Part shown: in pieces, positions 1 through 52,349 of the stretch | Numbering within the stretch: the stretch's first letter is position 1 | How the letters are laid out: each line of letters begins with the position of its first letter | IMG/VR virus record: IMGVR_UViG_3300028898_000107 | Source: a virus | DNA length: 52,349 bases | Direction: 5' to 3' (one strand) | Notes under the pieces: generated by a model | The model's database searches: none | Told to the model about the DNA's origin: nothing | What the model saw: the letters and a program-made list of their open reading frames with translations, nothing else | Position numbers and translations under genes: made by a program

Positions 1-141
1 CAATCAAGCCTCTGTCCCTGTCGCATTGAAGGGTTCCGGCGCACAGAACATCAACGCGAATACACCATCTGGAGCGTCTGCCGCCAATACGATGAACCTG
101 TCGCCGGGTGATTCTGTATTCATCAGCAGCAACGGCGCATC
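1..141. repeat. terminal direct repeat, copy 1 (identical to 52209..52349)
   Basis: Read directly: bases 1-141 (caatcaagcctctgtccctg...aacggcgcatc) recur base-for-base at 52209-52349. This is consistent with an overlap closing a circular or permuted genome. Confidence 0.95.
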
Positions 142-517
142 TACGTGGAATTGTATCGGGCTGCCCGTATCGACAGGTAGTTTTACGATAACGGGAACCG
201 GGTTTGCGGTTAACCCGACTGCAACCGCGACCTACAAGATTATTAACGGTGTTGTGATCCTGACGATTCCAACCGGATCGCTAACTGGCACATCTAATGC
301 CGTCAACTTCACTCTAACTGGCCTTCCGGCTGCGATCCAGCCGTCTGCAATCAAGGATACACATCTTATTTCCGTTTCCGATAACGGCTCAGGAACTTGG
401 GCAGAAGCGTCGGTGTCTGGAAGCGTGATCACGCTCAATAAGGCGGGTCTGTCTGGCAACTGGACGGCTTCTGGAACGAAGAAGCTGTGGACTACCGATT
501 TTGTTTATACACTTTAA
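2..517 (+). CDS. tail fibre protein, C-terminal part (continues 51715..52349 across the circular junction)
   Basis: Codon phase is continuous with the open frame 51715..52349 once the 141-bp overlap is collapsed. Stop TAA at 515-517. The sequence is G/S/T/N-rich (LSPGDSVFISSNGASTWNCIG), as is typical of fibre distal domains. Confidence 0.8.
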   Translation, partial: NQASVPVALKGSGAQNINANTPSGASAANTMNLSPGDSVFISSNGASTWNCIGLPVSTGSFTITGTGFAVNPTATATYKIINGVVILTIPTGSLTGTSNAVNFTLTGLPAAIQPSAIKDTHLISVSDNGSGTWAEASVSGSVITLNKAGLSGNWTASGTKKLWTTDFVYTL

Positions 518-526
518 GGAAATGAT

Positions 527-1063
527 ATGAATATGCCCTATAGGTATCTCGATGATAGAAAAGAGGTGATCATTCGTGTTGCGGATAACCATCGTTTTTA
601 TCCTCGCGACGACTCGGAATTCTTGAATTGGCAAACCGCAGGCGGAATTCCTGATACTGCCGCCCCGCCTTCAAATAGCGACCTATGGAATCGTATTAAA
701 TCCAAGCGCGACACCGTCTTGCTCGGCGGCGTGAAGGTCGGCACCAAGTGGTACCACACCGACGATGCAAGCCGCATTAAGTACCTCGCCCTGCTCAAGA
801 TGGCCGAGCAGGCGCTGACTGCTGGCGCTGTTGGCACGACCGTCTTGCAGTACGGCGGCGTGGACATCAAGTGGAAGACCATGGACGGCACGTTCATCAA
901 CATGACGGTGCAGCGCGCTCAGGACGTGTTCAACGCAGTAAGCGGGCTGGACTTCACGGCATTCGCTGCTGCCGAGACCCACAAGGCCGCGATGGAGATC
1001 GCCGCGGACCCTGCGGCCTACGACTTCTCCGCCGGCTGGCCGGCATCGTTCCCCGCGGTGTAG
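527..1063 (+). CDS. tail-fibre-associated protein, DUF4376-like (fibre assembly/chaperone candidate)
   Basis: ATG 527 lies 6 nt after AAGGA. 178 aa. GGVKVGTKWYHTDDASRIKYLALL resembles DUF4376-type domains. It sits directly downstream of the fibre gene. Base composition switches from AT-rich to GC-rich at about 640-660 inside the ORF. Confidence 0.6.
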   Translation: MNMPYRYLDDRKEVIIRVADNHRFYPRDDSEFLNWQTAGGIPDTAAPPSNSDLWNRIKSKRDTVLLGGVKVGTKWYHTDDASRIKYLALLKMAEQALTAGAVGTTVLQYGGVDIKWKTMDGTFINMTVQRAQDVFNAVSGLDFTAFAAAETHKAAMEIAADPAAYDFSAGWPASFPAV

Positions 1064-1065
1064 CC

Positions 1066-1515
1066 ATGAAGATCGCCGTCATCATCAACGCCAACAAGCT
1101 GTCCGGACGCCTGACCCAGCGTTTCACTGGCTGCCCGGCCTATCACGTGGCATGGGTCGACGAGGAAGCGGGCCTGATGTACGACATGAACCTGCTGCGC
1201 CGCCGCAGGAAGTGGCCGTACTACCCGCAGGACCAAGTAGCGCTGTTCGACGCTCCGGGCAACGTGACGCGAGACTACCTCGAGGAGAAGCTCACCAGCG
1301 ACGAGAACCGCTACGGATTCATCGACTACCTGCTGTTCGCACTGCGCCCGCTGTACCATCTGTTCGGCAAGAGCACGCGCAATGCCGGCGGCGTGATCTG
1401 CTCGGAGATGGTCAACAACGACATCTGGGCCGGCGGCGGCGAGACGCCGTGGCAGCCGGGCGACCCGCCGCCGAGTCCGTGCGATCTTTATGGGTGGATG
1501 ACGGGCAGAGGGTAG
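1066..1515 (+). CDS. permuted papain-like / NlpC-P60 superfamily amidase (YiiX/C92-like)
   Basis: ATG 1066 lies 3 nt after the previous stop. His-before-Cys arrangement (AYHVAWV ... GGVICSEMV). GC-rich. The longer 871 start overlaps the upstream gene and was not used. Confidence 0.6.
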   Translation: MKIAVIINANKLSGRLTQRFTGCPAYHVAWVDEEAGLMYDMNLLRRRRKWPYYPQDQVALFDAPGNVTRDYLEEKLTSDENRYGFIDYLLFALRPLYHLFGKSTRNAGGVICSEMVNNDIWAGGGETPWQPGDPPPSPCDLYGWMTGRG

Positions 1516-1543
1516 CTCTGTTGTTGTTGTGATGCAAGTATCC

Positions 1544-1567
1544 GGCCGCTTCCAGCGGCCTTTTTTA
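1544..1567 (+). terminator. rho-independent terminator
   Basis: GGCCGCT-TCC-AGCGGCC hairpin (1544-1560) followed by TTTTTT (1561-1566), 29 nt after the stop at 1515. Confidence 0.8.
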
Positions 1568-1590
1568 TGCCGATTGAAAGGATGGGAGTG

Positions 1591-1953
1591 ATGCCGGAAA
1601 AAAGACCCGACCCTGTGGGGATTTGCGACCTGGACGCTGTTGACGGTGATGAGCCTGCTGGGTGGTCTGACCAGCTGGTATCGCCGCGTGAAGGCGGGCC
1701 ACACCCGCGCATTCAACCTGATCGAGCTGGTCGGAGAGATGTCCATCAGCTTCTTCATGGCTTCGTCGGATTCGTCGTGGCGGACTGGTATTTCGAGTCA
1801 CACGGCATCGCCGCCGAAGCCGCCGCGATCAACACCTGGCGCGACGCGGTGTGGGAGCATTGCGTTGCGCTGCTTGGCCAGGTGACGGCCGGCACAGTTC
1901 CTGTACCGACCGAAGCTGAACTTATCGCCGGACTACCTGTGGCCCCGTGGTAA
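1591..1953 (+). pseudogene. holin-like gene relic with two compensating frameshifts
   Basis: Frame A gives MPEKR..., and again ...GFVGFVVADWYFESHG... from about 1760. The membrane core LTVMSLLGGLTSWYRRVKAGHTRAFNLIELVGEMSISFFM is only readable in the +1 frame between an A6 run (1598-1603) and GG at 1759-1760. Confidence 0.55.
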
Positions 1954-1992
1954 GTCTCTCAATAAATAGGGTCAATAGGGAAAGGAGTGAAG

Positions 1993-2256
1993 ATGGATTC
2001 GGAGCGTAGAGGTTGGCACTTGGAGAAGAATGTCTCGATAGGGCATATCATCACCACCTTCTCGGTAGCGGTGTCAATGTTGATCTGGGCTACCACTGTG
2101 GAGAAGAGAGTATCCCTATTGGAGGCTACCACTCCGGTGTTGATGCGGGCAGATGACCGTCAGGAGGAGTCCCGGAGGGAGTTGGTGAATGCCCTGAGAG
2201 AAGACCTACGGGTCATCAATGCCAAGCTGGATAGGCTGAGCGAGAGAAAGCCATGA
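1993..2256 (+). CDS. small membrane protein of lysis cassette (holin/antiholin candidate)
   Basis: AAAGGAG at 1981-1987, then ATG 1993 (GTG 1987 is an alternative). One hydrophobic segment (IGHIITTFSVAVSMLIWATTV) followed by a charged coiled-coil tail. Overlaps the next gene (ATGA). Confidence 0.6.
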   Translation: MDSERRGWHLEKNVSIGHIITTFSVAVSMLIWATTVEKRVSLLEATTPVLMRADDRQEESRRELVNALREDLRVINAKLDRLSERKP

Positions 2257-2681
2257 AAATCCTGGTCAAGCGGGAGTCCTTCCTTCCGAAGTGCACCATT
2301 GGGAGTCTATACATTGACGGGAAGTTCGTGTGTTACACTCTCGAAGATACCGTTCGGGAAAGGAAGGGGGAGCCTGTCAGCCATTGGAAGATACCAAAAG
2401 AAACTGCCATACCCGTTGGGACCTATCAGTGTCATATCACCATGAGTCCTAGGTTCCGTAGGATGCTTCCGGAGCTGCTGGGAGTAGACGGATTCACCGG
2501 GGTCAGGATCCATGGGGGGAATGATGAGTCTGACACCGAAGGCTGCATCCTAGTGGGTGCCTACAAGAAAGTCACCACTATCCACAATTGTGCTACCGCC
2601 CTGACTTGGGTCATGAATGAGATCCAAAAGGCGCTAGACGATCATCAACCGGTGACGGTTGAGATTTATGGATTGCCCTAA
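2253..2681 (+). CDS. DUF5675-like protein, putative cell-wall-active enzyme (endolysin candidate)
   Basis: TIGSLYIDGKFVCYTLED ... VRIHGGNDESDTEGCILVG. The His...Gly-Cys spacing is reminiscent of YkuD-type active sites. It sits between holin candidates and the spanins. Confidence 0.6.
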   Translation: MKILVKRESFLPKCTIGSLYIDGKFVCYTLEDTVRERKGEPVSHWKIPKETAIPVGTYQCHITMSPRFRRMLPELLGVDGFTGVRIHGGNDESDTEGCILVGAYKKVTTIHNCATALTWVMNEIQKALDDHQPVTVEIYGLP

Positions 2682-2691
2682 GGAGTAGAGA

Positions 2692-3021
2692 ATGCTTACA
2701 CCGAAATTGACCTTTGGAGTCATCCTTGGACTTCTGGGGATCCTGGCTTTCATGCTGGCATACCGAGCCTCTCGAGACCAGGCCAGCAAGTTTGACTTCG
2801 CCCAGGCCTTCATTGATGCCGACGGGAAGACCTCCCTGTGGAGGATCGGGGTATTCGTCGCACTGGCCTCTTCCACCTGGTCCTTCGTGTATTTGGTCTT
2901 GAATGACAAGATTAGCGAGTGGTACTTCACCACCTACATGGGTATCTGGGTGTTGGGGGGAGCCAACAGTAAATGGACGGAGAAGTTCCGTACTTCTCCT
3001 GACCAGGAGAAGCCCCAATGA
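2692..3021 (+). CDS. holin candidate (three hydrophobic segments)
   Basis: AGGAG 2681-2685, then ATG 2692. 109 aa with three TM-like stretches (FGVILGLLGILAFMLAY, IGVFVALASSTWSFVYLVL, YMGIWVLGG) and a charged C-terminus. Confidence 0.65.
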   Translation: MLTPKLTFGVILGLLGILAFMLAYRASRDQASKFDFAQAFIDADGKTSLWRIGVFVALASSTWSFVYLVLNDKISEWYFTTYMGIWVLGGANSKWTEKFRTSPDQEKPQ

Positions 3022-3344
3022 CCACCTTCGAGAAGCTGGGGCTGGCTGGAGTCATCTTCATTCTGGGAGTAGCCTCTGGCTGGCTAGTTCATCAATGGAA
3101 GAGCGACTCTGAACAGTTGTCCGCACAATCGGCCTCTGAGAAGGCCTATCGGAAGGCGGCAGAAAGGGCCGAGGCCCTCGGACAGTCCCTACAGACTACG
3201 CTTGACCGGATCGGAGACAAGAGGCTCTCATCCACTAAGGAGATATTCCATGAGACTACCAAGATTGAGTACCGTTGTTTGTTGCCTGAGTCTGGCCGCT
3301 TGCTCTACAACAGCGCCGTTGCCTCCAGCCCCGGCAGCCCTTAA
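3018..3344 (+). CDS. i-spanin (Rz-like)
   Basis: ATGA overlap with the holin candidate. N-terminal TM segment (LGLAGVIFILGVASGWLV), coiled-coil periplasmic part, and C-terminal YRCLLPESGRLLYNSA typical of Rz proteins. Confidence 0.8.
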   Translation: MTTFEKLGLAGVIFILGVASGWLVHQWKSDSEQLSAQSASEKAYRKAAERAEALGQSLQTTLDRIGDKRLSSTKEIFHETTKIEYRCLLPESGRLLYNSAVASSPGSP

Positions 3345-3492
3345 GGTGGAGTGTAAGGCCGCCAAACCTCTTCAGGAGGGGGCGGACATGGGAGACCTGC
3401 TAAACGTGGCTACAGACGCCGTCTATTCGCTCGCAGAGTGCCGTGAGAGGGTTAAGGCTTGGATACAGTGGGCGGACGAGCAGGGCCTGTAG
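3250..3492 (+). CDS. o-spanin (Rz1-like lipoprotein), overlapping the i-spanin gene in another frame
   Basis: AAGGAG 3237-3242, then ATG 3250. Signal peptide plus lipobox: MRLPRLSTVVCCLSLAAC. Pro-rich mature N-terminus. Confidence 0.8.
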   Translation: MRLPRLSTVVCCLSLAACSTTAPLPPAPAALKVECKAAKPLQEGADMGDLLNVATDAVYSLAECRERVKAWIQWADEQGL

Positions 3493-3766
3493 GAATCCAC
3501 GGAAATCCCTTCCTTACGGGTTCCCAAACACTGATGAGGAAGTCTCTCTCCTGATGCGGATCAATTGAAAAAGGGTATCCGATCACAGTCGGGATCACAG
3601 AGAGATTCGGGTTGGAGAATAAGAAAAGGGCCTTCTTAGAAGCCCTAGCCTGGCAGTACCCCTGTGCGGAGAACTTCACGAGCATCTCCGGCTCATAGTA
3701 ATACTTCCTCACATGCTCTGAACGAGCCCGCCACATCTCCTCACTTAGACGGTCTAGCAAGTCCAT
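3452..3766 (-). CDS. hypothetical protein (last gene of leftward unit)
   Basis: AAGGAGGG precedes ATG 3766. 104 aa. Its 3' end converges on and overlaps the o-spanin gene by 41 nt. Confidence 0.65.
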   Translation of the reverse strand: MDLLDRLSEEMWRARSEHVRKYYYEPEMLVKFSAQGYCQARASKKALFLFSNPNLSVIPTVIGYPFSIDPHQERDFLISVWEPVRKGFPWIPTGPARPPTVSKP

Positions 3767-4157
3767 CCGTTCCCTCCTTATAAAAGATGTGACTGCCGAA
3801 CACTCCCACCCTTCTCATTCCCCTATTCCACTTAGGGTCCACAGCCTGGGTGTGGAAGTGTGTGGCTCCATGAGTAAAATCGAGTATCTGATAGGACATT
3901 CTGGCTACCATCTGAGCCCTTTCCCAGGCCTGGTGGTTCTTAGGCCGATAATCGGGAACTACCACCCCTCCCCTCACTCCCTCAATGGTCCAAGAGAACT
4001 GGTAGGGCTCGAAGACCGTCTGACAAATGTCACCCGTCCTCTTAGTCCGGTTCAGGGTCACCATGGCCACCGCTAACTGCCCCACTAGAGGGTCATTCCT
4101 AGCCTCATGATAGACGTTGAGGGCCAGGCAGGTAATGGCTACCTCAAAGCCCGTCAT
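3741..4157 (-). CDS. SleB-type cell wall hydrolase (Hydrolase_2-like)
   Basis: CLALNVYHEARNDPLVGQLAVAMVTLNR ... YQFSW motifs. ATG 4157 is coupled (TGATG) to the stop of the upstream gene. A TTG at 4220 would add a hydrophobic N-terminus. Confidence 0.75.
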   Translation of the reverse strand: MTGFEVAITCLALNVYHEARNDPLVGQLAVAMVTLNRTKRTGDICQTVFEPYQFSWTIEGVRGGVVVPDYRPKNHQAWERAQMVARMSYQILDFTHGATHFHTQAVDPKWNRGMRRVGVFGSHIFYKEGTDGLARPSK

Positions 4158-4351
4158 CACCGAAAGAGCCAAAAGCCCAAGATGAAGAGTACCACCAGCA
4201 AGGCCCCTACTCCTAGCCAAATTCCCTGACCCAGGATCTGAGACATCTCGTCACGGTCACTCACAGATAAAGGTTGATGTCTCCCCGTTGGGTCTTGACG
4301 ATAGGACCCCATGGGGTGTCCAGTATGTGGATCTGGGTCATTAAGGCTCAT
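4157..4351 (-). CDS. small tail-anchored membrane protein
   Basis: GGGAGGGGA precedes ATG 4351. 64 aa with a C-terminal TM segment (GIWLGVGALLVVLFILGFWLF). Confidence 0.65.
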   Translation of the reverse strand: MSLNDPDPHTGHPMGSYRQDPTGRHQPLSVSDRDEMSQILGQGIWLGVGALLVVLFILGFWLFR

Positions 4352-4366
4352 AATCGCTTCCCCTCC

Positions 4367-4486
4367 CTATAGTGAAAGATACAAACGGATGATCTTCTTG
4401 ACCCAGGGCCAGGATAACTCTACCAGCTGAAGAACAGCCCAGAGCAAAAAGACTGTGGAAAAGAAGAAGAACAATATGGGATGCAT
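4367..4486 (-). CDS. 39-aa hydrophobic peptide
   Basis: AAGGAGG 5 nt upstream of ATG 4486. Product MHPILFFFFSTVFLLWAVLQLVELSWPWVKKIIRLYLSL. It is the first ORF after the promoter at 4511-4539. It is too short to appear in the ORF track. Confidence 0.45.
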   Translation of the reverse strand: MHPILFFFFSTVFLLWAVLQLVELSWPWVKKIIRLYLSL

Positions 4487-4508
4487 GAGAACCTCCTTGT
4501 TGATAGGA

Positions 4509-4961
4509 TCATATTATACCTCCATGAGGTGAAAGTAAATGATCCACCAAGAGTGAAGTAAAATCCTTCCATCTTCTAGATCCCGGAGAGTCGTAGTAGA
4601 GGGTAGCCAGGTCGAAGGCTCGTTCCGCACTCACCCCCTGTTCTAACTCAGGTCCATGGCTGTGGTGATGAGCCATCAGTACCCTGTTGCCATGAGAAGA
4701 CAGTATGAAGGACTTCCCCCCGGCTTCCTCCCACTCCCTCAGCCAGTCTAGTTGACGAGGGCGGAATTTGACCTTCAAAACCCTCATTCCTGAGAACTCC
4801 TTAAGCTCGAGAGCCACAGGCACGCCCAGAGGCCCTCCCGGGCTCTTACAGGACCCTATCACATCAGGTACCCCAGGGGTGAATCGGTCCGAGATCTTTT
4901 GAAACTTTCCGAACCTCTGTAGCTCAGGGCTTAGATTTCTCCACAGAGCAGATTCTTTCAT
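4509..4961 (-). CDS. VRR-NUC / PD-(D/E)xK nuclease (resolvase-like)
   Basis: GGAGG precedes ATG 4961. Motifs GVPDVIG ... VALELKEF ... RPRQLDWLREWEEAGG. Confidence 0.6.
   Translation of the reverse strand: MKESALWRNLSPELQRFGKFQKISDRFTPGVPDVIGSCKSPGGPLGVPVALELKEFSGMRVLKVKFRPRQLDWLREWEEAGGKSFILSSHGNRVLMAHHHSHGPELEQGVSAERAFDLATLYYDSPGSRRWKDFTSLLVDHLLSPHGGII
4511..4539 (-). promoter_or_regulatory. sigma70-like promoter TTTACT-N17-TAATAT
   Basis: Reverse complement reads TTTACTttcacctcatggaggtaTAATAT. It overlaps the 3' end of the nuclease gene. It is followed by gatcctatcaacAAGGAGGttctcATG. Confidence 0.65.
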
Positions 4962-5016
4962 AGGTCCTCCATGAGAAAGAGCCCCGAAGGGCTCTTTTGG
5001 TGGGTGAGGCTTAGGG

Positions 5017-5460
5017 TTACTTCGCCTCGGGAGCCAGCAGCTTGCGAACTGCGGCCAGTTCACGAGAGCCATCCTTCCAGGCCCAGACCCCGGAATCCGG
5101 CTTGGAGACCTCGGAGTTCCGCAGCTTACGACGAAGAGCCACAGGGGTGGTCTTGAATTCCTTAGCCAGAGCCTCCAGGCCGATATGGCCTTCGGGTACC
5201 TGGCGGCCGCGCAGGCCAGAGGTGTTCTTGGCAGGCTTGGCAGGCTTGGCAGGTGCAGCAGGCTTGGCAGGTGCAGCAGGCTTGGCAGGTGCAGCGGCTT
5301 TGGCGGCAGGCTTGGCAGAAACAGTTTTCTTCTTCACGGGTTCGTTCATGTTATCCTCTTCACGGTGGTTGGTATGGTGGTTAGTCTCAGATTCGATGAG
5401 GTCTTGAATATGAGATGGTGTCATTCTATCTGCTTCATCATCATTTGTAAATGGGTTCAT
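5017..5460 (-). CDS. histone-H1-like Lys/Ala/Pro-repeat protein with a small C-terminal domain
   Basis: GGGAGA precedes ATG 5460 (ATG 5349 is an alternative). Central KPAAKAAAPAKPAAPAKPAAPAKPAKPAK. The C-terminal module is shared with the 8028..8576 product. Confidence 0.65.
   Translation of the reverse strand: MNPFTNDDEADRMTPSHIQDLIESETNHHTNHREEDNMNEPVKKKTVSAKPAAKAAAPAKPAAPAKPAAPAKPAKPAKNTSGLRGRQVPEGHIGLEALAKEFKTTPVALRRKLRNSEVSKPDSGVWAWKDGSRELAAVRKLLAPEAK
5227..5319. repeat. tandem 9/18-bp repeat (CTTGGCAGG / TGCAGCAGG units) encoding PAK/PAA repeats
   Basis: Read directly. At least six CTTGGCAGG units are interleaved with TGCAGCAGG, all in-frame within CDS 5017..5460. Confidence 0.9.
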
Positions 5461-5493
5461 CTTGGTTGTCTCCCTTAGTTCTCTGATTTCGAA

Positions 5494-6206
5494 TCAGCCT
5501 AAAAGGCCGGCTATCTTGGTTCCTTCAACTGAAGCTCCTAGGGGAAGCTTGGAACCGTACTCCTTCCCCTCCCTCATGGCCGACCCCAGAACCGAGGAGC
5601 TTCTAGAGGATTTGGCCCTCCTCAGTTCTATTCCCTGGTCCTTTAGAAAAGCCATATTGAGTTCTATTTCAATCTTGTAGTAATCCGCCAGAACCAGGGA
5701 AGTCCCTGTGGACTCTGAGGTCTCAACCTCCTTCTGTTTTCTCATCTCCCAAACCCTAGTCTGGATCTGAGAAGCACCCCCTCCGAGAAGCTTCTCCTCC
5801 ACTCGGCCCCCATCCCCAGAGCTCTAGCTCTCTTTCCGGCCTCTCTCCTGACGGAAGAGACTAAGAACATAGAGAGTTCCATGGCGGTGACTGAGTTGGA
5901 TAGCTTTCCTACGAAATGGTGGTGGAGCATATTGCGAGTGGAGGACCTTTGGATATAGTACTTGCAGAAGAAGAGTTCTGCCACTGCTTTGCAAATATCC
6001 TTAGCCCAGGGTCTCCCATAGAAGATCTCTTCGGTATCAGTCCTCTTCTCCTCTTTAGGATTGATGTCGGACATCTCCAGGTTGTGCTTGGCGATTAGGT
6101 TGTAGGCCATTCTCAGGGCGTTGTCTCGTTCCCCTTCGGTAGCCGCCTCATTGTTGGCCAGGGCCAACAATTTGCGAATCTTGTCGATGATACGTTCTTC
6201 AGTCAT
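5494..6206 (-). pseudogene. DUF2786-type protein interrupted by a frameshift at a G5 run
   Basis: GGGAGA precedes ATG 6206. N-terminus IIDKIRKLLALANNEAATEGERDNAL. The frame stops at 5742, but the conserved C-terminal part (GASQIQTRVWEMRK...SLVLADYY...) continues in ORF 5494..5802. The switch is at the C5/G5 run 5777-5781. Confidence 0.6.
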
Positions 6207-6243
6207 GTAATTCTCCCGGTTGGTTGATGAATGATACAAGCCC

Positions 6244-6272
6244 ATCCTAAGACTAGTCGATGAGATTGTAAA
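6244..6272 (-). promoter_or_regulatory. sigma70-like promoter TTTACA-N17-TAGGAT
   Basis: Reverse complement is TTTACAatctcatcgactagtctTAGGAT. It lies in the 30-nt gap plus leader between the SNF2 and DUF2786 genes. It is a member of a repeated promoter-leader cassette. Confidence 0.65.
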
Positions 6273-6275
6273 TGG

Positions 6276-7721
6276 TCAATCTTGAAGTTTCTTCAAGATG
6301 CTCTTCACCAGGTCAAACCCGTCTCGAACCGATCCCAGTATCCCCTCATCAACCGTACCCCTAGCCACCAGGTGGAGTAGGGACACTGATCCCCCACTCC
6401 TGGCGATCACTCGGGCCTTGGCCTGCTCATAGTCAATCCCGCTTTGGGTGTAGCTGTGGAAGATGAGGGTACGGGCTCGGCTCAGGTCAATTGAGATCCC
6501 CGCTCGCTGCTGTACCACACAGACGTCTGCTCGTCCGTTCATGAAGGCCTTCTTTGAATCCTCTCGCTCGGAGTTCTTCATCCCTCCCCGGATAGAAGTT
6601 GAGCTTCGTCCTTGTTTTTTCAACAGGCCCAGGATGGCGTCTAGCTCATACCGGAATTTGGCTATGATCACCAGGGGACAGTCCTTAGGGTACTCCTCCA
6701 GAAGCTCGGAAAGGGCGTCTAGGCGGTCCTTTCCTAGGGATTGGTTGTGGACTACAGAGCAGTCATCCGGATCTCTTAGAGGGAGGAATCCGCCTGCTAT
6801 CTGCTGTAGCCTAAGCGCCTGGGTTAGGATGATGGAGGCGGAGACTTCCTGATCTCTAACCATTGTCTTGAGCTCTTCCTCCATTTCCAGGTAGTGCCTC
6901 AGGGCGGGATTCGTCAGGTCGAAGTAGAAGTCCTGGACTTGCTCGACTGGAAAACCCCCCGCCTGCTCACGGTCCAGCATAAAGGCAACGGACTGGATCT
7001 TCTCGTTCATCTCCTCCAGCCGATGGAAGCTTGCCGGCTTGTGGCCTCCGAAACCCCATGACCTAACATACCGATTGAGGAATCCCTCCCCTTCGTGTTT
7101 ATCATACCGATCATGCCAGATGGTCCCGAAGATACTCGGATCAAGAAATTTGTATTGAGAGAAGGCATCTGTGGGCTTGGACATGAAGGAGCCGGTCAGT
7201 ATGTTGCGGTACTTCGCCCTTCTTCCTAGGGTATGTAAGGCCCCTGACTGTTTGGAAGCGTGGTTCTTAAACCGATGGGATTCATCCACGGTCACCATAC
7301 AGGGATTGGATTTGTAGAGCCACTTCTTGATACGCCAGGTGGCCTCCGGGTTCATGATCATGATATGTAACTTCCCAGGGATAGGCTTGAAGGACTTCAT
7401 GGAGAGCTTTCTCTCATCTGCCTTCCCCTCCAGGATGGTCACCTCGTGTGGAAGGTCTAGCGTTGCACGGATCTCATCTTTCCACACCTCCTTGGCAATA
7501 GAGGGACAGACCACAATCCACAGGTCAATCTGCTTTCTCTTTCTACGATAGCCCGCGACGGAGATGGCCACCCGAGTTTTCCCTAGGCGGGGGGCCATGA
7601 GTAATGCGAAGTTCGGGTGCTCGACCCCGAATTGAGCAGCTCGTAGCTGATAGCCCCGTAGAGTCCCTTTGATCCCGAACCTCTCTTGGACCCGCTTAGT
7701 CAGTGAGTGCTTTGGGGGCAT
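6276..7721 (-). CDS. SNF2-family DEAD/H helicase
   Basis: LRGYQL, MAPRLGKT (Walker A), TVDESHRFKN (DExH) and C-terminal helicase motifs. Start is uncertain (ATG 7721 or 7760). Confidence 0.85.
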   Translation of the reverse strand: MPPKHSLTKRVQERFGIKGTLRGYQLRAAQFGVEHPNFALLMAPRLGKTRVAISVAGYRRKRKQIDLWIVVCPSIAKEVWKDEIRATLDLPHEVTILEGKADERKLSMKSFKPIPGKLHIMIMNPEATWRIKKWLYKSNPCMVTVDESHRFKNHASKQSGALHTLGRRAKYRNILTGSFMSKPTDAFSQYKFLDPSIFGTIWHDRYDKHEGEGFLNRYVRSWGFGGHKPASFHRLEEMNEKIQSVAFMLDREQAGGFPVEQVQDFYFDLTNPALRHYLEMEEELKTMVRDQEVSASIILTQALRLQQIAGGFLPLRDPDDCSVVHNQSLGKDRLDALSELLEEYPKDCPLVIIAKFRYELDAILGLLKKQGRSSTSIRGGMKNSEREDSKKAFMNGRADVCVVQQRAGISIDLSRARTLIFHSYTQSGIDYEQAKARVIARSGGSVSLLHLVARGTVDEGILGSVRDGFDLVKSILKKLQD

Positions 7722-8031
7722 ACTTGGACCCGTGTTCTTTGAACCAAGCCTTAGCCTCATCTAGGGTCTTGAACTCTGCCTTGGTCATCTTAGCAGTCCA
7801 GGGACAGTTACCCCCGTGACTTCGCTCACGGTAATCCATCACCCGGATCTTGAGGGGTTTATGATTGCCGATCTTCACGTCCGGAGGATAGTACCCATCC
7901 TCACAGATGATATGACAGGCTGGGTGAGACTCTCCTCCGGAGTCTATCCAAGCTGCGAAGGGCCAGCCCCTCTGTTCAAAGGAACGATACTGACCTGTGG
8001 GCTTGGGAGACACCCTCCACACTAGTTTCAT
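7696..8031 (-). CDS. hypothetical protein
   Basis: GAGGAG precedes ATG 8031. ATGA coupling to the upstream gene. 111 aa. Confidence 0.65.
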   Translation of the reverse strand: MKLVWRVSPKPTGQYRSFEQRGWPFAAWIDSGGESHPACHIICEDGYYPPDVKIGNHKPLKIRVMDYRERSHGGNCPWTAKMTKAEFKTLDEAKAWFKEHGSKYAPKALTD

Positions 8032-8576
8032 GATAAGCTCCTCAGTAACTCCCGGATGGAGGAGGCTTCCTCTGGTGTCTCCCAAGCCCATCCTCCTTGA
8101 GGCTTCTCAGCATGTCCACGGAGGAGCTTACGGGCCTTTGCAGGCTCTATCCCCAGTTCCTCACAGATACCCGCCAGGGTAAGAGCTCCGGTGGCCCCTG
8201 TGCCCTTCATAGGCCTCTCGGGAGTTTCTTCCTCAAGGACCGTTCCCAGCCCCAGGAAGACCCGAAGTTCACGCTCGGCCTTAGGGCTCTTGGACAGTGT
8301 GGAATCCCACATGACCTGAGCCACTCGAAGCGGGTCCTGATTTATGGGAACGAGGGGGTAGTAGATCCTCTTGACCGCAGGGTCACTGACTTCACCCTCG
8401 TTGACTTTGTAGATCCGATACTCTCCCTCTTCTTTAGGGACCTTGATGACATCGATGATCCCGTCTTCCATGTTCAGGAAGAAAGATCCTGCGGCTCCCT
8501 CCCGAACCATCAGGTGGACCCGAGTCTTGTCCCTCATGAAGACTCTGGAGGTGAAGTTGAGCTTTAGGGCTCCCAT
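8028..8576 (-). CDS. hypothetical protein with the same C-terminal module as the 5017..5460 product
   Basis: AGGAG precedes ATG 8576. The C-terminus LTLAGICEELGIEPAKARKLLRGHAEKPQGGWAWETPEEASSIRELL aligns with IGLEALAKEFKTTPVALRRKLRNSEVSKPDSGVWAWKDGSRELAAVRKLL. Confidence 0.65.
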   Translation of the reverse strand: MGALKLNFTSRVFMRDKTRVHLMVREGAAGSFFLNMEDGIIDVIKVPKEEGEYRIYKVNEGEVSDPAVKRIYYPLVPINQDPLRVAQVMWDSTLSKSPKAERELRVFLGLGTVLEEETPERPMKGTGATGALTLAGICEELGIEPAKARKLLRGHAEKPQGGWAWETPEEASSIRELLRSLS

Positions 8577-8577
8577 G

Positions 8578-8784
8578 TTAGACTCCTGAGAGGCGGTCAT
8601 AGACATTGCGAGCGGTCAGGGGGTTGATCCCTACCGCGGAGGCAGTATGCTTCAACTCCTTCCGGCTCAGGTGATAAACGTTCATCACCATACGGATAGC
8701 ATCAGAGGCCCGGATCTTTTCCTCGATGGCCCGATCACGGAGTTGGTTGAAATAGCTCAGGGCTTCGGTGTGGATGTGTTTCAT
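8578..8784 (-). CDS. small hypothetical protein (possible HTH)
   Basis: First ORF after the promoter at 8824-8852. Leader AACCAACCAGGAGAActaacATG. 68 aa. Confidence 0.65.
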   Translation of the reverse strand: MKHIHTEALSYFNQLRDRAIEEKIRASDAIRMVMNVYHLSRKELKHTASAVGINPLTARNVYDRLSGV

Positions 8785-8823
8785 GTTAGTTCTCCTGGTT
8801 GGTTAGTAATGTACTACGGTTGA

Positions 8824-8852
8824 ATCTTAAGACAAAGGGGTAAGATTGTAAA
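8824..8852 (-). promoter_or_regulatory. sigma70-like promoter TTTACA-N17-TAAGAT
   Basis: Reverse complement is TTTACAatcttacccctttgtctTAAGAT. Intergenic. Confidence 0.65.
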
Positions 8853-8861
8853 TAGGTTCTC

Positions 8862-9092
8862 CTAGACAACGTTGTAACCGTTATGGGCCAGTGCGCCCAT
8901 CACGAATTGCTCTTGCTGTCCCAAACGAAATACCGGGGAGAATCGGTCATGTTTGTCCCCAGTCGCTGCGATAATGACAACGGTTGAGTTCAATCCTAAT
9001 TTAGAGATTACCGCTTCGGCCTCTTTAACAGCCCGACCATATGTAGCGTAGGACCGGCTATATCTTACGTCGATGTGATGAACCTTGCTCAT
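8862..9092 (-). CDS. hypothetical protein in a single-gene cassette
   Basis: 76 aa. Leader CATCAACCAACCAGGAGAAacgacATG. It has its own promoter upstream and the next promoter directly downstream. Confidence 0.7.
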   Translation of the reverse strand: MSKVHHIDVRYSRSYATYGRAVKEAEAVISKLGLNSTVVIIAATGDKHDRFSPVFRLGQQEQFVMGALAHNGYNVV

Positions 9093-9124
9093 GTCGTTTC
9101 TCCTGGTTGGTTGATGGTGTTTTC

Positions 9125-9153
9125 ATCTTAAGGAGATTAAAGGAGAAAGTAAA
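9125..9153 (-). promoter_or_regulatory. sigma70-like promoter TTTACT-N17-TAAGAT
   Basis: Reverse complement is TTTACTttctcctttaatctcctTAAGAT. It is preceded by the 23-nt block AAACTTCAAGATTGACCATTTAC, which is shared with the 6244-6272 promoter. Confidence 0.65.
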
Positions 9154-9182
9154 TGGTCAATCTTGAAGTTTTTCTTAAGCAC

Positions 9183-9204
9183 AAAAAACCGCCCCGAAGG
9201 GCGG
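9183..9204 (-). terminator. rho-independent terminator
   Basis: The minus strand reads CCGCCC-TTCG-GGGCGG followed by TTTTTT, 19 nt after the stop at 9223. Confidence 0.85.
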
Positions 9205-9222
9205 CTTATCTTGTTGAGGCGA

Positions 9223-9870
9223 TTAAGCCAGAGTGAGATCAGAGAGGGGGATCTCCCAAATATCCTCATCCACCTGAACATCGGCCATGTCATCAGTGAT
9301 ACCGGTGACCACACCTGATTGCTCGTTGCCCTCGTCATCCACGAAAGTGACGGAGGAGTCCACTTCGATGGATTTCTTGACCGTCTTCTTCTTAGGGGCA
9401 GGGGGTTTAGCCGCCGCTGCCGGTTTGACCTTGGGCTGAGTCTCTTCCTCACCTTCTTCCGGAAGGAAGAACTCGGCGGGCTTGGCCTTGGTCTTCCCTT
9501 CGTAGGTCTCATGGACCAGGGCTACCCCACACTGGAGACCAATGAGATCGGCAGGATCCAAGTCCATGGCCCCTTGCGGAACTTCCAGGCCCAGAGCCTC
9601 GAGGACCCCGCGAAGATTGAACAGGGCCTGTGGCTGCAGGGAGCAGTTGTGGTAGAAGACCTTCCCCTTGAACTTGTCGTGATCAACGACTTTGAACTTG
9701 AAGGACAGATAATCTGCCCCCGAGTTCTCGCTGGTCTTGACTTCTACCTCGTCCACTTCGGCGATGTAGTCCCCTTCATCGATGACCTGTTGGGACTCGG
9801 TGTCTGAGAAGTCCACCGAGATTCCCCTCTTGGCCCGATTTGCTGCTTGACGATTGCGAGGTGTTGCCAT
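9223..9870 (-). CDS. DUF669-type single-stranded DNA-binding protein candidate
   Basis: AAGGAG lies 7 nt before ATG 9870. VIDEGDYIAEVDEVEVKTSENSGADYLSFKFKV...GKVFYHN pattern, acidic C-terminus. Adjacent to the Sak4-like ATPase. Confidence 0.65.
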   Translation of the reverse strand: MATPRNRQAANRAKRGISVDFSDTESQQVIDEGDYIAEVDEVEVKTSENSGADYLSFKFKVVDHDKFKGKVFYHNCSLQPQALFNLRGVLEALGLEVPQGAMDLDPADLIGLQCGVALVHETYEGKTKAKPAEFFLPEEGEEETQPKVKPAAAAKPPAPKKKTVKKSIEVDSSVTFVDDEGNEQSGVVTGITDDMADVQVDEDIWEIPLSDLTLA

Positions 9871-9872
9871 CT

Positions 9873-10718
9873 TCATTCTCCTTTTCTAAGTTTACGTACT
9901 GCAGGTGATGGAGTTCCCTCCATCTGTTTTTTGAACTCTCCCTTCATAATGCTGATCAGAGAGTCATAGTGAGGGTCCTCCAGCACATCAGGAACATAGC
10001 TCCCTTTGGGCTGGCGAACCTTCGTATCGTAATAGGCATGAGGACCTAACCTCAGACAGTAGACTACCCTCCTGTCTATCTTTCCTCCCGCCAGTTTCTT
10101 GATCGATTCCTTGATGAATGTATTCCCGGTCAACTTGACACAGGCCGTGAGTACACTGGCCACAGAGGGCATGGTACGAGGACCGATGGACGGGGTGAGC
10201 TCTCCATCCTCTCCCTCCTCACCCTCATGGGCTCGGTCGTGGGCCAGGAAGACCACGTTGATCCCCCGCTCCACCAGGTCCCGATAGTTGATGATCCAGG
10301 TCTTGAGCTTTCCGGAGGCCTCGCCCCAGGTCTGCTTGGTTGGGGCGGGCTTTCCTTGCTCCTTCAAGGCCTGCTCTACGGCTATGTCCTGAAGCTGGGT
10401 GAGTACATCTATCACCACAGTCTTGTACTTATTCTCATCGCTGACCAGGTACCAATAGACTTCTTCGAAGTCCTTCCAGGACTGGATCGAGATGGTATCC
10501 ACATAGTCCAGGTCCGACACCGAGTCGGTGCCTTTCTCGCGAATATCCAGGTGCAGGATAGGCCCCGGGAATGAGCAGGCCAGTGTGGTCTTGCCTGTAC
10601 CAGCCCTTCCGTAGAATAGTGCAGCCAGGACCAAGCCCATACTAGAGACCGGTACCATTCGGTCTGAGATGCTACTTTTCGGAGCGGCGGGAGCCGCTCT
10701 CTTCACTAACCTCTTCAT
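9873..10718 (-). CDS. Sak4-like RecA-fold ATPase (AAA_24-like)
   Basis: AAGGAGA precedes ATG 10718. Walker A YGRAGTGKTT, Walker B VVIDVL. Start is uncertain (10763, 10718 or 10658). Confidence 0.7.
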   Translation of the reverse strand: MKRLVKRAAPAAPKSSISDRMVPVSSMGLVLAALFYGRAGTGKTTLACSFPGPILHLDIREKGTDSVSDLDYVDTISIQSWKDFEEVYWYLVSDENKYKTVVIDVLTQLQDIAVEQALKEQGKPAPTKQTWGEASGKLKTWIINYRDLVERGINVVFLAHDRAHEGEEGEDGELTPSIGPRTMPSVASVLTACVKLTGNTFIKESIKKLAGGKIDRRVVYCLRLGPHAYYDTKVRQPKGSYVPDVLEDPHYDSLISIMKGEFKKQMEGTPSPAVRKLRKGE

Positions 10719-11703
10719 CACTTTCTCCTTTGACAGTATACTCCAACTTACGGATGAACTCAACGTCCAGCCCCCGAACTTCTGCCTGACACAGATTGTA
10801 ATAGCTGCATCGGGAACAATCTTTGGTCAAATTCCTCACCGTGGCCTTGGGACCTAATGACCGGATCTCCGCGATAGAGAATAGCAGGTCTTTTACCAGG
10901 TTCTCCTCTAGGACCCGTGGGGGTGAAGGCAGCTTCACTCTTCGATAGAAGGAGTCCTCTTTTCCCCGAAGCGAGGAAGCAAATTCCTCATAGTTCGGTC
11001 GGGCCTTCTTCCCAAGAACTCGGTCCACCGTGGCCATATAAACCTCGTAGGTGGTATCAATCTTGGATGACTTACTCAGCTCTCCACTCTTTAGGGTCTC
11101 GGGGATGGTAGGAGCCTTCGTTCGAATGTAATCCCAAATGACTCCATCGGGCTTTGGATACCCCAGCTGTGGAAGAAGCCACCCATAGGTCACCAGTTGA
11201 AGGTCAGAGAATCGGGTAGCCTCATCCGGGATCTTCGAACAGGACTTGTGGTCCATCAGCCAATTGCGGCCCTCTTCATCTTGCGGATAAGCATCTATAT
11301 AGGAAACGAACTGAGTCTCGTGGTCTAGGTCCACTATCACCGGGATCTCAGTACGGACTCCCCTTCTTCTGATGGGGTAGACCAATCCGTCCTGAGAGTA
11401 GGCTTGAAGGTATCCCTCCATGATGACCTCTAGATCTCGTGGCAGATCCCCCAGCTCGGCTTTCTCCTCATTGAAGAGCTTGTTGTACTCGGACCGAAAC
11501 TTCTCCAAGGGAGCCCTCCAGTCCCTTCCTTCATGAAACTCCTCGATACACTCATGGATGGCTGTACCCATCCATAGAGGCTTGGACTTCTTGATTTTTC
11601 GAAGTCCCTGATAGTACCGATAGTGATGGGCCATTTGGCACCTTCTCCATAACTTGATGCGTGAGAAGGACACCTTTAGAACCTCTGGAAAGAAGATCTT
11701 CAT
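10672..11703 (-). CDS. PD-(D/E)xK exonuclease with Cas4-like Cys cluster
   Basis: N-terminal RRCQMAHHY plus C-terminal CSRCSYYNLC (4-Cys pattern). DAY...DHK core. Confidence 0.7.
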   Translation of the reverse strand: MKIFFPEVLKVSFSRIKLWRRCQMAHHYRYYQGLRKIKKSKPLWMGTAIHECIEEFHEGRDWRAPLEKFRSEYNKLFNEEKAELGDLPRDLEVIMEGYLQAYSQDGLVYPIRRRGVRTEIPVIVDLDHETQFVSYIDAYPQDEEGRNWLMDHKSCSKIPDEATRFSDLQLVTYGWLLPQLGYPKPDGVIWDYIRTKAPTIPETLKSGELSKSSKIDTTYEVYMATVDRVLGKKARPNYEEFASSLRGKEDSFYRRVKLPSPPRVLEENLVKDLLFSIAEIRSLGPKATVRNLTKDCSRCSYYNLCQAEVRGLDVEFIRKLEYTVKGESDEEVSEESGSRRSEK

Positions 11704-11730
11704 CTTTGATTCTCCCTAGTTGCAGACTTC

Positions 11731-11759
11731 ATTATAACCCAAATGGGTAGGAGTTAAAA
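11731..11759 (-). promoter_or_regulatory. candidate promoter TTTTAA-N17-TATAAT
   Basis: Reverse complement is TTTTAActcctacccatttgggtTATAAT, in the 50-nt gap between the polymerase and exonuclease genes. Confidence 0.4.
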
Positions 11760-14258
11760 CTCCCACTTCTCCCCAATACCCCATGGACCTACCTCAAAAT
11801 CCGCCACCAGGGGGACGGTCATCTTGATCTTGAATACCGTCAGCAGTTGAGGATCCTCCATGATACCTTTGACCTGGGGTATTATCTCACCTAAGTACTC
11901 CGTCCTGATCCACATGAGGATGGAGTCGTGGACCTCTCCCACAATCCTCAGTTGCTCCGGGTCGAAGGTGTCATGTATCTCCACCATGGCCATCGCCTTG
12001 AGGTCTCCTGACCCGAATCCTTGAACTGGACTGTTGATGGCCTGGCGCTCAGCCTCCTGTTGAATGGTCTTGTCAATACTATACACCCCTGGGAGTCTAC
12101 GCAGTCTTCCGCTTAGTGAGGCTACCTCTCCGAACAGTCTCACGGTTCTTCGCATCCTTTCGTGCCATGAGGACAAGGAGCTATAGACCTCAAAGAATCT
12201 CTCTCGGTATTTCTTGGACTGCTCATCGGAGAAGATCACTCCGTAGTTGTCTCGGGCATAATCCTTGAACTTCTTCCACCACATCCCATACAGGAAGCCG
12301 AAGTTGACGGGCTTGCCCATCTTCCGTTGTTCTTTGGTGAGCTTCCCGGGATCTATCCCTGTTATCTCAGAGGCGGTGGCGGAATGGATGTCTCCGCCAG
12401 TCTGGAAGATCATCATCATCCTTTGGTCTCCGGATAGCATGGCCGCTAGCCTCAGCTCTATTTGAGAATAGTCAGCTACCACCAGTGTCCACCCCGGAGG
12501 AGCGGTGATGTGGGACCTGATGGAGGGATCTCTCGGGACCTGGTGAAGTCGAGAGGCATAGCGCCCTGTGACCGTCCCATGCAGTTTTGTGGATAGGTAT
12601 AGGTATGGGCCGTGCATCAACTCCTTCCATCCGAGAACATAGGTGGATAGATTCTTCTCCACTCCTCGGATCTTCACCATCAACTCAGCCACAGGAGACT
12701 GGTCCTTTAGTCTCATCAGGACCGACTCCGAGGTGCTGGGCTCTCCCTTAGGAGTCTTTTCCAGAATGGGTAGTCCTAAGGCCTCAAACAAAAAGCCTCC
12801 TACTTGAGCAGGAGAACCCCAATTTACCTCATCAACTCCATTGTCCCTGGCGATCTCATTCAGCTCACAGAGCAATTCGTCTCTCTCATGGATGAGCCTC
12901 TTCTCGGTCTTACCCAGTAGAGAAAGATCCACATAGAGGCCATTGGCCTCGATACTCTCGAACATCCGGGCGGATCTCATGACCAGCTGATAGAACAGTC
13001 GGCGGAGGGAGTGGTTTTGAAGAATCCTCTTCCTGAAGATATAGTAGAGCTTTAGGGTCCAATAAACGTCTTCGCATCCGTAACGATAGAAGGGCTCCAG
13101 TTCACCTAGCCCCAATTTGGTTTTCAAGTCGACGTCGTAGGCCGGAGCATCGCATTCAGCTACGGCTACTTCCTTGAGCCCATGAGGGCTGTTCTCATCC
13201 AAGGTGTGATGGGCCAGCATCCCATCGAAGTCCAGGAAGAACTTTACTCCATAGACCTTAGTTAGCCACCGGTTGTCGAATTTCCCGTTCCAGGCTACCG
13301 CCTTGAGCTTTAGTTCCCTTTGAAGGTCCACTAAGGTTTCGATGAACATCCTCTGCTGAGAATGCTTTCCCTTCCATGGGGAGTCCCTAACCTCTAATGG
13401 GATGGAGAAGTTTCTCCCTGAAGCCAGTCCTATCTGAAGGGAGTTGATAGCGGACGGTCCTTCAAATCCTTCTCTACCAAACTTCACCTTAAAGCGAGGA
13501 GCATTCTCATCCAGTCCTGTGGTCTCACAGTCGAAGGAGAACTCAGGGCTCTGGGAAAACTCCTCGATGAAGGAGTTCCATTGTCCTAGAGTCCGGATGA
13601 CCTCGTAGTGTATCGGGTCTTGAACTAGGTTATCTCCTCTCACCAGCTTTCCAAATCTCATCAGATCTCCCCTAAGGGCCGGAAGCTTGCTGGGATCTCG
13701 TAGAGCCATGGCCGGATGGAAAGTGGGGAAGAGGGTGTAGCCGGGCTGTTCGATTGGCTGGCCATGTAGCTCGGTGATCTTCCCTTTATGGAGACTCTTG
13801 AGAGCACTCGCCCCTAGAGAGAGAATGAACTGAGGGGTAACGGAATGAATCTCCTTTGTCAGGTACTGCTTACACACCTTGAGCTCAGAGGCCGATGGGG
13901 AGCCCCCCTCCGGCGGCTTACACTTCACGGAATGGGTGATATAACAGTCGGATAGTTCTACCCCAGCCTCCTCTAGAAGCTCCCTTAGGAGCTTACCTGG
14001 CGGGCCTCCCATGAGCTTTCCTGTGGAGTCTGCTGCCTGAGTGGGGGCCTCTGTCACCACCATGACGCTAGCCCTTGCGGGACCTTGACCCCACATGCAG
14101 ACGGTCTCAGCGGACTCCCATAACCCACACTGGCTGCAGTTAGGGTCTCTCTCCTCAGTGTGACGAGTCAGACGTCTCTTGTTTGGTGAAGCATTCAACG
14201 ATGACTCCTGAGGACCGGAGGAGCTCAATACCTTCCGTTTTACGGTATGGGGTTTCAT
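11754..14258 (-). CDS. family-4 uracil-DNA-glycosylase domain fused to family A DNA polymerase (3'-5' exo + pol)
   Basis: N-terminus CSQCGL...MVVTEAP...KCKPP...TFHPA (UDG4-like). Then an exonuclease domain (FDCETTGL), followed by pol motifs DYSQIELR, RKMGKPVNFGFLYG and VHDS. Start is uncertain (ATG 14258, or TTG 14198 after AGGAG). Confidence 0.85.
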   Translation of the reverse strand: MKPHTVKRKVLSSSGPQESSLNASPNKRRLTRHTEERDPNCSQCGLWESAETVCMWGQGPARASVMVVTEAPTQAADSTGKLMGGPPGKLLRELLEEAGVELSDCYITHSVKCKPPEGGSPSASELKVCKQYLTKEIHSVTPQFILSLGASALKSLHKGKITELHGQPIEQPGYTLFPTFHPAMALRDPSKLPALRGDLMRFGKLVRGDNLVQDPIHYEVIRTLGQWNSFIEEFSQSPEFSFDCETTGLDENAPRFKVKFGREGFEGPSAINSLQIGLASGRNFSIPLEVRDSPWKGKHSQQRMFIETLVDLQRELKLKAVAWNGKFDNRWLTKVYGVKFFLDFDGMLAHHTLDENSPHGLKEVAVAECDAPAYDVDLKTKLGLGELEPFYRYGCEDVYWTLKLYYIFRKRILQNHSLRRLFYQLVMRSARMFESIEANGLYVDLSLLGKTEKRLIHERDELLCELNEIARDNGVDEVNWGSPAQVGGFLFEALGLPILEKTPKGEPSTSESVLMRLKDQSPVAELMVKIRGVEKNLSTYVLGWKELMHGPYLYLSTKLHGTVTGRYASRLHQVPRDPSIRSHITAPPGWTLVVADYSQIELRLAAMLSGDQRMMMIFQTGGDIHSATASEITGIDPGKLTKEQRKMGKPVNFGFLYGMWWKKFKDYARDNYGVIFSDEQSKKYRERFFEVYSSLSSWHERMRRTVRLFGEVASLSGRLRRLPGVYSIDKTIQQEAERQAINSPVQGFGSGDLKAMAMVEIHDTFDPEQLRIVGEVHDSILMWIRTEYLGEIIPQVKGIMEDPQLLTVFKIKMTVPLVADFEVGPWGIGEKWEF

Positions 14259-14670
14259 ATATCACCTTCTTGATTCCGGAGTTCCGGATGATTGATGCAC
14301 ACTGTATGCACGGAGCGTGAGTAGAATAGAGGGAATCTCCCAGCAGCGGAAGACGACCCCCTATCACTCGGACTAGGAAGTCCATGGCATCCGTATTATT
14401 GACCACCCCATACAGAGAATCCAGCTCTACTCCCAGGGCTGAGGCAATAGCATTCATCTCAGCATGTACGGTGGAAGTACATGGGCTCTGAGGATTGCAA
14501 ATATAAGGAGAGCAGTGAGGCAGTCCTCGAGGAGCTCCGCTATACCCTGAGCTTCGAATGGTCCTACCCTCTTTGGCCACTACAGCTCCCACATTAAGTC
14601 TCAGGCAGGTAGACCTCTTGGCAGCTTCCCTGGCCATTCCCATGAACATCTCCTCTCTGGAGATCCTCAT
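14155..14670 (-). CDS. dCMP deaminase
   Basis: Zinc motifs VHAEMNAI and PCIQCA. ATGA coupling to the ligase gene. Confidence 0.85.
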   Translation of the reverse strand: MRISREEMFMGMAREAAKRSTCLRLNVGAVVAKEGRTIRSSGYSGAPRGLPHCSPYICNPQSPCTSTVHAEMNAIASALGVELDSLYGVVNNTDAMDFLVRVIGGRLPLLGDSLYSTHAPCIQCASIIRNSGIKKVIYETPYRKTEGIELLRSSGVIVECFTKQETSDSSH

Positions 14671-15545
14671 AAGTCCTCCCTGAACCCCAAGAAGGTAGGG
14701 AACCTAGGGGCATCCTTACTCCCTGTGGGAAAGTACTTGAACTTAACCACTCGGCCCAGGGTACTATTCCGATTATCCCAGATGTCCTTTCGAAGACTGT
14801 CGTCGAATCCCGACCCGATGGAGAAGTCTACTCCTGTATACGTCCCATTGATCCCTTTGACCAGGAGAGCCCCCAAGGTGTTCTTCCCCACCATACCCGC
14901 CTTGTGGTTACTACGCTCTATCCTCCCAAGGTTGTCACGACGAGCTTCATTGGAGTTATGCATCTGCTCCTCGAATCCGATGACCTGAGCCTCCGCATCA
15001 CAGAACCTCTTGAGCTTCATCAGTCCTTGTTCACGTAAGGTAGAGCGTCCTTGCTTATAGGCCCCCTGTGGGTCTCGGAGCATTACCCCCTCATACCCCT
15101 GGGTCAACCATCTATTCTCTAGCTCGATCAACTCCTGTGGGCTCCTAATCACCTGGTGTTCTACCAGCTGAATATACCTATCTCTCTTGGTAGACTTCCT
15201 CTGGGCGGAGGCCAATCTTCCTTCAAACCCCTCGGAAATCGAAAAATCGTCGAAGACATAAAACACCGCCGCTGGGTATCCATCTCGAGACCTAACGGCT
15301 GAGGTGGTGTTCAAGAAGGCCCTGGGGCTGCAGGGGTCTCCTAAGATCAACTCACCGTCTAGTCCTTCCAGGTCCTCACCACAGAACATGTCTTGAAGAT
15401 GCCTGTTCGGGATGGGCTTGAGATTTCTGGAGACCAGCACCCCGTCGAGTACAAGAGCCCTGATTCCGTCCAGCTTGGGGGAAGCTAAGAGCGGATAGCT
15501 AAGGTCCTCTATAGAGTCAACAGTGGCTGACAGCATGGGCTTCAT
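14667..15545 (-). CDS. ATP-dependent DNA ligase
   Basis: Adenylation motif SPKLDGIRAL and EGVMLR motifs. 292 aa (T7-ligase size). Confidence 0.85.
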   Translation of the reverse strand: MKPMLSATVDSIEDLSYPLLASPKLDGIRALVLDGVLVSRNLKPIPNRHLQDMFCGEDLEGLDGELILGDPCSPRAFLNTTSAVRSRDGYPAAVFYVFDDFSISEGFEGRLASAQRKSTKRDRYIQLVEHQVIRSPQELIELENRWLTQGYEGVMLRDPQGAYKQGRSTLREQGLMKLKRFCDAEAQVIGFEEQMHNSNEARRDNLGRIERSNHKAGMVGKNTLGALLVKGINGTYTGVDFSIGSGFDDSLRKDIWDNRNSTLGRVVKFKYFPTGSKDAPRFPTFLGFREDL

Positions 15546-16372
15546 GTTCTCTCCTTTATCAATAACCGATAGTCATTCTCGAAGCAGTGGAGGGAGGTGG
15601 TGTGCATGGTGAAGAACCCAGGATTAACCAAACTCCACCCGTTAGGATCTCGCTTCCTGAGCTCATCCAGGACCCAGAGAAGAAGACGAACCGTCAAGTA
15701 GATGTCATCTCGAAAATGACGAACTAGATCACAGCTTCGGAGCCAGTAGGTAACGTGGAGGTAGTTTCTGCGACGGATGAAATGGTACCCCAGGGAGCAC
15801 GGAACCCGGCCACCTCCTGCCCCTCCCGTATCCTCAGGAAAGAAGATGGGGAGATAGGCTTGACGTGTATGTGGCTCCCTGAGCAGGAGACTCACCACAT
15901 CATTGAGATCCCCGTAGGATTCTCGTATCCCCCGGTGCCCAGGATGAAAGGAGTTCTCCAGGATCTCTGCGCACTCAATCGGATTTTGGGTGGGGCCAAG
16001 AGTACCGGCGAACTTGGGCCAGTATCTCTCTGCATAGGAGTGGTTGAACATACCGCTCTCGTCCAGGAACTTGGCCGCGGACTTTCCATAGGGCCAGTTC
16101 TCCCATTCAGTTCCAGGATTGAGTGGGTATCCACAGACCCTCTCCTGGAAGTGATTGTCTGCCCAGGGGAGGTTCGGCTTGATGTCCCCCCCTAAGACCG
16201 AGAGGTCTTCCGTGTATACCTGAGCCTTAAGGGTATAGTTGAGCAGCTCCCAGGTCCTCATCTCAGGCTTCGAGGAAATGTCCACCCCCTGCCAACTCTC
16301 GGTGTGAACCGATTGACCGATGGCAGCTAAGGAATTCACAGCCCGGTCTATAGCTAATCCGAAGAGGCTCAT
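15542..16372 (-). CDS. thymidylate synthase (ThyA)/dCMP-hydroxymethylase-fold enzyme, paralog 1
   Basis: HTRQAYLPIFFPED...RVPCSLGYHFIRRRNYLHVTYWLRSCDLVRHFRDDIY...HTTSLHCFEND aligns by eye with the ThyA core (RRIIVSAW..PCHAFFQFY..QRSCDVFLGLPFN..THLY). ATG 16372 is ATGA-coupled. Confidence 0.65.
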   Translation of the reverse strand: MSLFGLAIDRAVNSLAAIGQSVHTESWQGVDISSKPEMRTWELLNYTLKAQVYTEDLSVLGGDIKPNLPWADNHFQERVCGYPLNPGTEWENWPYGKSAAKFLDESGMFNHSYAERYWPKFAGTLGPTQNPIECAEILENSFHPGHRGIRESYGDLNDVVSLLLREPHTRQAYLPIFFPEDTGGAGGGRVPCSLGYHFIRRRNYLHVTYWLRSCDLVRHFRDDIYLTVRLLLWVLDELRKRDPNGWSLVNPGFFTMHTTSLHCFENDYRLLIKERT

Positions 16373-17295
16373 TTGATCCACCCCATTAGGACGAACATAG
16401 GGACCTTGAACCCTGCGGCATTCCTGTGGCCTCCCCCTCCGAAGTGCTTAGCAATCTCACTCACGTCATATTCACCATTGGACCGAATTGAACAGTGAGC
16501 CTCATCTCCGCTCTGGGGAAGATACCAGACGAGGCCGAAGGTCCCAGAGGAATCGGCCAACTCATGACCAAGTTCGGACTGGTGCAGGCTGGCATTGACG
16601 GCCAGCCCATGAACCTCTAGAGAGTTGCGTTCATCATATGGGTCTCCACAGTGCTTCCAGATACAGCACCCTCTGGCCAGCTTCGCCATCGACTTCACGT
16701 TCGAATCCTGAGCGGCCAGAATGGCACGTCCGTCTGTCTTAATGAGGCTCAGGAGAGGGAGGTTCAACAATGGCCTCCATTGCTCGAAACTCCAGGGCCT
16801 CAGGGAGCTCAGTCCAACGTGCAATTCCTTACTGCCCTCCAGCTTGAATTGCCAGCGATCTCGATCGTCAATGTGACGGATCAGCATCGGAATCTCTACT
16901 CCGAGGTGAAAGTGCTCCCAAGCGAGTAATGCCCCAGAGCGGTTGTCATCCAGGGTAATGAGATGGGGGGAGTACGGAGACCCCGAGTAGATCATCCCTT
17001 TCTTGTACTCACCGCACCACATCTCGAAGGCGGTCTTGTGATGGTCCAGCCAGACCACTCGATGGGCGGATTGGAAGACCTTGTCCATGATAGGCTTACA
17101 GAAACTGAAATCCAGGATGAGGACTTCTCTTCCTTGAACTAAGGCCTCCACTGCAGGTTCATCTCCTTCTGCCCAATCCCCTTCCCCGTAGGACATGGGT
17201 AGGTAATCCGCCTCCTCCCCCAACTTCATCCAAGCCGCGAAGGCTGCCCCAAATCCGTCCGTACACTTGTCGTGATAGATCACTAATGGTCTCAT
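16369..17295 (-). CDS. DHH/DHHA1-family phosphoesterase
   Basis: N-terminal YHDKCTDGFGAA, DHH-like LDHH, C-terminal GGGHRNAAGF. Confidence 0.75.
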   Translation of the reverse strand: MRPLVIYHDKCTDGFGAAFAAWMKLGEEADYLPMSYGEGDWAEGDEPAVEALVQGREVLILDFSFCKPIMDKVFQSAHRVVWLDHHKTAFEMWCGEYKKGMIYSGSPYSPHLITLDDNRSGALLAWEHFHLGVEIPMLIRHIDDRDRWQFKLEGSKELHVGLSSLRPWSFEQWRPLLNLPLLSLIKTDGRAILAAQDSNVKSMAKLARGCCIWKHCGDPYDERNSLEVHGLAVNASLHQSELGHELADSSGTFGLVWYLPQSGDEAHCSIRSNGEYDVSEIAKHFGGGGHRNAAGFKVPMFVLMGWIK

Positions 17296-17597
17296 ACAAG
17301 TCCTCCCTGATAATCAAATGTTGCAATGATCTTCGAATCGTCAGGGTGTGACTCCACCCCTAACGTCTCAGATCCTCCATAACAGATAAGCTCTGTCAAG
17401 CTGATGAACCCCGCGCTCCGGATCTCCACTGAGACCTCTACTCCCAGGTCTCGGTATGAGGAAACCATAGAGCGTCGAAGGCTATTATATACCACAGCGT
17501 GGACTAGAGTATCAGGAAAGATTATCGGAACTAGTTGATTGGAACCCGAGTCCGGAAACCTCGGAGAGACTCGAAGGGACATCATCAAGTACTTCAT
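17292..17597 (-). CDS. hypothetical protein
   Basis: 101 aa. ATGA-coupled on both sides within the nucleotide-metabolism operon. Confidence 0.6.
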   Translation of the reverse strand: MKYLMMSLRVSPRFPDSGSNQLVPIIFPDTLVHAVVYNSLRRSMVSSYRDLGVEVSVEIRSAGFISLTELICYGGSETLGVESHPDDSKIIATFDYQGGLV

Positions 17598-18376
17598 TCT
17601 TCGTCCTCCTCATCCATCGATACCTCTCCCTTCAACCCTTTCAGTCTATGCTTGAGGAGGTCGAACTTCTTTGGAGAGATATGTTCCCTAGCATACTCAA
17701 ACATCTTGACCCGAGTTCGATAGGAGTAGTTGTGAGTTTCCTTGAAGAATTTACTCGTAGCCAATCCGCAGGTTCGATAGAACCGAGGATCCCAGTCCTC
17801 CAGGTGATCAAAGAACCCCACAGGGTCCTCTTCGAACCTCAGGAAGATAGGCATGAATACCGCCGAGAGATAGACGTTAGCAAACTTGAACCGGATCATC
17901 GAGGGGCAGAACCCCACCCGTTCGAAGAGAGGGGGAAGTACCTCGGCGAAGAAGATGAGGTCCGCCAGGAATTTCTGGGTGGCCTCAGTGCTTCGATAGT
18001 AGATGTCCACCGTGCAGGATGGGGTGGACCCGGGGGCATGGGTGATTACCATGTTCTGCATGCAAAACCCCTGTGACCTCGAATCCTTCGCTCCATTCTT
18101 CAATTGGATGGACACACTGGTGTGGGGCTTGTCCTGGCGACCTTCCAACTTTTGCATGGCCGCTTCTACCGCTTCCTCATCCCAGTAATTACGAGCCAGC
18201 TGGCGGTACTTTCCCCTGGTGTATCCTATGTCCTCAAAGGAAATCCCCTCGGAGGCCGCCAGCGCCTCGTATGGGAGCTCCAGCGATAGGTCTTGGGCGA
18301 TCTTCCTAACCCCCGAGATCAGTAGGGTCTCCGCTTCCGCTACCGACCAGATGAACTCCCTCCAGTGGTTAATCAT
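17594..18376 (-). CDS. second, highly divergent thymidylate-synthase-fold-like protein (function unknown)
   Basis: QGFCMQNMVITH...CTVDIYYRSTEATQKFLADLIFF...FKFANVYL mirrors PCxxxxQFxV...YQRSxDxxLGxPFN...THxY by eye. ATG 18376 overlaps the thyX stop. Confidence 0.45.
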   Translation of the reverse strand: MINHWREFIWSVAEAETLLISGVRKIAQDLSLELPYEALAASEGISFEDIGYTRGKYRQLARNYWDEEAVEAAMQKLEGRQDKPHTSVSIQLKNGAKDSRSQGFCMQNMVITHAPGSTPSCTVDIYYRSTEATQKFLADLIFFAEVLPPLFERVGFCPSMIRFKFANVYLSAVFMPIFLRFEEDPVGFFDHLEDWDPRFYRTCGLATSKFFKETHNYSYRTRVKMFEYAREHISPKKFDLLKHRLKGLKGEVSMDEEDEE

Positions 18377-19028
18377 GTGAGGTTCCCCTGTTGATGGCGG
18401 GATGCGAATGCTCAGGATCCAAAGACTCCCCAAACAGCACAGGCCACCGGCTAGCGAACTCCCAACCCAGCGGAACCATGACCTGTCTCATCTGTGGGTG
18501 GGCTTCCTTGGCAGTCCGAAGCTTCAGTATGTGACGCCATTCACGGGGATTGGAGGTCACCACTATCTCGGTCTTGAGAGAGTTTGGAAGTACGGACCGA
18601 GCCTCCTGCGGGGAGGCGCCCATCCGGAGCATCCCCAGGTAATGGGACTCTGCCAGAAGGCAGAGGGACTTCCATTCCTTGTACAAGTCACTATCAGGGC
18701 TCCAGAAGAAGGGCTCGATGAAGGTCACCTCTCCCCCGAACTTGTCCTTTCCATAGTTGCAGTACCGAGTGGATTCTTGGGAGAAGCTAGCCAGACGATG
18801 TCGAACCAACTCATGGGTGACTCCCCGGTCACAGATGAGGTGAACAGTGATAGCCCCATGCTCCAGAACTGAGTCATGTTTGGAGTCGATGAGTCGTTCA
18901 ATCAGAGGAACCGCTGAGCCCTCTTGGATCTTGTCTTCACTTTTGTAACAGACTCGACCACCTCTCTCGATGGTTGAGAGAAGATGGCTATGGTCGAGTA
19001 TTTGAAAAGAGGGTTGAATAATCTTCAT
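18369..19028 (-). CDS. thyX: flavin-dependent thymidylate synthase ThyX
   Basis: ThyX signature RHRLASFSQESTRY. GGAGA precedes ATG 19028. Confidence 0.85.
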   Translation of the reverse strand: MKIIQPSFQILDHSHLLSTIERGGRVCYKSEDKIQEGSAVPLIERLIDSKHDSVLEHGAITVHLICDRGVTHELVRHRLASFSQESTRYCNYGKDKFGGEVTFIEPFFWSPDSDLYKEWKSLCLLAESHYLGMLRMGASPQEARSVLPNSLKTEIVVTSNPREWRHILKLRTAKEAHPQMRQVMVPLGWEFASRWPVLFGESLDPEHSHPAINRGTSHD

Positions 19029-19029
19029 G

Positions 19030-19491
19030 TTAATCTCCGTGAGTGGACCATGGGCCTTCGCCCAGAATCCGGGAATGGTTAGGTGGTTCCCATCCTTCGG
19101 GCTTGATGACATCCAGAGCGCTCCCGCGTTTGGACTGGTCGGGACTGGTAGCTCGAACCTTGGACATGTTGGCCCGCTGTACCTCCTCCCACAGGGCCGG
19201 CCAGGGAAGTCCCATCATGTGGGCGGTTCCGTGTATCACATAGGCCAGATCTATGAGGGCATCTGCGGCTCCTTCCATGTCGCCTTTAGAGTGAGCTAGG
19301 TGGAACTCCGCCAGCTCCTCGTGCATGAACCGGAACCGGAACTCAAAGGTCTTAGGACCCAGAAAGGAAGGGTCGGAAGCTACTGGGACCTTGAACTTGT
19401 GATGAAAGAGAGCTACGTCCAAATGGTCCCTGTTGGTTGAAACCATAGCTTCCTGGATATATCCTTCGAGGGTTGGGTGTTTAGGTTTCAT
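19030..19491 (-). CDS. all-alpha MazG/HisE-like nucleoside-triphosphate pyrophosphohydrolase
   Basis: RFRFMHEELAEF...AADALIDLAYVIHGTA pattern of MazG-like phage pyrophosphatases. Confidence 0.6.
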   Translation of the reverse strand: MKPKHPTLEGYIQEAMVSTNRDHLDVALFHHKFKVPVASDPSFLGPKTFEFRFRFMHEELAEFHLAHSKGDMEGAADALIDLAYVIHGTAHMMGLPWPALWEEVQRANMSKVRATSPDQSKRGSALDVIKPEGWEPPNHSRILGEGPWSTHGD

Positions 19492-19500
19492 GTTTTCTCC

Positions 19501-20013
19501 TTAGTGAATGGGTCCTTTAAGATGGGTCTCTACTAACCGCTGCAGTCCCAGATAATCGTGGGTCTCATAGTCGTAGGTGACCACCTCAAGGAACTGGTTG
19601 ATAAACTTGATGTGGGAGTCATAAGCTTGAATAAGCTTAAGCCCATTCTTCACCACTCCTTCCATTTGGTCTCGCTCTCCAAAGTTCAAGATGGTGGAGT
19701 TTTTAGGGCGGCAGTAGACCACTAGGGCCTTAATCCTCTCTAACTCCCTTAGCACATTCTCTTGATAGTACCTCTCCGGCCAGGAAGTTCCCCGACAGAT
19801 AGGGCCATAGACGGGCTCACTAATAACGGGGTGTCGGTCGAGGATGAGGGGGAAGTGCTTACTCAGCTCTACCATTCTTGTATTGAAGAAGGAGATGTCC
19901 GAGGTTCCTGAAGGTCTCTTCCGGTTATTAACAATCATCAGCTTGAGCCCATCGGCTAGTTTGGCCAGAACGGTGGACTTTCCTGTGTTGTCGCATCCTT
20001 CAACTATTATCAT
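19501..20013 (-). CDS. P-loop deoxynucleoside-monophosphate (thymidylate-like) kinase
   Basis: GGAGAG precedes ATG 20013. MIIVEGCDNTGKST P-loop, then DRHPVISEPVY. Confidence 0.65.
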   Translation of the reverse strand: MIIVEGCDNTGKSTVLAKLADGLKLMIVNNRKRPSGTSDISFFNTRMVELSKHFPLILDRHPVISEPVYGPICRGTSWPERYYQENVLRELERIKALVVYCRPKNSTILNFGERDQMEGVVKNGLKLIQAYDSHIKFINQFLEVVTYDYETHDYLGLQRLVETHLKGPIH

Positions 20014-20263
20014 TGCTCTCTCCATGGATGAGTACTTGCCTAGCTCTTACCAACCGCCTAATCCGAAATGTAGATCGGCGGCTCTCTTCTTCGTCTTCTC
20101 GAATCTCCTGTTCGCAACTATCGGAAAGGGCTCTACTACAGGGGGATGGATTCACATTGTGAAACATCCACACCACATATCCCGGATCATGTTCTGAGAC
20201 CTGTTCTGGCGTCTGTCCCTTATACTTCCCGAAGAGTAAAGGTGCCTGATCAATATCATTCAT
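20000..20263 (-). CDS. DUF3820-like small protein
   Basis: LLFGKYKGQTPEQVSEHDPGYVVWM motif. Confidence 0.6.
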   Translation of the reverse strand: MNDIDQAPLLFGKYKGQTPEQVSEHDPGYVVWMFHNVNPSPCSRALSDSCEQEIREDEEESRRSTFRIRRLVRARQVLIHGESNDNS

Positions 20264-20678
20264 CTTTTCCCTCTCGTATCAAATGAGCCTGCCACTCTCC
20301 CTTCGCCTCCGCTCTTGCCTGCGCCTTCACTCCATCGAGCCATTGCTGGACAGATTCGGAGGAGGCGGATAGTGCTGTTGCTATCAACCCATGCGACAAC
20401 CCTCTGACGCTTACCAGGGTATCCATCAGCCTGGCGTTATGCGCTTGCAGACGCTCAATTTCAGCTTTGGCTTCGGCGAGTTGCTGTTCCATTTCAAATA
20501 ACGAAACATCGCCTTTTAACCTTGCATAATTCACATTCATACACTTCAAGGCATTACTTGCTATTCCACCAGTATCCAGAATTCTTGTTCTTCCGTCCAC
20601 TATGTCAAAATGCTTACTCTCAGCATAGAACCGCAGGGCATCTTCAGGAGTCCACTCAGTACGTTCGTCAAAGCTCAT
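20256..20678 (-). CDS. hypothetical coiled-coil protein
   Basis: 140 aa, ATGA-coupled. Codon usage (GCG/CCG/TTG-rich) differs from the neighbouring core genes. Confidence 0.6.
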   Translation of the reverse strand: MSFDERTEWTPEDALRFYAESKHFDIVDGRTRILDTGGIASNALKCMNVNYARLKGDVSLFEMEQQLAEAKAEIERLQAHNARLMDTLVSVRGLSHGLIATALSASSESVQQWLDGVKAQARAEAKGEWQAHLIREGKDE

Positions 20679-20863
20679 CGTCTGATCCCGCCATCAGCAG
20701 GAACTAGAACCGGATCCAATTCGCATTCACGAATATACATCTCTTCAGGAGGATTCTCATCTTGGTGCTGTATGAAATATTCTGCATTCTCACGAGTAGA
20801 GAATGTCTCTTGTAAAAAGCTGCCTACGAATTCCTCTCTGTGATAGACGTGGTAAAGTATCAT
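20675..20863 (-). CDS. hypothetical protein
   Basis: AAGGAG precedes ATG 20863 (the track start 20881 lacks an RBS). 62 aa. Confidence 0.55.
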   Translation of the reverse strand: MILYHVYHREEFVGSFLQETFSTRENAEYFIQHQDENPPEEMYIRECELDPVLVPADGGIRR

Positions 20864-20881
20864 TTCTTCTCTCCTTCTCAT

Positions 20882-21454
20882 TTATTCCGTGAGCGGCTTC
20901 TGCTGCGGGAAGGGCTTGGCGTAGAGCATATCACCATTTTTCAAATGTGATTGATCCGCTGAAAGTATCCATTTAGGGATCGGCTTTGGGTTACCATCCG
21001 GAGGGGAGGACATCCTCACGACCCCAACCGGCTCCTGCTCCATCAGTTCCTTCTCAAGTTCTTCGCGTCCGGCTTGCTTTCCGTCACTAAGCCCTTTTGC
21101 GTAGCCGTTAATTTCTCCTAGCCGATACTCCGCTGCTTTGATGGCGGTGAGTTCTTCCTGTGGGTCTAGCTGCATTGGGTCAACATAGCAATCTGCACAC
21201 CGTTGAATCTTGTTAATGTATGCCTGCTGCGCTGCCAGTTTCTCACGCAACCGGATTATCTCGTTATTGGCTTCATCCAGAGCTGATTGGCCTTCAATGG
21301 CGTTTTGTTGGCGCTCAGCCTCAAGCTCCGCAATACGCTGCTGGCTTTGTGCGATGATGGCTTGGAAATACTTATCTCTTGCTCGCAGGCAATCAAGCTC
21401 TGTTGCAAACAAGCTCATTGTTGGAGCTTCCCGCATGTTCGTTTCGTCAGTCAT
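20882..21454 (-). CDS. hypothetical coiled-coil protein
   Basis: AAAGGAGA precedes ATG 21454. Long heptad-like region (QRIAELEAERQQNAIEGQSALDEANNEIIRLREKLAAQQ). Confidence 0.6.
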   Translation of the reverse strand: MTDETNMREAPTMSLFATELDCLRARDKYFQAIIAQSQQRIAELEAERQQNAIEGQSALDEANNEIIRLREKLAAQQAYINKIQRCADCYVDPMQLDPQEELTAIKAAEYRLGEINGYAKGLSDGKQAGREELEKELMEQEPVGVVRMSSPPDGNPKPIPKWILSADQSHLKNGDMLYAKPFPQQKPLTE

Positions 21455-21456
21455 CT

Positions 21457-21825
21457 CTATTCTCCTTTCATGGATACCCTGCGGACGGCACGAGTGCGGC
21501 ACTTGTAGCCGGTGTAGAACCAATTCTGGTAGCCAAGGCTGAAGTTCTGAAGCCAGGCGGAACCGACCTCGTGCTGCTCGCCGGACCAGTACCAGTCCTT
21601 CTGGAATTGATCTGGCATATGATTGTAGAGCATCGCCTGCTCGACGCGATCAGGCAGGTCGCCACCGATGGATTTGGCCCAGTCCATCTGGGTCTGCCAG
21701 TCGGCGTCGTCGTTGTCTCCTGGAAGCAGGATGACGTGATGGCCGGTGCCGTCCGGGTTGATGATCGCGCCGGCGTAGGTTTCGCCTTCGTTGAGTTCTA
21801 TCCGAATACTTTCAATCAGTTTCAT
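21457..21825 (-). CDS. DUF1566 (Lcl C-terminal-like) domain protein, first gene of leftward unit
   Basis: GGGAGA precedes ATG 21825. DWAKSIGGDLPDRVEQAML...DWYWSGEQH...SAWLQNFSLGYQN...RAVRRV pattern. Confidence 0.6.
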   Translation of the reverse strand: MKLIESIRIELNEGETYAGAIINPDGTGHHVILLPGDNDDADWQTQMDWAKSIGGDLPDRVEQAMLYNHMPDQFQKDWYWSGEQHEVGSAWLQNFSLGYQNWFYTGYKCRTRAVRRVSMKGE

Positions 21826-21853
21826 TTGCTTCTCCCTGTGAAATGACGAGCTC

Positions 21854-21922
21854 ATTATATCCCAAAATTCGAGGGGTCATATATCGGATTTTATTCCAAG
21901 AATTCTTCCTCTCGTATATAAT
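21854..21922. promoter_or_regulatory. divergent promoter/operator region
   Basis: Leftward -10 TATAAT is the reverse complement of 21854-21859. Rightward TTCCAA (21894-21899)-N17-TATAAT (21917-21922). Perfect 10-bp palindrome AAGAATTCTT at 21898-21907. Confidence 0.5.
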
Positions 21923-21950
21923 GGCCGAGGAGACAAGAAGGGAGTTCCTC

Positions 21951-22112
21951 GTGTATATAACAACAGTCGAAGCGGCTGAGCTATTAGGCATCAGTCCACA
22001 GCAGGTGATTCGCCGAATCAAGAGACCGCGGTCTAAGAAGAACCGGATTCAAGCCAAGAAATTCGGTGGGATCTGGATGGTTCTCAAAACCTCTGTGGAG
22101 AGGACCAGATGA
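21951..22112 (+). CDS. excisionase/MerR-type HTH DNA-binding protein
   Basis: AAGGGAG lies 6 nt before GTG 21951. ITTVEAAELLGISPQQVIRRI...GGIWMV. The ATG at 21921 overlaps the -10 box and lacks an RBS. Confidence 0.65.
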   Translation: MYITTVEAAELLGISPQQVIRRIKRPRSKKNRIQAKKFGGIWMVLKTSVERTR

Positions 22113-23929
22113 ATTCAACCGACTTTTTGTTGAGGGTCTGGGCTCTCCAGTGTAAAGCAGGAGACCATGTGGCCCTGTCTTCGAAGGATGGGACTTCCTG
22201 GAAGGACTACACCTTTCCTTACGATGAGAACCTGGCCGACCGGCTAAGCGACTGGCTTCGTGATCACCGAGAGAAAGACCTCTACTTCTGCCCTCTGCCT
22301 TTCTCTGGGCCTAGACGGTCCAAGAACCTCGTTCCACGAAGCCGACTCCTCTGGCTTGATATTGATGAGGGTTCCATCACGAGGTGCCCTCCTTCCGTCT
22401 TATGGGAGACCTCTCCTGGTCGTCACTCTGGCCTGTGGGTACTTCCCAAGGCGGTGGCCGCGGAGAACGCTGCCGAGATGTCTAAGCAGATGACCCAGCT
22501 CATCGGGGGCGACAAGGGCGGCTGGGACTTGACGCAGGTTCTCCGGATACCCGGCACGAAGAATTTCAAGTATGACCCCGTTCCTACCGTCAAGCTCAAG
22601 GAGTTCAATCCCTCCCTCATCCTCCGATCCGTCCCTGTGGATACCCTGGGCAAGTGGCGATCCTCTATCCCCAGGAAACTTCTCCGGATCATCGAAGGTC
22701 CCGCCGAAGTCGGCAAGCGCAGCGACATGCTCTGGTATCTGGAGCACGAGCTCTGCGACCTGGGCATACCTTTGAAGGATACTATCGAGATCCTCCGTGG
22801 ATCTGACTGGAACAAATACCGGGGACGGGCAGATGAGGACGAGCGCTTCCAAGTGGAGATAGACAAGATCCGCCAGGACCGCCAGGAGAAGGACGTAGAG
22901 ACCCGCGAAGAGCCACTGTCCCTCCGAGTGGAGACCTACTCCGAGCTGATGGCCTCTATCTCTGGGACTCCCGGATGGATGGTCCGTGACTGGTGGATGC
23001 GGGGATCACACGGTATCATCGCCGGTGAGCCCAAGTCCTTCAAATCCACACTGAACCTGGACCTCTTATTCTCTATCGCCAGCGACCGGCCCTTCCTTGG
23101 CCAGTTCCCTGTGGAACACGGTGGCCCAGTCGTGGTAGTCCAGAACGAGAACTCTGACTGGATGCAACGAGACCGTCTCGAGAAGGTCGCCCTGAGTCGG
23201 GGCGAAGTCGGCAACGTGAAGACTTCCTCTGGACGTTCGATGCGGATCGAGTGGGCAAGGAAGCTCCCGATGTTCTTCGTCAACCAGCAGGGATTTACTC
23301 TAGACGATGCGGCGAACAAGGCTGCCCTCGAGGAACTCATCCAGCGGTACCGACCTGTGGCCCTGGTACTCGACCCCCTCTACCTCATGTTCTCTGGCGA
23401 CGTCAATTCCGCGAAGGAACTCTATCCCGTCCTCAACTGGTGCTTGTACCTCAAGCAGGAGTACAAGTGCTCTGTCATGCTGATCCATCACTATAACAAG
23501 TCCAGTGCCGAAGGACGCCGAGGCGGCCAGCGGATGCTGGGGTCTACCACACTGCATGGGTGGATCGAGTCGGCCTGGTATATCCAGGCGCAGGAGCCCG
23601 CGGACGGCAAGGCACTCGTTACCATAGACCGAGAGTTCCGCGGGGCTGGGCTGTACCCTAAGCAGGACCTGGAGCTAGACATCGGGGAGTACGGAGACCC
23701 CAGGTATGTCGTTGGAATCCGGGAGCATCGTGCTACCGCCGAAGACTTCGAGCAGCAGATCATCAACGCTCTGGCGACCTCCACTGAGCCGCTGAGCAAA
23801 TCATCTCTGTCGAAGAAGCTGGGCCTATCCCGCCGGCAGATCGACAAGGCAGTAGAAGCAATGGTGTCCAAGGGGTACTTGATCCTCAAAGGTGAGAGAT
23901 ACTTCCTGGGCGATCTTAGTAAGTGTTAA
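22109..23929 (+). CDS. AEP-type primase-polymerase fused to RepA/DnaB-like (AAA_25-type) helicase with C-terminal winged helix
   Basis: AEP motifs LLWLDIDEG and SPGRHSGLWVL. P-loop-like AGEPKSFKST, Walker B LVLDPL. 606 aa. Confidence 0.75.
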   Translation: MNSTDFLLRVWALQCKAGDHVALSSKDGTSWKDYTFPYDENLADRLSDWLRDHREKDLYFCPLPFSGPRRSKNLVPRSRLLWLDIDEGSITRCPPSVLWETSPGRHSGLWVLPKAVAAENAAEMSKQMTQLIGGDKGGWDLTQVLRIPGTKNFKYDPVPTVKLKEFNPSLILRSVPVDTLGKWRSSIPRKLLRIIEGPAEVGKRSDMLWYLEHELCDLGIPLKDTIEILRGSDWNKYRGRADEDERFQVEIDKIRQDRQEKDVETREEPLSLRVETYSELMASISGTPGWMVRDWWMRGSHGIIAGEPKSFKSTLNLDLLFSIASDRPFLGQFPVEHGGPVVVVQNENSDWMQRDRLEKVALSRGEVGNVKTSSGRSMRIEWARKLPMFFVNQQGFTLDDAANKAALEELIQRYRPVALVLDPLYLMFSGDVNSAKELYPVLNWCLYLKQEYKCSVMLIHHYNKSSAEGRRGGQRMLGSTTLHGWIESAWYIQAQEPADGKALVTIDREFRGAGLYPKQDLELDIGEYGDPRYVVGIREHRATAEDFEQQIINALATSTEPLSKSSLSKKLGLSRRQIDKAVEAMVSKGYLILKGERYFLGDLSKC

Positions 23930-23947
23930 TTCAACAAGGGAGGTAAC

Positions 23948-24238
23948 ATGATTCAACGAGTACTGATATGTGGCCGCGACTGTCATCCGGGCGGTCCTAA
24001 TTGCAACAACTACTGCGGCCATGACCCAAGCAAGCCTCTGGCTGACCTCCCCATGCCTGCGACTCTGGAGATCCAGCAGGCGGCTGCACACCGTGCGGCT
24101 CTGGCTCGACTGACTGAGGCGAAGGAAGCTTGGGTGGAGTATCTGGGGCTGCTGGGTGAGGGTTCTCAACGTGTCCAGCTTATCATCCAGTGCTTGAGCG
24201 AGATAATCGACAACCCATCGGAGAACCGTCATGTATAA
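23948..24238 (+). CDS. hypothetical Cys-rich protein
   Basis: GGGAGG precedes ATG 23948. CGRDCHPGGPNCNNYC. Confidence 0.6.
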   Translation: MIQRVLICGRDCHPGGPNCNNYCGHDPSKPLADLPMPATLEIQQAAAHRAALARLTEAKEAWVEYLGLLGEGSQRVQLIIQCLSEIIDNPSENRHV

Positions 24239-24257
24239 GGTAAAAGGAGTGAGTGTC

Positions 24258-24683
24258 ATGAGCAAGGAGGTCATCGTCGAGCTCCAGAATGGCAATCCGA
24301 TGGAGGACTACCAGGTCAAGTCTGATTCGATGACTGGGGCGATCTGCGAGGTCATCCAAGTAGCCCAGCAGGAGGCTACTCGAGACCTGGCGGTAGCTCT
24401 TCATCGTGCAGAGTCTGAGCGATTGCTCTTGCTGATTCACATGAAGCGATACCTGGCTGGCCGTGACGAGCGGAGGAGTACGGCCGATTCCCTCCGTGCT
24501 TTCTATAACCTGATCAATCGGTTCGAGGCCTCTTTGGCCCTGGCCCGTGCGGACTGGGTACGCCGTTATGAGGCCGCGGGTGGGGCGAACCTGGATGCCT
24601 GGCCAGAAGCTGGACTAGACTGGCTACTGAATGCCCCAGAGAAGGCTGCCTTGCTGGCCTGTCCAGGAGGTTCTCATGGCTGA
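24258..24683 (+). CDS. hypothetical protein
   Basis: AAAGGAG precedes ATG 24258 (the track start 24231 lacks an RBS). Confidence 0.6.
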   Translation: MSKEVIVELQNGNPMEDYQVKSDSMTGAICEVIQVAQQEATRDLAVALHRAESERLLLLIHMKRYLAGRDERRSTADSLRAFYNLINRFEASLALARADWVRRYEAAGGANLDAWPEAGLDWLLNAPEKAALLACPGGSHG

Positions 24684-24873
24684 TATTGGAGACATGGCCG
24701 GCGAGGTCAACGAGATCGCTATGGAGAACGCCATTGCGTATCACCGGGTAGCCGTCGAAAGCGGGGTTCCTCGCACGGGCAAGTGCCACTGGTGTGAGGA
24801 GGAACTTGTGGATCAACGAGGAGTCTTCTGCGATGGGGACTGCCGGGATGATTACGAGAGGAGTCGGCGATGA
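24676..24873 (+). CDS. TraR/DksA-type C4 zinc-finger protein
   Basis: AGGAGG precedes ATG 24676. CHWCEE...FCDGDCRDDYE. Confidence 0.7.
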   Translation: MADIGDMAGEVNEIAMENAIAYHRVAVESGVPRTGKCHWCEEELVDQRGVFCDGDCRDDYERSRR

Positions 24874-25064
24874 GCTATAAAGTAGAGGACAGAAAGAGAA
24901 TGATGGAGTCCTATCTTTCTCGGGTCTGTGGGGAGACAGTCCTCGGGGCTTCTGATGAGGATCTACGTGGGTTCGAGCTGCTGGTGTTGGACCTTCAACA
25001 TCGGTTCCTGGGGCTGAATCTGTCGGGGGTACTGTGGGAGGCACTCGGTGAAGAACTACCATAG
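24870..25064 (+). CDS. hypothetical protein
   Basis: ATGA-coupled. 64 aa. Confidence 0.55.
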   Translation: MSYKVEDRKRMMESYLSRVCGETVLGASDEDLRGFELLVLDLQHRFLGLNLSGVLWEALGEELP

Positions 25065-25263
25065 TGGTGGGGGAGATCCTGAGGAGCGGATGCTCTGTCA
25101 TGAGGAGTGGATGGAGCGTAGAAAGGCTCGGGAGGACTGTCGGATCGAGGGGGGAGTGGTCATGATTCGGCTTCCTCTTGGTAAGCTCATAGAGCTGTCT
25201 GAGAGGCTCGAGAGGCTGGGGACATTGAAGGAACGTCTGATGGCTGTCGCGGAGGCCCTGTGA
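25048..25263 (+). CDS. hypothetical protein
   Basis: GGGAGG lies 6 nt before GTG 25048. 71 aa. Confidence 0.5.
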   Translation: MKNYHSGGGDPEERMLCHEEWMERRKAREDCRIEGGVVMIRLPLGKLIELSERLERLGTLKERLMAVAEAL

Positions 25264-25533
25264 TGCGCAGGATTTTGGCGATTTTGCGCGACTTTCAGGA
25301 GTACCAGAGGGGTTTTAGTGGAAGTAATGAAATCTGCGCACTAGTGCGAGATAAGTGCGCAGAGATAGTGTGGAAGGTAGCAAATACGGGGTTCTTCATC
25401 TGTGCAGCAGTGCACAGTAAGTGCAAGACGACGCAAAAGCGTCCAACCCCATATCTCTTTGCACACTCTCCCTATATAATAATTATCCCTTTCAGGGATA
25501 ATTTCTAATGGGAGTGCGCAGAGGAGGAATAAG
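25264..25533. promoter_or_regulatory. repeat- and palindrome-rich control region
   Basis: AGTGCGCAGAG occurs at 25353-25363 and 25512-25522. 12-bp palindrome CGCACTAGTGCG at 25336-25347. TGTGCA-gcag-TGCACA at 25400-25415. 10-bp inverted repeat AATTATCCCT-ttc-AGGGATAATT at 25480-25502. TATAAT at 25474-25479. Confidence 0.5.
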
Positions 25534-26280
25534 ATGAAGCTGAAGATAAAAAAACTATTCAAAATGGCAGGAGGTCTTTATCTTGGGGACATCATCCGGC
25601 TATCTGGGGTTGAGGACCTGGATGAGGTAGAGAGAGAATTAGAGGAGTTGATGGAGGAGGGATTCATTGAGAAGAATACCACCTCGTCGGGAATACATCT
25701 CTATCGGATTCCGAAGGTCGGAGAAGAGGTTCGAAGGACAAAACCTCTAGAGGTTAGAAGACCCGTTCGGTTTGAGGATGTAAGCCAGGTCATCCAGAAG
25801 ATGGAAGAGATCGGAGGAGAATTCACCGTCAATATGGTGGTGAGGGCCTTCAAAGACCAAGGGGAGAAGTTTTCATCCGATAAGATGAAAAATATCTTCG
25901 CTCACTTGATAGAGGACGGAATGATAGAGGTGGCCAAGACTCGGAAGTACATGGGGAGGGTATATGACCTCTATCACTTGAAGGATGAAGGCTATCCTGA
26001 AGCCTGGAAGGTGGTCTTAAAGCTTCGGGAGTTCAGTCTTCAAGAATTTCTCAATGGGTATAATCACGATGATGAAGAGGAAAGCAAGAAGGTTTTGAAA
26101 TACTTCCTTGATCGAAAGGCACTCTTCGAGGTGGGGAGAGGTCATTATCAACTGGAGGACTGGGTGAGTAAACATCGGATGGCTGAAGTTCTGGAGGTGT
26201 CCAGAAGGAAGGTGAACCAGATGATCGAGTCCGGTGAGTTAATCGAAGATGAGAAGAGTGGGAGGGTGAAGAGAAAATGA
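25534..26280 (+). CDS. AT-rich gene for a putative multi-winged-helix/HTH DNA-binding protein
   Basis: GAGGAGG precedes ATG 25534. 248 aa, Lys/Glu-rich with repeated about-70-aa units. C-terminal HRMAEVLEVSRRKVNQMIESGEL looks like an HTH. The gene is visibly lower in GC than its neighbours. Confidence 0.5.
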   Translation: MKLKIKKLFKMAGGLYLGDIIRLSGVEDLDEVERELEELMEEGFIEKNTTSSGIHLYRIPKVGEEVRRTKPLEVRRPVRFEDVSQVIQKMEEIGGEFTVNMVVRAFKDQGEKFSSDKMKNIFAHLIEDGMIEVAKTRKYMGRVYDLYHLKDEGYPEAWKVVLKLREFSLQEFLNGYNHDDEEESKKVLKYFLDRKALFEVGRGHYQLEDWVSKHRMAEVLEVSRRKVNQMIESGELIEDEKSGRVKRK

Positions 26281-26681
26281 TACCAGAAGCTCATAAGAGG
26301 TTGTTGAAGTGGGGGGTATGGGAACGGATACCGGTAGCAGGGGTCAACATTGGATATGCCCCTACGACGATCACGGGGAAGCTGATGGATGGGCGAGGGG
26401 AGTTTCTTCCCGGTGCTCCACGTGGTAGCGGTCCTGTCAAGATCAATATCTCGGAAGAGATGATGATGATGAGCCGGTTTGTCAAGAGACTGGAGCGGAA
26501 GCACAAGAAGATAGTATATGAGGTGTATGCTGGAGAGCTGGGGTATTCGATGGAGGAACGAGCGATTCGGCTTCAGATGAGCCGGCAGAGCCTATACTGT
26601 CACCTGCATAAGATCCATTTCAAGCTCATGTGCTATGTGGACACCCCAGAGGTAGCGAAACGAGCGATTAAAAAAGATTGA
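26277..26681 (+). CDS. Q-like late-gene antiterminator (P22 gp23 / Phage_antitermQ-like)
   Basis: LLKWGVW...ISEEMMMMSRFVKRL...VYEVYAGELGYSMEERAIRLQMSRQSLYCHLHKIHFKL parallels LERWGAW...DDDAM...L...DYY...of lambdoid Q proteins. It lies immediately upstream of the late promoter. Confidence 0.55.
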   Translation: MIPEAHKRLLKWGVWERIPVAGVNIGYAPTTITGKLMDGRGEFLPGAPRGSGPVKINISEEMMMMSRFVKRLERKHKKIVYEVYAGELGYSMEERAIRLQMSRQSLYCHLHKIHFKLMCYVDTPEVAKRAIKKD

Positions 26682-26690
26682 TCCGACCCA

Positions 26691-26720
26691 TTTACAAGGG
26701 TTTACAATCTTTGATAGAAT
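26691..26720 (+). promoter_or_regulatory. late promoter candidate TTTACA-N18-TAGAAT
   Basis: TTTACAagggtttacaatctttgaTAGAAT, 10 nt after the Q-like stop. It contains a second TTTACAATCT (26701-26710), identical to the -35 context of the leftward promoters. Confidence 0.55.
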
Positions 26721-26986
26721 TCTGGCACTCTACAATTTTGTCCCTGTCATCAAACTGCCTCTAGCTCACCTGGGGGCATTTTCATGGGAGTGACAGCCGC
26801 CGGGATTGATCCCACAGAGTCTTGCCTTGGGCCTCGGCTCTGCGATAAGGTTATCGCAACATGGGCACCACCTGGCGCCGAGTGACCTCTTCATCTATCG
26901 CCTTAAGGTTGAAGATGAAGACAGTAGCTACTCTCCCACCCCTCAACCCCTCCACTACTGTGGGATAACTGCTCCTAACTGCAACC

Positions 26987-27367
26987 ATGTCTCGAGGCTC
27001 ATTCAAGAAAGGCGACAACCGGATCAACCGCACTGGCCGTCCAGTCGGTTCCAAGAATCGTGTGAAGTATCTCACGAACGAGGAACGGATGGCCATCGTC
27101 AAGAAGGGCGATTTGACCCCGCTGCAGTTCATGCAGTCGATGGCGATGGACGAGACTCTTGATCCGGCACTGCGTTTGAAGGCTGCCTCTGATGTGGCTC
27201 CGTATCTCCACCGCAAGAAGCCTGTGGCTATTGACGGCGGTGAGGGCAAGCCGTTGACCGTTCTATCGGCAGAGAAGCTGGCTGCCATGAGCAATGAAGA
27301 TCTCGGGGCTCTGAATGCGGCATTGATCAAACTGGGGGCTGGCAGTGGGGAAGAAGATCCAACTTGA
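26987..27367 (+). CDS. terS: terminase small subunit (DUF5681-like N-terminus)
   Basis: FKKGDNRINRTGRPVGSKN motif. Immediately upstream of the large terminase gene and overlapping it. Confidence 0.65.
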   Translation: MSRGSFKKGDNRINRTGRPVGSKNRVKYLTNEERMAIVKKGDLTPLQFMQSMAMDETLDPALRLKAASDVAPYLHRKKPVAIDGGEGKPLTVLSAEKLAAMSNEDLGALNAALIKLGAGSGEEDPT

Positions 27368-28712
27368 CTTCAGCCCGCCCAGGAGGAAGCGCACTCCTCT
27401 GGCTGACCCGAAGTTAACCTACTCCCTGCTGTCTAACCTGAGTCAAGAAGACATCCGATTACTGCAGGCAGAACTCAAACGACGGAGGGCGGATAGCTCT
27501 TCCCTGGTATTGAACCCCGAGTCTTCGTTCTATCCCCTGTGTGGAGCCCAGGCAGACTTCAAGGTCTTCTACGGTGGACGCGATTCGGCGAAGTCCTGGA
27601 CAGCAGCAGAAGCTGCCATCCGCAGAGCCCGTACACGCCGCACCAGGTTCCTGTGCACCCGCGAATACCAGGTATCTATCAGGGACTCGATTCACCGGCT
27701 TCTAAAGGACACTGCCGAGCGTCTGGGCGTCTCCCACGAGTTCAAGATCACGGACCGGGAGATAACCCACATCAAGACGAAGTCCGAGTTCTTGTTCAAG
27801 GGCCTGCACCATAACACGGACGAGATCAAGTCCACGGAAGGCATCGACGTCTGCATCGTTGAAGAAGCGCACTTCACTGAAGATGATTCTTGGGAACTGT
27901 TGATCCCGACCATTCGCAAGGAAGGTGCCGAGATCTGGGTGCTGTTCAACGTCACTGACGAAAAGACGGCCACTTACCAGAGATTTGTGGTGAACCCTCC
28001 GCCAGGCGCGATCGTCGTCAAGGTCGGATACGAGGACAATCCACACCTGTCGGAACGCTCGAAGCGGGCGATCGAGCATCTCAAGACTACGGATTATGAG
28101 GCCTACCTGCATGTCTATGGGGGCCACCCGAAGAAGACTTCTGACGCCGCTATCCTGAAGAGGGTTCGGGTCGAAGCCTTCGATGATGAACTGTGGAAGC
28201 AGGCTGAGCGCATCCATCTGGGCGCGGACTTCGGGTTCGCTGCCGACCCCAGCACATTGATCCGGTCATTCATTATCGGTCGGAAGCTCTACATCGAGCA
28301 CGAGGCGTTCGGCCATAGTGTGGAACTCGACGAGATGCCTCAGCTGTATGACTCGGTTCCCGGGTCTCGGGACTGGCCGATCAAGGCGGATTCATCAAGG
28401 CCGGAGACCATCAGCCATTTGAAGAGCAAGGGATTCAAGATCTCGGCCGCTGAGAAGTGGCAAGGGTCGGTAGAGGATGGGATCACCCACCTGAATGCTT
28501 TCGAGCAGATCATCATCCATCCACGGTGCAAGAACATCGCCGAAGAGGCGGTCTTCTATCGGTTCAAGGTCGACAAGGTCACCGGAGAAGTACTGCCCGT
28601 GATCGTCGATGACTGGAACCATGGATGGGATGCAGTGCGCTACTCCTTGGACGGGTACATTCAGCGAAAAGGCAACCTGGGCGTCTGGGCGAAATTGGGG
28701 AAACAACGGTGA
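27345..28712 (+). CDS. terL: terminase large subunit (PBSX/Terminase_3-like)
   Basis: Walker A-like YGGRDSAKSW, CTREYQ, Walker B VCIVEEA, and a C-terminal nuclease domain with DW.HGWDA. GTG start at 27345. Confidence 0.85.
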   Translation: MGKKIQLDFSPPRRKRTPLADPKLTYSLLSNLSQEDIRLLQAELKRRRADSSSLVLNPESSFYPLCGAQADFKVFYGGRDSAKSWTAAEAAIRRARTRRTRFLCTREYQVSIRDSIHRLLKDTAERLGVSHEFKITDREITHIKTKSEFLFKGLHHNTDEIKSTEGIDVCIVEEAHFTEDDSWELLIPTIRKEGAEIWVLFNVTDEKTATYQRFVVNPPPGAIVVKVGYEDNPHLSERSKRAIEHLKTTDYEAYLHVYGGHPKKTSDAAILKRVRVEAFDDELWKQAERIHLGADFGFAADPSTLIRSFIIGRKLYIEHEAFGHSVELDEMPQLYDSVPGSRDWPIKADSSRPETISHLKSKGFKISAAEKWQGSVEDGITHLNAFEQIIIHPRCKNIAEEAVFYRFKVDKVTGEVLPVIVDDWNHGWDAVRYSLDGYIQRKGNLGVWAKLGKQR

Positions 28713-28894
28713 GCAAGAGGTACGAGAAGAATCTGGAGTTCGAAGGACTCACTACCGCAGAATTCGCCCAGCGCCTCGGGGTTCCCGTGTGGAAAGTGAG
28801 GTATCTGGTTGAACGGAAGAGGATCATCGGGATCTGTCGACACCCCCTGTCTGGCAAGCTGTACTTCAACGAGAATGCAAGAGTGATTGACTGA
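28709..28894 (+). CDS. small HTH protein
   Basis: GTGA overlap with the terL stop. LTTAEFAQRLGVPVWKVRYLVERKRI. Confidence 0.55.
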   Translation: MSKRYEKNLEFEGLTTAEFAQRLGVPVWKVRYLVERKRIIGICRHPLSGKLYFNENARVID

Positions 28895-28978
28895 ATGACA
28901 ATGATGGGGGCTTCCACTCCTTCTCCCTGGTTGGTGGCTGAGGCTCCTCAGCATCGGGAGTCCCCTTCATTGTCATTC
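28893..28978 (+). other. long nested hairpin immediately 5' of the tRNA
   Basis: GAATGACAATGA (28893-28904) pairs with TCATTGTCATTC (28967-28978). This is extended by GGGG/CCCC. Inner palindrome CTGAGGCTCCTCAG at 28938-28951. Confidence 0.6.
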
Positions 28979-28981
28979 TAG

Positions 28982-29054
28982 CGCGGAGTAGCTCAGTCGG
29001 AAGAGCGGGAGACTCATAATCTCTAGGTCATCGGTTCAAGTCCGGTCTCCGCAA
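28982..29054 (+). tRNA. tRNA-Met (CAT), initiator-like acceptor and T arm
   Basis: Manual cloverleaf: CGCGGAG-TA-GCTC-AGTCGGAA-GAGC-G-GGAGA-CTCATAA-TCTCT-AGGTC-ATCGG-TTCAAGT-CCGGT-CTCCGCA-A. C1:A72 mismatch. Followed by CCC, so the CCA end is not fully encoded. Confidence 0.85.
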
Positions 29055-29195
29055 CCCCCTAACAGGTGAAAGCTCGGCCATAAGCTGAGGGCTAATCGTC
29101 CACGGTGCAGCGGAAGGTATCTCCCCCTTCTGGCTACATCTGGGCGTTGTCAAGTCGGAGATTAGCACCGGCCACCTGACCCTATCGAGGAAACC

Positions 29196-30590
29196 ATGTC
29201 GAAGAAGAGCATCGTTCGGACGACTCAAGCTGCCCTGACCCAGGAGAAGAAGATGAGGGCGAAGGATAGCTTCGTCAACTTCGCTCACAATCTGGGCATC
29301 GGAGCTGACAACCCTATGACCTCTTCATCATATGGTTTCAACCCGATCACCCGCAACAGAACGCTGCTCGAGTGGGTTCATCGCGGTTCCTGGCTAGGCG
29401 GAGTGGCCATTGACGTAGTGGCCGACGATATGACCCGAGCTGGGGTCTCTCACAAGGGTGAACTCAAGCCAGGAACCATCGAGGATCTCGAGGAAGAGGC
29501 AGTTCGCCTCGGAGTTTGGGAGACCCTCAACGACTCTGTCAAGTGGAGTCGGTTGTATGGTGGCTGCATCGCAGTGATGCTGATAGATGGCCAGGACCTG
29601 AGCACACCGCTTCGTCTCAACACCATTCGCAAAGGGCAGTTCTGTGGACTGATGACGCTTGACCGCTGGATGGTCGAGCCCAGCCTCAACGACCTGGTCA
29701 CCGAGCTCGGTCCTAACCTGGGCCTGCCGAAGTACTACACCGTCACCGCTCAAGCTCCTGCCTTATCCCGTCAGAAAATCCACTATAGCCGATGCATCCG
29801 GCTAGAAGGCATCAAGCTGCCATACTGGCAGAGACTGATGGAGAACCTGTGGGGCTTGTCTGAGCTCGAACGTCTGTATGACCGGATGATCGCTTTCGAC
29901 TCGGCTACCACTGGCGCTGCTCAGCTGGTTTACAAGTCCTATATCCGGACTTACAAGATCAAGGATATGAGGGAGGTCGTAGCCACGGGTGGACCTGCTG
30001 CCGAAGGACTGGTCAAGTATGTGGACATGATGCGTCGCTTCCAAGGGATCGAGGGAATGACCTTGATCGATGCTGAAGACAGTATGGAGTCCTCCACCCA
30101 CGGTGCCTTCTCTGGTCTATCGGATGCCCTGGTGCAATTCGGCCAGCAGCTCTCTGGGGCGTTGCAGATCCCGTTGGTTCGACTGTTCGGGCAGAGCCCC
30201 GCAGGCTTCAGCTCTGGCGACTCTGACCTGCGCAATTACTACGACAACATCAAGCAGAAGCAAGAGAAGCAGCTGCGGGTGGGAGTCACGAAGGTCTATC
30301 GAGCACTGGCCGCATCCAGGGGGGTTGACCTGCCGGACGGATACCGACTCGAGTTCAATTCCCTGTGGCAACTCAATGATGAGCAGAAGGCCGCTATCGC
30401 CTCGAGCACCTCGAGTGCCATCTCTGCTGTCGAAGGTTCTGGGGTGATCGACCGTGCAACGGCCCTGAAGGAGCTCAAGCAGTGCAGCACGGTCACGAAC
30501 ATCTTCTCGAACATTACCGACGAAATGATCCGCGAGGCGGAAGGCGAAGGTCCTCCAATACCAGATGATGTGCTCCCTACTGACGAATGA
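29196..30590 (+). CDS. portal protein (DUF1073-like)
   Basis: 464 aa. It is the first large gene after the terminase genes, with an acidic C-terminus. Confidence 0.75.
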   Translation: MSKKSIVRTTQAALTQEKKMRAKDSFVNFAHNLGIGADNPMTSSSYGFNPITRNRTLLEWVHRGSWLGGVAIDVVADDMTRAGVSHKGELKPGTIEDLEEEAVRLGVWETLNDSVKWSRLYGGCIAVMLIDGQDLSTPLRLNTIRKGQFCGLMTLDRWMVEPSLNDLVTELGPNLGLPKYYTVTAQAPALSRQKIHYSRCIRLEGIKLPYWQRLMENLWGLSELERLYDRMIAFDSATTGAAQLVYKSYIRTYKIKDMREVVATGGPAAEGLVKYVDMMRRFQGIEGMTLIDAEDSMESSTHGAFSGLSDALVQFGQQLSGALQIPLVRLFGQSPAGFSSGDSDLRNYYDNIKQKQEKQLRVGVTKVYRALAASRGVDLPDGYRLEFNSLWQLNDEQKAAIASSTSSAISAVEGSGVIDRATALKELKQCSTVTNIFSNITDEMIREAEGEGPPIPDDVLPTDE

Positions 30591-31341
30591 TGCTTCAACC
30601 GCAGAGCTTCGACGGTTAGCCCGTCAACGGTTCGCGAAGGCGCATCGGCTCGAAGCCTCCTACCTGCGGCAACTGCAGGGAGTGGTTCGGCAGATCGACG
30701 CCATCGTCAAAGGGATGGCCCCGCAGGGAGTGGTTCATGATCTGCCTGGGATACAGCGAGTCCTCAACCAATACTCGGAGACCATCCGTCCTTGGGCGAA
30801 GTCTGTGGCTGAGAGGATTCTGGCCGAGATCTCGCGCAGAGATGAGGCGGCCTGGCATGAGTTAGGGAAGGAGACCGGACGAGCCCTGCGCAAGGAGATC
30901 CAGTCTGCTCCCACAGGAGAGGCGCTGCGGATCCTCCTTGACGAGCAAGTGACGTTGATCACCAGCCTGCCGACAGAAGCCGGCCAGAGGGTGCATAGGC
31001 TGACCCTGGAGGCGATCGCCGACAGTAGTCGGGCGAAGGAGATCGCGAAGGACATTCTGCGAACCGGAAAGGTCACAGAGAGCCGTGCAAAGCTGATAGC
31101 TCGGACCGAGGTCGCCAGGACTGCAGCAGGTCTCACCCAAGTTCGAGCTGAGCATGTGGGGATTGAGGCCTATATTTGGAGAACCAGTGGAGACGTGGAT
31201 GTTCGAGACAGCCATAAGAAAATGAATGGAAAAGTAGTTCTTTATAGTCAACCTCCAGAAGTAGACCCGGGTAAGTTTTACCATGCTGGAACCTTTCCCA
31301 ATTGTAGATGTTATCAAGAACCCATCCTCCCGAATGAGTAG
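30565..31341 (+). CDS. Mu F-like / SPP1 gp7-like head morphogenesis protein
   Basis: ARTEVARTAAG...DVRDSHKKMNGKVV...FPNCRCYQEPI motifs. Confidence 0.8.
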   Translation: MMCSLLTNDASTAELRRLARQRFAKAHRLEASYLRQLQGVVRQIDAIVKGMAPQGVVHDLPGIQRVLNQYSETIRPWAKSVAERILAEISRRDEAAWHELGKETGRALRKEIQSAPTGEALRILLDEQVTLITSLPTEAGQRVHRLTLEAIADSSRAKEIAKDILRTGKVTESRAKLIARTEVARTAAGLTQVRAEHVGIEAYIWRTSGDVDVRDSHKKMNGKVVLYSQPPEVDPGKFYHAGTFPNCRCYQEPILPNE

Positions 31342-31972
31342 AGTCTCCTTCTTGTATAAGATAGATTTTCCAAATGGGAAAGGTTATATTGGAATATCCA
31401 TAGACCCTCTTCGACGATGGAAGACCCATCTGAGGAGGGCAAAGAGGGAATCATCCCTTCCAGTGCACAATGCCTTACGTAAATTTCCCGAGGCCGCTTT
31501 CAAAGTGCTCGCTAAAGGTGAACTGGAGTATATACAAGAATTAGAGATTAAGGCCATTGCTCTGTTTGAAACCCTAGTCCCGAAGGGATATAATTTGGGA
31601 CTCGGCGGAACCGTTGGGCCTATGTTGAACCCGCTAACCTCAGCAAAAGTCTCAGCTTCTAAGATGGGACACTTCGTCTCTGAGGAGACTAGGAGAAAGC
31701 AGTCATTAGCACAACTGGCCAGATTTGCTAAGCCTGGGGCCATCTCCGAGGAGACCCGAAGAAAGCTCTGTGGAAGAGTCCCTCCCCTAAAAGGAAAGAC
31801 TCATTCTGAAGAAGCTAAGGATAAAATAAGGGCCAAAAGGGCGCTTCAGGTTATGTCGGGAGAGTCTCAACGTCAACTGAATATACGACGTAGAGAATGG
31901 ATAGCTAGCACGGGATTTACTGGCTGCTTTCAGAAAATCACCAAGGCTATGATGGACTCAACCGATGAATAA
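31334..31972 (+). CDS. GIY-YIG homing endonuclease with NUMOD3-like repeats
   Basis: FLYKIDFPNGKGYIGIS...R...H...ALRKF...E (GIY-YIG core). Three SEETRRK/SEEAKDK repeats. Lower GC. Overlaps both flanking genes. Confidence 0.8.
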   Translation: MSRVSFLYKIDFPNGKGYIGISIDPLRRWKTHLRRAKRESSLPVHNALRKFPEAAFKVLAKGELEYIQELEIKAIALFETLVPKGYNLGLGGTVGPMLNPLTSAKVSASKMGHFVSEETRRKQSLAQLARFAKPGAISEETRRKLCGRVPPLKGKTHSEEAKDKIRAKRALQVMSGESQRQLNIRRREWIASTGFTGCFQKITKAMMDSTDE

Positions 31973-33560
31973 AGCTGCCGGAATACTCTTCATAGCCAAT
32001 GGCAAAGCTCTGCTACTCAAGCGAGGCGATGGCTACTGGGGTCTACCTGGTGGACACCTCGAGCCTGGCGAGACCGACCGAGAAGCTGCCATCCGGGAAA
32101 CGTTCGAGGAGTGCCAGTATCGAGTGAGAGACCCGATCGAGAGACACTCGGTTGCAATCTCACCAGAGGTGAGCTTCACCACGTTCCTGTGTGAAGTACC
32201 CGAAGAGTTCCGGCCAGTGCTGAACCACGAGCACACTGCTTACCTGTGGACGTCAGAGGTACCGGACTCCACACACCCGATGTTGACCAATATACTGCGA
32301 GGGATTATGATCAAACGTCATTCGAGAGATGCAACCAATCACCTGGGAGAGAAGACCTACCGCACCTATGCCGCTTGGCGGGCTGCCTGTAAGGTAGCCA
32401 ATCCCTCTGTACGGTTCGAGGGCGACAGCGAGATCTGCCATGCCCTGCCGAACGTCGGTGAGTGGGACGGTGAGACCGGAGTCGTGTACGCACAGAAGGC
32501 GAAGGATGCTCTCTCTGAGGCCGATAAGCAGGCTCGTATTCAACGGCTATCCAACCGAATGGGTGTATCCAAGAGCGTAGCTGAGAAAGAGCTAATCGCC
32601 GAGGAATGGGATGAGGCCGAGGCTGCTCTCAATCTACGGTCGATGGTCGGAGGAAAAGGGTTGGCGGGAAAGAGGTCGGAGGACGCCTCCCCTAAGGCAG
32701 AGGCCTTAAAGAGGAAGATTGAAGAGCTCTCAGGGTCTTTAGGGCTTGCTCGTGAAAAACGAAAGATGAAGACTGGGGGAGCCCAACACTATCAGTCACA
32801 AAGAGAAATGGATCTCTCCAAAAAGATCAGTGAGCTACGTCAAGAACTCCATCTCTTGGAATCCGCCCGAGACTCTTCTGACCTCGAGAAGACCTACACC
32901 AGTGAATTCCTCAAGCGGTTTGATGTGGCCAAGATGAAGCGTCTGGGCTACCAGGTAGTCTCCGAGGCGAAGAATCCCGAAGGCACCTACATGGTGACCT
33001 ATCGCAAGCGGTCGAAGGATGCTGTGGAGGGCGTGGTCTACAAGACCCTGGCCGAAGCAAAGGTCGCAGCTGAGCGGACTGGCGGCAAGGTCGAGCAGAA
33101 GTTCGACACGTCCAAGGAACCTCCCTACAATACCTACTGGATAGTGAAGCCCGCAGCGAAGGACGCCGGGACCTTCAAGGAGGAAGAACATCCCCGCGAG
33201 GGAGGCAAATTCACTTCGAAAGGCGGATCATCGAAGACCGAGAAGATGGCTACTGGTCCTACCGAGTCCGATGTCAAGAGGGTCACTGGAGAATATAACC
33301 AGGCGCTGGCCAGCTATCGCCAGGCCCACAAGGAAATGGAGGGAGCCCTGCAGGAAGCGGCGAAGGGGTTCTCCAAAGACCCAAGTGAGCGGTGGAATCA
33401 AGTCGTGAAGTTCAAGAAGGACTTCCTCAAACCCCATGAGCAGAAGCTCAACAAGGCGGAGAAGAAGGCGAACGAGGCTATCACCGCTCTGAGCAAAGCC
33501 GACGGGAAGAACCGCCCATTGGTCGGGTTCAAAGGGACTCCAGGAGGCCGCTTTGGATAG
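31965..33560 (+). CDS. large protein with N-terminal NUDIX hydrolase domain and long charged C-terminal region
   Basis: NUDIX box GGHLEPGETDREAAIRETFEECQY. C-terminal KDAGTFKEEEHPREGGKFTSKGG motif. 531 aa. Confidence 0.75.
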   Translation: MNKAAGILFIANGKALLLKRGDGYWGLPGGHLEPGETDREAAIRETFEECQYRVRDPIERHSVAISPEVSFTTFLCEVPEEFRPVLNHEHTAYLWTSEVPDSTHPMLTNILRGIMIKRHSRDATNHLGEKTYRTYAAWRAACKVANPSVRFEGDSEICHALPNVGEWDGETGVVYAQKAKDALSEADKQARIQRLSNRMGVSKSVAEKELIAEEWDEAEAALNLRSMVGGKGLAGKRSEDASPKAEALKRKIEELSGSLGLAREKRKMKTGGAQHYQSQREMDLSKKISELRQELHLLESARDSSDLEKTYTSEFLKRFDVAKMKRLGYQVVSEAKNPEGTYMVTYRKRSKDAVEGVVYKTLAEAKVAAERTGGKVEQKFDTSKEPPYNTYWIVKPAAKDAGTFKEEEHPREGGKFTSKGGSSKTEKMATGPTESDVKRVTGEYNQALASYRQAHKEMEGALQEAAKGFSKDPSERWNQVVKFKKDFLKPHEQKLNKAEKKANEAITALSKADGKNRPLVGFKGTPGGRFG

Positions 33561-33915
33561 AGGAGTACTTGGTCTTTTTCTGGTCGCCCTTCTTCTGGTC
33601 GTCGTAGTGGCCGCTTATCCGTCCGAGAGACCCATCTCAGGCCTCACTCTGGAGGTGGTCACCGCCGAGGAAGGAAAGGCCAAGGGGTTATCTGGTCGGG
33701 ACTTTCTTCCTGAGCACCAGGGGATGCTGTTCGTCTGGCAAGAGGTCGCCCAGAGGTGTATGTGGGGAAAGGATCTCAGGTTCGATATAGACCTGCTGTT
33801 CCTAGACGGTAAAGGTACTTTGGTTCGTCATGAGCCTCTGGATGCCGGAGACCCTTCGCCTCACTGTCATGAGGCACAATACGTGTTGGAAGTAAATCGA
33901 GGAGAGCCTGTATGA
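33553..33915 (+). CDS. DUF192-like protein with N-terminal membrane anchor
   Basis: AGGAGG lies 5 nt before TTG 33553. LGLFLVALLLVVVVAAY anchor. KGLSGRDFLPEHQGMLFVW...DIDLLFLD...AQYVLEVNRG pattern. Confidence 0.6.
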   Translation: MDRGVLGLFLVALLLVVVVAAYPSERPISGLTLEVVTAEEGKAKGLSGRDFLPEHQGMLFVWQEVAQRCMWGKDLRFDIDLLFLDGKGTLVRHEPLDAGDPSPHCHEAQYVLEVNRGEPV

Positions 33916-34325
33916 AGCTGCTTCAACTGTCCGTCCTATCCATGGTCATCTGCCTCCTTCTGGCGGCATCCGGGATCAAGTTGGGATACCAGTCGGCCGA
34001 GGCTTACTATCCGACTGTTCAAACTGAAGCCTTCACCCCTACGGGTATGGCCACCCTGACTGTGAGCCAAGTATCCTCGTCCGTTCCTCTGGCCTCTACG
34101 GGGGCGAGTTCTCCCGCTGCTACCATTGCGGTCATTCAGAACCTGGGCGCTAAGACCGCGTACGTGGCCCTGGGGGCCGCCTCGAACGTGACTGCTACGG
34201 TCTCTGGCGGGTTCCCCATCATGGCCTCCCAAAAGGCCTCTTTGACGGTCCGTGACTCGAAATATCTGGCAGCTATCGCTGCTACTGGCGAATCCACAGT
34301 ACTGTCTGTGGCTACGGGGTACTAA
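33912..34325 (+). CDS. exported beta-rich protein (signal peptide)
   Basis: ATGA-coupled. MKLLQLSVLSMVICLLLAASG signal-like N-terminus. S/T/A/V-rich. Confidence 0.65.
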   Translation: MKLLQLSVLSMVICLLLAASGIKLGYQSAEAYYPTVQTEAFTPTGMATLTVSQVSSSVPLASTGASSPAATIAVIQNLGAKTAYVALGAASNVTATVSGGFPIMASQKASLTVRDSKYLAAIAATGESTVLSVATGY

Positions 34326-34326
34326 G

Positions 34327-35229
34327 ATGAGACACTTCCTTCTTCTGTTGATCCTGTGGGCCTCGCAGGCTGGCGCATATCAGGTCTTCCAGGGGCCTCC
34401 GGCCGGTAAGACCTCAGACACTGCGGTTCTTGTGACCCCTACTGGGTCCACAGTGGTCACAGAAGAGGGGTTGGTAGGAACCATTCCCTACCATGATCTC
34501 ATCCGTCTTGGGAAGATCCCAGGGCATTCCCCATTCCGAGGATTCGGCCAACGCCCATCGTTGAGTACTGTGGCCACCGGAGACGATATCTGGACAGGAA
34601 CGGCTACGACCATTCCCATACCTGATCAAACTACGGGGGATGCCCTCACCTGCGTCTCCACTTCGGCAGCGGATGCGTCTCCCTCTGGGGCAAATGTCCG
34701 TAAGATTGACCTGCACTACCTGACCCTGGCCGGAGCAGAGGCCCATGCTAACATCTCCTTGAATGGAACCACTCCGGTCTCTACGGGATTGACGGGAGTT
34801 CGGCACATCCAGTACATTCACTCAGAGGAAACCTCTGGGTATGGGGTAGCTGCGGCTGGGGTCATTACCTGCTACCGAACGGGAGACGCCGCTCGGGTCT
34901 ATGCCCAGATCCCCATCGGGGCTAACGTCTCCCTGAACTCCCAGCGAATGGTACCGGCTGGGAAGACGTTCTACATGAACTATATCTCGGTGTCCGGAGC
35001 CAGTGGAAAACCCTTGTCCGTGAGGCTGAGAGCCACTAATGACTTCGAGGGCCTTCTCACCCCTGGGATATTCATCTTCAATGAGGTCTACTTCCTACAG
35101 GATTCTGTGACTTCCTTAAACCTCAGCATACCGCGAAAGTTCCCGGCCCTGAGTATCATCAAGGCAACCGTCTACTCCACCCAGGCGGGAGGAGATGTGT
35201 CCGTCTCCTATGGCGGTTGGATAGAGTAA
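34327..35229 (+). CDS. exported protein (signal peptide), about 300 aa
   Basis: ATG 34327 lies 1 nt after the previous stop. MRHFLLLLILWASQAGA/YQ is a canonical signal peptide. The track start 34252 overlaps the upstream gene. Confidence 0.65.
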   Translation: MRHFLLLLILWASQAGAYQVFQGPPAGKTSDTAVLVTPTGSTVVTEEGLVGTIPYHDLIRLGKIPGHSPFRGFGQRPSLSTVATGDDIWTGTATTIPIPDQTTGDALTCVSTSAADASPSGANVRKIDLHYLTLAGAEAHANISLNGTTPVSTGLTGVRHIQYIHSEETSGYGVAAAGVITCYRTGDAARVYAQIPIGANVSLNSQRMVPAGKTFYMNYISVSGASGKPLSVRLRATNDFEGLLTPGIFIFNEVYFLQDSVTSLNLSIPRKFPALSIIKATVYSTQAGGDVSVSYGGWIE

Positions 35230-35295
35230 GCTTGCATCACGGCGAATCTGCGCCGCCGTATCAAGAGCGCAGAAATCGACGAGAAGGAACCTAAT

Positions 35296-35748
35296 ATGAA
35301 AAAGCTTCTGCAACTCTTTGCCCTGGTGGCGGCGATGGGTCTGGGCCTGTTCGCCAGTGCTTATGCTGAGACCTACCCAGTCACCAATCCGACCTATATC
35401 CCGAATGCTCGTGGCACAGCTTTCACCGTGGCCTCGAACGTGGCCGCTACTCCCCTGACTCTCAACGGTATCGGTACCGTGGCCTTGCAGCTGTCGGGTA
35501 CTTGCACCGGCCTCCAAGGGCGGATGCAAGGTACTGTGGATGATACGAACTATGTCACTCTCAACATGTACCCGTACAACGCCACCTTAGCTGCTTCGGC
35601 GGTTACTTCCGTTAGCGGTACGACTGGCACCTGGGTGATGAACACCGCGGGATACTCGAAGGTTCGTATGAATAATACGGGGGTGTCTACTTCCACCTGT
35701 GTTGGTCGTCTGGTCGGTTCGTCGGCAGCCTTCGCCCTACCACGATAG
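35296..35748 (+). CDS. exported protein (signal peptide), two Cys
   Basis: MKKLLQLFALVAAMGLGLFASAYA/ETYP is a canonical signal peptide with an AxA site. Its N-terminus resembles that of the 33912 product. Confidence 0.7.
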   Translation: MKKLLQLFALVAAMGLGLFASAYAETYPVTNPTYIPNARGTAFTVASNVAATPLTLNGIGTVALQLSGTCTGLQGRMQGTVDDTNYVTLNMYPYNATLAASAVTSVSGTTGTWVMNTAGYSKVRMNNTGVSTSTCVGRLVGSSAAFALPR

Positions 35749-35806
35749 TACTCCGGCCGTAGCCTCTACTGGGGGCTACCACAGCAGTATTAACATAGGA
35801 GACAGT

Positions 35807-37159
35807 ATGAACTTCCATACCATCGAAAAGCTTGGGCCTAAGCAGAGCCTGACCCCAGAAGGATTCCTGCTATGCGAAGAGGTCCCCATCGCCCGCACGG
35901 GGATGCTGATCTATGGACCGAATGAGACCCCGATCAAGGCCGGAGCTGAAGGGCTAGTCAAGATCCACCGTGAGGAGGAAGAGGTCTTCCGGCCAGAGTC
36001 CATCGCCAGTGCCCAAGGAAAGCCAGTCACGGATGATCACCCAGACGAGGATGTCAACCCGGAGAACTGGAAAGAACTAGCCGTCGGAACTGCTCTCAAT
36101 GTTCGAAGAGGGGTAGGGGCGATGGACGACCTGTTATTGGCCGACTTCCTGATCACCTCTAAGGAAGGAATCGAGGCCATTCGCAGCGGAAGGAAGACAG
36201 AGGTCTCCTGTGGTTATGAAGCGGACTACGAGGAAATCTCTGAAGGGGTAGGAAGGCAGAAGAATATCATCATCAATCATATCGCGTTGGTCGAGAATGG
36301 TCGCTGTGGCCCGCGATGTGCAGTAGGCGACCGGAACTCAACTAAGGAGGTAAACATGGCAGCAAAGAAAGGAAACAAATTCCTTGATACCCTGATGAAG
36401 GCGTTCAAGGCAAAGGACGCCGAGGAGGTCGAGCAGTTGGCTCAAGACCTCGAGACTGTGAAAGGCGGGGAAGAAGGCGACACCCACATCCACATCCACA
36501 ACGGAAATGGTGAGGCCAGGCCGGAGGTTCTGGATGAAGAAGGACAACGCATCCGGTTCACCGACGACTTGATCCAGGAACACATTGACCGCAATGATGC
36601 TGAACATGCTGAGATGCGAGCCGAGATCGAGACTCTCAAGGAGATGGTCGCTCAACTCTCTGGCAATTCCGAAGGTGCTACCGACGGAGATCCGGATGAG
36701 CAGACCGAACAGGCCCTGCGTGATGAAGCACCGGAGGGCATGGAAGAGCAGGCGGCTAAGGCCAAGGACTCTGCCTATCTGGCTGACTCCTTCCAGGATG
36801 CGGCTTCTCAGGCCGAGATCTTGGTTCCTGGCGTGAAGATCCCGGTCTTCGATGGTGCGGCTAAGCCGACTCAATCCCTGAAGAAGCTGTGCCACTTCCG
36901 TCGCGGCGTTCTGGACTTGGCCTATAACCAGCCGGCAACTCGTGGCATCATCGACGAGCTGTTGGACGGCAAGTCTTTGGACACCAAGTCCATGACCTGC
37001 GATGCCATCCGCACGATGTTCCGGTCGGCGGCAGCGATGAAGAGGGCCTTGAACAACCAGCCGGCAGGACGCACCAGCGACCAGTCCGGAGCGGCAAAAG
37101 GTCCCGTGACCCTGGCGGAGCTCAACCGTCGCAATTCCGAGCACTGGAATCTCGGCTAA
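35807..37159 (+). CDS. DUF2213-like prohead protease/scaffold fusion with nested internal start at 36356
   Basis: TAGGAG precedes ATG 35807. GKPVTDDHP...VSCGYEADY pattern in the N-terminal half. In-frame ATG 36356 is preceded by AAGGAGG. The C-terminal half is acidic and helical. Confidence 0.7.
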   Translation: MNFHTIEKLGPKQSLTPEGFLLCEEVPIARTGMLIYGPNETPIKAGAEGLVKIHREEEEVFRPESIASAQGKPVTDDHPDEDVNPENWKELAVGTALNVRRGVGAMDDLLLADFLITSKEGIEAIRSGRKTEVSCGYEADYEEISEGVGRQKNIIINHIALVENGRCGPRCAVGDRNSTKEVNMAAKKGNKFLDTLMKAFKAKDAEEVEQLAQDLETVKGGEEGDTHIHIHNGNGEARPEVLDEEGQRIRFTDDLIQEHIDRNDAEHAEMRAEIETLKEMVAQLSGNSEGATDGDPDEQTEQALRDEAPEGMEEQAAKAKDSAYLADSFQDAASQAEILVPGVKIPVFDGAAKPTQSLKKLCHFRRGVLDLAYNQPATRGIIDELLDGKSLDTKSMTCDAIRTMFRSAAAMKRALNNQPAGRTSDQSGAAKGPVTLAELNRRNSEHWNLG

Positions 37160-37190
37160 CTACCCACAACCTCAAAAAGGAGTAACACAG

Positions 37191-37730
37191 ATGAAACGTA
37201 TGAAGACTCGTGATGTGGCCTTTCAATACCGGATGGGCGCAGGCTTCGCCGGTGATGTCAACCGTACCCACCCGGCAACCATCGAACCCTGCCTGATCGA
37301 CGATGCCGCACCGCCGGCTATCTTCGGCCAGCTGGTCTTGGTCGACCCGACCACTCAGGGCGTTCGCCCGTTCACCACCGGTGACGCCTCGCAGGCTGCC
37401 TATGGCGTGACGGTTCGCCCTTACCCGTACCAGCAGTCTACTGCAGCTCTGGCGAATGCTCAAGCCAATCTGGGCAATGCAGTGGCTCCGGTCTCTGGCA
37501 TCATGGACGTTCTGCGCGCAGGTTATATTCTGGCTCAAGTGAACGTCGGCCAAACCGCTCCGGTGAAAAATGGCAACGTCTACGTCCGCGTAGCGGCCAC
37601 TTCCGGAAACCACATCATTGGCCAGCTGGAGACTGCATCCGACGGTGGCAACAACGTTCTGGTGACCAACTGCAAGTTCAACGGCGGTACCGATGCTAAT
37701 GGCGTAGCTGAGCTCGCCTTCAACATCTAA
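37191..37730 (+). CDS. head decoration / cement protein (DUF2190-like)
   Basis: 179 aa, G/A/V-rich. It lies between the scaffold and major capsid genes and has strongly biased codon usage. Confidence 0.55.
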   Translation: MKRMKTRDVAFQYRMGAGFAGDVNRTHPATIEPCLIDDAAPPAIFGQLVLVDPTTQGVRPFTTGDASQAAYGVTVRPYPYQQSTAALANAQANLGNAVAPVSGIMDVLRAGYILAQVNVGQTAPVKNGNVYVRVAATSGNHIIGQLETASDGGNNVLVTNCKFNGGTDANGVAELAFNI

Positions 37731-37757
37731 TCCCACATTCAATAGAGAGGAACACAG

Positions 37758-38882
37758 ATGAAACAAAGCAAACTGATCCTGCCGACGAGCTTTCGTCGTA
37801 AGACCCGCGATATCATGACCTTCGACTCGGGCTACCGCACGATCGATGCTCAGGGTAACATGTTGGGCAAGCCCTTGGGCAATTCCTTCAAGACTACGGA
37901 CGGCCGCACGGTCGACTCCACCGGCGCCTTCCTGGTCGGTGAACTCGAACGCCTCGACCTGACTCTGCATGAGCCGCTGGCTGCGGTGACCTGGGGTCGC
38001 GATATCGACCTGCGCGAAGACGTGACCATCGCCGATGAAGTTTCCAGCTTCACCTTGTCGAGCTTCGGTTCGGCTGGCGGGCTGGGGGCGGGCAATGGTA
38101 TTGGCAACGGCAAGGCCTGGATTGGCAAAGACACCAACCAGATCACGGGCATCTCGGCCGACATCGCCAAGGTTCCGCACCCGCTGCACCCCTGGGCAAT
38201 GGAGTTGAAGTACACCATCCTGGAGCTGGAAAGCGCCGCTAAGCTGGGTCGCCCAGTGGATGCCCAGAAGTATGAAGGCCTGGTCCTGAAGCACCAGATG
38301 GACATCGACGAGCAAGTCTACATCGGCGATACCTCCATGGGCGTTACTGGCCTGATCAACAACTCCCTGGTGACCAACGTTGGCAACCTCCCGAACGGTG
38401 CTGCAGGTTCTCCCCTGTGGAGCCAGAAGACTCCTGACGAGATCCTGGCCGACGTCAACACCGCACTGACTTCTGTCTGGGCGGCGTCTGGCTGGGCGGT
38501 CATCCCGGGTCGTCTGCTGCTGCCGCCTGCACAGTTCGGCTACATCAGCACCCAGAAGGTGTCCAATGCCGGCAATGTCTCCATCCTCAAGTATATCCAA
38601 GAGAACAACCTGTTGACTACTTCGGGCAAGGGCAAGCTGGAGATCCTGCCGCTGAAGTGGCTGGTAGGCGCAGGAGTTGGTGGTACCATCGGCAGCACTG
38701 GAACTGTGGACCGTATGGTGGTCTACACCAAGGAGAAGAAGCGTGTTCGCTATCCGATGACCTTGCTGCAGCGCACTCCCATCCAGTATGACAGCATCTA
38801 TCACAAGACGACGTACTTCTGTCGTCTGGGTGCTACTGAGGTGGTGTACCCTGAGACCATCGGCTACTTCGATGGCCTGTAA
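37758..38882 (+). CDS. major capsid protein (DUF2184-like, HK97-fold expected)
   Basis: 374 aa. Position after the scaffold and decoration genes. Strongest codon bias in the genome (Arg only CGT/CGC). Followed by a hairpin. Confidence 0.75.
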   Translation: MKQSKLILPTSFRRKTRDIMTFDSGYRTIDAQGNMLGKPLGNSFKTTDGRTVDSTGAFLVGELERLDLTLHEPLAAVTWGRDIDLREDVTIADEVSSFTLSSFGSAGGLGAGNGIGNGKAWIGKDTNQITGISADIAKVPHPLHPWAMELKYTILELESAAKLGRPVDAQKYEGLVLKHQMDIDEQVYIGDTSMGVTGLINNSLVTNVGNLPNGAAGSPLWSQKTPDEILADVNTALTSVWAASGWAVIPGRLLLPPAQFGYISTQKVSNAGNVSILKYIQENNLLTTSGKGKLEILPLKWLVGAGVGGTIGSTGTVDRMVVYTKEKKRVRYPMTLLQRTPIQYDSIYHKTTYFCRLGATEVVYPETIGYFDGL

Positions 38883-38893
38883 GCAGTAAACCC

Positions 38894-38916
38894 GGAGCCT
38901 GTTAATCGCAGGCTCC
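38894..38916 (+). terminator. hairpin after the capsid gene (partial terminator/stabiliser candidate)
   Basis: GGAGCCTG-ttaatcg-CAGGCTCC, 12 nt after the stop. There is no T-tract. Confidence 0.35.
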
Positions 38917-38942
38917 CAATTAACCCGTGAGGAGCAAATAAA

Positions 38943-39326
38943 ATGGCTAGGAGAGACAGCAACAAGCAACCCACCTATGAGTCTGACCTGGAGAAGGCCT
39001 CGGTCGAAGTGTCCAACGGTATGTCGGAAGAAGACGCGGTAGCCGCGATTCTGGCCGACTGGGAGGTTGACCCGGAGGACGTTCAAGCCCACATCCGCCA
39101 GCGAGTGGAAGAGCTGAAGGCCGAAGCGGAAGCTAAGGCAGCTAAGAAGGATACCCCGAAGAAGTCCGGGGATACCGTCACCGTCACCGTGCCAAAGGCC
39201 TTCAAACTCCGTCTGGATCATAACACCGAGCTGAAGTTCGAAGCCGGTATCCAAGAGATGGACCCCAAGGTGGCCGAGCATTGGTTCGCGAAAGCTAACG
39301 GGGTCGAGGTCTACCAACCTAAGTAA
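38943..39326 (+). CDS. hypothetical head-associated protein
   Basis: GAGGAG precedes ATG 38943. 127 aa. Confidence 0.6.
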   Translation: MARRDSNKQPTYESDLEKASVEVSNGMSEEDAVAAILADWEVDPEDVQAHIRQRVEELKAEAEAKAAKKDTPKKSGDTVTVTVPKAFKLRLDHNTELKFEAGIQEMDPKVAEHWFAKANGVEVYQPK

Positions 39327-39336
39327 GGAGGTTAGC

Positions 39337-39543
39337 ATGCCGTTGATACAAAGTGGTTCTGAGAAAGCCCTGAGGGAAAATATCGCCACCGAGATCTCAC
39401 ACGGCAAGCCTCCCAAGCAGGCTGTGGCTATCGCCCACTCCATCCAACGGGCCAATGACGGCCCGTTGGATAACCTGCCGGAGTCGGTCTCACTGGCCTC
39501 TATCAATGAGATGAACCGGAAGTACTGGGAAACTCCAATATGA
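39337..39543 (+). CDS. small hypothetical protein
   Basis: AAGGAGG precedes ATG 39337. GSEKALRENIATEISHGKPPKQAVAIAHSI. Confidence 0.6.
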   Translation: MPLIQSGSEKALRENIATEISHGKPPKQAVAIAHSIQRANDGPLDNLPESVSLASINEMNRKYWETPI

Positions 39544-39758
39544 CCAAGCGAATACATATCCACCTCAAGAGCGGTCTTCAATCTACTAAGGACGCTAATC
39601 CGGACGGAACGGTAAGCCCTGATGAAGATCGTCGAGAGGCTGAGCTTACCCAAAAGGCTAAAAAGCTATTCTCTGACCTAAAGACCGAGGCTTATGCCAT
39701 CGGGGGTCCTTTTCGAGGCCCGGGCATTTGGGGAAGAATAAAAAGGACTCTTCAATGA
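39540..39758 (+). CDS. small 'IHIHL' family protein, paralog 1
   Basis: MTKRIHIHLKSGLQSTKDA... ATGA-coupled on both sides. Confidence 0.6.
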   Translation: MTKRIHIHLKSGLQSTKDANPDGTVSPDEDRREAELTQKAKKLFSDLKTEAYAIGGPFRGPGIWGRIKRTLQ

Positions 39759-40225
39759 CCATCACCGTTCCACAGTTTCGAGCTGACTACCCTGAGTTCA
39801 ACAGCTCAACCGACTATCCCAACAGCCAGATCGAGTACTACCTGGCCTTGGCCGAGAAGCTTCTTCCGGCCGATCGTTGGGGAAACGTCCTCGACAATGC
39901 GGTAGAGCTGTATGTGGCTCACCATATCGCGATGGAGGCCCGGGCTCAAGCAGAGGCTGCTTCGGGAGTGGTTCCGGGGCAGACGACCGGTCCTATCTCC
40001 TCGAAGTCTGTGGATAAGGTGTCCGTGGGGTTCGACACCAGCTCTGCGACGGAGGAGAAAGGCGGGCATTGGAACCTGACCATCTACGGTACTCGGTTCC
40101 TTCGTCTGGCCAAGCTTTTCGGGGCAGGACCCCTACAGGTCGGAATCGGCATGGTGCCCTACGGAAGCGGGGCTGCCTGGCCTGGCCCAAGTGTTCAACC
40201 AGGCTTCACCAACTTCGGAAGTTAA
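39755..40225 (+). CDS. head-tail connector/adaptor (DUF4054-like)
   Basis: ATG 39755 is ATGA-coupled. FRADYPEF...YYLALAEKLL...WGN...ELYVAHHIA pattern. Confidence 0.6.
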   Translation: MTITVPQFRADYPEFNSSTDYPNSQIEYYLALAEKLLPADRWGNVLDNAVELYVAHHIAMEARAQAEAASGVVPGQTTGPISSKSVDKVSVGFDTSSATEEKGGHWNLTIYGTRFLRLAKLFGAGPLQVGIGMVPYGSGAAWPGPSVQPGFTNFGS

Positions 40226-40237
40226 TAAGGATCCATT

Positions 40238-40432
40238 ATGGCCAAGCATATACACGTTCATGTAGGTAAGACCCAAGATGCACTGCCCTCTGCCCAAGTG
40301 TCCGAAGCCATTCGAAAGGCCGAGGCAATAATTCACCGTCTCAAGAATGTTACCCCTGGGACGGATTTGGCAGACGGGGACTTTCGAGAAGGGTACAAAG
40401 CCTTGACTGCGGCTTATAACTGGATTGTCTAG
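40238..40432 (+). CDS. small 'IHIHL' family protein, paralog 2
   Basis: MAKHIHVHVGKTQDA... Confidence 0.6.
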   Translation: MAKHIHVHVGKTQDALPSAQVSEAIRKAEAIIHRLKNVTPGTDLADGDFREGYKALTAAYNWIV

Positions 40433-40924
40433 ATGGCTAAGAACGCCGCCCGGATGCTGATGAACAAACTGCCTAAGTTGAAGATTAGCTTGGACCAGCT
40501 GACCCACCAGAACGTCATGGTAGGAGTCCCTCAGGACAAGGTCAAGAGACAGGATGAGGACTCCCCGATAGGGAATGCTTCCTTGGCCTACCTCCATGAC
40601 AATGGTGCTCCGGGGGCGAATATCCCGGCTCGCCCTTTCATGAGGCCTGGGATAGAGGCGGCGAAGAAGACCATCATACGCCAGTTTCAGCTGGCCGCGA
40701 AGAAAGCCCTTCATAAGGACGACGCTGCCATAGAGAGAGGGCTTAATATGGCGGGGATCGCCGCCCAAAACGCCATCCGAGCAGCTATCAACGAGGGTCC
40801 TGGCCCTGCACTGTCCGAGGGAACGCTCGCTGCAAGGCGTAGAAGGGGCCGCGAAGGCACTAAACCTCTCGTGGACACAGGGCAGCTAAGGAATAGCATC
40901 AATTATGTCATACGGAGCGAATAA
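40433..40924 (+). CDS. head-tail joining protein (HK97 gp10-like)
   Basis: IPARPFMRPG ... KPLVDTGQLRNSINYVI motifs. Confidence 0.6.
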   Translation: MAKNAARMLMNKLPKLKISLDQLTHQNVMVGVPQDKVKRQDEDSPIGNASLAYLHDNGAPGANIPARPFMRPGIEAAKKTIIRQFQLAAKKALHKDDAAIERGLNMAGIAAQNAIRAAINEGPGPALSEGTLAARRRRGREGTKPLVDTGQLRNSINYVIRSE

Positions 40925-41374
40925 ATGGCTCGGCTGGATGTCTCAGATTTACCCTTAGACCCGATGTTCACGGATACCTTCGACGTCGAGCGAAGAACTG
41001 AGACTGTGGATAACCATGGGAGGAGTACACTGGCTATCCAGACTTTCCCTCGAGTGGCAGGGACTGTCACCATGGCCAGTCCTAATGACCTCAAGAGGTT
41101 GGCTGAGCACCAGGTCACTGAGAGAACCATCAGCATCGTGACCAAGTTCAAGATGCAGGGAGAGGTCACAGGGAAGCAGCCGGACGTGGTGGTCTGGAGA
41201 GGGGATCGATACGTGGTCAACTACATCGACTACTATCCGCAGTTCGGGAGGGGCTTCACTCAGGTTCTCTGCTCCAGTATGGACCGGACCGACGAAGAAT
41301 TGAACGCCCCATTACCTGGAGGCTTTGCCTTCAACCAGTCGAGAAACTCGGCCCTCATTCAACTAACGAGGTAA
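40925..41374 (+). CDS. head-closure / head-tail joining protein candidate
   Basis: 149 aa. Position in the connector module. ...VVVWRGDRYVVNYID... Confidence 0.5.
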   Translation: MARLDVSDLPLDPMFTDTFDVERRTETVDNHGRSTLAIQTFPRVAGTVTMASPNDLKRLAEHQVTERTISIVTKFKMQGEVTGKQPDVVVWRGDRYVVNYIDYYPQFGRGFTQVLCSSMDRTDEELNAPLPGGFAFNQSRNSALIQLTR

Positions 41375-41378
41375 ACAA

Positions 41379-41711
41379 ATGCTCACCAAGATACTGGATG
41401 CCTTAGGGGTTCAACAGACGGTAGTGACTGCCAGCCAAGAAGCTGTGGTCAACAAGTCCGGGACTATCACCGCCACAGGAGTATCGCAGACGCTGGCAGC
41501 AGCCAATGCTCTCCGGTCGGGGTGGTTCTTCCAGAATAATGGGTCCAACCCCATGTACCTGAATGAGGTGGGGGCTGACGCTTCGGCTACCTCCAATTCC
41601 TTCGTGGTGCAGGCTGGCGGTACCTTTCCTCCTGCAGGGTTCGCTCTCACCACGGCCAAGATCAGCGTGCTGGGAACGATAGGAGAAGCCTTCACTTGCA
41701 GGGAGTGGTAA
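41379..41711 (+). CDS. hypothetical structural protein
   Basis: 110 aa, beta-rich (RSGWFFQNNGSNPMYLNEVG...). Confidence 0.55.
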   Translation: MLTKILDALGVQQTVVTASQEAVVNKSGTITATGVSQTLAAANALRSGWFFQNNGSNPMYLNEVGADASATSNSFVVQAGGTFPPAGFALTTAKISVLGTIGEAFTCREW

Positions 41712-41924
41712 ATGATTAAAAATATACATATTCACCTTGGCAATACGAAGGACGCTGATGTTCGGGTGGACCATATCTCATCGGGAGTTGCTGCTGCAAA
41801 GCGAACAATCCAAGATGGTGAGCGGGCTTTGGCAAAAGGGGATCTCGAATTGGCCGGACGATACTTTATCTCTGCTTCGGTCACCCTTGAAAACATCGGC
41901 AAGCAAGCTAAATCATCGGCGTAA
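41712..41924 (+). CDS. small 'IHIHL' family protein, paralog 3
   Basis: MIKNIHIHLGNTKDA... The start overlaps the previous stop (TAAATG). Confidence 0.6.
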   Translation: MIKNIHIHLGNTKDADVRVDHISSGVAAAKRTIQDGERALAKGDLELAGRYFISASVTLENIGKQAKSSA

Positions 41925-41930
41925 TGACTC

Positions 41931-42506
41931 ATGAATACTAGCGCAACTGGCGGGTACCTAACTCCAACGGTTAGTCCTGCCCCACTTGAGGATGAGGCCT
42001 TAGTCAACTTCTTCCAAGAGTGGGTAGTGGGGATCACCGGACTGGCCGGACAGTACGTTCGACCTCGCTGGCAACCGGAGCCCCCGAACATTCCTGGCAG
42101 TTCGATCAACTGGGCGGCTATCGGGATAGCTCGAAGAGAGGTTGACACCTTCGCCGTAGAGCAGCACCTCCCCGCTGGGACTAGCCAGGTCAAGCGACAC
42201 GAGGTTCTGCACTTCCTGGCCTCTTTCTACGGTCCGGCAGCAGACAGCTATGCTCATATCCTAAGGGAGGGGATGCAGTTAGCCCAGAACCGGGAGAGGC
42301 TGACTCTGAACAGTATGGGACTGGTGGAGAGCGGAGAAGCCGTCACAGTTCCTGAGCTGGTGAAAGAGAGATGGCTATACAGGGTGGATCTTCCATTTAG
42401 CATACGTCGTCAAATCATCCGTACCTATTCCGTGTTGAACCTTAACTCGGCAACCGTTCAATTGAACAACGAGCAGTCGATTACCAACCTCAACGTAGCA
42501 CCTTAA
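41931..42506 (+). CDS. neck/tail terminator candidate
   Basis: 191 aa, directly upstream of the sheath gene. Confidence 0.45.
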   Translation: MNTSATGGYLTPTVSPAPLEDEALVNFFQEWVVGITGLAGQYVRPRWQPEPPNIPGSSINWAAIGIARREVDTFAVEQHLPAGTSQVKRHEVLHFLASFYGPAADSYAHILREGMQLAQNRERLTLNSMGLVESGEAVTVPELVKERWLYRVDLPFSIRRQIIRTYSVLNLNSATVQLNNEQSITNLNVAP

Positions 42507-42515
42507 GGAGGCTTC

Positions 42516-44321
42516 ATGAACGCACTACCTATCTCTAGACTGGTTAACGTCTCCGTCAACCTGTCTCCCATCGCTGCCCAGATGCAGAACTTGTCCACCT
42601 TGTTGATCCTGGGCAGCTCCAGCATCATTGACGTGGTCGAGCGTATCCGGAACTATAGCACCATCGACGAGGTGGCCACTGACTTCGGGACTTCCGCCCC
42701 AGAGTACCTGGCTGCGGTCCTGTGGTTCGAGCAGTCCCCTCAGCCCACCACACTGAGCATCGGCCGTTGGGCAGAGACTGCCCCTGCCGGTCGACTGATT
42801 GGCGGAACCCTGTCGGCAGCTCAACAAGCGATCGCCCTGTGGAACGCTATCACGACCGGTGCTTTCGAGGTGGAGGTGGACGGAGTACCACTGTCCATCA
42901 ATGGCTTGAACTTCTCGGCCGCCACCAACTTGAATGGGGTAGCATCTACCATCCAGACAGCCCTGGCGGCTAAGTCGGCAGGATGCACGGTAGTATGGAA
43001 CTCTACCTACGGCCGGTTCGTAGTTCAATCCGGAACCACGGGGGCTACCTCTGCGGTGAGCTTCCTGAATGCCCCTACGGCTACCGGAGACTTCATCTTT
43101 GCTGGTCAACCAGCCGACAACGACACCATCACCCTGAATGGTACTGTGGTCACCTTCGTCACCACTCCTGCAGCTGGGAAAGTGACCATCGGAGGTTCCG
43201 TTTCGGAGACCTTGGCGAACCTGTTGGCCTTCCTGAATGCTTCGGCAGATGCACAGCTCGTCAAGTTCGTCTATTATGTGGCCCTTGGCAGTCTGTATGT
43301 CAAGGCGGCCACTCCAGGCGCAGGTGGTGATGCACTGACCATCGCCAAATCCTCCGTCAATATCACAGTTTCGGGGGCCACCCTCTCGGGAGGAACGGGC
43401 ACGGACGTTTCTACCATGTTGGGATGTGCCTCCTCCTCTTCCGGTGCTTATGTCGCCGACGGTATCGCTGCAGAGACTCCCCTGGAGGCGGTCACCCTCA
43501 TGGATGATCAGTTCGGCCAGGCGTGGTATGCCTTGACGGCTCTGGGGGTTACTAACAGCGACCACCTGGCCATCTCCAGCTACATCAGTGCGGCGAACAA
43601 CAAGCACCTGTATGGCGTCTCTACCCAGGAGGCCGGAGTACTGTCCGCTCTGAGCACTACGGACATCGCCTACCAGCTGAAAGCCGTGGGACCTAGCCGA
43701 ACCGTGACTCAGTACTCCAGCTCGAATCCGTACTCCGTCTGCTCGCTGTTGGGTCGAATCCTCACGGTGAACTACAACGGGAACAATACCACGATCACCC
43801 TGATGTACAAGCAAGAACCGGGTATCGTAGCCGAGAACCTGACCTCTACCCAGATCAACGCTCTGGAGGGAAAGAACTGCAATGTCTTCGTAGCCTACAA
43901 CAACGACACTGCGATCATCGAGAACGGAAAGGTGGCTTCTGGGGACTTCTTGGACACCACTACCGGAACCGACTGGCTGGCTCTGCAGATCCAAAACAAC
44001 GTGTTCAACCTGCTGTACACCAGCACCACCAAGATCCCGCAGACAGACGCTGGCGTGCAGTTGATCACCACTTCCATCGAGGCAGTCTGCTCCCAGGGAG
44101 TAGCCAACGGTCTCCTGGCACCGGGAGTGTGGAACTCAGGGGGGTTCGGGGAACTGGCCCAAGGGGACTTCCTGCCGAAGGGGTTCTATGTCTACGCCCA
44201 GCCGGTCTCGCTGCAACTCCAGGCTGACCGCGAGGCTCGTAAGGCTCCTCCCATCCAGGTGGCTGCAAAACTGGCCGGAGCTATCCACACTGTGGATGTC
44301 ATCGTCAACGTCAATCGCTAA
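42516..44321 (+). CDS. tail sheath protein (DUF3383-like)
   Basis: AAGGAGG precedes ATG 42516. 601 aa. N-terminal ISRLVNVSVNLSP...LLILG pattern. Followed by the tube gene. Confidence 0.65.
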   Translation: MNALPISRLVNVSVNLSPIAAQMQNLSTLLILGSSSIIDVVERIRNYSTIDEVATDFGTSAPEYLAAVLWFEQSPQPTTLSIGRWAETAPAGRLIGGTLSAAQQAIALWNAITTGAFEVEVDGVPLSINGLNFSAATNLNGVASTIQTALAAKSAGCTVVWNSTYGRFVVQSGTTGATSAVSFLNAPTATGDFIFAGQPADNDTITLNGTVVTFVTTPAAGKVTIGGSVSETLANLLAFLNASADAQLVKFVYYVALGSLYVKAATPGAGGDALTIAKSSVNITVSGATLSGGTGTDVSTMLGCASSSSGAYVADGIAAETPLEAVTLMDDQFGQAWYALTALGVTNSDHLAISSYISAANNKHLYGVSTQEAGVLSALSTTDIAYQLKAVGPSRTVTQYSSSNPYSVCSLLGRILTVNYNGNNTTITLMYKQEPGIVAENLTSTQINALEGKNCNVFVAYNNDTAIIENGKVASGDFLDTTTGTDWLALQIQNNVFNLLYTSTTKIPQTDAGVQLITTSIEAVCSQGVANGLLAPGVWNSGGFGELAQGDFLPKGFYVYAQPVSLQLQADREARKAPPIQVAAKLAGAIHTVDVIVNVNR

Positions 44322-44331
44322 GGAGTAGAGA

Positions 44332-44775
44332 ATGCCTACATATTCGTTTCTTGATGTACAAGCCTCAATCGTCGGTCCCGGCGGTGCCTTCTCCCTGGGC
44401 TCTGGGGTAGGTGCGGCGGAAGAGGGGATCACCATCGCCCCTACCGAGGATATCAACACCATGACCATTGGTGCTGACGGCACCCCGATGCACTCCCTGC
44501 ACGCCAACAAGTCCGGCAGTGTCACCATCAACCTGCTCAAGACCTCTCCGGTCAATAAGCAGCTGGCTCAGCTCTATGCCTTTCAAACGGCATCGGGAGC
44601 TAACCACGGCAAGAACACCATCTCTGTGGGAAATTCTCAGACAGGCGACGTGATCACCTGCCAGCAGGTGGCCTTCCAAAAGCATCCGGACATTGTCTAC
44701 GCCAAGGAAGGTCGTTTCAATGCCTGGACCTTCCACGCCGGTATCATTGACCGTACCCTGGGCGCTGGTGCATAA
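44332..44775 (+). CDS. tail tube protein (DUF3277-like)
   Basis: YSFLDVQASIVGPGG...GADGTPMHS...SGSVTINLLKTSPVNKQL pattern. Confidence 0.65.
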   Translation: MPTYSFLDVQASIVGPGGAFSLGSGVGAAEEGITIAPTEDINTMTIGADGTPMHSLHANKSGSVTINLLKTSPVNKQLAQLYAFQTASGANHGKNTISVGNSQTGDVITCQQVAFQKHPDIVYAKEGRFNAWTFHAGIIDRTLGAGA

Positions 44776-45164
44776 TGGAACTCTCTGGGAATAACTACTC
44801 CATTGGCCGGTTGAACGCTTTCGACCAGTTAAAGGTTGCTCGTAAGCTGGCGGCTACCTCTGTCCTGATCGGAAGCCTGGTCAAGGCGGAGGCCCAGAAG
44901 TCGGACATCACCTTTCTGGTGCTGTTGATACTGTCTCACTTGGATGATGTTTCATCTGAGCAGGTGGTCAACCAGTGTCTGAGTGTGGTCTCCCGGCAGC
45001 AAGGAAACCTGTCAGCTCCGGTTATGAACTCCGGAACGTTGATGTTCTCGGACATCAAGGTGAGTGAGGTGCTTCAGCTAACCGCTCGAGTGATCACGGA
45101 GAACCTGGGGGATTTTTTTCTTTCCGCCCTAGCCGATTTGGAAGCCCAGACCAACCAGCTGTAG
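44775..45164 (+). CDS. tail assembly chaperone (short form)
   Basis: Position between the tube and tape measure genes. Contains the slippery T7 run 45113-45119. Confidence 0.7.
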   Translation: MELSGNNYSIGRLNAFDQLKVARKLAATSVLIGSLVKAEAQKSDITFLVLLILSHLDDVSSEQVVNQCLSVVSRQQGNLSAPVMNSGTLMFSDIKVSEVLQLTARVITENLGDFFLSALADLEAQTNQL

Positions 45165-45337
45165 CCCTGGCCTCCATGGCGGGCGGTGAGGACTGGGTGA
45201 TGCTTCCTGTTCTGCGGGGCCTATGCACCTATAAGGACTTGAAAGACGGATCTCTCTCCCTGTATGACCTGGCCCTGATGAATGAGGCCTTGGAAGTAGA
45301 GGGGGAGAATCAGAGAAGGTTGAGGAGTAAGGAATAA
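44775..45337 (+). CDS. tail assembly chaperone, -1 frameshift-extended form
   Basis: The -1 frame is open from T_TTT_TTT (45113-45119) to TAA 45335-45337. The extension contains DWVMLPVLRGLCTYKDLKDGSLSLYDLALMNEALEVEGEN. Confidence 0.6.
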
Positions 45338-46839
45338 TGGCCACAGCTGAAATCCTGCAAGAGTACCTGGTCAAGCTGGGTTTCCAGACGGATGCTATCT
45401 CCGCGAAGAAGCTAGAGGACACCCTCGGGGCGACCAACAAGAAGATCTTCGGAGTAGGAGTGGCCGTGGCCGGGATGGTCCTTGCGGCAGAGCGAGGGGT
45501 AGCTGCCTTCGCGGGAAAGATGGAGAGGCTCCACTACTCCTCGAAACTGACCGATACCTCTGTGGCTAAGCTACAGTCCTTGTCCTTCGCAGCTGAGCAG
45601 ATAGGGATCTCAGGAGAAGTAGCCTCGGGGATGGTACAGAAGTTAGCTCAAGACCTCAAGCTGATGCCCGGAACCTTGGGACTAGTAGAAGGAGCCTTCG
45701 GTATCAGTACGAAGGGAAAAGAGTCCGCAGATGTTTACTTCGAGCTTCTGGACAAGATGAAAGTGATGTCCCCAACCCTGGGGACCATGTGGGCTGAGAA
45801 ACTCTTCGGAATGGACCAGTCCACCTTTCTCCTGACCATGGGAAACCTTGACAAGCTCAAGGAGAAGTATCGAGAGCATCAACAGACCATCCGGAATACT
45901 GGAACGGATATGGATGAGGCCGCTAAGGTTCTCACCAATTACAACAACCAACTTAGAACTACGGAGGCTAATCTAGACCGTCTGGGGGTGGCCATGGCGA
46001 AAAACCTGGCTCCGACCTTTACCGCGATCAACAAGCAGCTTAATGTCACCCTGAGGTATTGGACCAAATTCTTAGGGGGCGACGTCAGCTCTTGGGAGGA
46101 CATGTTCCAGTTCTTCAAAGATATTCCAAAGGCCGCCGGCAAAGCCACATTGGCTACGGCAGGACTCCTTAACCCCTGGGGGAGTTGGAAGGACTATCAG
46201 AAATACTACTCAGAAGACTCTGGCGGTCGTCAAGCGGTTTCGGGGAAGATCAGGAGACCGCCCCAAGGAAAGCCCTCAGAGCGGGGGATTTATTCCTCAC
46301 TATCCTCACTGGGGTGGAGCCCTCATGAGGCCATAGGCATCATGGCGAATCTTCAGAAGGAGAGCGGATACGATCCTCGAGCAATAGGAGATGAGGGGAA
46401 AGCTTACGGTATTGCTCAATGGCATCCTGATCGTCAAAAGGACTTCCAAGAGAAATATGGAAAGAACATCCGAAGTTCTACCTTAGAGGAGCAGTTGCTC
46501 TTCCTTACACATGAACTTCGTGAAGGAAAAGAGCAAAAGGCGGGGTCACTATTACGAGGTGCCCAGAGCCCAGAAGAGGCTACTAGGATTCTAAGTCTTA
46601 GGTATGAAAGGCCCCAGGGAGGGTTAGCTGAGGCGACCATTAGGGAAAGGATGGCCAGTGCCTTAGGGGCGAGGCTCGGAGTATCTCCAGGAGGCAACGG
46701 ACAGCTGGTGCAGAATAACACCACCAATATCAACGTCTCAGGAACGGGGGCAGAAGCTACCGCTCGTGCTGTGGGAAGAGAGCAGTCCAGGGTGTTGTCT
46801 CAGGCCACTAGGGAGTTCGTAGGGAGACAAGCAGGATGA
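45337..46839 (+). CDS. tape measure protein with C-terminal lysozyme-like (tail lysozyme) domain
   Basis: Helical N-terminal two-thirds. C-terminal ...IMANLQKESGYDPRAIGDEGKAYGIAQWHPDRQ...LRYERP. Confidence 0.7.
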   Translation: MATAEILQEYLVKLGFQTDAISAKKLEDTLGATNKKIFGVGVAVAGMVLAAERGVAAFAGKMERLHYSSKLTDTSVAKLQSLSFAAEQIGISGEVASGMVQKLAQDLKLMPGTLGLVEGAFGISTKGKESADVYFELLDKMKVMSPTLGTMWAEKLFGMDQSTFLLTMGNLDKLKEKYREHQQTIRNTGTDMDEAAKVLTNYNNQLRTTEANLDRLGVAMAKNLAPTFTAINKQLNVTLRYWTKFLGGDVSSWEDMFQFFKDIPKAAGKATLATAGLLNPWGSWKDYQKYYSEDSGGRQAVSGKIRRPPQGKPSERGIYSSLSSLGWSPHEAIGIMANLQKESGYDPRAIGDEGKAYGIAQWHPDRQKDFQEKYGKNIRSSTLEEQLLFLTHELREGKEQKAGSLLRGAQSPEEATRILSLRYERPQGGLAEATIRERMASALGARLGVSPGGNGQLVQNNTTNINVSGTGAEATARAVGREQSRVLSQATREFVGRQAG

Positions 46840-47504
46840 ACGTGATAGGGGTAGTCAGTGCCGGGCTTCAGCTGGGCTTTAACTCCCGGATCGAGAAGCG
46901 GAAGAGGGGGCTCTACAGCTCAACCGAACAGCTAATCAGCAGAGCCCAGGTGACCATCAGTGAACTCCACACGGATGAGCTGGAGATTACCGATCATCCT
47001 GTGGACTCAGGGGCTCAAGTTTCCGACCATGCCTTCATGCATCCATCGGAGGTAGTTCTTCAACTGGCCTGGTCGAATAGCCCATCCTCTGCCGGAAGCC
47101 TGGTCAATCCGGCCTTGGGAACGGCAGTAGCGGTCAATTCTGTGGTTCGATCCATAACCGACACCGTTCAACGAGCCTTGGCTCTGCAAAATGCCGTACA
47201 GAGCGCCCTCTCTGGGGTGACTCCCGATGAGGTCAAAGGAGTCTATCAAGACTTAGTGGATCTTCAAAAATCCCGAGAGCCCTTCACCATTTACACGGGG
47301 AAGAGGAAATATACCGACATGCTCATCAAGTCATTGGCCACACAGACTGATGAGAAAACGGAGAATGCCCTGTTCATCACCATGACCTGTCGACAGGTCA
47401 TTCGGGTGTCCTCCCGAGCGGTCACTTTGTCCAAAGCCGCTATGGCTCTTCCTGAACTGATGGAACCTTTAGTCTCAGGAAGAAAGAATGCTATACCCCA
47501 ATAA
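46836..47504 (+). CDS. distal tail / baseplate hub-associated protein
   Basis: ITDHPVDSGAQVSDHAFMHPSEVVLQLAWS resembles the N-terminal domain of Mu gp43-type proteins. Confidence 0.45.
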   Translation: MNVIGVVSAGLQLGFNSRIEKRKRGLYSSTEQLISRAQVTISELHTDELEITDHPVDSGAQVSDHAFMHPSEVVLQLAWSNSPSSAGSLVNPALGTAVAVNSVVRSITDTVQRALALQNAVQSALSGVTPDEVKGVYQDLVDLQKSREPFTIYTGKRKYTDMLIKSLATQTDEKTENALFITMTCRQVIRVSSRAVTLSKAAMALPELMEPLVSGRKNAIPQ

Positions 47505-47513
47505 GGATTCAAA

Positions 47514-47822
47514 ATGCCAATCTATGAGATTCCCCTTAGTCCTGATGCTCAGACCCTGGAGATCTCCTTAGGCGGAGTGGACTATCAGTTGAGGGTACTA
47601 TGGAATTCCTCCTCCCTTAGCTGGGTGGTGGACTTTCTGAGCATTGACGGGACTCCTGTGGTACTGGGCATTCCTCTGGTGACAGGAGCTAACCTGCTAG
47701 AGCAGTTTGATTACCTGAACTTCGGAGGGAGCCTGACTGCCTCTACCTACGGTGATATCAATGCTATCCCGACCTTTGAGAATTTAGGGATCATGGGCCA
47801 TCTCTACTTCACCACTACATGA
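47514..47822 (+). CDS. hypothetical tail/baseplate protein
   Basis: 102 aa. Position. Confidence 0.5.
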   Translation: MPIYEIPLSPDAQTLEISLGGVDYQLRVLWNSSSLSWVVDFLSIDGTPVVLGIPLVTGANLLEQFDYLNFGGSLTASTYGDINAIPTFENLGIMGHLYFTTT

Positions 47823-48805
47823 CCATGGAAGACTCCTTATATCTCAGGAAGGTGACTTTGGTGCTGGCCACCGGAGAGAAAGGAATAGATCTCTCTGACT
47901 TCCGGATCAAGTTTGATGTTCAAGCAACGGACCTCGAAAGCCCTAACCATGCATCCATCCGGGTCTATAACCTAGCCCCTAGTCTGGTGGATAGCCTGGC
48001 CGTCAAGGGGGAATACAGTGAGGTGATACTCCAAGCTGGGTATCAAAGTAATTTCGGGCTTATCTTTCGTGGAACCATTCGACAATTCCGAGTGGGGAGG
48101 GAGAATGCTAAGGACACCTACCTGGATATTCTGGCGGCGGACTGGGACATTGGATACAATCAGGGATTTGTCAATACCTCACTAAAGGATCCTACCCCGG
48201 CTCAGATAGTAAAAGAATCTGTCAAGGCAATGGCAGAAGAGGTGAATAAGCAACTCAAGACCAATCAGTCGGTAGACCAAGTCCTGAGCATGAAGGACTT
48301 CACTGATGACCTCCACGTTCCTAATCTCCGAGGGAAGGTCCTGTTCGGGATGGCGAAAGCCTCCATGAGGAACGTGGTTGGGAAGCTGGATGCCTCGTGG
48401 TCCATCCAGAACGGGGTGGTCCAAGTCCTGCCCATGAGGGGTTATGCTGAGGGCTCAGTTCTTCAGCTGAACCGAGAGACCGGCCTTCTGGGGCTACCCG
48501 AGCAGACAGGAGGAGGCATAGTCCTTCGATGCCTCTTGAACCCCAAGATCCGGATTGGCGGACTGGTTCAACTAGACAACCAAGTGATCAATAAGCTCTA
48601 TCAAGCTACAGATGCCCCAATCGCTTTTGATCAATATACCGGATTCTCTTACAACACCAAGCTCTCTCCCACGGGTCACTATAGAGTCTTCGCAGTAGAC
48701 CATGAGGGAGACACTAGAGGAAGAGATTGGGAGAGCACCCTGACCTGCCTAGCCGTAGATATGTCCCAGACAGACCCCAACCAAAAAGTCATACCGAAGA
48801 ACTGA
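47819..48805 (+). CDS. baseplate hub protein (gpD/gp44-like)
   Basis: 328 aa. Position upstream of the spike gene. ...IDLSDFRIKFDVQ...ASIRVYNL... Confidence 0.5.
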   Translation: MTMEDSLYLRKVTLVLATGEKGIDLSDFRIKFDVQATDLESPNHASIRVYNLAPSLVDSLAVKGEYSEVILQAGYQSNFGLIFRGTIRQFRVGRENAKDTYLDILAADWDIGYNQGFVNTSLKDPTPAQIVKESVKAMAEEVNKQLKTNQSVDQVLSMKDFTDDLHVPNLRGKVLFGMAKASMRNVVGKLDASWSIQNGVVQVLPMRGYAEGSVLQLNRETGLLGLPEQTGGGIVLRCLLNPKIRIGGLVQLDNQVINKLYQATDAPIAFDQYTGFSYNTKLSPTGHYRVFAVDHEGDTRGRDWESTLTCLAVDMSQTDPNQKVIPKN

Positions 48806-48806
48806 C

Positions 48807-49484
48807 ATGGACCGCAGAGAAAGAGTCGAGGACCTAAGGTCTACCCTCCTGGCCGCTCTTCGGGGATGGCAAAAGGAACTGTGGACCTCACTCCCTGGAG
48901 TGGTGGAGGAGTATTTTCCCAGTAGCATGACCTGCACCATCCGCATTCCATTACTGATACCCCTCAGGGAGTCGGATGGAAGCATCAAGGAGGTGAAGAT
49001 CCCCCTTCTCCTGGATGTCCCTGTGGTCTTTCCGGCGGGGGGCGGATTCACCCTGACCTTTCCTATAGAGAAAGGGGATGAGGTCCTAGTGGTACTGGCC
49101 TCTCGGTGTATAGACGCCTGGTGGTACCATGGGGGAGAGAAGGATCAGCGGCTTATGGAGTGGAGGATGCATGACCTCTCCGATGGATTCGCTATCCCTG
49201 GCCCTTTTTCAAAGCCTAGAGTGCTAACGGGGCTCAGCTCGACTTCGGTTCAACTTCGTTCCAACAACGGGTCCACCTACGTGGAGGTCAAGGATGGCCA
49301 GCTGGTGAACATAGTGGCTCCTGGCGGGGTCACGATCACCGCTCCTACCATACACCTTGCAGGGAACGTCACAGGAAGCAATACGGCGGTCTTCCAGGGC
49401 GAAGGGACCTTCAATGGACATACTGTGGGTGGACATGTCCACTCAGATCCACAGGGCGGCTCTACCTCTACTCCTACAGGGTGA
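48807..49484 (+). CDS. baseplate central spike (gpV / Gp138 N-terminal-like)
   Basis: GDEVLVVLASRCIDAWW...HDLSDGFAIPG...GHVHSDPQGGSTSTP. Confidence 0.7.
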   Translation: MDRRERVEDLRSTLLAALRGWQKELWTSLPGVVEEYFPSSMTCTIRIPLLIPLRESDGSIKEVKIPLLLDVPVVFPAGGGFTLTFPIEKGDEVLVVLASRCIDAWWYHGGEKDQRLMEWRMHDLSDGFAIPGPFSKPRVLTGLSSTSVQLRSNNGSTYVEVKDGQLVNIVAPGGVTITAPTIHLAGNVTGSNTAVFQGEGTFNGHTVGGHVHSDPQGGSTSTPTG

Positions 49485-49840
49485 TCATGATATACAGAAA
49501 ATTGTCGGACTCAGGAGACTATGTCTTTGGGCGAGGAGCCGGGAACTTCCACAAGGACTCTCCGGAAGCAGTTGCTCAGGCGGTATTGACCCGTCTCAAG
49601 TTATTTCAAGGGGAGTGGTTTCTGGACCTCAACCGAGGAACCCCATACGAGTCCCAGATTCTAGGAACCGGAAAGGCCACTCTCTACGATTCGGCCATTC
49701 AATCGGTGATACTGGAGACTCCTGGAGTAACTGGACTGGCCTCCTACTCCAGTGGGATTGACCAGGTCACTCGAGCGATCTATGTGAACTGCACCCTTGA
49801 TACCCTTTATGGAACCACTCCTTTGACCACATCGCTATGA
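49481..49840 (+). CDS. baseplate wedge protein (gp25/W-like position)
   Basis: 119 aa. GTGA/ATGA coupling. Lies between the spike and the J-like gene. Confidence 0.5.
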   Translation: MIMIYRKLSDSGDYVFGRGAGNFHKDSPEAVAQAVLTRLKLFQGEWFLDLNRGTPYESQILGTGKATLYDSAIQSVILETPGVTGLASYSSGIDQVTRAIYVNCTLDTLYGTTPLTTSL

Positions 49841-51024
49841 CCACATATCCGTTATCCACATTGGCCCCGACCATCGACTCCTCGGGGATTACCGCTCCGC
49901 CCTACTCGGACATCTATCAAAGCTTGATTGAGTCATTCAAGCTGATATACGGCTCCGACATCTACGTGGACCCGGACTCTCAAGACGGGCAGTGGATTGC
50001 CATCTTGGCGAATGCCATCCACCAGAGCAACCAGGCGATGATCGCAGTCTATCAATCCTTCTCCCCGACGTACTCTCAAGGAGTTGGACTGTCCTCTCTG
50101 GTGAAGATCAACGGACTAGCTCGACTGGTCTCCACTCATTCTACTGCGGTTGGCAATGTGATTGGGGTAGCCGGAACGGTCATCACCTCAGGAGTGGTCA
50201 AGGACGACAATGGGAACCTCTGGGATCTCCCTGCTACTGTGACTATCCCCGGAGGTGGGTCCATCTCAGTAACGGTCACTGCTCAGGACCCCGGCTCCAT
50301 AAGTGCAGGGACGGGAACCATCAACCAGATCTACAATCCCCAGCTTGGCTGGCAGTCCTTTTCGAATACGGCTCCCGCCTCTGCAGGTCAACCTGTGGAG
50401 ACGGATGCGGAACTCCGCCAGAGACAGTCGGTATCCACCAGTCTGCCGGCTTTGGGAATCTTGCCTGCAATTCTGTCGGCGGTGGGGAACATTCCAGGGA
50501 TTGGGCGATATAAGGCCTATGAGAATGACACTGGCTCTACGGATGCAAACGGTATCCCCGCTCATTCCTTTTCTCTGGTGGCAGAAGGGGGACTGTCCTC
50601 TGATATAGGGCAGGCCATCTACGGGAGAAAGCCCCCTGGGATTCAAACCTACGGAACCACTAGCGTGACCGTCACGGACCCGATAGGGCTCACCTCTACG
50701 GTGAACTATTTCATCTTGGCCGACAAGCCCGTATATGTTGCGGTGACCATCAAGGCCCTGACCGGATATGTCTCTACTACAGGGGATGCACTGAAACAGG
50801 CCTTGGTGGATTACCTGAACTCCCTGGACATCGGAGAAGATGTCTACATAGAACAGGCAAAGTCGGTAGCTGGGCTCATGAGCACCCCTCTGGGGAAGAC
50901 CTTCAAGATCACAGCCTTCACCCAGGGGTTCGCCCCGGCTCCTGTGGGGGTGATAGATTTGACCATTGCCTTCAATGAGGCGGCTAGTGGGGCCATCGCA
51001 AATATCGGATTGACGGTGACTTAA
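49837..51024 (+). CDS. baseplate J-like protein
   Basis: 395 aa. ...ETDAELRQR... motif and position. Confidence 0.7.
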   Translation: MTTYPLSTLAPTIDSSGITAPPYSDIYQSLIESFKLIYGSDIYVDPDSQDGQWIAILANAIHQSNQAMIAVYQSFSPTYSQGVGLSSLVKINGLARLVSTHSTAVGNVIGVAGTVITSGVVKDDNGNLWDLPATVTIPGGGSISVTVTAQDPGSISAGTGTINQIYNPQLGWQSFSNTAPASAGQPVETDAELRQRQSVSTSLPALGILPAILSAVGNIPGIGRYKAYENDTGSTDANGIPAHSFSLVAEGGLSSDIGQAIYGRKPPGIQTYGTTSVTVTDPIGLTSTVNYFILADKPVYVAVTIKALTGYVSTTGDALKQALVDYLNSLDIGEDVYIEQAKSVAGLMSTPLGKTFKITAFTQGFAPAPVGVIDLTIAFNEAASGAIANIGLTVT

Positions 51025-51026
51025 CC

Positions 51027-51698
51027 ATGGCTGACTTGACTCCTTTCACTAACCTCATCACCTCAGAACATGCCGACAAGGCCAAGTTTGTGGAGATGGT
51101 GGGGCTAACCTGTCAGCCCTTTGCAGAGATAGCAGAACGGGTAGCTCTACTGTCTGCCCTCTACGATATAGACCAGGCTGTAGGCAGTCAACTAGACGTC
51201 GTTGGACAGTGGGTGGGAAGGTCTAGGAACTTAGATGTCCCGATTACTGGGGTCTACTTCTCCCTAGATACCTCAGGGGTAGGACTCGATGAGGGCATCT
51301 GGCAGGGTATTGGTGACCCCACCACCGGCCTGGTCTCACTTCCGGATGAGCACTACCGCCTGTTGCTTAAGGCCCGAGTGATGAACAACCGGTGGGACTG
51401 TGATATACCGGATGCTTACCTCCTCTCTGCTATCCTGTTCGGGCCTCTGGGATACCAGATAATCATAGAAGACCATCAGGACCTCTCGATGGATCTGGGG
51501 CTGGTAGGAACAAGCTACCCTGACCCCCTGACCTTAGCCCTGCTTACTGGCGGGTATCTGGACCTTAAGCCGGCCGGGGTTAGGATCAGTAATTACTATA
51601 CTCAAACTGTCCCCGGCCCTCTCTTCGCCTTGGACATGGATACACCGCTGTTCTCCGGATTTGACTCCGGAGGTTGGACTTTAATCACCCCCGCCTAA
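51027..51698 (+). CDS. baseplate protein (DUF2612 / gpI-like)
   Basis: LSALYDIDQAVGSQLDVVGQWVGRSR motif. Confidence 0.65.
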   Translation: MADLTPFTNLITSEHADKAKFVEMVGLTCQPFAEIAERVALLSALYDIDQAVGSQLDVVGQWVGRSRNLDVPITGVYFSLDTSGVGLDEGIWQGIGDPTTGLVSLPDEHYRLLLKARVMNNRWDCDIPDAYLLSAILFGPLGYQIIIEDHQDLSMDLGLVGTSYPDPLTLALLTGGYLDLKPAGVRISNYYTQTVPGPLFALDMDTPLFSGFDSGGWTLITPA

Positions 51699-51714
51699 CC
51701 ACTAAGGAGCACCC

Positions 51715-52349
51715 ATGGCCACTAATAAGATCTACCCGTTTGCACAGGACCCTGGCGCAAACGTCCTCACTGATGCACAATATGCTGCCCTCACGGCCCT
51801 ACTGGCTGACGGGTTCCTGTCGGGGATAGCTTCCTCTGCTCAGATGAATAAGGTGTGGAGACAGAGCTCGGTCATCTCCGCGGCCGTAGCTCAGTTCATG
51901 GCTGATAACCAAGCTACGAACATTGATGACTCCCTCACTATAGCCAACCTGGCCACATACCTGAAGAATGCCATCAACGGGGCGGGAACCACACAGGCCC
52001 AGTTCGACAATACGACGAAGATGGCGACGACGGCGTTTGTTAAAGGAGCTCAAGGCAATACGAGCGGATTGAATTCTGCAAATGCGAATGCGAATTTGAC
52101 TCTAGGTCAGTTGGGCAACGTGTTCACGTATTACGGCTCGACAAGTGGCCAGCAACTTTCCTTGCCGGATGCGGCGATTGTACCGGCCGGATATGGTTAT
52201 TGGGTGGTCAATCAAGCCTCTGTCCCTGTCGCATTGAAGGGTTCCGGCGCACAGAACATCAACGCGAATACACCATCTGGAGCGTCTGCCGCCAATACGA
52301 TGAACCTGTCGCCGGGTGATTCTGTATTCATCAGCAGCAACGGCGCATC
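51715..52349 (+). CDS. tail fibre protein, N-terminal part (open to the window end; continues at 142..517 in the circular genome)
   Basis: AAGGAG precedes ATG 51715. My own translation gives MATNKIYPFAQDPGANVLTDAQY...QFDNTTKMATTAFV... There is no stop before 52349. It is not in the ORF track because it is open-ended. Confidence 0.8.
   Translation, partial: MATNKIYPFAQDPGANVLTDAQYAALTALLADGFLSGIASSAQMNKVWRQSSVISAAVAQFMADNQATNIDDSLTIANLATYLKNAINGAGTTQAQFDNTTKMATTAFVKGAQGNTSGLNSANANANLTLGQLGNVFTYYGSTSGQQLSLPDAAIVPAGYGYWVVNQASVPVALKGSGAQNINANTPSGASAANTMNLSPGDSVFISSNGA
52209..52349. repeat. terminal direct repeat, copy 2 (identical to 1..141)
   Basis: Read directly. Confidence 0.95.

Follow-up and report, generated by a model that had tools for sequence, protein, structure and literature searches.

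Organization of the locus

The analysed window, a stretch of 52,349 nucleotides of viral DNA (IMG/VR record IMGVR_UViG_3300028898_000107), contains nine co-oriented genes on the minus strand at positions 14155–20013. Their identities in the initial annotation were confirmed by gene calls and family matches, and independent gene calls on identical contigs gave the same nine-gene layout. These genes and the DNA polymerase gene at the downstream end of the module are as follows:

19501..20013, minus strand: P-loop dNMP (thymidylate-kinase-like) kinase, 170 aa (PHROG 761, E 3e-18)
19030..19491, minus strand: MazG-like all-alpha PRA-PH NTP pyrophosphatase (PF01503, E 1e-16)
18369..19028, minus strand: ThyX, flavin-dependent thymidylate synthase (PF02511, E 2e-44)
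17594..18376, minus strand: p6, divergent TS-fold protein, 260 aa (PHROG 34294, unknown function; AF2/Foldseek)
17292..17597, minus strand: 101-aa ORF (PHROG 3988, E 1e-12, unknown function)
16369..17295, minus strand: DHH/DHHA1 phosphoesterase, NrnA-like (PHROG 4771, E 4e-62; DHHA1, E 4e-7)
15542..16372, minus strand: p3, folate-type TS homolog, 276 aa (PHROG 160 ‘thymidylate synthase’, E 1e-24)
14667..15545, minus strand: ATP-dependent DNA ligase (PF01068, PF14743; PHROG 114, E 2e-63)
14155..14670, minus strand: dCMP-family zinc deaminase (PF00383, E 4e-20; MafB19-deam, E 1e-8)
11754..14258, minus strand: family A DNA polymerase, PolA (PF03167, PF01612, PF00476)

The genes are, as had been described, mostly coupled by ATGA overlaps, which were found at five of the eight junctions, namely, p6/101-aa ORF, 101-aa ORF/DHH, DHH/p3, p3/ligase and ligase/deaminase. 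The ThyX/p6 junction is an 8-nt overlap, the MazG/ThyX junction is a 1-nt gap, and a 9-nt spacer that includes the sequence GGAG separates the kinase and MazG genes. For p6, p3 and ThyX, the true starts are located downstream of the longest-ORF starts, giving proteins of 260, 276 and 219 aa, respectively; therefore, ThyX and MazG do not overlap.

Conserved module and accessory genes

A survey of about 110 related loci, 30 anchored on p6 and 80 on p3, revealed a conserved core of genes encoding the kinase, the all-alpha NTP pyrophosphatase, p6, p3, the dCMP-family deaminase and PolA, this order being kept in every p6-anchored locus and in the majority of the p3-anchored ones. The gene p6 was found together with p3 in 69 of the 75 assessable p3 loci, with an overlap of the two genes in 37 of 69 unique pairs. 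Within this module, the p6–p3 pair is the conserved unit. The module is common to phages of Proteobacteria, Firmicutes and Actinobacteria, the p6 slot being occupied by a divergent protein in the last; the p6–p3 pair was found in phages of Pseudomonas, Serratia, Yersinia, Brevundimonas and Clostridium. Actinophages such as Muddy, with gp47 in the p6 slot, possibly belong to the same group. At least six loci contain p3 without p6, with every signature residue of p3 unchanged, and in two p6-less loci a gene for DNA C5-methyltransferase is present instead.

The remaining genes of the operon are insertions into this core. The ThyX protein scores 116.9 bits against the NCBIfam model thyX TIGR02170 (equivalog cut-off 87.9) and contains the RHRxxS...SxR motif in the form RHRLASFSQESTRY. 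Among the p3 loci, the gene was found only in L001 (MW202455) and in this phage, being absent from the closest relative L003, the p6 of which is 89% identical, and from 78 of the 80 loci. ThyX, converting dUMP to dTMP, is an accessory insertion in this lineage, and the initial argument that a phage with ThyX has no obvious need for two more TS-fold enzymes proved to be incidental. The DHH gene, a recurrent accessory gene, is present in 8 of the 80 p3 loci, either separating p6 from p3 or following p3; its product shows a weak match to NrnA in the PDB and would release 5'-mononucleotides from short oligonucleotides or pAp-type substrates. The 101-aa ORF, for which no Pfam match was detected, is a lineage-specific accessory gene found only in L003, L004 and L007–L009. 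Both had been considered as steps of the pathway, but the DHH gene, occurring in a minority of loci and at two different positions, and the 101-aa ORF, restricted to the nearest relatives, do not belong to the core. The ligase, encoded in 9 of the 80 p3 loci, is an accessory replication gene inside the module.

The TS homolog p3

The presence of two TS-fold proteins in addition to ThyX, claimed initially from sequence motifs, was supported by AlphaFold2 models and Foldseek searches for both p3 and p6, and neither has lost the nucleophilic Cys or the Arg-Ser phosphate motif. The p3 model (pLDDT 90.5) matched thymidylate synthase, MilA, T4 dCMP hydroxymethylase and AfhB in the PDB (E about 1e-10, TM 0.6–0.66). 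At the sequence level, p3 scores 13.2 bits against Pfam TS PF00303 (cut-off 24.3) and 25 bits against the NCBIfam TS model (cut-off 174). Relationship to ThyA is indicated by the TS fold together with Cys146, Arg166/Ser167, Asp169, Glu58 and Tyr94. In 92 unique sequences, the equivalents of ThyA E58, W83, Y94, R126, C146, R166, S167, D169 and H207 are invariant, and the substitutions L143R, H147S/T, G173H, N177D, R127Q and Y209F are fixed.

Several known activities were considered for p3. The synthesis of dTMP from dUMP by a ThyA-type enzyme is contradicted by the invariant Asp223 at the Asn177 position and by the sub-threshold PF00303 match. A T4-type dCMP hydroxymethylase would share Asp at position 177, but p3 has invariant Arg189 at the L143 position instead of Asp/Glu. 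For 5-hydroxy-dCMP synthase, the D169N signature requires Asn where p3 has invariant Asp215. A dCMP methyltransferase of the Xp12 type would fit the presence of Asp177 and the composition and gene order of the cluster at the p3 locus; homology is remote, with an hhalign probability of 95.9% between p3 and the Xp12 TS and no tblastn match between the two at 1e-5.

Substitution of E. coli ThyA Asn177 by Asp is the accepted determinant of dCMP specificity. Its presence in p3, as well as Asp at the corresponding position of p6, points to a cytosine nucleotide as the target and makes hmU-type pathways unlikely. The initial annotation had allowed for an hmU-type or other uracil-based pathway, for which the dCMP deaminase and the dUTPase-like pyrophosphatase could provide dUMP. 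Such a pathway is very improbable, as the position reading uracil O4/N3 is occupied by invariant Asp, not Asn, in both p3 and p6, and ordinary dTMP is already made by ThyX. Genes of the 5-hmdU DNA kinase (5-HMUDK) and aGPT-Pplase families were not detected by Pfam and PHROG scans of the nine genes and the other replication-side ORFs; together with the lack of an Asn177 enzyme, this also argues against thymidine hypermodification.

According to the published rule for the L143 position, a hydrophobic residue corresponds to methyl transfer and an acidic one to hydroxymethyl transfer; Arg in p3 agrees with neither. In addition, His/Arg substitutions of p3 are located in the helix corresponding to that lining the folate site of ThyA, so the cofactor itself is not certain. 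The complete catalytic set of folate-type enzymes is retained, and p3 is probably an enzyme of this type that acts on C5 of dCMP and has an invariant signature of its own, being either a methyltransferase or a hydroxymethyltransferase.

The p6 family

No match to p6 was found in Pfam, NCBIfam or PDB sequences, and its family comprises 395 clusters at 50% identity. The AlphaFold2 model (pLDDT 94.4) matched AfhB, TS, MilA and T4 dCH in the PDB (E 3e-5 to 1e-3, probability 1.0, TM about 0.45–0.5), and the BFVD viral library gave the same picture. A set of 78 unique homologs shows no variation at K56, Y64, C105, R128, E131 and D139, the distance from R128 to D139 being the same 11 positions as from R166 to N177 in ThyA. 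Assignment to the TS/dCMP-hydroxymethylase superfamily is based on the fold, the Cys strand preceding the Arg-Ser strand, and the base-reading residue. The hhalign register of p6 is the same against p3 and against ThyA, although these alignments are not significant by themselves. The C-terminal tail of p6 is acidic.

The mapping of p6 residues onto ThyA combines fold similarity with a short motif alignment, the latter being non-significant alone.

In the p6 model, the second strand is connected to the third by just two helices, against about 95 residues in ThyA; judging by the model, the folate-binding segment (about residues 66–110 of ThyA, with Trp80, Trp83 and Tyr94) is apparently missing from p6. 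The activity of 5-hydroxy-dCMP synthase was rejected for p6, since invariant Glu131, not Asn, occupies the D169 position. It is proposed that p6 is a catalytically equipped, cytosine-specific TS-fold protein acting together with p3. A more specific scheme, in which p6 would bind a cytosine nucleotide, attack C6 with the invariant Cys and then use a non-folate cofactor or co-substrate, or convert the product of p3, is put forward only tentatively. If correct, it would mean that a so far undescribed modification of cytosine, or a route leading to it, exists in p6–p3 phages.

Enzymes of the TS fold function only as dimers, in which Arg126/127 are lent to the active site of the partner. Accordingly, p6 might be no enzyme in its own right and form an obligate TS-like heterodimer with p3, one subunit being specialised for folate catalysis and the second engaged in nucleotide binding or regulation. 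Consistent with this, p3 and p6 each keep one Arg followed by Gln at the Arg126/127 position, the two genes adjoin and are mostly translationally coupled, and p6, as read from the secondary structure of its model, seems to be without the 66–110 segment. Nevertheless, such a heterodimer is rather unlikely: at least six loci have p3, its signature residues intact, but no p6, the DHH gene separates p6 and p3 in this window and in several relatives, the invariant putative nucleophile Cys and base-specifying Asp of p6 would be unusual in a non-catalytic subunit, and a search for natural p6–p3 fusions found none.

Core partners and the predicted pathway

The kinase shows a weak match to Pfam Thymidylate_kin across the P-loop and heads the module in 59 of the 80 p3 loci; its predicted function is phosphorylation of modified dCMP. 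The closest solved structure to the pyrophosphatase is the MazG-like protein DR2231 of Deinococcus, and the enzyme is homologous (E 1.6e-21) to the protein adjoining the Xp12 dCMP methylase, itself of the PRA-PH type. It may act as a dCTPase/dUTPase, making dCMP and excluding dCTP from DNA. The deaminase contains the motifs HAE and PCxxC and is encoded directly upstream of PolA in most loci; PolA, which begins with a UDG-like domain and also has a 3'-5' exonuclease domain, follows the deaminase in 67 of the 80 p3 loci. Deaminases selective for 5mC were reported from a deaminase/PolA neighbourhood of the same kind.

The operon logic initially compared with that of T4 was recovered, with the NTP pyrophosphatase, TS homolog, dNMP kinase and deaminase all present, so that pre-replicative modification of a pyrimidine at C5 is the best reading; this part of the initial proposal stands, and its hmU variant does not. 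On balance, the region probably represents one half of a replication module widespread in phages, the half providing nucleotide precursors, and would serve to replace dC with a C5-modified dC before replication, the modified base being most likely 5-methyl-dC and next 5-hydroxymethyl-dC. The analysis shows the folds, the conserved residues, the synteny and the co-occurrence; all substrates and products, like the existence of a modified base, are inferred. The pyrophosphatase would convert dCTP, as well as dUTP, to the monophosphate, and p3 would transfer a one-carbon group onto C5 of dCMP. The product would then be phosphorylated by the P-loop kinase, the triphosphate being finished by a host kinase, and inserted into DNA by the phage PolA. 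The deaminase may either feed dUMP to ThyX, as predicted for this phage, or convert modified dC nucleotides into dT nucleotides, which is probable for relatives without ThyX and was proposed for Xp12. The protein p6 would act alongside p3 as a second C5 enzyme, using another cofactor or the p3 product, or as its dimer partner.

Replacement of dC is consistent with the MetaGPA data, in which positions 177 and 147 best separate cytosine-modified from unmodified viral contigs; p3 has invariant Asp and Ser/Thr at these positions, respectively. The top domains co-located with the deaminase in modified contigs are TS, MafB19-deam, PRA-PH, DNA_pol_A and DNA_pol_A_exo1. Five of seven tested TS homologs from cytosine-modified contigs, not necessarily of the p3 type, made 5mdCMP. 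The two p6-less loci encoding DNA C5-methyltransferase count against replacement of dC, because this enzyme would be pointless if all C were replaced.

The same loci imply unmodified C and thus fit an alternative in which the DNA is canonical and the module is a route to thymidylate: p3 would make 5-methyl-dCMP, the deaminase would convert it, directly or via the triphosphate, to dT nucleotides, and the kinase and the pyrophosphatase would be thymidylate kinase and dUTPase. All of the core enzymes have counterparts in the synthesis of dTTP, and annotators have used the corresponding names (thymidylate kinase, dUTPase, thymidylate synthase and dCMP deaminase). In Xp12, the thymine label comes from the 5mC pool, and 5mC-selective deaminases were proposed as dTTP makers. 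The relationship of the pyrophosphatase to DR2231 agrees with this alternative, as does the lack of reported modification in well-studied carriers of similar modules, for example, mycobacteriophage Muddy. However, a thymidylate route is doubtful, since contigs with such a neighbourhood are enriched in fractions selected for modified cytosine, and a second path to dTMP would be redundant in this phage given ThyX. Full replacement would equally need a dNMP kinase of its own and a dCTP/dUTP pyrophosphatase, and the thymidylate route leaves p6 without explanation.

Modified cytosines allow phages to escape restriction enzymes and CRISPR, and the enzymes making them became tools, as in 5hmC chemistry and 5mC-selective deaminases. 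A previous unexpected clade of TS homologs proved to make 5-hydroxycytosine with flavin. The p6 clade accompanies a cytosine-specific TS homolog almost obligatorily in hundreds of phage lineages, several of them cultured and easily handled; cultured carriers of the pair include PMBT14, Serbin, Tlacuache and C. perfringens phages. Should the p6–p3 product be other than plain 5mC or 5hmC, it would represent a new DNA base pathway; should the pair be only a thymidylate detour, the common annotation of phage ‘thymidylate synthase’ would need rereading.

Comparison with known systems

The gene order PRA-PH, TS (N177D), deaminase is shared with Xp12, a proven 5mC phage, the cluster of which consists of MazG/PRA-PH, the dCMP methyltransferase TS homolog, deaminase and DHFR and includes only one TS-fold protein. 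Here, in contrast, p6 is present between the pyrophosphatase and p3, the kinase is located upstream and PolA directly downstream, and the window yielded no homolog of DHFR.

Similar to this phage, T4 has a dCTPase/dUTPase (gp56), a TS homolog with Asp at position 177 (gp42), a kinase (gp1) and the Cd deaminase, and its separate true thymidylate synthase Td has a counterpart in ThyX. T4-like hydroxymethylases have Asp/Glu at the L143 position, where p3 has Arg; T4 has one dCMP-specific TS homolog, whereas this phage has two. Glucosyltransferase genes are absent from the window.

AfhB of phage HY126, RB69 gp48 and DLP3 gp80 are small TS-fold dCMP enzymes that use flavin and no folate. AfhB (PDB 9iqu) is the top Foldseek match of p6, with a TM of about 0.5, and is among the top three of p3, although the AfhB-type D169N is replaced by invariant Glu in p6 and invariant Asp in p3. 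No genes for arabinose or other glycosylation were found in the window.

Phage AXL3 also has ThyX, an N177D TS, NTP-PPase, kinase and deaminase, and its DNA is resistant to 35 of 37 restriction enzymes, these being all those with G/C in their sites. All five domains co-located in the MetaGPA contigs (New England Biolabs) are present here in an equally compact arrangement; in the MetaGPA papers there is no mention of a second gene of the TS fold, represented here by p6. The region thus combines a known kind of pathway with an unexplained extra TS-fold enzyme, p6.

Genome and Organization of the Nucleotide Operon

With an exact direct repeat of 141 bp at its two ends (positions 1-141 and 52209-52349), the window represents a complete phage genome of ~52.2 kb that is either circularly closed or terminally redundant. 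Replication genes lie on the minus strand. The nine genes at 14155-20013 are arranged as described in the initial annotation and are called in the same way on identical public contigs. ATGA overlaps are present at five of eight junctions, and the ThyX and p6 genes overlap by 8 nt. Seven of the nine gene identities were confirmed by family scans, the exceptions being the TS-fold proteins p3 and p6.

Genes of the window operon and the adjoining polymerase gene
Window operon, minus strand: dCMP-family zinc deaminase (family scan)
Window operon, minus strand: ATP-dependent ligase (family scan)
15542-16372, minus strand: p3, 276 aa
Window operon, minus strand: DHH/DHHA1 phosphoesterase (family scan)
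Window operon, minus strand: 101-aa ORF of unknown function (family scan)
17594-18376, minus strand: p6, 260 aa
Window operon, minus strand: ThyX (NCBIfam equivalog cut-off passed)
Window operon, minus strand: PRA-PH/MazG pyrophosphatase (family scan)
Window operon, minus strand: thymidylate-kinase-like P-loop kinase (family scan)
11754-14258, minus strand: family A polymerase with N-terminal UDG-like domain, directly downstream of the nine genes

The end of the deaminase gene is overlapped by the long polymerase ORF, which encodes an N-terminal uracil-DNA-glycosylase-superfamily domain (PF03167, E 4e-24), followed by a 3'-5' exonuclease. The same fusion of UDG domain and polymerase occurs in relatives, for example in loci L007 and L121. 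Homologs of glycosyltransferase, DNA C5-methyltransferase and DHFR were not found within the window, and therefore no hypermodification is predicted for it.

GCGC and CGCG are depleted across the window, to roughly a quarter of what its base composition predicts. CCWGG is in excess (~1.9-fold), CCGG and GGCC are close to expectation, and the observed/expected ratio of CpG is 0.72.

Active Site of p3

The p3 protein matched PHROG 160 and, weakly, the Pfam TS model. Its AlphaFold model (pLDDT 90.5) matches ThyA, MilA, T4 dCMP hydroxymethylase and the dCMP hydroxylase AfhB of phage HY126 with E ~1e-10. A 366-aa p3 match, considered as a domain fusion, proved to be an assembly duplication.

The residue register was set by profile alignments to the TS of L. 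casei and to E. coli ThyA, whose sequence was checked against PDB and whose numbering is used here. All 92 unique p3 homologs retain the equivalents of Glu58, Trp83, Tyr94, Arg126, Cys146, Arg166, Ser167, Asp169 and His207, and six positions are fixed in these homologs as non-ThyA residues: L143R, H147S/T, G173H, N177D, R127Q and Y209F. Judged by these residues, the p3 clade has a fixed active-site signature of its own.

According to published rules, Asp in place of Asn177 shifts substrate use from dUMP to dCMP, hydroxymethylation is accompanied by an acidic residue at position 143, and D169N is the mark of flavin-dependent 5-hydroxy-dCMP synthases; positions 177 and 147 are reported as the best separators of cytosine-modified and unmodified viral contigs. 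Arg at position 143 of p3 lies outside both the methyl and the hydroxymethyl rules.

The Second TS-Fold Family, p6

No Pfam, NCBIfam or PDB sequence match was detected for p6, the PDB being searched with both sequence and profile. Its AlphaFold model (pLDDT 94.4) has a TS fold, with AfhB as the top match, followed by TS, MilA and T4 dCMP hydroxymethylase, at TM-scores near 0.5; the viral structure library gave the same result. The structure matches of the p3 and p6 models thus bear out the two TS folds that had been guessed from motifs.

Lys56, Tyr64, Cys105, Arg128, Glu131 and Asp139 (p6 numbering) are invariant in 78 unique p6 homologs, and Cys, Arg and Asp are spaced as in ThyA. Alignment of the p6 profile by hhalign with the p3 profile and with E. 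coli ThyA gave the expected register, neither alignment being significant alone. The p6 model contains only two helices where ThyA has a region of ~95 residues with Trp80, Trp83 and Tyr94, and for this reason the folate site looks lost.

By the published residue rules, both p3 and p6 would read a cytosine nucleotide; the 5-hydroxy signature D169N is carried by neither. The C5-pyrimidine modification proposed initially is supported in part: a TS-homolog-based cytosine route is the prediction, and hmU-type pathways are very unlikely, given that p3 and p6 both have the invariant Asp.

In an HMMER scan of 1.84 billion representatives, p6 homologs make up 395 clusters at 50% identity and show no informative domain fusion; almost all are stand-alone proteins of 240-290 aa. 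The p6 proteins form a widespread, uncharacterised second TS-fold family. A 418-aa match, examined as a domain fusion, has terminal extensions only. The C-terminus of p6 (window 17594-17620) is an acidic tail, MDEEDEE, longer in some homologs, for example P0314, and may be a protein-interaction handle.

Distribution of the Module

The gene order kinase, NTP pyrophosphatase, p6, p3, (DHH), (ligase), deaminase, PolA was found in all 30 IMG/VR loci of the p6-anchored search. A p6 gene is present in 69 of 80 p3-anchored loci, or in 69 of the 75 assessable ones, five misses being contig ends. The p6 and p3 genes overlap in 37 of 69 unique pairs, most commonly by exactly 4 nt. Of the 80 p3 loci, just two have ThyX, L001 and copies of the window phage; it is absent from the closest relative, the p6 of which is 89% identical. 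DHH recurs as an accessory in a minority of loci, either separating p6 from p3 or following p3, the ligase is likewise an accessory, and the 101-aa ORF is restricted to the nearest relatives. Among the clustered ORFs of 120 loci, no recurrent hypermodification genes were found; the only recurrent extras are homing endonucleases, exonucleases and a pyrimidine-dimer glycosylase.

Among cultured phages, the module with both p6 and p3 recognisable occurs in Pseudomonas phages PMBT14, Almagne, Lebethron and STP12, Serratia phages Serbin, Tlacuache and Opt-155, Yersinia phage P744, Brevundimonas phages and a group of Clostridium perfringens phages. In mycobacteriophage Muddy and many Gordonia phages, p3 is preceded by a hypothetical protein of 297-302 aa in the p6 slot. 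These proteins (Muddy gp47, Gordonia Dre3 gp43) share with p6 only the Cys-x19-Arg-x10-Asp motif, and no HMM link of the two to p6 was found; their membership in the p6 family is a lead.

Genes of GIY-YIG/NUMOD3 and HNH homing endonucleases are repeatedly inserted between p3, ligase, deaminase and PolA in relatives (L016 1485-2171, L113 10400-10876 and similar), which accounts for many gaps in the otherwise tightly coupled operon. In loci L086, L088, L098 and L119 (~5970-7370), a p3 subgroup is located outside the replication module, adjoining an NT5C-type deoxypyrimidine 5'-nucleotidase and near both a gene for a MoxR-like AAA ATPase and a VWA/metallopeptidase gene pair; no p6, kinase, deaminase or PolA was found near p3 there.

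Possible Role of p6

The invariance of Cys, Arg, Glu and Asp speaks for p6 acting as a catalyst on a cytosine nucleotide, and the near-obligatory linkage of p6 with p3 speaks for a task common to both. The favoured reading is a second C5 enzyme using a non-folate cofactor or the p3 product. The main alternative is an obligate p3-p6 heterodimer. In at least six loci p3 occurs without p6 and with all signature residues unchanged, so that p3 is probably self-sufficient.

In two of six such loci (L083 4842-5963 and L108 2937-5099), a C5 cytosine DNA methyltransferase (PF00145), split in L108 by an intein containing a homing-endonuclease domain, is encoded directly upstream of p3, in the usual p6 position; this enzyme was found in no p6-containing locus examined. 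These two loci, a small number, hint that p6 is functionally replaced there by another Cys-dependent cytosine-C5 enzyme.

The distant relative L121 (6001-12538) has genes for a p6-like protein of 418 aa, a TS of the p3 type and PolA; after these come genes for a family 2 glycosyltransferase and a radical SAM enzyme, and the deaminase is missing. This locus may represent a hypermodifying form of the module, and hints at a base with a hydroxyl acceptor in some lineages.

A third, weaker p6-like paralog with the motifs GPC/DFC and (F/Y)(S/R)(R/S)xE...D is located between p3 or ligase and the deaminase in L010 (10545-11312), L033 (10115-10957), L082 (7338-7916) and L118 (6788-7480); TS-fold paralogs have therefore expanded further in the module of some relatives.

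Proposed Pathway and Comparison with Known Systems

We infer all substrates and products of the pathway as follows. The pyrophosphatase, whose closest solved relative is the MazG-like protein DR2231, would convert dCTP (and dUTP) to monophosphates; p3 would attach a one-carbon group to dCMP at C5; phosphorylation of the product to the triphosphate would fall to the kinase together with host enzymes, and PolA would incorporate it into DNA. The deaminase would supply dUMP for ThyX in the window phage, and dT nucleotides from the modified pool in relatives without ThyX. If the modification exists, 5-methyl is the leading, still tentative, candidate for the base, 5-hydroxymethyl is a somewhat less likely one, and the remainder falls to something else.

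According to the MetaGPA deaminase preprint (10.1101/2024.12.05.627091), 70% of the dCMP deaminases encoded on cytosine-modified contigs have a TS gene within 3 kb; the remaining top neighbours are MafB19-deam, PRA-PH, DNA_pol_A and DNA_pol_A_exo1. In the same work, 5mdCMP was the product of five of seven TS homologs of this kind, and many of the deaminases preferred 5mdCTP or 5hmdCTP. This five-domain neighbourhood is present in the window; the TS homologs of the preprint may be of another type than p3.

The strongest rival holds that the DNA is canonical and that the module makes thymidylate by a roundabout route (dCMP to 5mdCMP to dT nucleotides). This reading agrees with how annotators have named each gene and with the absence of reported modification in Muddy-like phages, but leaves p6, ThyX and the MetaGPA enrichment unexplained. 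A literature search for base composition or restriction resistance of the cultured carriers PMBT14, Serbin, Tlacuache, P744 and Muddy found nothing.

Stenotrophomonas phage AXL3, the DNA of which resists every tested restriction enzyme with G/C in its site, encodes ThyX, a different N177D TS, NTP-PPase, kinase and deaminase; ThyX and a cytosine-modifying TS homolog can therefore coexist. AXL3 was rejected as a p6-p3 phage, its TS being of the other N177D type, with Asp at position 143, and p6 being absent.

In Xp12 (L040, MT664984), a bona fide 5mC phage, the gene order is a protein annotated as HAD hydrolase, TS homolog, dCMP deaminase and DHFR. The first of these (46207-46980, 'hydrolase (HAD superfamily)'; PF01503, E 7e-15) adjoins the dCMP methyltransferase and, on sequence grounds, is a pyrophosphatase of the PRA-PH/MazG type, homologous to the MazG-like protein of the window (E 1.6e-21). 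The Xp12 TS, with Asp at position 177, aligns with the p3 profile at 95.9% alignment probability. The pathway falls in a known class, pre-replicative cytosine modification by TS homologs as in Xp12 and T4, with the modified base itself a prediction; what sets it apart is the second TS-fold family, p6, together with a p3 clade that has a distinct, fixed set of active-site residues.

Follow-up and report, generated by a model that had tools for sequence, protein, structure and literature searches.

A tRNA gene with a CAU anticodon, an initiator-like acceptor end and an elongator-like body lies between the terminase and portal genes of a phage from a bioreactor metagenome, and it raises the question of what kind of tRNA this is and what use a phage could make of it within a late operon. 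The window (the whole stretch of DNA that was analysed, 52,349 nucleotides; IMG/VR record IMGVR_UViG_3300028898_000107) originates from one bioreactor-metagenome study, and relatives of it are present in wastewater runs.

Position and anatomy of the tRNA

The tRNA(CAU) gene occupies positions 28982–29057 (+). It is reported by ARAGORN as tRNA-Met(CAT) at 28982–29056 (+) and is matched by the Rfam model RF00005 over 28982–29054 (63.6 bits, E 1.5e-11), with pair 1:72 marked as non-standard. Its upstream and downstream neighbours, within one operon, are the genes of the large terminase subunit TerL (27345–28712, +; Pfam Terminase_3, 1.8e-37, and Terminase_3C, 4.7e-11; PHROG terminase large subunit) and of the portal protein (29196–30590, +; Pfam Phage_portal_3, 4e-97; phrog_146, 6.7e-126). 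A small terminase-like ORF (26987–27367) precedes TerL, and an ORF of 61 aa (28709–28894, +) is winged-HTH-like on sub-cut-off Pfam matches (Rv2175c_wHTH, E 2e-4; HTH_17, E 3e-3). ARAGORN, Rfam and the Pfam/PHROG context agree in this respect with an earlier note, made from the sequence alone, which had placed the tRNA in the late operon between the terminase/HTH genes and the portal gene.

The cloverleaf is complete and is a chimera, with an initiator-type acceptor end on an elongator-type body. The acceptor, CGCGGAG/CUCCGCA, has a C1xA72 mismatch followed by G2:C71, C3:G70, G4:C69 and G5:C68, with A73 as the discriminator. The D stem (GCUC/GAGC) carries the elongator-type pair C11:G24, and the anticodon stem (GGAGA/UCUCU) is composed of G27.U43, G28:C42, A29:U41, G30:C40 and A31:U39, so that of the initiator 3-G:C signature G30:C40 alone is left. 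AGGUC forms the variable loop, and the T arm reads AUCGG-UUCAAGU-CCGGU. The 3′ end (29055–29057) encodes CCC rather than CCA, which is unremarkable because L172, a diverged relative, encodes CCA. C11:G24, the reduced 3-G:C stem and the CCC can all be read directly from the DNA as the earlier note had described them.

Bacterial tRNAfMet of the E. coli metY/metZWV type has in common with the phage tRNA the CAU anticodon, C1xA72, G2:C71, C3:G70, G4:C69, G5:C68 and A73. Most of these features (G2:C71, C3:G70, G4:C69, A73 and CAU) are invariant in a set of 49 initiators, all of which (49/49) also have the same anticodon loop; the AGGUC variable loop and G26 are found in 84–96% of them, and a canonical initiator present in two Pseudomonadota genomes (L245/L246) has an identical T stem. 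The body differs, however, with C11:G24 in place of the A11:U24 of tRNAfMet and a GCUC/GAGC D stem that occurs in 0/49 initiators, and the three G:C pairs 29:41, 30:40 and 31:39 (or their natural form au/GC/GC) are found neither in the window tRNA nor in that of L172. Furthermore, acceptor pairs 2–7 are the same as in alphaproteobacterial elongator tRNA-Met, the AGGUC loop with G26 is also found in tRNA-Asn genes and the T arm is class-ambiguous, so that C1xA72 on that acceptor is the only unequivocal initiator hallmark. The initiator-like features listed in the earlier note are thus all present, but the acceptor pairs, the variable loop and the T arm do not single out an initiator.

Initiator, elongator-Met and Ile2 models were built for this analysis; their training sets were limited to genes of Pseudomonadota and initiators from IMG/VR, and the elongator-Met set was almost entirely alphaproteobacterial. 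Under the covariance models, by which true members separate by 20–60 bits, the tRNA scored 76.7 bits as an initiator (101.5 for the independent initiator L300), 67.8 as Met (a training member reached 106.3 and an independent CAU tRNA 86.9) and 72.0 as Ile2 (98.2 for a member), initiator being the best class by 4.7 bits. The profile HMMs gave 38.6, 40.5 and 51.0 bits, respectively, against leave-one-out means of 70–80 for true members. The initiator HMM score lies above the elongator maximum (34.5) and below the leave-one-out minimum of true initiators (57.9), the Met score is below the member minimum (66.3), and the Ile2 score (51.4 for the body alone) falls between the leave-one-out minimum (39.4) and mean (70.1). 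The tRNA is therefore intermediate, with standard membership claimed by the models in no class; the earlier note would have given up its chimera had covariance models placed it plainly with the elongator or Ile2 tRNAs, and the scores do not refute it in this way.

Flanking RNA structures and the relative L172

The tRNA is preceded by an 86-nt nested hairpin (28893–28978, +), identified by its fold, its rank among inverted repeats and its conservation in L172. It starts at the UGA stop codon of the 28709–28894 ORF, and 3 nt separate its end from the first position of the tRNA. The outer stem has 12 bp; across a U/U mismatch it continues into a second stem of 10 bp, which includes G.U pairs, and the two enclose a small apical hairpin. 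The whole is thereby larger than the 12+4-bp stem that the earlier note had drawn at this stop codon. The hairpin has a minimum free energy of −48.6 kcal/mol (shuffles, −28.0 ± 3.0; z = −6.9; 0/200 as stable) and ranks first among the inverted repeats of the whole window. In L172, 23/23 positions of the 3′ arm and 21/23 of the 5′ arm are identical, compared to 68.9% identity in the adjoining HTH gene. No U tract occurs 3′ of the hairpin, no intrinsic terminator or sigma-70 promoter-like site was found near the tRNA and the hairpin, and an Rfam search of the hairpin and spacer at a permissive threshold returned no family (one meaningless miRNA match at E 7). We propose that the hairpin acts as a processing element or as 3′-end protection for the upstream mRNA. 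A 28-codon ORF runs over it (28895–28981, +) and is probably not a gene; +1/−1 indels in L172 shift the frame, with a stop after ~15 codons, and a coding role for the hairpin was rejected because of this broken frame.

The 138-nt spacer downstream of the tRNA (29058–29195, +) appears to be a structured tRNA 3′ trailer and portal leader. A 6-bp long-range stem (~29063–29068 with 29173–29178) closes its fold in both the window and L172, and its 3′ end is the portal ribosome-binding site. Between these two sequences, the only ones compared, the closing stem and three inner pairs have changed on both sides, and the folding z-scores of the two are −2.1 and −2.0.

In E. coli, the metY-nusA-infB transcript contains an initiator tRNA together with mRNA, and hairpins cut by RNase III serve to separate the two. 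The phage locus is similar in having a tRNA within a protein-coding operon and beside a long near-perfect hairpin, but it differs in that the hairpin precedes the tRNA and the operon is one for packaging, and cleavage of the hairpin is putative.

L172 retains the hairpin, the tRNA, at its positions 6288–6363, and C1xA72, with acceptor pairs 2–5 unchanged. The tRNAs of the window and L172 differ at eight stem positions, and these changes amount to four compensatory pairs (6:67, 7:66, 28:42 and 29:41) with none disruptive, which indicates that the tRNA is under selection. Pairs 29–31 of the anticodon stem are au/GC/au in the window and GC/GC/au in L172.

No CAU tRNA was found at the equivalent site in 27 portal relatives (51–80% aa), one of which (L020) carries a pair of tRNAs with CUA anticodons ahead of the portal gene, and the two closest TerL relatives (79–81% aa) have neither tRNA nor hairpin at the site. 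As these closer terminase relatives are without the tRNA, the hairpin, tRNA and 138-nt spacer form an insertion, which we take to be an acquired cassette on the basis of these comparisons. The 61-aa HTH ORF predates it; its homologue in L172 is 75% identical, and in L178 the ORF at this position (33% identical, pairwise E 2e-7) is directly followed by the portal gene. A relative contig from wastewater has other letters in place of 28660–28920 and 28946–29149. Searches of IMG/VR and JGI metagenomes with exact words of the tRNA and the hairpin gave no match. A looser outer-stem pattern matched once, in an unrelated iteron-like region (L302), and this was judged to be chance; the sole run labelled as RNA-Seq matched only generic tRNA pieces of other organisms.

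Possible functions of the tRNA

Our preferred reading, which is a tentative one, is that of a methionine-accepting, formylatable tRNA that acts at initiation and is excised from the late transcript. The charging, formylation, use at initiation and processing route that we infer would run as follows. The CAU anticodon most likely carries no modification, so that host MetRS would charge the tRNA with methionine, and the presence of C1xA72, G2:C71, C3:G70, G4:C69 and A73 at the acceptor end would lead to formylation of the Met-tRNA by the host formyltransferase. The major Fmt element combines the 1x72 mismatch and pairs 2:71 and 3:70 (PMC6265465), and weak or absent 1–72 pairing suffices for efficient formylation (PMC5393177). 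Formylation would bar the tRNA from EF-Tu and channel it through IF2 into the P site of the ribosome. In the E. coli P site it is G30 of the middle pair that is crucial, and growth is sustained by initiators with au/GC/gu, au/gu/au, first-AU or third-AU stems (PMC5389676). Initiators with a reduced 3-G:C stem exist naturally in mycoplasmas and alphaproteobacteria (au/GC/GC and GC/GC/gu) and as engineered E. coli mutants (PMC5389676). They share with the phage tRNA the middle G30:C40 and three consecutive purine:pyrimidine pairs, which are enough in E. coli, but they retain an initiator body where the phage tRNA has an elongator D arm, and the exact au/GC/au is not among the stems listed. By E. 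coli genetics, three purine:pyrimidine pairs around a central G30:C40 would be the minimal part of the 3-G:C element, and its retention could allow the tRNA to serve as an additional initiator, weak yet usable, that is produced late in infection.

The tRNA would be transcribed inside the terminase-to-portal late message, with no promoter of its own, and be cut out by RNase P and 3′-end nucleases. The upstream mRNA would then carry the hairpin at its 3′ end and the portal mRNA the spacer at its 5′ end, each structure protecting the new end, and the hairpin may also serve as an RNase III site.

A number of points count against this initiation reading. Of the three classical initiator hallmarks the tRNA lacks two, A11:U24 and the full 3-G:C element, and the results on reduced 3-G:C stems in E. 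coli come from a true initiator body and not from an elongator body. The TilS type, the Fmt and the IF3 stringency of the host of this phage may also differ from those on which the reading draws, and a number of features point to Ile2 instead, as set out below. If the tRNA is nevertheless formylated and initiates, it would represent a natural test of the minimal bacterial initiator identity set, with the 1x72 mismatch and G30:C40 sufficient on an elongator body, and the supply or protection of initiation would join codon compensation and anticodon-nuclease evasion among the uses of phage tRNAs.

Alternatively, though this is unlikely, the tRNA could be a dual-use or plain elongator tRNA-Met, partly formylated or unformylated, that serves AUG in elongation in the manner of the single mitochondrial tRNA-Met. 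Its D arm, positions 8–9 and anticodon stem are of elongator type, the L172 anticodon stem is present in 20% of the elongator-Met set, and E. coli is viable on one tRNA-Met doing both jobs under partial formylation (PMC6265465). Alphaproteobacterial elongator tRNA-Met has acceptor pairs 2–7, the D stem and A73 in common with it and is itself weakly paired at G1.U72; however, this G.U and the A/U at position 32 are replaced by C x A and C in the phage tRNA, and the variable loop and T stem differ. Elongators pair 1:72, whereas C1xA72 is strict in both relatives and across the class described below, and the elongator-Met models score the tRNA 26–38 bits under true members. AUG is moreover a single codon, so no obvious gain in codon compensation would follow, and in E. 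coli fast formylation is reported to exclude such tRNAs from elongation (PMC6393288).

A smaller chance is given to a tRNA-Ile2, whose C34 would be converted to lysidine by host TilS and which, charged with isoleucine, would read rare AUA codons for the phage. Such genes are common in phages, for example in P1, and those of E. coli (ileX) and P1 (trnI) share with the tRNA the D arm, the anticodon loop and the pairs G27.U43, G30:C40 and A31:U39. The tRNA has an Ile2-type anticodon arm, including the CUCAUAA loop, and its anticodon stem, G27.U43 included, is identical to that of the genuine bacterial Ile2-type genes L211 and L213. The best matches to positions 8–65 among 401 Pseudomonadota genomes are likewise Ile2-type genes (82–86% identity), Ile2 is the best profile-HMM class, and AUA is fairly frequent in the phage (a crude ORF set contains 147, or 9.2 per 1000 codons), so an AUA decoder would be useful. 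The resemblance is partly generic, since the body is equally near to tRNA-Asn (88% identity over positions 8–48), and the acceptor stem is wholly different (mean identity 0.23–0.25). All 18 of the 18 Ile2-type genes in the set have a paired 1:72 and C5:G68, and most have C4:G69, whereas the phage tRNA has neither of the latter pairs and leaves 1:72 unpaired, which would weaken EF-Tu binding. C4-G69 and C5-G68 are required by E. coli TilS (PMC2500205), and G3:C70 and C4:G69 by that of B. cenocepacia, where inversion nearly abolishes activity (PMC11947777); C3:G70, G4:C69 and G5:C68 of the phage tRNA are the inverse of the pairs that both these type I enzymes need. Methionine rather than isoleucine identity is thus the best reading of the acceptor pairs, by rules taken from two enzymes from which the host TilS may differ. 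Should the tRNA be Ile2 or dual-use after all, a 1x72 mismatch would be tolerated in elongation. Among the roles put forward in the earlier note, the initiator supplement remains the best, and Ile2 is disfavoured by these published TilS determinants.

It is improbable that the tRNA is a decoy for a toxin attacking the initiator acceptor end, or a substitute for initiator tRNA cut by VapC. Phage tRNAs have been proposed to counter tRNA-targeting defenses (PMC10264068), and enteric VapC, according to work cited in PMC4105405, cuts tRNAfMet between A38 and C39, where the phage tRNA has U39. E. coli initiators with a defective 3-G:C element are usable when the native initiator is scarce (PMC3017606). 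On the other hand, no tRNA-targeting system is known for the host, and the idea would also require the tRNA to initiate, which extends the preferred initiation reading and does not replace it. A decaying remnant or integration-site fragment is scarcely credible, as departure from every standard class and the CCC end are outweighed by the complete cloverleaf, the CCA of L172, a site in mid-packaging operon with no integrase seen among ~30 ORFs scanned, and the covariation with L172, which already contradicts it.

Recurrence on mobile DNA

The tRNA belongs to a recurring, informally defined phage-borne class of C1xA72 CAU tRNAs on an elongator body. The class was defined by initiator-type first five acceptor positions, C1xA72, A73, a GCUC/GAGC D stem, CAU, an incomplete 3-G:C element and location on mobile DNA, all of which are found in the window tRNA. 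Other members occur in the Rhizobium phages V1VFA-S and RHph_X66, at the IMG/VR loci L034–L041 and in the Mu-like prophages L043 and L049; the invariance of acceptor and D arm within the class is partly by construction, as both were fixed in the search patterns. Over 185,579 species genomes the pattern was matched in 11 only, nine of them in many-tRNA arrays (25–31 tRNA genes in 3/4 arrays scanned) and two in the head modules of Mu-like prophages, and phages, prophages and tRNA arrays appear to account for almost all of the class. Given this confinement, the class is a concrete target that could be examined at low cost with the initiator-knockout assays already established in E. coli.

U39 and a distinct anticodon stem are shared by the window tRNA and most class members. 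It is conceivable, although doubtful, that phages carry a stripped-down initiator, made up of an elongator body, a formylation end and G30:C40, whose U39 and distinct stem would keep phage initiation going when host tRNAfMet is destroyed or blocked and which would become usable once the native initiator is depleted, with the RNA structures of the packaging operon letting the message survive excision.

The idea that such hybrid tRNAs always lie in late operons was ruled out, as the L082 and L035 copies are in replication modules, and late expression is therefore no general rule. No flanking hairpins like that of the window were present at the Mu-like prophage copies, and the hosts of the two Mu-like prophages also carry canonical initiators.

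Anatomy and class of the tRNA

ARAGORN identified a tRNA-Met(CAT) at 28982-29056 (+) as the sole tRNA of the 52-kb window. It was also matched by the Rfam tRNA model (28982-29054, 63.6 bits), which flagged pair 1:72 as non-standard. Direct reading of the sequence gave an acceptor stem of CGCGGAG/CUCCGCA with C1 facing A72, discriminator A73, a GCUC/GAGC D stem (C11:G24) with a D loop of 8 nt, an anticodon stem of GGAGA/UCUCU (G27.U43, G28:C42, A29:U41, G30:C40, A31:U39), an anticodon loop of CUCAUAA, a variable loop of AGGUC and a T arm of AUCGG-UUCAAGU-CCGGU. The anatomical claims that the earlier note had made for this tRNA were all correct by ARAGORN, Rfam and direct reading. A73 is followed by CCC in the window and by CCA in L172, a diverged relative, so the CCC end carries no message beyond the need for a CCA-adding enzyme.

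To place the tRNA among known classes, reference tRNA genes were collected from 401 + 121 Pseudomonadota genomes and from IMG/VR. In BLAST comparisons with the 401 genomes, its body (positions 8-65) was 82-86% identical to Ile2-type genes, some with an identical anticodon stem, its 3′ half (32-75) 84% identical to canonical initiators and its full length ~75% identical to alphaproteobacterial elongator tRNA-Met. Class models for initiator, Met and Ile2 tRNAs (profile HMM and covariance model) were purpose-built from the collected genes. With the profile HMMs the window tRNA scored 38.6/40.5/51.0 bits (initiator/Met/Ile2) and that of L172 38.9/47.0/52.8, against leave-one-out means of 74.5/79.6/70.1 bits for true members; the elongator maximum with the initiator HMM was 34.5 bits. 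With the covariance models the scores were 76.7/67.8/72.0 bits (window) and 77.7/71.0/73.9 (L172). The controls separated the three classes cleanly, with 101.5/61.6/40.2 for an independent initiator, 69.8/106.3/81.7 for an elongator Met tRNA and 55.8/74.6/98.2 for an Ile2 tRNA. The top class of the window tRNA therefore differs between methods, being Ile2 with the HMM and initiator with the covariance model. The covariance models do not score it as a standard elongator or Ile2 tRNA, and no class model claims it. Its Ile2 HMM score falls within the leave-one-out range of true Ile2 genes (minimum 39.4 bits) but below their mean; judged by these scores it is a true intermediate among initiator, Met and Ile2.

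Its acceptor, G26 and variable loop are initiator-like, positions 8-9 and the D stem (found in 0 of 49 initiators) are elongator-like, the anticodon stem is Met- or Ile2-like and the T arm is ambiguous. The intermediate scores bear out the chimeric make-up proposed earlier, but the acceptor pairs and the AGGUC loop, which had been offered as initiator marks, proved non-specific. Alphaproteobacterial elongator tRNA-Met has identical acceptor pairs 2-7, differing in its G1.U72, and tRNA-Asn genes share the 8-nt D loop, G26 and the AGGUC loop, with 88% identity over positions 8-48. The tRNA thus has a single unequivocal initiator hallmark, C1xA72 on this acceptor. Two Pseudomonadota genomes (L245, 47-120, −; L246) have initiators with U1 facing U72 rather than C1/A72, which are otherwise canonical (A11:U24, three G:C pairs).

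Insertion and conservation of the hairpin-tRNA block

The window DNA derives from one bioreactor-metagenome study. The tRNA follows a small-terminase-like ORF (26987-27367, +), TerL (27345-28712, +) and a 61-aa ORF (28709-28894, +) with weak winged-HTH matches, and precedes the portal gene (29196-30590, +); further neighbours on the + strand encode a Mu-F-like head protein, a GIY-YIG/NUMOD3 homing endonuclease and a NUDIX protein. No promoter-like or terminator-like site was seen near the tRNA, and the simplest reading is that it belongs to the late packaging transcript.

Neither a CAU tRNA 5′ of the portal gene nor a homologue of the HTH ORF was found in 27 IMG/VR portal-protein relatives (51-80% aa identity), and the two closest TerL relatives, from JGI metagenomes (79-81% aa), lack both tRNA and hairpin. 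In L178, a terminase relative, a homologous HTH ORF (33% identity, E 2e-7) is followed ~10 nt downstream by the portal start. Given the relatives without the block and this HTH-portal junction, the HTH gene is old and a hairpin-tRNA-spacer block of ~300 nt (28893-29195) was inserted after it. In the portal relative L020 (58% aa; ~9-kb IMG/VR contig), the position of the window's CAU tRNA, directly upstream of the portal gene, is occupied by two CUA-anticodon tRNAs (3161-3233 and 3560-3634), which may be amber suppressors.

The block was found in one diverged relative, L172, a 42.8-kb contig from an NCBI metagenome assembly reached via the HTH protein. Identity to the window is 68.9% in the HTH gene, 64.8% in the spacer and 87.7% in the tRNA. 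All eight tRNA stem differences pair up as four compensatory double changes (6:67, 7:66, 28:42, 29:41) and the ninth lies in the D loop, while C1xA72 and pairs 2-5 are unchanged. Because the stems covary and the mismatch is untouched, the tRNA is a functional RNA whose mismatch has been selectively kept.

The hairpin (28893-28978) consists of a 12-bp stem, a U/U mismatch, a 10-bp stem and an apical region containing a 5-6-bp hairpin, and is the strongest inverted repeat of the window (MFE −48.6 kcal/mol, z = −6.9; 0 of 200 shuffles fold equally well). Its 5′ end lies at the stop codon of ORF 28709-28894, as the earlier note had observed while making the structure too small, and its 3′ end lies 3 nt short of the tRNA. 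In L172 a 28-codon ORF spanning it is shifted out of frame and cut short, so the hairpin acts as RNA or DNA and not through a peptide. Its arms match L172 at 23/23 (3′) and 21/23 (5′) positions. Unlike the covarying tRNA stems, the hairpin stems have no substitutions, which in this comparison of two sequences hints at sequence-specific recognition. The spacer (29058-29195) folds in both genomes into a domain with a 6-bp closing stem, and this stem and three further inner pairs have changed on both sides; with z ~ −2 over two sequences, support for the structure is weak.

Predicted function

An unmodified CAU tRNA is a substrate of MetRS. The function that we infer for the tRNA, as the most economical reading, is that it would be charged with Met, then formylated, and would be able to enter initiation with an efficiency below that of tRNAfMet. 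The main Fmt element is the 1x72 mismatch together with 2:71 and 3:70 (PMC6265465), and for formylation it is enough that 1-72 pairing is not strong (PMC5393177). Within the 3-G:C signature, what is crucial in E. coli is G30 in the middle pair; growth is sustained by initiators whose stems are au/GC/gu, au/gu/au, first-AU or third-AU, but not by one with ua/cg/au (PMC5389676). The stem is au/GC/au in the window and GC/GC/au in L172, with three purine:pyrimidine pairs in each.

A dual-use or elongator Met tRNA is the nearest rival to this initiation role, with the elongator-like D stem in its favour and the C1xA72 mismatch against it. The Ile2 (lysidine) role that had also been put forward draws on the likeness of the body to Ile2-type genes and on the 147 AUA codons of the phage (9.2 per 1000, crude ORF set), but is disfavoured by the TilS determinants. 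E. coli TilS requires C4-G69 and C5-G68 (PMC2500205), and that of B. cenocepacia G3:C70 and C4:G69, inversions of which nearly abolish activity (PMC11947777). In the window tRNA the pair at each of these three positions is inverted; the published determinants argue against lysidine formation, and an Ile2 tRNA would require a host TilS indifferent to the acceptor. A decoy or resistant substitute for initiator tRNA has in its favour the U39 of the window tRNA, enteric VapC being cited in PMC4105405 as cleaving tRNAfMet between A38 and C39.

Related hybrid tRNAs and other features of the genome

A phage-borne tRNA with initiator-type features is of an already-known kind, and the window tRNA is a further variant. 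To this the window adds covariation evidence for selection on the mismatch, proof of insertion of the hairpin-tRNA-spacer unit, a three-way classification with scores, and a flanking hairpin that is conserved. No description of the hybrid design was found in the literature; a phage-tRNA paper remarks only that tRNA-fMet tends to be absent from phages of enteric hosts (PMC10264068).

Hybrids built to this design, 84% identical, occur in Rhizobium phages V1VFA-S and RHph_X66, and others on several IMG/VR contigs. With looser search criteria, CAU tRNAs carrying this acceptor came to at least 83 distinct genes in IMG/VR; among the matches listed 51 were canonical and the remainder departed at 11:24, the 3-G:C signature or both. 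Because the search patterns fixed both acceptor and D arm, the uniformity of these two parts across the class is in part built in. A place in the late operon is no general rule, since other members lie within replication modules.

The design-specific pattern matched 11 genomes (one genome per species, 185,579 species). Nine are Pyrinomonadaceae or Acidobacteriota MAGs, with the hybrid within arrays of many tRNA genes. Of the four arrays scanned, three hold 25-31 tRNA genes in ~3.5-4.6 kb (L042:891-4814, L044:176-4746, L047:4437-7965) and one holds 13 within the stretch covered (L052:4885-8001); the fullest have anticodons for all 20 amino acids, and each of the four has one C1xA72 hybrid alongside another CAU tRNA whose variable arm is long. 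The other two are alphaproteobacterial MAGs, both with a canonical initiator, where the hybrid lies within Mu-like prophage head modules (L043:5577-5651; L049:3561-3632, −), starting at most ~10 nt from the stop codon of the head-module ORF on its 5′ side and preceding a Gp36 gene. Neither of these two copies has a strong flanking hairpin. A match to the hairpin's outer stem on an unrelated IMG/VR contig (L302:3040-3150) was attributed to chance; that site has clustered TGTCAT/ATGACA repeats and is iteron- or operator-like.

The homing-endonuclease ORF of the window (31283-31972) overlaps the end of the Mu-F-like gene and starts within a 26-nt inverted repeat whose arms are 77% complementary (31290-31385); L172 has a 73-aa ORF and no endonuclease at this site. 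No integrase was seen among ~30 window ORFs scanned. The window's other arm carries a replication module encoding a family-A polymerase with a UDG domain, ligase, ThyX, SNF2 helicase, primase and a PD-(D/E)XK nuclease. The polymerase (11754-14258, −) combines an N-terminal uracil-DNA-glycosylase-superfamily domain with a 3′-5′ exonuclease domain, and a perfect 17-nt inverted repeat, its arms separated by 59 nt, lies at 7998-8090 in this early or replication arm.

Follow-up and report, generated by a model that had tools for sequence, protein, structure and literature searches.

Why should a NUDIX hydrolase head a long, charged protein encoded among the genes for a phage head, and does the enzyme travel in the particle? 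The question is raised by one gene in the window, which here means the whole 52,349-nucleotide stretch of viral DNA that was analysed (IMG/VR record IMGVR_UViG_3300028898_000107). The gene and its neighbours in the head module are:

29196..30590, + strand: portal protein (Pfam Phage_portal_3, E=4e-97)
30565..31341, + strand: short MuF head-morphogenesis protein of 258 aa (Pfam Phage_Mu_F, E=7e-17; PHROG 324, E=2e-63)
31283..31972, + strand: GIY-YIG/NUMOD3 homing endonuclease (PHROG 314, E=2.7e-27; Pfam NUMOD3 and GIY-YIG)
31965..33560, + strand: NUDIX-carrier fusion gene with an ATG start (531 aa, 59 kDa, pI 9.1)
35699..37159, + strand: DUF2213/Pa193_gp24-type scaffold with a putative prohead protease domain (Pfam E=6e-50; PHROG 530, 'head maturation protease')

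The fusion gene is encoded inside a terminase-portal-MuF-scaffold-capsid module, the synteny of which is kept in two related loci (L001 and L003). The first-pass annotation had placed it directly after portal and MuF and before scaffold and capsid. The gene does lie inside the head module, but the homing endonuclease ORF sits between MuF and NUDIX, overlapping the NUDIX start by 8 nt, and four genes (DUF192 and three more ORFs, all hydrophobic at the N-terminus) lie between the fusion gene and the scaffold gene. Because the region accommodates a homing endonuclease and four genes of this kind, position in the head module is by itself weak evidence. The MuF gene defines what is referred to here as the post-MuF slot. 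The homing endonuclease is missing from the same position in L001 and L003. An Rfam search around it returned only tRNA-Met, with no intron or other RNA, and the idea of a group I intron was set aside. A protein identical to the product of the fusion gene is present on 5 contigs, and the existence of an independent fused homologue (P0002, in the syntenic locus L001) shows that the fusion is no artefact of sequence assembly. Megablast with the 12.7-kb head region did not find a close relative among isolated phages.

The N-terminal part of the protein is a NUDIX domain with an intact catalytic motif:

31965..32318, + strand: NUDIX domain, aa 1-118 (Pfam PF00293; PHROG 1198, E=1.5e-19)
32052-32120, + strand: NUDIX box, aa 30-52, GHLEPGETDREAAIRETFEECQY, which fits GX5EX7REUXEEXGU with the catalytic REx2EE present

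The Pfam match spans aa 4-96 and scores 51.9 bits, where the cut-off is 21.1 (E=9.8e-14). The box reads G30-HLEPG-E36-TDREAAI-R44-E45-T-F-E48-E49-C-Q-Y52 and departs from the consensus only at the two weakest, non-catalytic positions (T46 for the hydrophobic U, and Q51 for G), bearing out the earlier claim that a bona fide NUDIX box heads the 531-aa protein. R44, E45, E48 and E49 are all present and nearly invariant in the clade alignment, and, of 27 proteins with a NUDIX domain that were examined, drawn from all fusion types, 25 retain the strict core G-x5-E-x7-RE-x2-EE. AF2 predicts an alpha/beta/alpha NUDIX fold for aa 1-118, with pLDDT mostly >90. The model has 253 matches in the PDB at E<=1e-3, and the best 50 of the 253 are all NUDIX enzymes. 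The best PDB neighbours, both by sequence and by fold, are the Ap6A hydrolase Ndx1 and Ap4A hydrolases. Like Thermus thermophilus Ndx1 (PDB 1vc8) and the Ap4A hydrolases, the window protein has a minimal domain of about 120-130 aa, with a best sequence match of E=1.3e-8 and a best fold match of E=3e-8 (TM about 0.7 on the target). Identity to these enzymes is only 23-27%, however, and no equivalog model is reached, a distance at which the substrate is not transferable; every match of the domain to NCBIfam equivalogs fell far below its cut-off. The tblastn matches bearing on an assignment to the T4 NudE clade (PMC9503650), which are to nudE-annotated genes of T4-like phages, are weak only (39% identity over aa 4-93, E about 5e-6), and P67, a candidate substrate-rule proline downstream of the box, is not conserved in the clade alignment. 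The sequence and the model suggest that the domain is an active, minimal pyrophosphohydrolase, nearest to the ApnA hydrolases, and such an enzyme forms part of the best explanation of the locus.

The remainder of the protein had been described as Lys/Glu-rich, and the composition of the tail agrees (K 12.5%, A 11.1%, E 10.6%; tail pI 9.4). Sequence comparison and AF2 modelling show that this carrier is built as beads on a string, in which M1, helical hairpins, small beta modules, the HPR..GKF motif, a Gly-rich linker and a C-terminal hairpin follow one another, with x-K-D-A at the joints:

32298..32309, + strand: Shine-Dalgarno-like GAGGG and ATG (Met115, at 32307), in frame, at the NUDIX/carrier junction (read from the sequence)
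32334..32510, + strand: module M1, aa 124-182, a domain of about 60 aa that lacks annotation (tail search, AF2)
32511..33167, + strand: modules M2-M5, aa 183-401, made up of a pair of helical hairpins and a pair of small beta-rich modules, all closing with x[KRE]D[AS] (AF2 secondary structure)
33159..33212, + strand: junction motif KDAGTFKEEEHPREGGKF, aa 399-416, with a disordered, Gly/Ser-rich linker after it (AF2, motif survey)
33264..33503, + strand: C-terminal helical hairpin, aa 434-513 (AF2 pLDDT 90-96)

M1 has the consensus NHLGExEYxTYxxWKxACKxxxPxVxFEGDKDICxAxxGVGEWDGxxGxVY. With the whole tail as query, 233 representative clusters were found at E<=1e-3 and, among the matches listed, nearly all align to M1. 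A word-indexed protein search with the tail returned 3 proteins only, because charged low-complexity words saturate its candidate list. Neither Pfam nor PHROGs has a family for M1 or for the other tail modules. The AF2 model of M1, built from 76 sequences, shows a beta-alpha-4beta fold with pLDDT >90 at model residues 11-60, and Foldseek found no neighbour for it in the PDB (best E=1.4). Against BFVD at E<=0.001 the sole match was a 498-aa protein, equal in length to gp281 of phage PA5oct. PA5oct gp281 contains M1 and is flagged in its record as a virion protein by ESI-MS/MS. In a tblastn search of the tail against phage genomes, the only matches were M1 in PA5oct-like jumbo phages and one weak match of M1 (E=0.01) in a DarB-like polyvalent protein.

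The repeated (K/R/E)DA tripeptides noted at first pass proved to mark the boundaries of modules that are shuffled between homologues. The fusion protein has the pattern [KRE]D[AS] six times, at aa 121, 180, 239, 302, 351 and 399; the 6 sites in the tail compare with 0.99 expected from 20000 composition-preserving shuffles (P about 2e-4, for a pattern chosen post hoc). The order and number of modules vary among four homologues (P0002, P0003, P0004 and P0126). The C-terminal hairpin is kept in P0003 and in a minimal protein of 146 aa (P0100) that consists of a leader, the HPR motif and the hairpin. The idea that [KRE]D[AS] is a protease site common to all head proteins is speculative: the DUF2213 protein (35699..37159) has two sites, KAKDA and AKAKDS, which is not an enrichment (P=0.33), and a scan of the major capsid protein found no site. 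At the first joint, the GAGGG and Met115 may be a relic of a separate gene start or an active internal start. The fused homologue in L001 has a like arrangement, GAGGA-6nt-ATG.

The motif at aa 399-416 had been linked to MuF-associated multi-domain proteins of phages and conjugative elements. It is indeed real, and many multi-enzyme phage proteins that are linked to portal, DUF2213 or MuF have it as a junction. Its canonical form is HPRxxxGKF, with a longer form DAxFxExxHPRxxDGKF-GSGGGG, and it is in frame in 125/125 IMG/VR ORFs recovered. In these ORFs the motif either separates a head anchor from an enzyme (topoisomerase IB, NUDIX, Zeta, ART, InPase) or stands at the N-terminal end of a small protein. 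Among 80 HPR-motif proteins scanned, the head domains were portal (28), DUF2213 (3) and MuF (1), and the enzymes included topoisomerase IB (8), NUDIX (7), LPD3 (7), Zeta (6) and ART (5). The spacer in the window has two residues (HPR-EG-GKF), one fewer than in the widespread form, so the exact DNA pattern of the canonical motif does not match the window; alignable homologues (P0003, P0011, P0065, P0069) have the three-residue spacer. Residues 400-424 are disordered in the AF2 model (pLDDT <50). A tblastn search of phages and plasmids with a 34-aa motif peptide returned nothing, probably as a result of low-complexity masking and the short query.

A further signal is found at the start of small proteins. 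Stand-alone relatives of the tail and three small ORFs of the window begin with a common leader, MxKHIHIHL...KDA:

39540..39758, + strand: small ORF of 72 aa, leader MTKRIHIHL...STKDA, common to the family
40238..40432, + strand: small ORF of 64 aa, leader MAKHIHVHVGKTQDA
41712..41924, + strand: small ORF of 70 aa, leader MIKNIHIHLGNTKDA

Homologues of the 72-aa ORF with the same leader are present in five IMG/VR loci (L143, L144, L148, L151 and L152). The NUDIX fusion protein is without the N-terminal HIHIHL leader of its stand-alone carrier relatives, and only MIKRHSRDA is left.

Relatives of the two halves reveal how the gene may have arisen. In L003, MuF, a 121-aa NUDIX and a 313-aa carrier are encoded by separate overlapping genes, the carrier gene beginning at the position equivalent to Met115 and overlapping the NUDIX stop. 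In L001 the NUDIX-carrier gene is fused and its modules are reordered. Carrier relatives without NUDIX occur directly after MuF (P0065 in L008) and three genes downstream of MuF (P0100 in L132). The NUDIX clade is itself joined to the C-terminus of the portal (P0015, P0022, PHROG 15528 and Bcep1/Bcep781/Bcep43/BcepNY3), to the N-terminus of DUF2213 (P0005-P0013 and BcepB1A gp26), to ART (P0011, L056, L072 and L100, the last being an ART-NUDIX-DUF2213 fusion) and, by way of the HPR motif, to topoisomerase IB (L070, L076, L081, L086). BcepB1A gp26 is annotated as a head maturation protease with a nested scaffold gene.

The recurrence of NUDIX fusions to portal, DUF2213 and ART lends good support to the earlier suggestion of a packaged protein, and on these comparisons the fusion protein is probably loaded into the capsid. 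The full proposal is favoured by a modest balance of the evidence: the protein would be head-internal cargo of a myovirus, an active NUDIX fused to a post-MuF carrier, loaded into the capsid, ejected and acting early in infection. Loss of the stop codon between a NUDIX gene and a neighbouring carrier gene would have produced the fusion, and the carrier part would bring the enzyme into the procapsid during assembly. The DUF2213 protease-scaffold may cut the K-D-A junctions, the HPR linker or both. The enzyme would then exit with the DNA and hydrolyse an adenine-nucleotide pyrophosphate early in infection. Candidate substrates are ADP-ribose or NAD-derived signals, dinucleoside polyphosphates and 5' RNA caps; the repeated pairing of NUDIX with ART makes ADP-ribose chemistry a likely target. 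Several findings count against the proposal: the fusion protein lacks the HIHIHL leader, its HPR spacer is not the canonical one, the major capsid protein has no [KRE]D[AS] site, and the study of Pa193 (PMC11456595) calls DUF2213 a scaffold and nowhere mentions a protease.

It is unlikely, though several features of the locus fit, that the protein is an internal scaffold or core component that is not delivered to the next host, its charged helical tail serving in assembly or in condensing DNA in the head and its NUDIX domain acting only in the producing cell late in infection or in the maturing head, where it might clear ADP-ribose, ApnA or damaged nucleotides. The tail is basic (pI 9.4) and mostly helical hairpins, like the coat-binding motifs of scaffolds; Pa193 gp24, described as a putative scaffold remnant inside the capsid, has a helix-turn-helix (PMC11456595). 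The DUF2213 scaffold/protease is itself a frequent fusion partner of NUDIX, and scaffolds are as a rule expelled or degraded rather than injected. However, the HPR motif ties like carriers to proteins that are sensible as host-directed effectors (ART, Zeta toxin, topoisomerase IB, PBECR nucleases), and the fusions to the portal C-terminus put NUDIX in the mature virion.

A late cytoplasmic enzyme, of a moron or accessory kind and absent from the particle, with the fusion a neutral accident, is distinctly improbable. The region does tolerate a homing endonuclease gene and genes for proteins that are hydrophobic at the N-terminus, L003 has its NUDIX gene free-standing, and a related NUDIX lies among the tail and neck genes of Ralstonia phage PQ43W. 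Neutral accident nevertheless fits poorly with a fusion that recurs independently (in the window and in P0002), with a NUDIX clade that is found time and again in fusion with portal, DUF2213 and HPR-motif proteins, and with an identical protein on 5 contigs.

There is little probability that the gene encodes a MuF-associated polymorphic toxin for interbacterial competition (Jamet et al. 2017), with DUF192 or another small downstream gene as immunity. The post-MuF position, the Zeta toxin and ART domains found in the context of the HPR motif and the conserved downstream DUF192 gene would suit a toxin, but MuF is here a separate protein, parted from the gene by the homing endonuclease, and NUDIX hydrolases are not known as toxins. 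In addition, two genes separate DUF192 from the carrier gene in L003, and, for a toxin family described in temperate phages (Jamet et al. 2017), ten other large ORFs scanned in the window encode replication and tail/baseplate functions and no integrase. A catalytically dead, nucleotide-binding NUDIX module is equally improbable. The deviations at T46 and Q51, both non-catalytic positions, speak for it, and the presence of R44, E45, E48 and E49, nearly invariant in the clade, and a fold predicted at pLDDT >90 speak against it.

Head-packaged Nudix is not a new idea. Iyer, Burroughs, Anantharaman and Aravind (Viruses 2022; PMC9503650) predicted head packaging computationally for Nudix domains fused to MuF, portal or a capsid-processing peptidase. 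The window protein resembles these in its late/head-cluster Nudix, the fusions of its clade to portal and DUF2213, the co-occurrence with ART and the myovirus setting, but its partner is a mosaic post-MuF carrier rather than MuF, portal or peptidase. In the literature searched, no description was found of M1, the K-D-A junctions or the HPR..GKF motif of the carrier, and searches on phage Nudix in anti-defence found no experimental work on a virion Nudix.

The carrier also resembles the polyvalent proteins (Iyer et al., J Bacteriol 2017; PMC5512222), which are mosaics of shuffled modules beside portal, MuF and terminase genes, and it shares the HPR motif with carriers of the LPD3, ART-PolyVal, PBECR1 and InPase domains defined in that work. 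Unlike polyvalent proteins, it is small (531 aa), has one recognisable enzymatic domain and has no LPD match in Pfam. No second effector or enzymatic domain was found; NUDIX is the sole Pfam family above its cut-off, with DUF4200 below, and no activity is predicted for M1.

The internal proteins of T4 (IPI-III and Alt) carry a capsid-targeting sequence that is cut by the prohead protease. Packaging of Alt is cited in PMC5512222. The window is comparable in that unrelated small proteins, the three window ORFs and the stand-alone carriers, share an N-terminal leader and a short junction (MxKHIHIHL...K-D-A) and in that an enzyme cargo is encoded in the head module. There is, however, no sequence similarity to the T4 proteins, the NUDIX fusion has lost the leader, and targeting and cleavage are putative.

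A more tentative extension, and on balance a doubtful one, is that the leader MxKHIHIHL, the x-K-D-A junctions and DAxFxExxHPRxxDGKF-GGGG constitute a widespread modular code for head loading and processing, by which swappable enzymes (NUDIX, ART, topoisomerase IB, Zeta kinase, InPase, nucleases) are carried on head anchors or as tagged free genes. The window protein would then be a polyprotein, possibly accompanied by a nested tail-only product from Met115, that is cut into a free NUDIX and small internal peptides and ejected into the host.

Outside T4, P1 and N4, knowledge of the proteins that phages carry into cells, and of how these are loaded, is scant. The locus is a compact test case, with one enzyme, one carrier and natural split and fused versions, and it offers three short sequence signals whose part in capsid targeting and cleavage can be tested directly. 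Should the HPR motif and the HIHIHL leader turn out to be loading or processing signals, metagenomes could be searched on a large scale for packaged effectors, and phage particles could be filled with cargo of choice by means of the same signals.

The first-pass annotation had described a 531-aa protein headed by a NUDIX box, with a charged remainder and repeated (K/R/E)DA tripeptides, and these features were borne out. The ORF is real, the Pfam NUDIX family covers aa 4-96 (E=9.8e-14), and the catalytic residues R44, E45, E48 and E49 are all kept in the box GHLEPGETDREAAIRETFEECQY. The tail, referred to here as the carrier, is K/A/E-rich and basic. The pattern [KRE]D[AS] occurs six times (aa 121, 180, 239, 302, 351 and 399) against ~1.0 expected from shuffles (P ~2e-4, for a pattern picked post hoc). 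Most residues of aa 1-118 have pLDDT >90 in the AlphaFold2 model. The closest solved proteins, by sequence and fold alike, are Thermus Ndx1, an Ap6A hydrolase, and Ap4A hydrolases; the NUDIX domain reached none of the NCBIfam equivalog models.

The window represents a myovirus that encodes DNA polymerase, helicase and primase, and no close relative was found among isolated phages. The proposed gene order, directly after portal and MuF and before scaffold and capsid, is corrected in two places: a homing endonuclease gene separates the NUDIX gene from MuF, and four ORFs separate it from the scaffold. The relevant features are:

16369-17295, minus strand, DHH-family phosphoesterase gene in the replication module (PHROG 4771, E=4e-62)
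28982-29056, plus strand, tRNA-Met (anticodon CAT) flanked by the large terminase and portal genes
30565-31341, plus strand, MuF
31283-31972, plus strand, free-standing GIY-YIG/NUMOD3 homing endonuclease between MuF and the NUDIX gene
31965-33560, plus strand, NUDIX-carrier ORF (531 aa)
33553-33915, plus strand, DUF192 with hydrophobic N-terminus
33912-34325, plus strand, ORF with hydrophobic N-terminus
34252-35229, plus strand, ORF with hydrophobic N-terminus
35296-35748, plus strand, ORF with hydrophobic N-terminus
35699-37159, plus strand, DUF2213 scaffold

The homing endonuclease ORF overlaps the start of the NUDIX gene by 8 nt. With the ATG at 31334 as its start codon, it would also share 8 nt with the end of MuF. 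Neither of the syntenic IMG/VR loci L001 and L003 has it at this position. The N-termini of DUF192 and the next three genes (33553-35748) resemble a signal peptide or membrane anchor. These four genes are kept in L001 and in part in L003, and are unusual for a head-assembly cluster. The DHH-family protein is a second nucleotide-phosphoesterase of this phage.

In L003, MuF is followed by separate genes for NUDIX (121 aa) and carrier (313 aa, product P0004), the start of the latter overlapping the NUDIX stop, whereas L001 encodes a fused NUDIX-carrier protein, P0002, with a different module order. These loci trace how the fusion came about, and the window gene is accordingly a fusion of two adjacent genes. 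An in-frame Shine-Dalgarno-like sequence and ATG survive at the NUDIX/carrier junction of both fused genes (window 32298-32309, plus strand, Met115; L001 8333-8350). Their presence in two independently fused genes suggests that a nested, tail-only product is possible, comparable to gp26/gp25 of Burkholderia phage BcepB1A, which are annotated as a nested pair of protease and scaffold.

NUDIX homologues are joined to several head proteins. They are found at the portal C-terminus (proteins P0015 and P0022, PHROG 15528 and the Bcep781 group) and at the DUF2213 N-terminus (P0005-P0013 and others). BcepB1A gp26, a NUDIX-DUF2213 protein, carries the annotation head maturation protease, and a scaffold gene, gp25, is nested. 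A NUDIX gene that stands alone comes immediately after a "minor capsid protein" gene in Burkholderia phage BCSR129. Of 27 NUDIX-bearing proteins examined, 25 keep the strict core box pattern, and the clade alignment shows almost no variation at R44, E45, E48 and E49, which argues for an active enzyme.

The carrier is a chain of ~50-60-aa modules, each closed by x-K-D-A. The first, M1 (aa 124-182), is a small, widespread, unannotated domain: the tail query returned 233 representative clusters, and nearly all matches listed align to M1. No Pfam family covers it, and its confidently predicted fold had no neighbour in the PDB. PA5oct gp281, which contains M1, adjoins the terminase gene; its detection in virions by ESI-MS/MS is noted in its record. 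M1 also matches a DarB-like polyvalent protein weakly (E=0.01). M2 and M3 are helical hairpins, M4 and M5 small beta-rich modules, and the C-terminus (aa 434-513) is a helical hairpin modelled with confidence by AlphaFold2. Carrier relatives lacking NUDIX are found at or close to this position, between MuF and DUF2213 (P0065, locus L008) or three genes downstream of MuF (P0100, L132).

Stand-alone carrier relatives begin with MxKHIHIHL, some residues and K-x-K-D-A. This leader is present in 23 IMG/VR loci, in some on up to five consecutive genes (L143), and related loci have several leader-bearing genes per phage. It runs directly into the HPR motif in P0100, L142 and L145; the NUDIX fusion retains only a remnant, MIKRHSRDA. 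Three window ORFs among the neck genes carry the same leader as these relatives, in the form M-x-K-x-IHIHL...(K/Q)DA:

39540-39758, plus strand, leader ORF (72 aa)
40238-40432, plus strand, leader ORF (64 aa)
41712-41924, plus strand, leader ORF (70 aa)

A common N-terminal leader with a short conserved junction, borne by small proteins of one phage that are otherwise unrelated, is by analogy reminiscent of the T4 capsid-targeting sequence.

The window HPR motif, KDAGTFKEEEHPREGGKF, occupies aa 399-416. A degenerate DNA pattern for FxExxHPRxxxGKF, scanned over IMG/VR, matched at least 120 loci. Among the matches listed, the motif is in frame in all 125 ORFs recovered, and the consensus extends to DA before F, D at +3 and +5, and a following GSGGGG run; conservation outside the pattern rules out chance. 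In the window the spacer is shorter by one residue, so this copy misses the exact pattern; its flanks are the same, and it can be aligned with the canonical motif of the related proteins P0003, P0065 and P0069. In 80 HPR-motif proteins among the matches listed, the anchors are portal (28), DUF2213 (3) and MuF (1), and the partners include topoisomerase IB (8), LPD3 (7), NUDIX (7), Zeta toxin (6) and ART (5), as well as AAA_33, InPase, PBECR1, GNAT and 2H. The motif stands between domains, as in portal-InPase-HPR-ART and HPR-TopoIB-HPR-NUDIX-ART, and in 27 of 118 cases among the matches listed it lies in the first 30 residues, in small free-standing proteins. NUDIX-HPR-topoisomerase IB recurs in L070, L076, L081 and L086. 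NUDIX and ADP-ribosyltransferase share one polypeptide in L056, L072, L100 (HPR-ART-NUDIX-DUF2213) and P0011. The most copies among the matches listed, six at a spacing of ~150-270 aa, occur in a 1351-aa protein encoded directly after MuF in L043 (IMGVR_UViG_3300012157_000006, 46-7400). In the product of the next gene, a 2H phosphoesterase is joined to an XkdF-type S78 prohead protease, and the locus looks like a polyprotein-style cargo array beside its likely protease.

Iyer et al. 2022 (PMC9503650) predicted packaging and injection for Nudix domains that are encoded in late clusters or joined to MuF, portal or capsid-processing peptidase, so proteins of this kind had already been predicted; the concept of polyvalent proteins goes back to 2017 (PMC5512222). 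The literature searched yielded no experiment that tested either prediction for Nudix. The HPR motif was not found described in these two Aravind-group papers or the other literature searched, nor have we seen there a description of the M1 domain, the K-D-A junctions, the HIHIHL leader family or the breadth of HPR..GKF.

On balance, we favour by a modest degree head-internal cargo, in which an active NUDIX enzyme on a mosaic post-MuF carrier, perhaps processed at its junctions, would be set free in the next host. The foremost alternative, an assembly or core protein with an enzyme active in the producing cell only, is improbable in our view, and a late enzyme that is not packaged is less probable still; a MuF-type toxin and a dead binding domain are both very unlikely. 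ADP-ribose or NAD-derived compounds are candidate substrates, suggested by the recurrent pairing of NUDIX with ART; dinucleoside polyphosphates are candidates suggested by the nearest structures.

Follow-up and report, generated by a model that had tools for sequence, protein, structure and literature searches.

Genes A to D, four consecutive genes of an uncultured E217/PB1-type myovirus with a contractile tail, are a phage accessory set that most probably acts at the cell envelope. The window, that is, the whole stretch of DNA analysed, is 52,349 nt long. On the basis of the predicted N-terminal signals, export or anchoring of the proteins with an envelope-located role, as suggested by the first-pass annotation, was the most reasonable reading, and the four proteins probably have no part in building capsids in the cytoplasm. 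As a specific role we tentatively propose that they may be late envelope-acting proteins which mask or alter what phages of this group adsorb to.

Organisation of the locus

Four consecutive genes had been described between a NUDIX-fusion gene and a protease-scaffold gene, and all of these ORFs were present on the plus strand. The features of the locus are as follows.

30565..31341, +, Mu-F-like head morphogenesis gene (Pfam Phage_Mu_F E 7e-17; phrog_324 E 2e-63)
31965..33560, +, NUDIX-fusion gene, directly 5' of A (Pfam NUDIX E 1e-13)
33542..33547, +, AGGAGG ribosome-binding site, 5 nt 5' of the TTG of A (read from the sequence)
33553..33915, +, gene A, 120 aa, predicted anchor (residues ~5-21) and then a DUF192 domain (Pfam PF02643 E 2.5e-17)
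33912..34325, +, gene B, 137 aa, predicted anchor or signal and then a β-rich domain of ~95 residues, FTPTG...NLG..AYV.FG...ISV.TGY (comparative)
34327..35229, +, gene C, 300 aa, predicted signal peptide, conserved N-module and double jelly-roll (78 homologues; phrog_8198 E 4e-6)
35296..35748, +, gene D, 150 aa, predicted signal peptide, N-terminal motif and YomS/XepA-like β-sandwich (profile search, Foldseek)
35807..37159, +, DUF2213 (Pa193 gp24-type) protease-scaffold gene (Pfam DUF2213 E 5e-50; phrog_530 head maturation protease)

The cassette is co-oriented and closely packed. The stop codon of the NUDIX-fusion gene overlaps the start of A, genes A and B overlap in ATGA, a single base lies between B and C, and the spacings from C to D and from D to the protease ATG (35807) are 66 nt and 58 nt. 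The C-terminal half of the NUDIX fusion is homologous to free-standing 'MAKHIHIHLP' proteins of relatives, and Pa193 gp24 is a putative scaffolding protein (PMC11456595). No plus-strand terminator was found from the portal gene to the MCP gene. From the common strand, the overlapping or short junctions and the lack of such a terminator, we infer that A to D are co-expressed late. The GC content of the cassette genes was 0.54-0.58, like that of their surroundings, and their RSCU correlation with the structural genes was 0.40-0.73, compared with 0.46-0.88 for control genes, in agreement with the earlier remark that GC and codon style match the neighbouring structural genes.

Predicted export and anchor signals

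Hydrophobicity was scored for the ~75 ORFs of the window (Kyte-Doolittle, 12-residue windows, threshold 2.0), and signal-peptide calls were made from heuristics together with comparative conservation. Eight ORFs rose above the threshold: A, B, C and D (maxima 3.72, 2.94, 2.06 and 2.39, respectively), three lysis-cassette proteins and one tail chaperone, in which the hydrophobic stretch begins only at residue 25. Outside A to D, hydrophobic N-termini were found in three of the ~75 ORFs, all of them lysis genes (1987-3344). By our own arithmetic, with 7 flagged ORFs in 75, the chance of four flagged ORFs in a row is ~0.002. Comparison of the sequences shows that all four proteins carry predicted N-terminal export or anchor signals.

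Gene A encodes a predicted membrane-anchored DUF192 protein. It scored 63 bits against the Pfam model (cut-off 27), which bears out the first description of a DUF192-like protein with an N-terminal anchor and a TTG start behind AGGAGG. Sequence matches in the PDB were 3PJY ('hypothetical signal peptide protein', E 1e-4) and 3M7A. DUF192 has been reported in bacterial periplasmic and surface proteomes (PMC3608174, PMC7565204). Homologues of A in L007, L009, L011, L014 and L015 have a hydrophobic N-terminus of ~20 residues and no consistent AxA. Gene B matched no Pfam or PHROG family. Its homologues were found only beside DUF192 genes, and gene neighbourhoods show A and B as partners that always travel together. 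A profile of the mature part of B matched residues 4-70 of P0196 (E 7e-11), a single protein that combines a B-like with a D-like domain.

Because their homologues keep ~20 hydrophobic residues with no consistent AxA, both A and B look like probable uncleaved signal anchors, not cleaved signal peptides. Of three Sec signal peptides called textbook examples, those of C and D stood, whereas that of B looks like an uncleaved anchor. The signal peptides of B and D had also been taken as clearly related; this was not upheld, since the hhalign probability was 2% and the MK(K)LLQL likeness is gone in relatives.

Proteins C and D and the case for export

The features within genes C and D are as follows.

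34327..34377, +, predicted Sec signal peptide of C, MRHFLLLLILWASQAGA, cut before YQ (comparative conservation)
34378..34467, +, conserved mature N-terminal module of C, YQVFQGPPAGKTSDTAVLVTP..., 30 residues (BLASTP)
34474..35226, +, double β-sandwich domain of C (without signal peptide and tail-associated in most other phages)
35296..35367, +, predicted Sec signal peptide of D, MKKLLQLFALVAAMGLGLFASAYA, cut before ETYP (cut-site statistics, 84 members)
35368..35403, +, conserved motif of D, ETYPVTNPTYIP, at the predicted mature N-terminus (alignments A2 and A3)
35503..35505, +, Cys70 codon of D, first half of a predicted disulfide (invariant in close homologues)
35698..35700, +, Cys135 codon of D, second half of the predicted disulfide (invariant in close homologues)

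Comparison shows three parts in protein C: a predicted signal peptide, a conserved module of 30 residues and a jelly-roll domain that can be exchanged. The signal peptide with an aromatic residue at +1 was kept in L007, P0002, L009, L011, L015, L016 and L032, its hydrophobic core varying, and the signal peptide together with the motif YQVFQGPP was conserved in L007, P0002, L009 and L011. BLASTP matches to an L011 protein (457 aa) and an L009 protein (229 aa), the C-terminal domains of which differ, covered no more than residues 1-45; across phages the module is joined to three different types of C-terminal domain. Of the 78 members of the C domain family, 74 lack a hydrophobic N-terminus. Genes of the family follow the tape-measure gene in L005/L006 and lie near P22 gp10/gp7 genes in L127, at the end of a fibre module in L126 and near tailspike genes, and its long members have N-terminal repeats of the fibre type. 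The AF2 model of C (pLDDT 89, pTM 0.81) has two β-sandwiches and that of D (pLDDT 73) has one, so the earlier description of the mature parts as β-rich was confirmed. The model of C matched uncharacterised Caudovirales proteins in BFVD (TM ~0.7) and only generic jelly rolls in the PDB.

Protein D is the recurrent member of the cassette and, as profile searches show, belongs to a large, uncurated family with at least 446 clusters (E<=1e-3), although no Pfam or PHROG model matches it. A hydrophobic N-terminus was present in 114 of the best 150 family matches. In 84 members, a variable signal peptide ending in AxA stands directly before a conserved QTYPxTNPTYIP motif: the n-region K/R and the hydrophobic core are kept while the core sequence drifts, A (49), V (9) and S (7) occupy position -3, 65 in all, A (57), G (6) and S (5) occupy position -1, 68 in all, and Q stands at +1 in 64. 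The Y, P, P, Y and P of the motif, found in 77 clusters, are invariant in alignments A2 and A3. Cys70 and Cys135 co-vary, with both in 32 members, neither in 46 and only one in at most 6, and this is consistent with an oxidising compartment. Many homologues have extra Cys-rich C-terminal domains.

[quoted passage not shown] A profile of remote, signal-less D relatives ranked XepA 186-274 first of 177,635 PDB sequences, with an E-value of 0.17 that is not significant. The Cys pair of D had been likened to that of pilin or adhesin subunits. The pair itself is real, but the nearest fold is that of YomS/XepA. We rejected the analogy, as the nearest structure of D is this β-sandwich and an usher/chaperone gene is absent.

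It is hardly credible that the proteins stay in the cytoplasm and that their N-termini serve for membrane association or capsid targeting, or are start-codon artefacts. A and B are without a clear cleavage site and C is barely over the hydrophobicity threshold, as such a reading would have it; however, the starts are backed by homologues and ribosome-binding sites, and in D the n-region, h-region and AxA are kept across 84 divergent members, the mature motif starting exactly at the predicted cut. Capsid targeting, put forward in the first-pass annotation as a way to refute export, is disfavoured because the cut site keeps its features while the core drifts, the Cys pair of D co-varies by lineage and DUF192 relatives are extracytoplasmic.

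Distribution of the cassette and its possible roles

In about 35 of 36 loci, the next gene downstream of D is the DUF2213 protease gene. Since A to D appear to be exported and relatives of D adjoin the capsid protease gene in dozens of phages, the genes form a real phage accessory set. Among MCP-selected loci having both flanks, D was present in 13 of ~42, and it is missing from ~70% of MCP-selected relatives, including some with an MCP as close as 60-85% identical. It is absent from the cultured relatives IFTN9, ZHS and PB1: nothing is inserted in the gap between the Mu-F-like and protease genes of IFTN9, three unrelated small genes fill that of ZHS, and PB1 has no D-like ORF. Genes A, B and C come and go among relatives. 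The genes had been judged not to be an obvious recent moron, which suits D as an old and syntenic gene but not its patchiness or the turnover of A to C.

The Mu-F-like gene, a left flank kept in related loci, and the protease-scaffold gene form the left and right borders of an accessory-gene hotspot that is enriched in exported proteins; 39 of the 98 ORFs in this gap were signal-peptide-like. The gap holds exported proteins with tail-fibre repeats in L088 and L098, and in L033 a lysis cassette directly upstream of D.

We consider it decidedly unlikely that D, perhaps with C and B, matures in the periplasm and joins capsids or tails at or after lysis as a decoration or fibre protein. Such a role would fit the position of D beside protease-scaffold, cement and MCP genes, its weaker fold matches, the tail association of the C family elsewhere and the exported fibre-repeat proteins of L088 and L098. 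It would also fit the small β-proteins without signal peptides in the ZHS gap, one of which is annotated as a head fibre protein, and a YomS-like protein without signal peptide in the head and packaging block of L039, an unrelated phage. On the other hand, D is dispensable in relatives with closely similar MCPs, the phage already encodes a cement protein, A and B seem to be membrane-anchored, and we know of no tailed phage that adds periplasm-matured proteins to its virion.

A separate lysis cassette is present in the window.

1987..3492, +, lysis cassette with a holin-like gene, a DUF5675 gene, a TM protein gene and an i-spanin-like gene with an overlapping lipoprotein ORF (hydrophobic N-termini)

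DUF5675 was matched at E 2e-30 and the overlapping ORF has a LAAC/S lipobox. An overlapping spanin pair of the Rz/Rz1 type indicates that the host has an outer membrane (diderm). As this holin/endolysin/spanin cassette is complete, A to D were rejected as the lysis system.

There is some, if a low, probability that D, with A to C as partners, is a Gram-negative, Sec-dependent counterpart of XepA, the exported protein of PBSX, that would build up beyond the cytoplasmic membrane late in infection and help envelope breakdown or its timing; as an oligomeric β-sandwich it could bind membrane or peptidoglycan. The fold matches of D, the first rank of XepA in the remote profile search and the gene order in L033 point this way, and PMC6834076 describes XepA as a late, cytotoxic protein that is exported and is not part of mature particles. 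However, XepA's own role is unsettled in the account that PMC6834076 gives of Krogh et al., and the sequence link to D is not statistically significant. Lysis genes lie elsewhere here and in most relatives, the cassette is missing from many close relatives, although these too have to lyse their hosts, and swapping of fibre-like domains is not expected of a lysis factor.

Another role in host takeover or counter-defence, in which the proteins would neutralise an envelope defence or enzyme or remodel the envelope for purposes other than adsorption, appears unlikely. It agrees with the evidence for export, with the patchy, hotspot-borne distribution typical of arms-race accessory genes and with DUF192 as a conserved bacterial extracytoplasmic domain that could be used against a host process. 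Against it, the apparently late expression would be poor timing, there was no similarity to a known defence or anti-defence component, and the domain families, being fibre-like and receptor-binding-like, speak for surface binding.

For the proposed masking of adsorption sites, A and B would remain anchored in the inner membrane, their domains facing the periplasm, and signal peptidase I would cleave C and D and so set them free in the periplasm, D as a disulfide-stabilised YomS/XepA-like β-sandwich, possibly an oligomer; none would have a part in cytoplasmic head assembly. Late in infection the proteins might bind envelope or surface components, e.g. glycans or the periplasmic face of receptors, and masking these would exclude superinfecting phage and spare progeny from loss on the dying cell and debris. 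Domain swapping in C, variable C-terminal extensions of D and the patchiness would track variable host surfaces. The tail-associated C family, the fibre repeats, the domain swapping and the extra Cys-rich C-terminal domains of many D homologues suggest a surface-binding character of the cassette. T5 Llp, Cor and P1 Sim are the nearest analogues of this role. No similarity to known exclusion or defence proteins was found with PADLOC and NCBIfam. A decoy of the phage's own receptor-binding protein was not supported, because similarity of C, B and D to its tail fibre was not detectable. Known exclusion genes are usually early or lysogenic and rarely tied to one structural gene. To get to the outer leaflet, periplasmic proteins have to be secreted once more, and no genes for this lie nearby. 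XepA and YomS, the structural relatives, speak for lysis or a role not yet assigned and not for exclusion.

The nearly constant position of D beside the protease-scaffold gene suggests some connection with the head genes or their timing, for which exclusion offers no explanation. In this window, the hotspot also holds a low-GC GIY-YIG endonuclease gene.

Gene layout of the head-block region

The first 141 nt of the sequence were identical to the last 141 nt (1-141 and 52209-52349), so the contig is a complete genome of 52,208 bp, either circularly closed or with terminal redundancy. A tail-fibre gene of 336 aa runs across the genome junction, from 51715 to 517. The phage is an E217/PB1/KPP10-type myovirus, with genes for a DUF3383 sheath, a KPP10-type tube, Phage_portal_3, Mu-F, a DUF2213 protease-scaffold protein, an E217 gp24-type cement protein and a PF09950 major capsid protein (MCP). 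Replication genes of its own are present, and a Pfam scan of about 40 of the roughly 75 ORFs revealed no integrase. The - strand at 11754-14258 encodes a family A DNA polymerase in which a domain of the uracil-DNA-glycosylase superfamily (Pfam UDG, E 3.5e-24) stands at the N-terminus and is followed by a 3'-5' exonuclease domain.

The first-pass annotation had placed four genes in the interval that runs from the NUDIX-fusion gene (31965-33560) to the protease-scaffold gene. This was confirmed; all four, named A to D here, lie on the + strand ahead of the protease ATG at 35807.

Genes A to D and the homing-endonuclease-like gene in the same Mu-F-to-protease gap
31283-31972: GIY-YIG/NUMOD3 homing-endonuclease-like gene; GC markedly lower at 0.46, codon usage atypical (RSCU correlation 0.26)
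33553-33915, + strand: gene A, 120 aa; TTG start 5 nt past AGGAGG
33912-34325, + strand: gene B, 137 aa; ATGA overlap with A
34327-35229, + strand: gene C, 300 aa; begins at the ATG giving MRHF...
35296-35748, + strand: gene D, 150 aa; ends 58 nt ahead of the protease ATG

Since the junctions among the four genes were overlapping or short, and no terminator-like site was found on the + strand from the portal gene to the MCP gene, the simplest reading is that A-D are carried on the late head transcript, and their expression would probably be late. The GC content of A-D (0.54-0.58) matched that of the surroundings, as had been claimed. The accompanying claim on codon style was upheld for three of the genes: RSCU correlations with the structural genes were 0.40-0.73 compared to 0.46-0.88 for controls, with B, C and D inside the control range and A, a short gene, just below it at 0.40. 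GIY-YIG genes were also found at the Mu-F-to-protease site in two related loci (L011 and L017). An 843-codon ORF on the - strand (37122-39653), which lies opposite the genes for the cement and major capsid proteins in a GC-rich region, is almost certainly spurious.

Export and anchor signals

The first 40 residues of about 75 ORFs were scanned for hydrophobicity, and signal peptides were called by heuristic and comparative means. The threshold was passed only by A-D, by three proteins of the lysis cassette and by one tail chaperone whose hydrophobic stretch starts late. By our own arithmetic for 7 flagged ORFs, the probability that four flagged ORFs were consecutive by chance was about 0.002.

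Genes of the lysis cassette
1987-2256: holin-like gene
2253-2681: DUF5675 gene
2692-3021: gene for a TM protein
3018-3344: i-spanin-like gene
about 3250-3492: out-of-frame lipoprotein ORF overlapping the i-spanin-like gene; lipobox LAAC, cut before S

The Rz/Rz1-type arrangement of the last two genes indicates a diderm host, that is, one with an outer membrane. A-D were also considered as a lysis cassette and rejected as such, each having one N-terminal hydrophobic segment and β-rich domains, and the real cassette being at 1987-3492.

A type I Sec signal peptide was taken to have a positive n-region, a hydrophobic h-region some 7-15 residues long and a c-region in which positions -3 and -1 are small and neutral. 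The predicted signal peptides of D (MKK + LLQLFALVAAMGLGLF + ASAYA, cut before E) and C (MRH + FLLLLILW + ASQAGA, cut before Y) showed these features on our heuristic call, and the features were kept while the homologue sequences drifted. A basic n-region and an AxA-type site, with a hydrophobic core between them that drifts in sequence, were retained in all 10 close D homologues and in 19 from IMG/VR (28-63% identity). A hydrophobic N-terminus was present in 114 among the best 150 of 446 D-family clusters. The motif (Q)(T/S/V)YPxxNPTYIP was found in 77 clusters with a signal peptide immediately ahead in nearly all; the only proteins with the motif and no preceding signal peptide, P0134 and P0195, both seem N-terminally truncated. 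Over 84 members the D cut site had A/V/S at -3 in 65, A/G/S at -1 in 68 and Q at +1 in 64. For C, the signal peptide and a following YQVFQGPPxGKxSDT module were retained in the homologous protein P0002 and in the related loci L007, L009 and L011.

The h-regions of A and B were longer (about 17-21 residues), and their homologues kept a hydrophobic stretch of ~20 residues. AxA-like sites (VAA before Y and AEA before Y) were present in the window and in L007 and absent from four other related loci (L009, L011, L014 and L015). As the homologues had no consistent cleavage site, A and B are more likely signal anchors than cleaved signal peptides, judging from their sequences. The description of B, C and D as carrying textbook signal peptides was borne out for C and D on the heuristic call and appears not to hold for B. 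A proposed kinship between the signal peptides of B and D, or paralogy of the two proteins, found no backing (hhalign probability 2%).

From these signals the products of A-D would be periplasmic. If A-D were not exported at all, their N-termini might act as short capsid-targeting peptides of the T4 CTS type, which the prohead protease cuts off; the hydrophobic, AxA-terminated N-termini argue against this, and we regard absence of export as very improbable. The two cysteines of D occurred together in 32 family members, were both lacking in 46 and occurred singly in at most 6, which is the pattern that a disulfide would produce; D may well contain one.

Relationships of the four proteins to known families and folds

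Protein A belongs to DUF192 (PF02643), with 63.2 bits against a gathering cut-off of 27 (E 2.5e-17, model positions 2-81 of 96), and retains the DUF192 motifs GL.GR, GMLF and MW.K...D.D.LF. It shares these motifs, at a score above the Pfam threshold, with bacterial DUF192/COG1430 proteins, of which 3PJY (a 'hypothetical signal peptide protein') and 3M7A are its PDB relatives. Gene A gave no tblastn match in the phage collection. Unlike the bacterial proteins, DUF192 proteins of these phages were paired with a B protein in 5 of 5 lineages. B is without any known family, and its homologues adjoined DUF192 genes only (L007/L008, L009, L011, L014 and L015). A profile of the mature domain of B matched residues 4-70 of a further homologous protein, P0196 (E 7e-11), in which residues 106-196 form a D-like domain, so that B and D are connected through one fusion protein. 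P0196 sits on a 953-nt contig whose neighbourhood was uninformative.

DUF192 proteins have been recorded in periplasmic and surface proteomes (literature). A role of A-D in some other periplasmic takeover or in counter-defence would suit such a location; PADLOC gave no A-D match at E<=0.1 and NCBIfam none above cut-offs, and we think such a role unlikely.

The AF2 model of D was a β-sandwich (pLDDT 73). Its best Foldseek matches were two Bacillus subtilis proteins, YomS of SPβ (6I5O) and XepA of PBSX (6I56). The match to YomS had E 3.5e-5, probability 1.0, TM 0.71 (YomS-normalised) and an rmsd of 4.6 Å over 114 columns, at a model pLDDT of only 73. D is predicted to adopt the 4+4 antiparallel β-sandwich (jelly-roll) of XepA and YomS. 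According to PMC6834076, PBSX makes XepA late; it is a cytotoxic pentamer that is exported past the membrane and missing from mature particles, and YomS is the counterpart of its C-terminal half. A profile of the D family (alignment A3) searched against PDB sequences did not retrieve XepA or YomS. With a profile of remote D relatives of ~108 residues lacking a signal peptide (alignment A5), residues 186-274 of XepA were the top PDB sequence match, at a non-significant E of only 0.17.

There were several differences. Neither XepA nor YomS carries a signal peptide or TM segment. In D a predicted Sec signal peptide is combined with the conserved N-terminal motif YPxTNPTYIP, and some members of the family also have a Cys pair. 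XepA and YomS belong to a Gram-positive host, whereas the phage with D has a diderm one. The xepA gene lies beside holin and amidase genes past the tail genes, whereas D lies beside the head protease-scaffold gene; D (35296-35748) is outside the lysis cassette (1987-3492), and among the relatives D adjoined lysis genes only in L033. D has the predicted fold, gave a non-significant sequence match at best and does not lie in the lytic cassette; it was not filed as a member of XepA/YomS, although it may work like them and be of remote kinship. An XepA-like helper of phage egress, which the shared fold would suit and the position of D would not, is in our estimate a somewhat unlikely explanation of A-D. 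The D family ties the long-unexplained XepA and YomS of Bacillus to phages of Gram-negative hosts, and suggests that β-sandwich proteins made late and exported constitute a general class of phage accessory protein that has been overlooked.

Other assignments of D were also evaluated. The suggested analogy to pilin or adhesin subunits, which would call for neighbouring usher and periplasmic chaperone genes and for an incomplete Ig fold with a donor strand at the N-terminus, was not sustained: neither a gene of usher size nor a chaperone gene occurs in the 52-kb genome, and the only pilin-type Foldseek match was one weak AfaE-3 adhesin (rank 42, E 0.15). An outer-membrane β-barrel, considered from the C-terminal aromatic residue of many members, was dropped on account of the AF2 sandwich and of soluble, repeat-containing relatives without a signal peptide. 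For one of the repeat proteins, the giant P0224, the genomic context was uninformative. Among 20 diverse D-family members a Pfam search found nothing and a PHROG search found two marginal matches to families of unknown function. PDB sequence searches with the C, B and D profiles gave nothing significant.

The AF2 model of C (pLDDT 89) contained two β-sandwich/jelly-roll domains. Comparison with PDB structures gave only generic matches (PHM, birnavirus VP2, TNF/C1q and PirA) with TM about 0.2; comparison with BFVD gave uncharacterised Caudovirales proteins with TM about 0.7. By sequence, C falls in a phrog_8198-type double jelly-roll family (phrog_8198, E 3.7e-6; 78 homologues, E 1e-194 to 9e-6). 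It shares the double jelly-roll with members from siphoviruses and podoviruses that have no signal peptide, at 45-60% identity over about 250 residues, and a hydrophobic N-terminus was present in only 4 of the 78 homologues. The other family members, without a signal peptide, often have fibre-type N-terminal repeats and lie in tail or fibre modules, whereas gene C encodes a signal peptide and a 30-residue module ahead of the jelly-roll domain and lies in the head block. Sites of C-family genes included a position immediately 3' of the tape-measure gene in a siphovirus, one flanked by P22 gp10-like and gp7-like genes, one at the end of a fibre module ahead of lysis genes and one close to tailspike genes.

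The signal peptide and 30-residue N-module of C were joined to at least two other types of C-terminal domain (L009/L011). A start resembling that of C, with a signal peptide followed by Y-x-[VIL]-[YF], precedes a third domain type in six related loci (L016, L032, L059, L081, L090 and L116). In a P22-like podovirus (L003:264-1079 / L004:8001-8816) a C-family protein has its own signal peptide (MKKIILAI..PVYA, cut before ES), and its gene comes immediately after the portal gene and ahead of that for the scaffold, apparently an independent occurrence of this tail-type domain, in exported form, within a head module.

Occurrence in related phages and possible roles

An exhaustive profile search gave the D family at least 446 clusters at 50% identity. 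In all loci retrieved through D, namely L007-L009, ERZ1426829, 21 IMG/VR loci and L035, D was directly 5' of the DUF2213 gene. As an unbiased set, 80 IMG/VR loci were selected by MCP similarity (59-87% identity), about 42 of which hold both flanks of the gap. D was present in 13 of these and was concentrated in the closest relatives; with only about 30% of the MCP-selected loci carrying it, D was rejected as a core head gene. Every D gene in this set lay within about 60 nt of the protease gene except in L123, the only locus where another gene, for a 1309-residue protein with a signal-peptide-like N-terminus (L123:1979-5908), separates the two.

D was absent from the cultured relatives IFTN9, ZHS and PB1. 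In Bordetella phage IFTN9, Mu-F is directly followed by the protease gene. The gap of Edwardsiella phage ZHS holds genes 8-10, encoding three small, unrelated proteins that lack a signal peptide and one of which bears the annotation head fibre protein, and that of PB1 holds two tiny genes (gp20-21) and about 500 nt of non-coding sequence where D would sit. The ZHS and PB1 genes occupy the same insertion site as A-D in the same type of head module, whereas the ZHS proteins had no detectable similarity to A-D. The ideas that the ZHS proteins are homologues of B or D lacking a signal peptide (no significant match) and that PB1 has an unannotated D gene in its 550-nt gap (no such ORF) were both rejected. 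D-family patterns were not found in 185,579 species-representative GTDB genomes. Searches of 50,697 phage records with 31965-37200 (blastn) and with A, B, D and the D consensus (tblastn) gave nothing.

The gap between Mu-F and the protease gene varied from 0.1 to 5 kb. Signal-peptide-like N-termini were found in 39 of 98 gap ORFs over the 42 loci, compared to 7-8 of about 75 ORFs over the whole genome of the phage studied here. Apart from D, the gap contained DUF192, B and C-like proteins, lipoprotein-like ORFs and exported fibre-repeat proteins. In the A-D region, genes for β-proteins, exported or anchored, form a cluster that is conserved and not random within a head-block hotspot, and the Mu-F-to-protease junction of E217/PB1-type head modules gathers exported, often fibre-like proteins. 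Knowledge of such a hotspot is useful for annotation, for studies of host range and exclusion and for engineering therapeutic phages of the E217/PB1 type.

In two gaps (L088:907-1947 and L098:4587-5780) a hydrophobic N-terminus is followed by tail-fibre-type repeats, SLA(A/T)VATSGAYxDLxGKP. In L033 (2195-4934) the gap directly upstream of D holds a lysis-type set with small TM proteins, a lipoprotein (…LTAC, cut before TS) and a lysozyme-like protein.

Exported phage accessory proteins are of a known kind; the A-D cassette, the anatomy of the D family and the coupling to the prohead protease gene appear to be undescribed. A targeted full-text literature search found no description of the cassette or of the D family, which lacks a cultured representative and is covered by neither Pfam nor PHROG models. 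The anatomy of D is that of a predicted Sec signal peptide, then QTYPxTNPTYIP, then a YomS/XepA-like sandwich, encoded almost always immediately upstream of the protease-scaffold gene.

One explanation would make A-D virion proteins that mature in the periplasm. Tailed phages of this group would rely on Sec export by the host and on the oxidising conditions of the periplasm to mature fibre- or decoration-like β-proteins, possibly D, whose mature N-terminus is precisely conserved, C, whose tail-type domain is swappable, and the fibre-repeat proteins that relatives export. These would join the virion, or build a structure of the phage's own on the cell envelope, only at or after lysis, as an extracytoplasmic branch of morphogenesis linked genetically to the prohead protease-scaffold gene. 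We consider this improbable; if A-D proteins do reach the virion, the view of tailed-phage assembly as purely cytoplasmic would have to be revised.

The reading that we put forward, tentatively, is that A-D form an envelope-acting accessory cassette. Its members would bind surface or envelope components and so mask or alter adsorption targets, and the masking would give exclusion or shield progeny from re-adsorption. Domain shuffling, fibre and tail affinities, patchy distribution and export signals fit this reading; it leaves the tight linkage of D to the protease-scaffold gene unexplained, and neither known exclusion proteins nor the fibre of the phage itself offer homology that would back it. 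The possibility that C, B or D copies the phage's own tail fibre was rejected (best BLASTP E 1.1).

Phage-encoded proteins for exclusion or receptor masking that are Sec-exported and act in the periplasm or membranes include T5 Llp, Cor of T1/phi80, P1 Sim and T4 Sp and Imm. They are often accessory and patchy, with llp and cor within or beside structural genes, and are small lipoproteins, helical or membrane proteins expressed mostly early or from prophages. We know of none tied to a prohead protease gene. A-D would share with them Sec-type export, envelope action and accessory patchiness, whereas the β-sandwich and jelly-roll folds are found in the A-D cassette and not in these proteins. If exclusion or prevention of re-adsorption is the true role, A-D would represent a new structural class of such factors.

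A further motif, M(A/T)K(H/R)IH(I/V)H(L/V)...K(T)xD, recurred at the N-termini of small head-module proteins. It was located at 39540-39758 and 40238-40432 in the window and in the related loci L007, L009, L011, L014-L017 and L019. The free-standing 'MAKHIHIHLP' proteins of relatives were homologous to the C-terminal half of the NUDIX fusion in the window, and the protease-scaffold protein carries an internal version, DTHIHIHNG (about 36485). The IHIH motif of these head-module proteins may be a capsid-targeting or protease-recognition tag.
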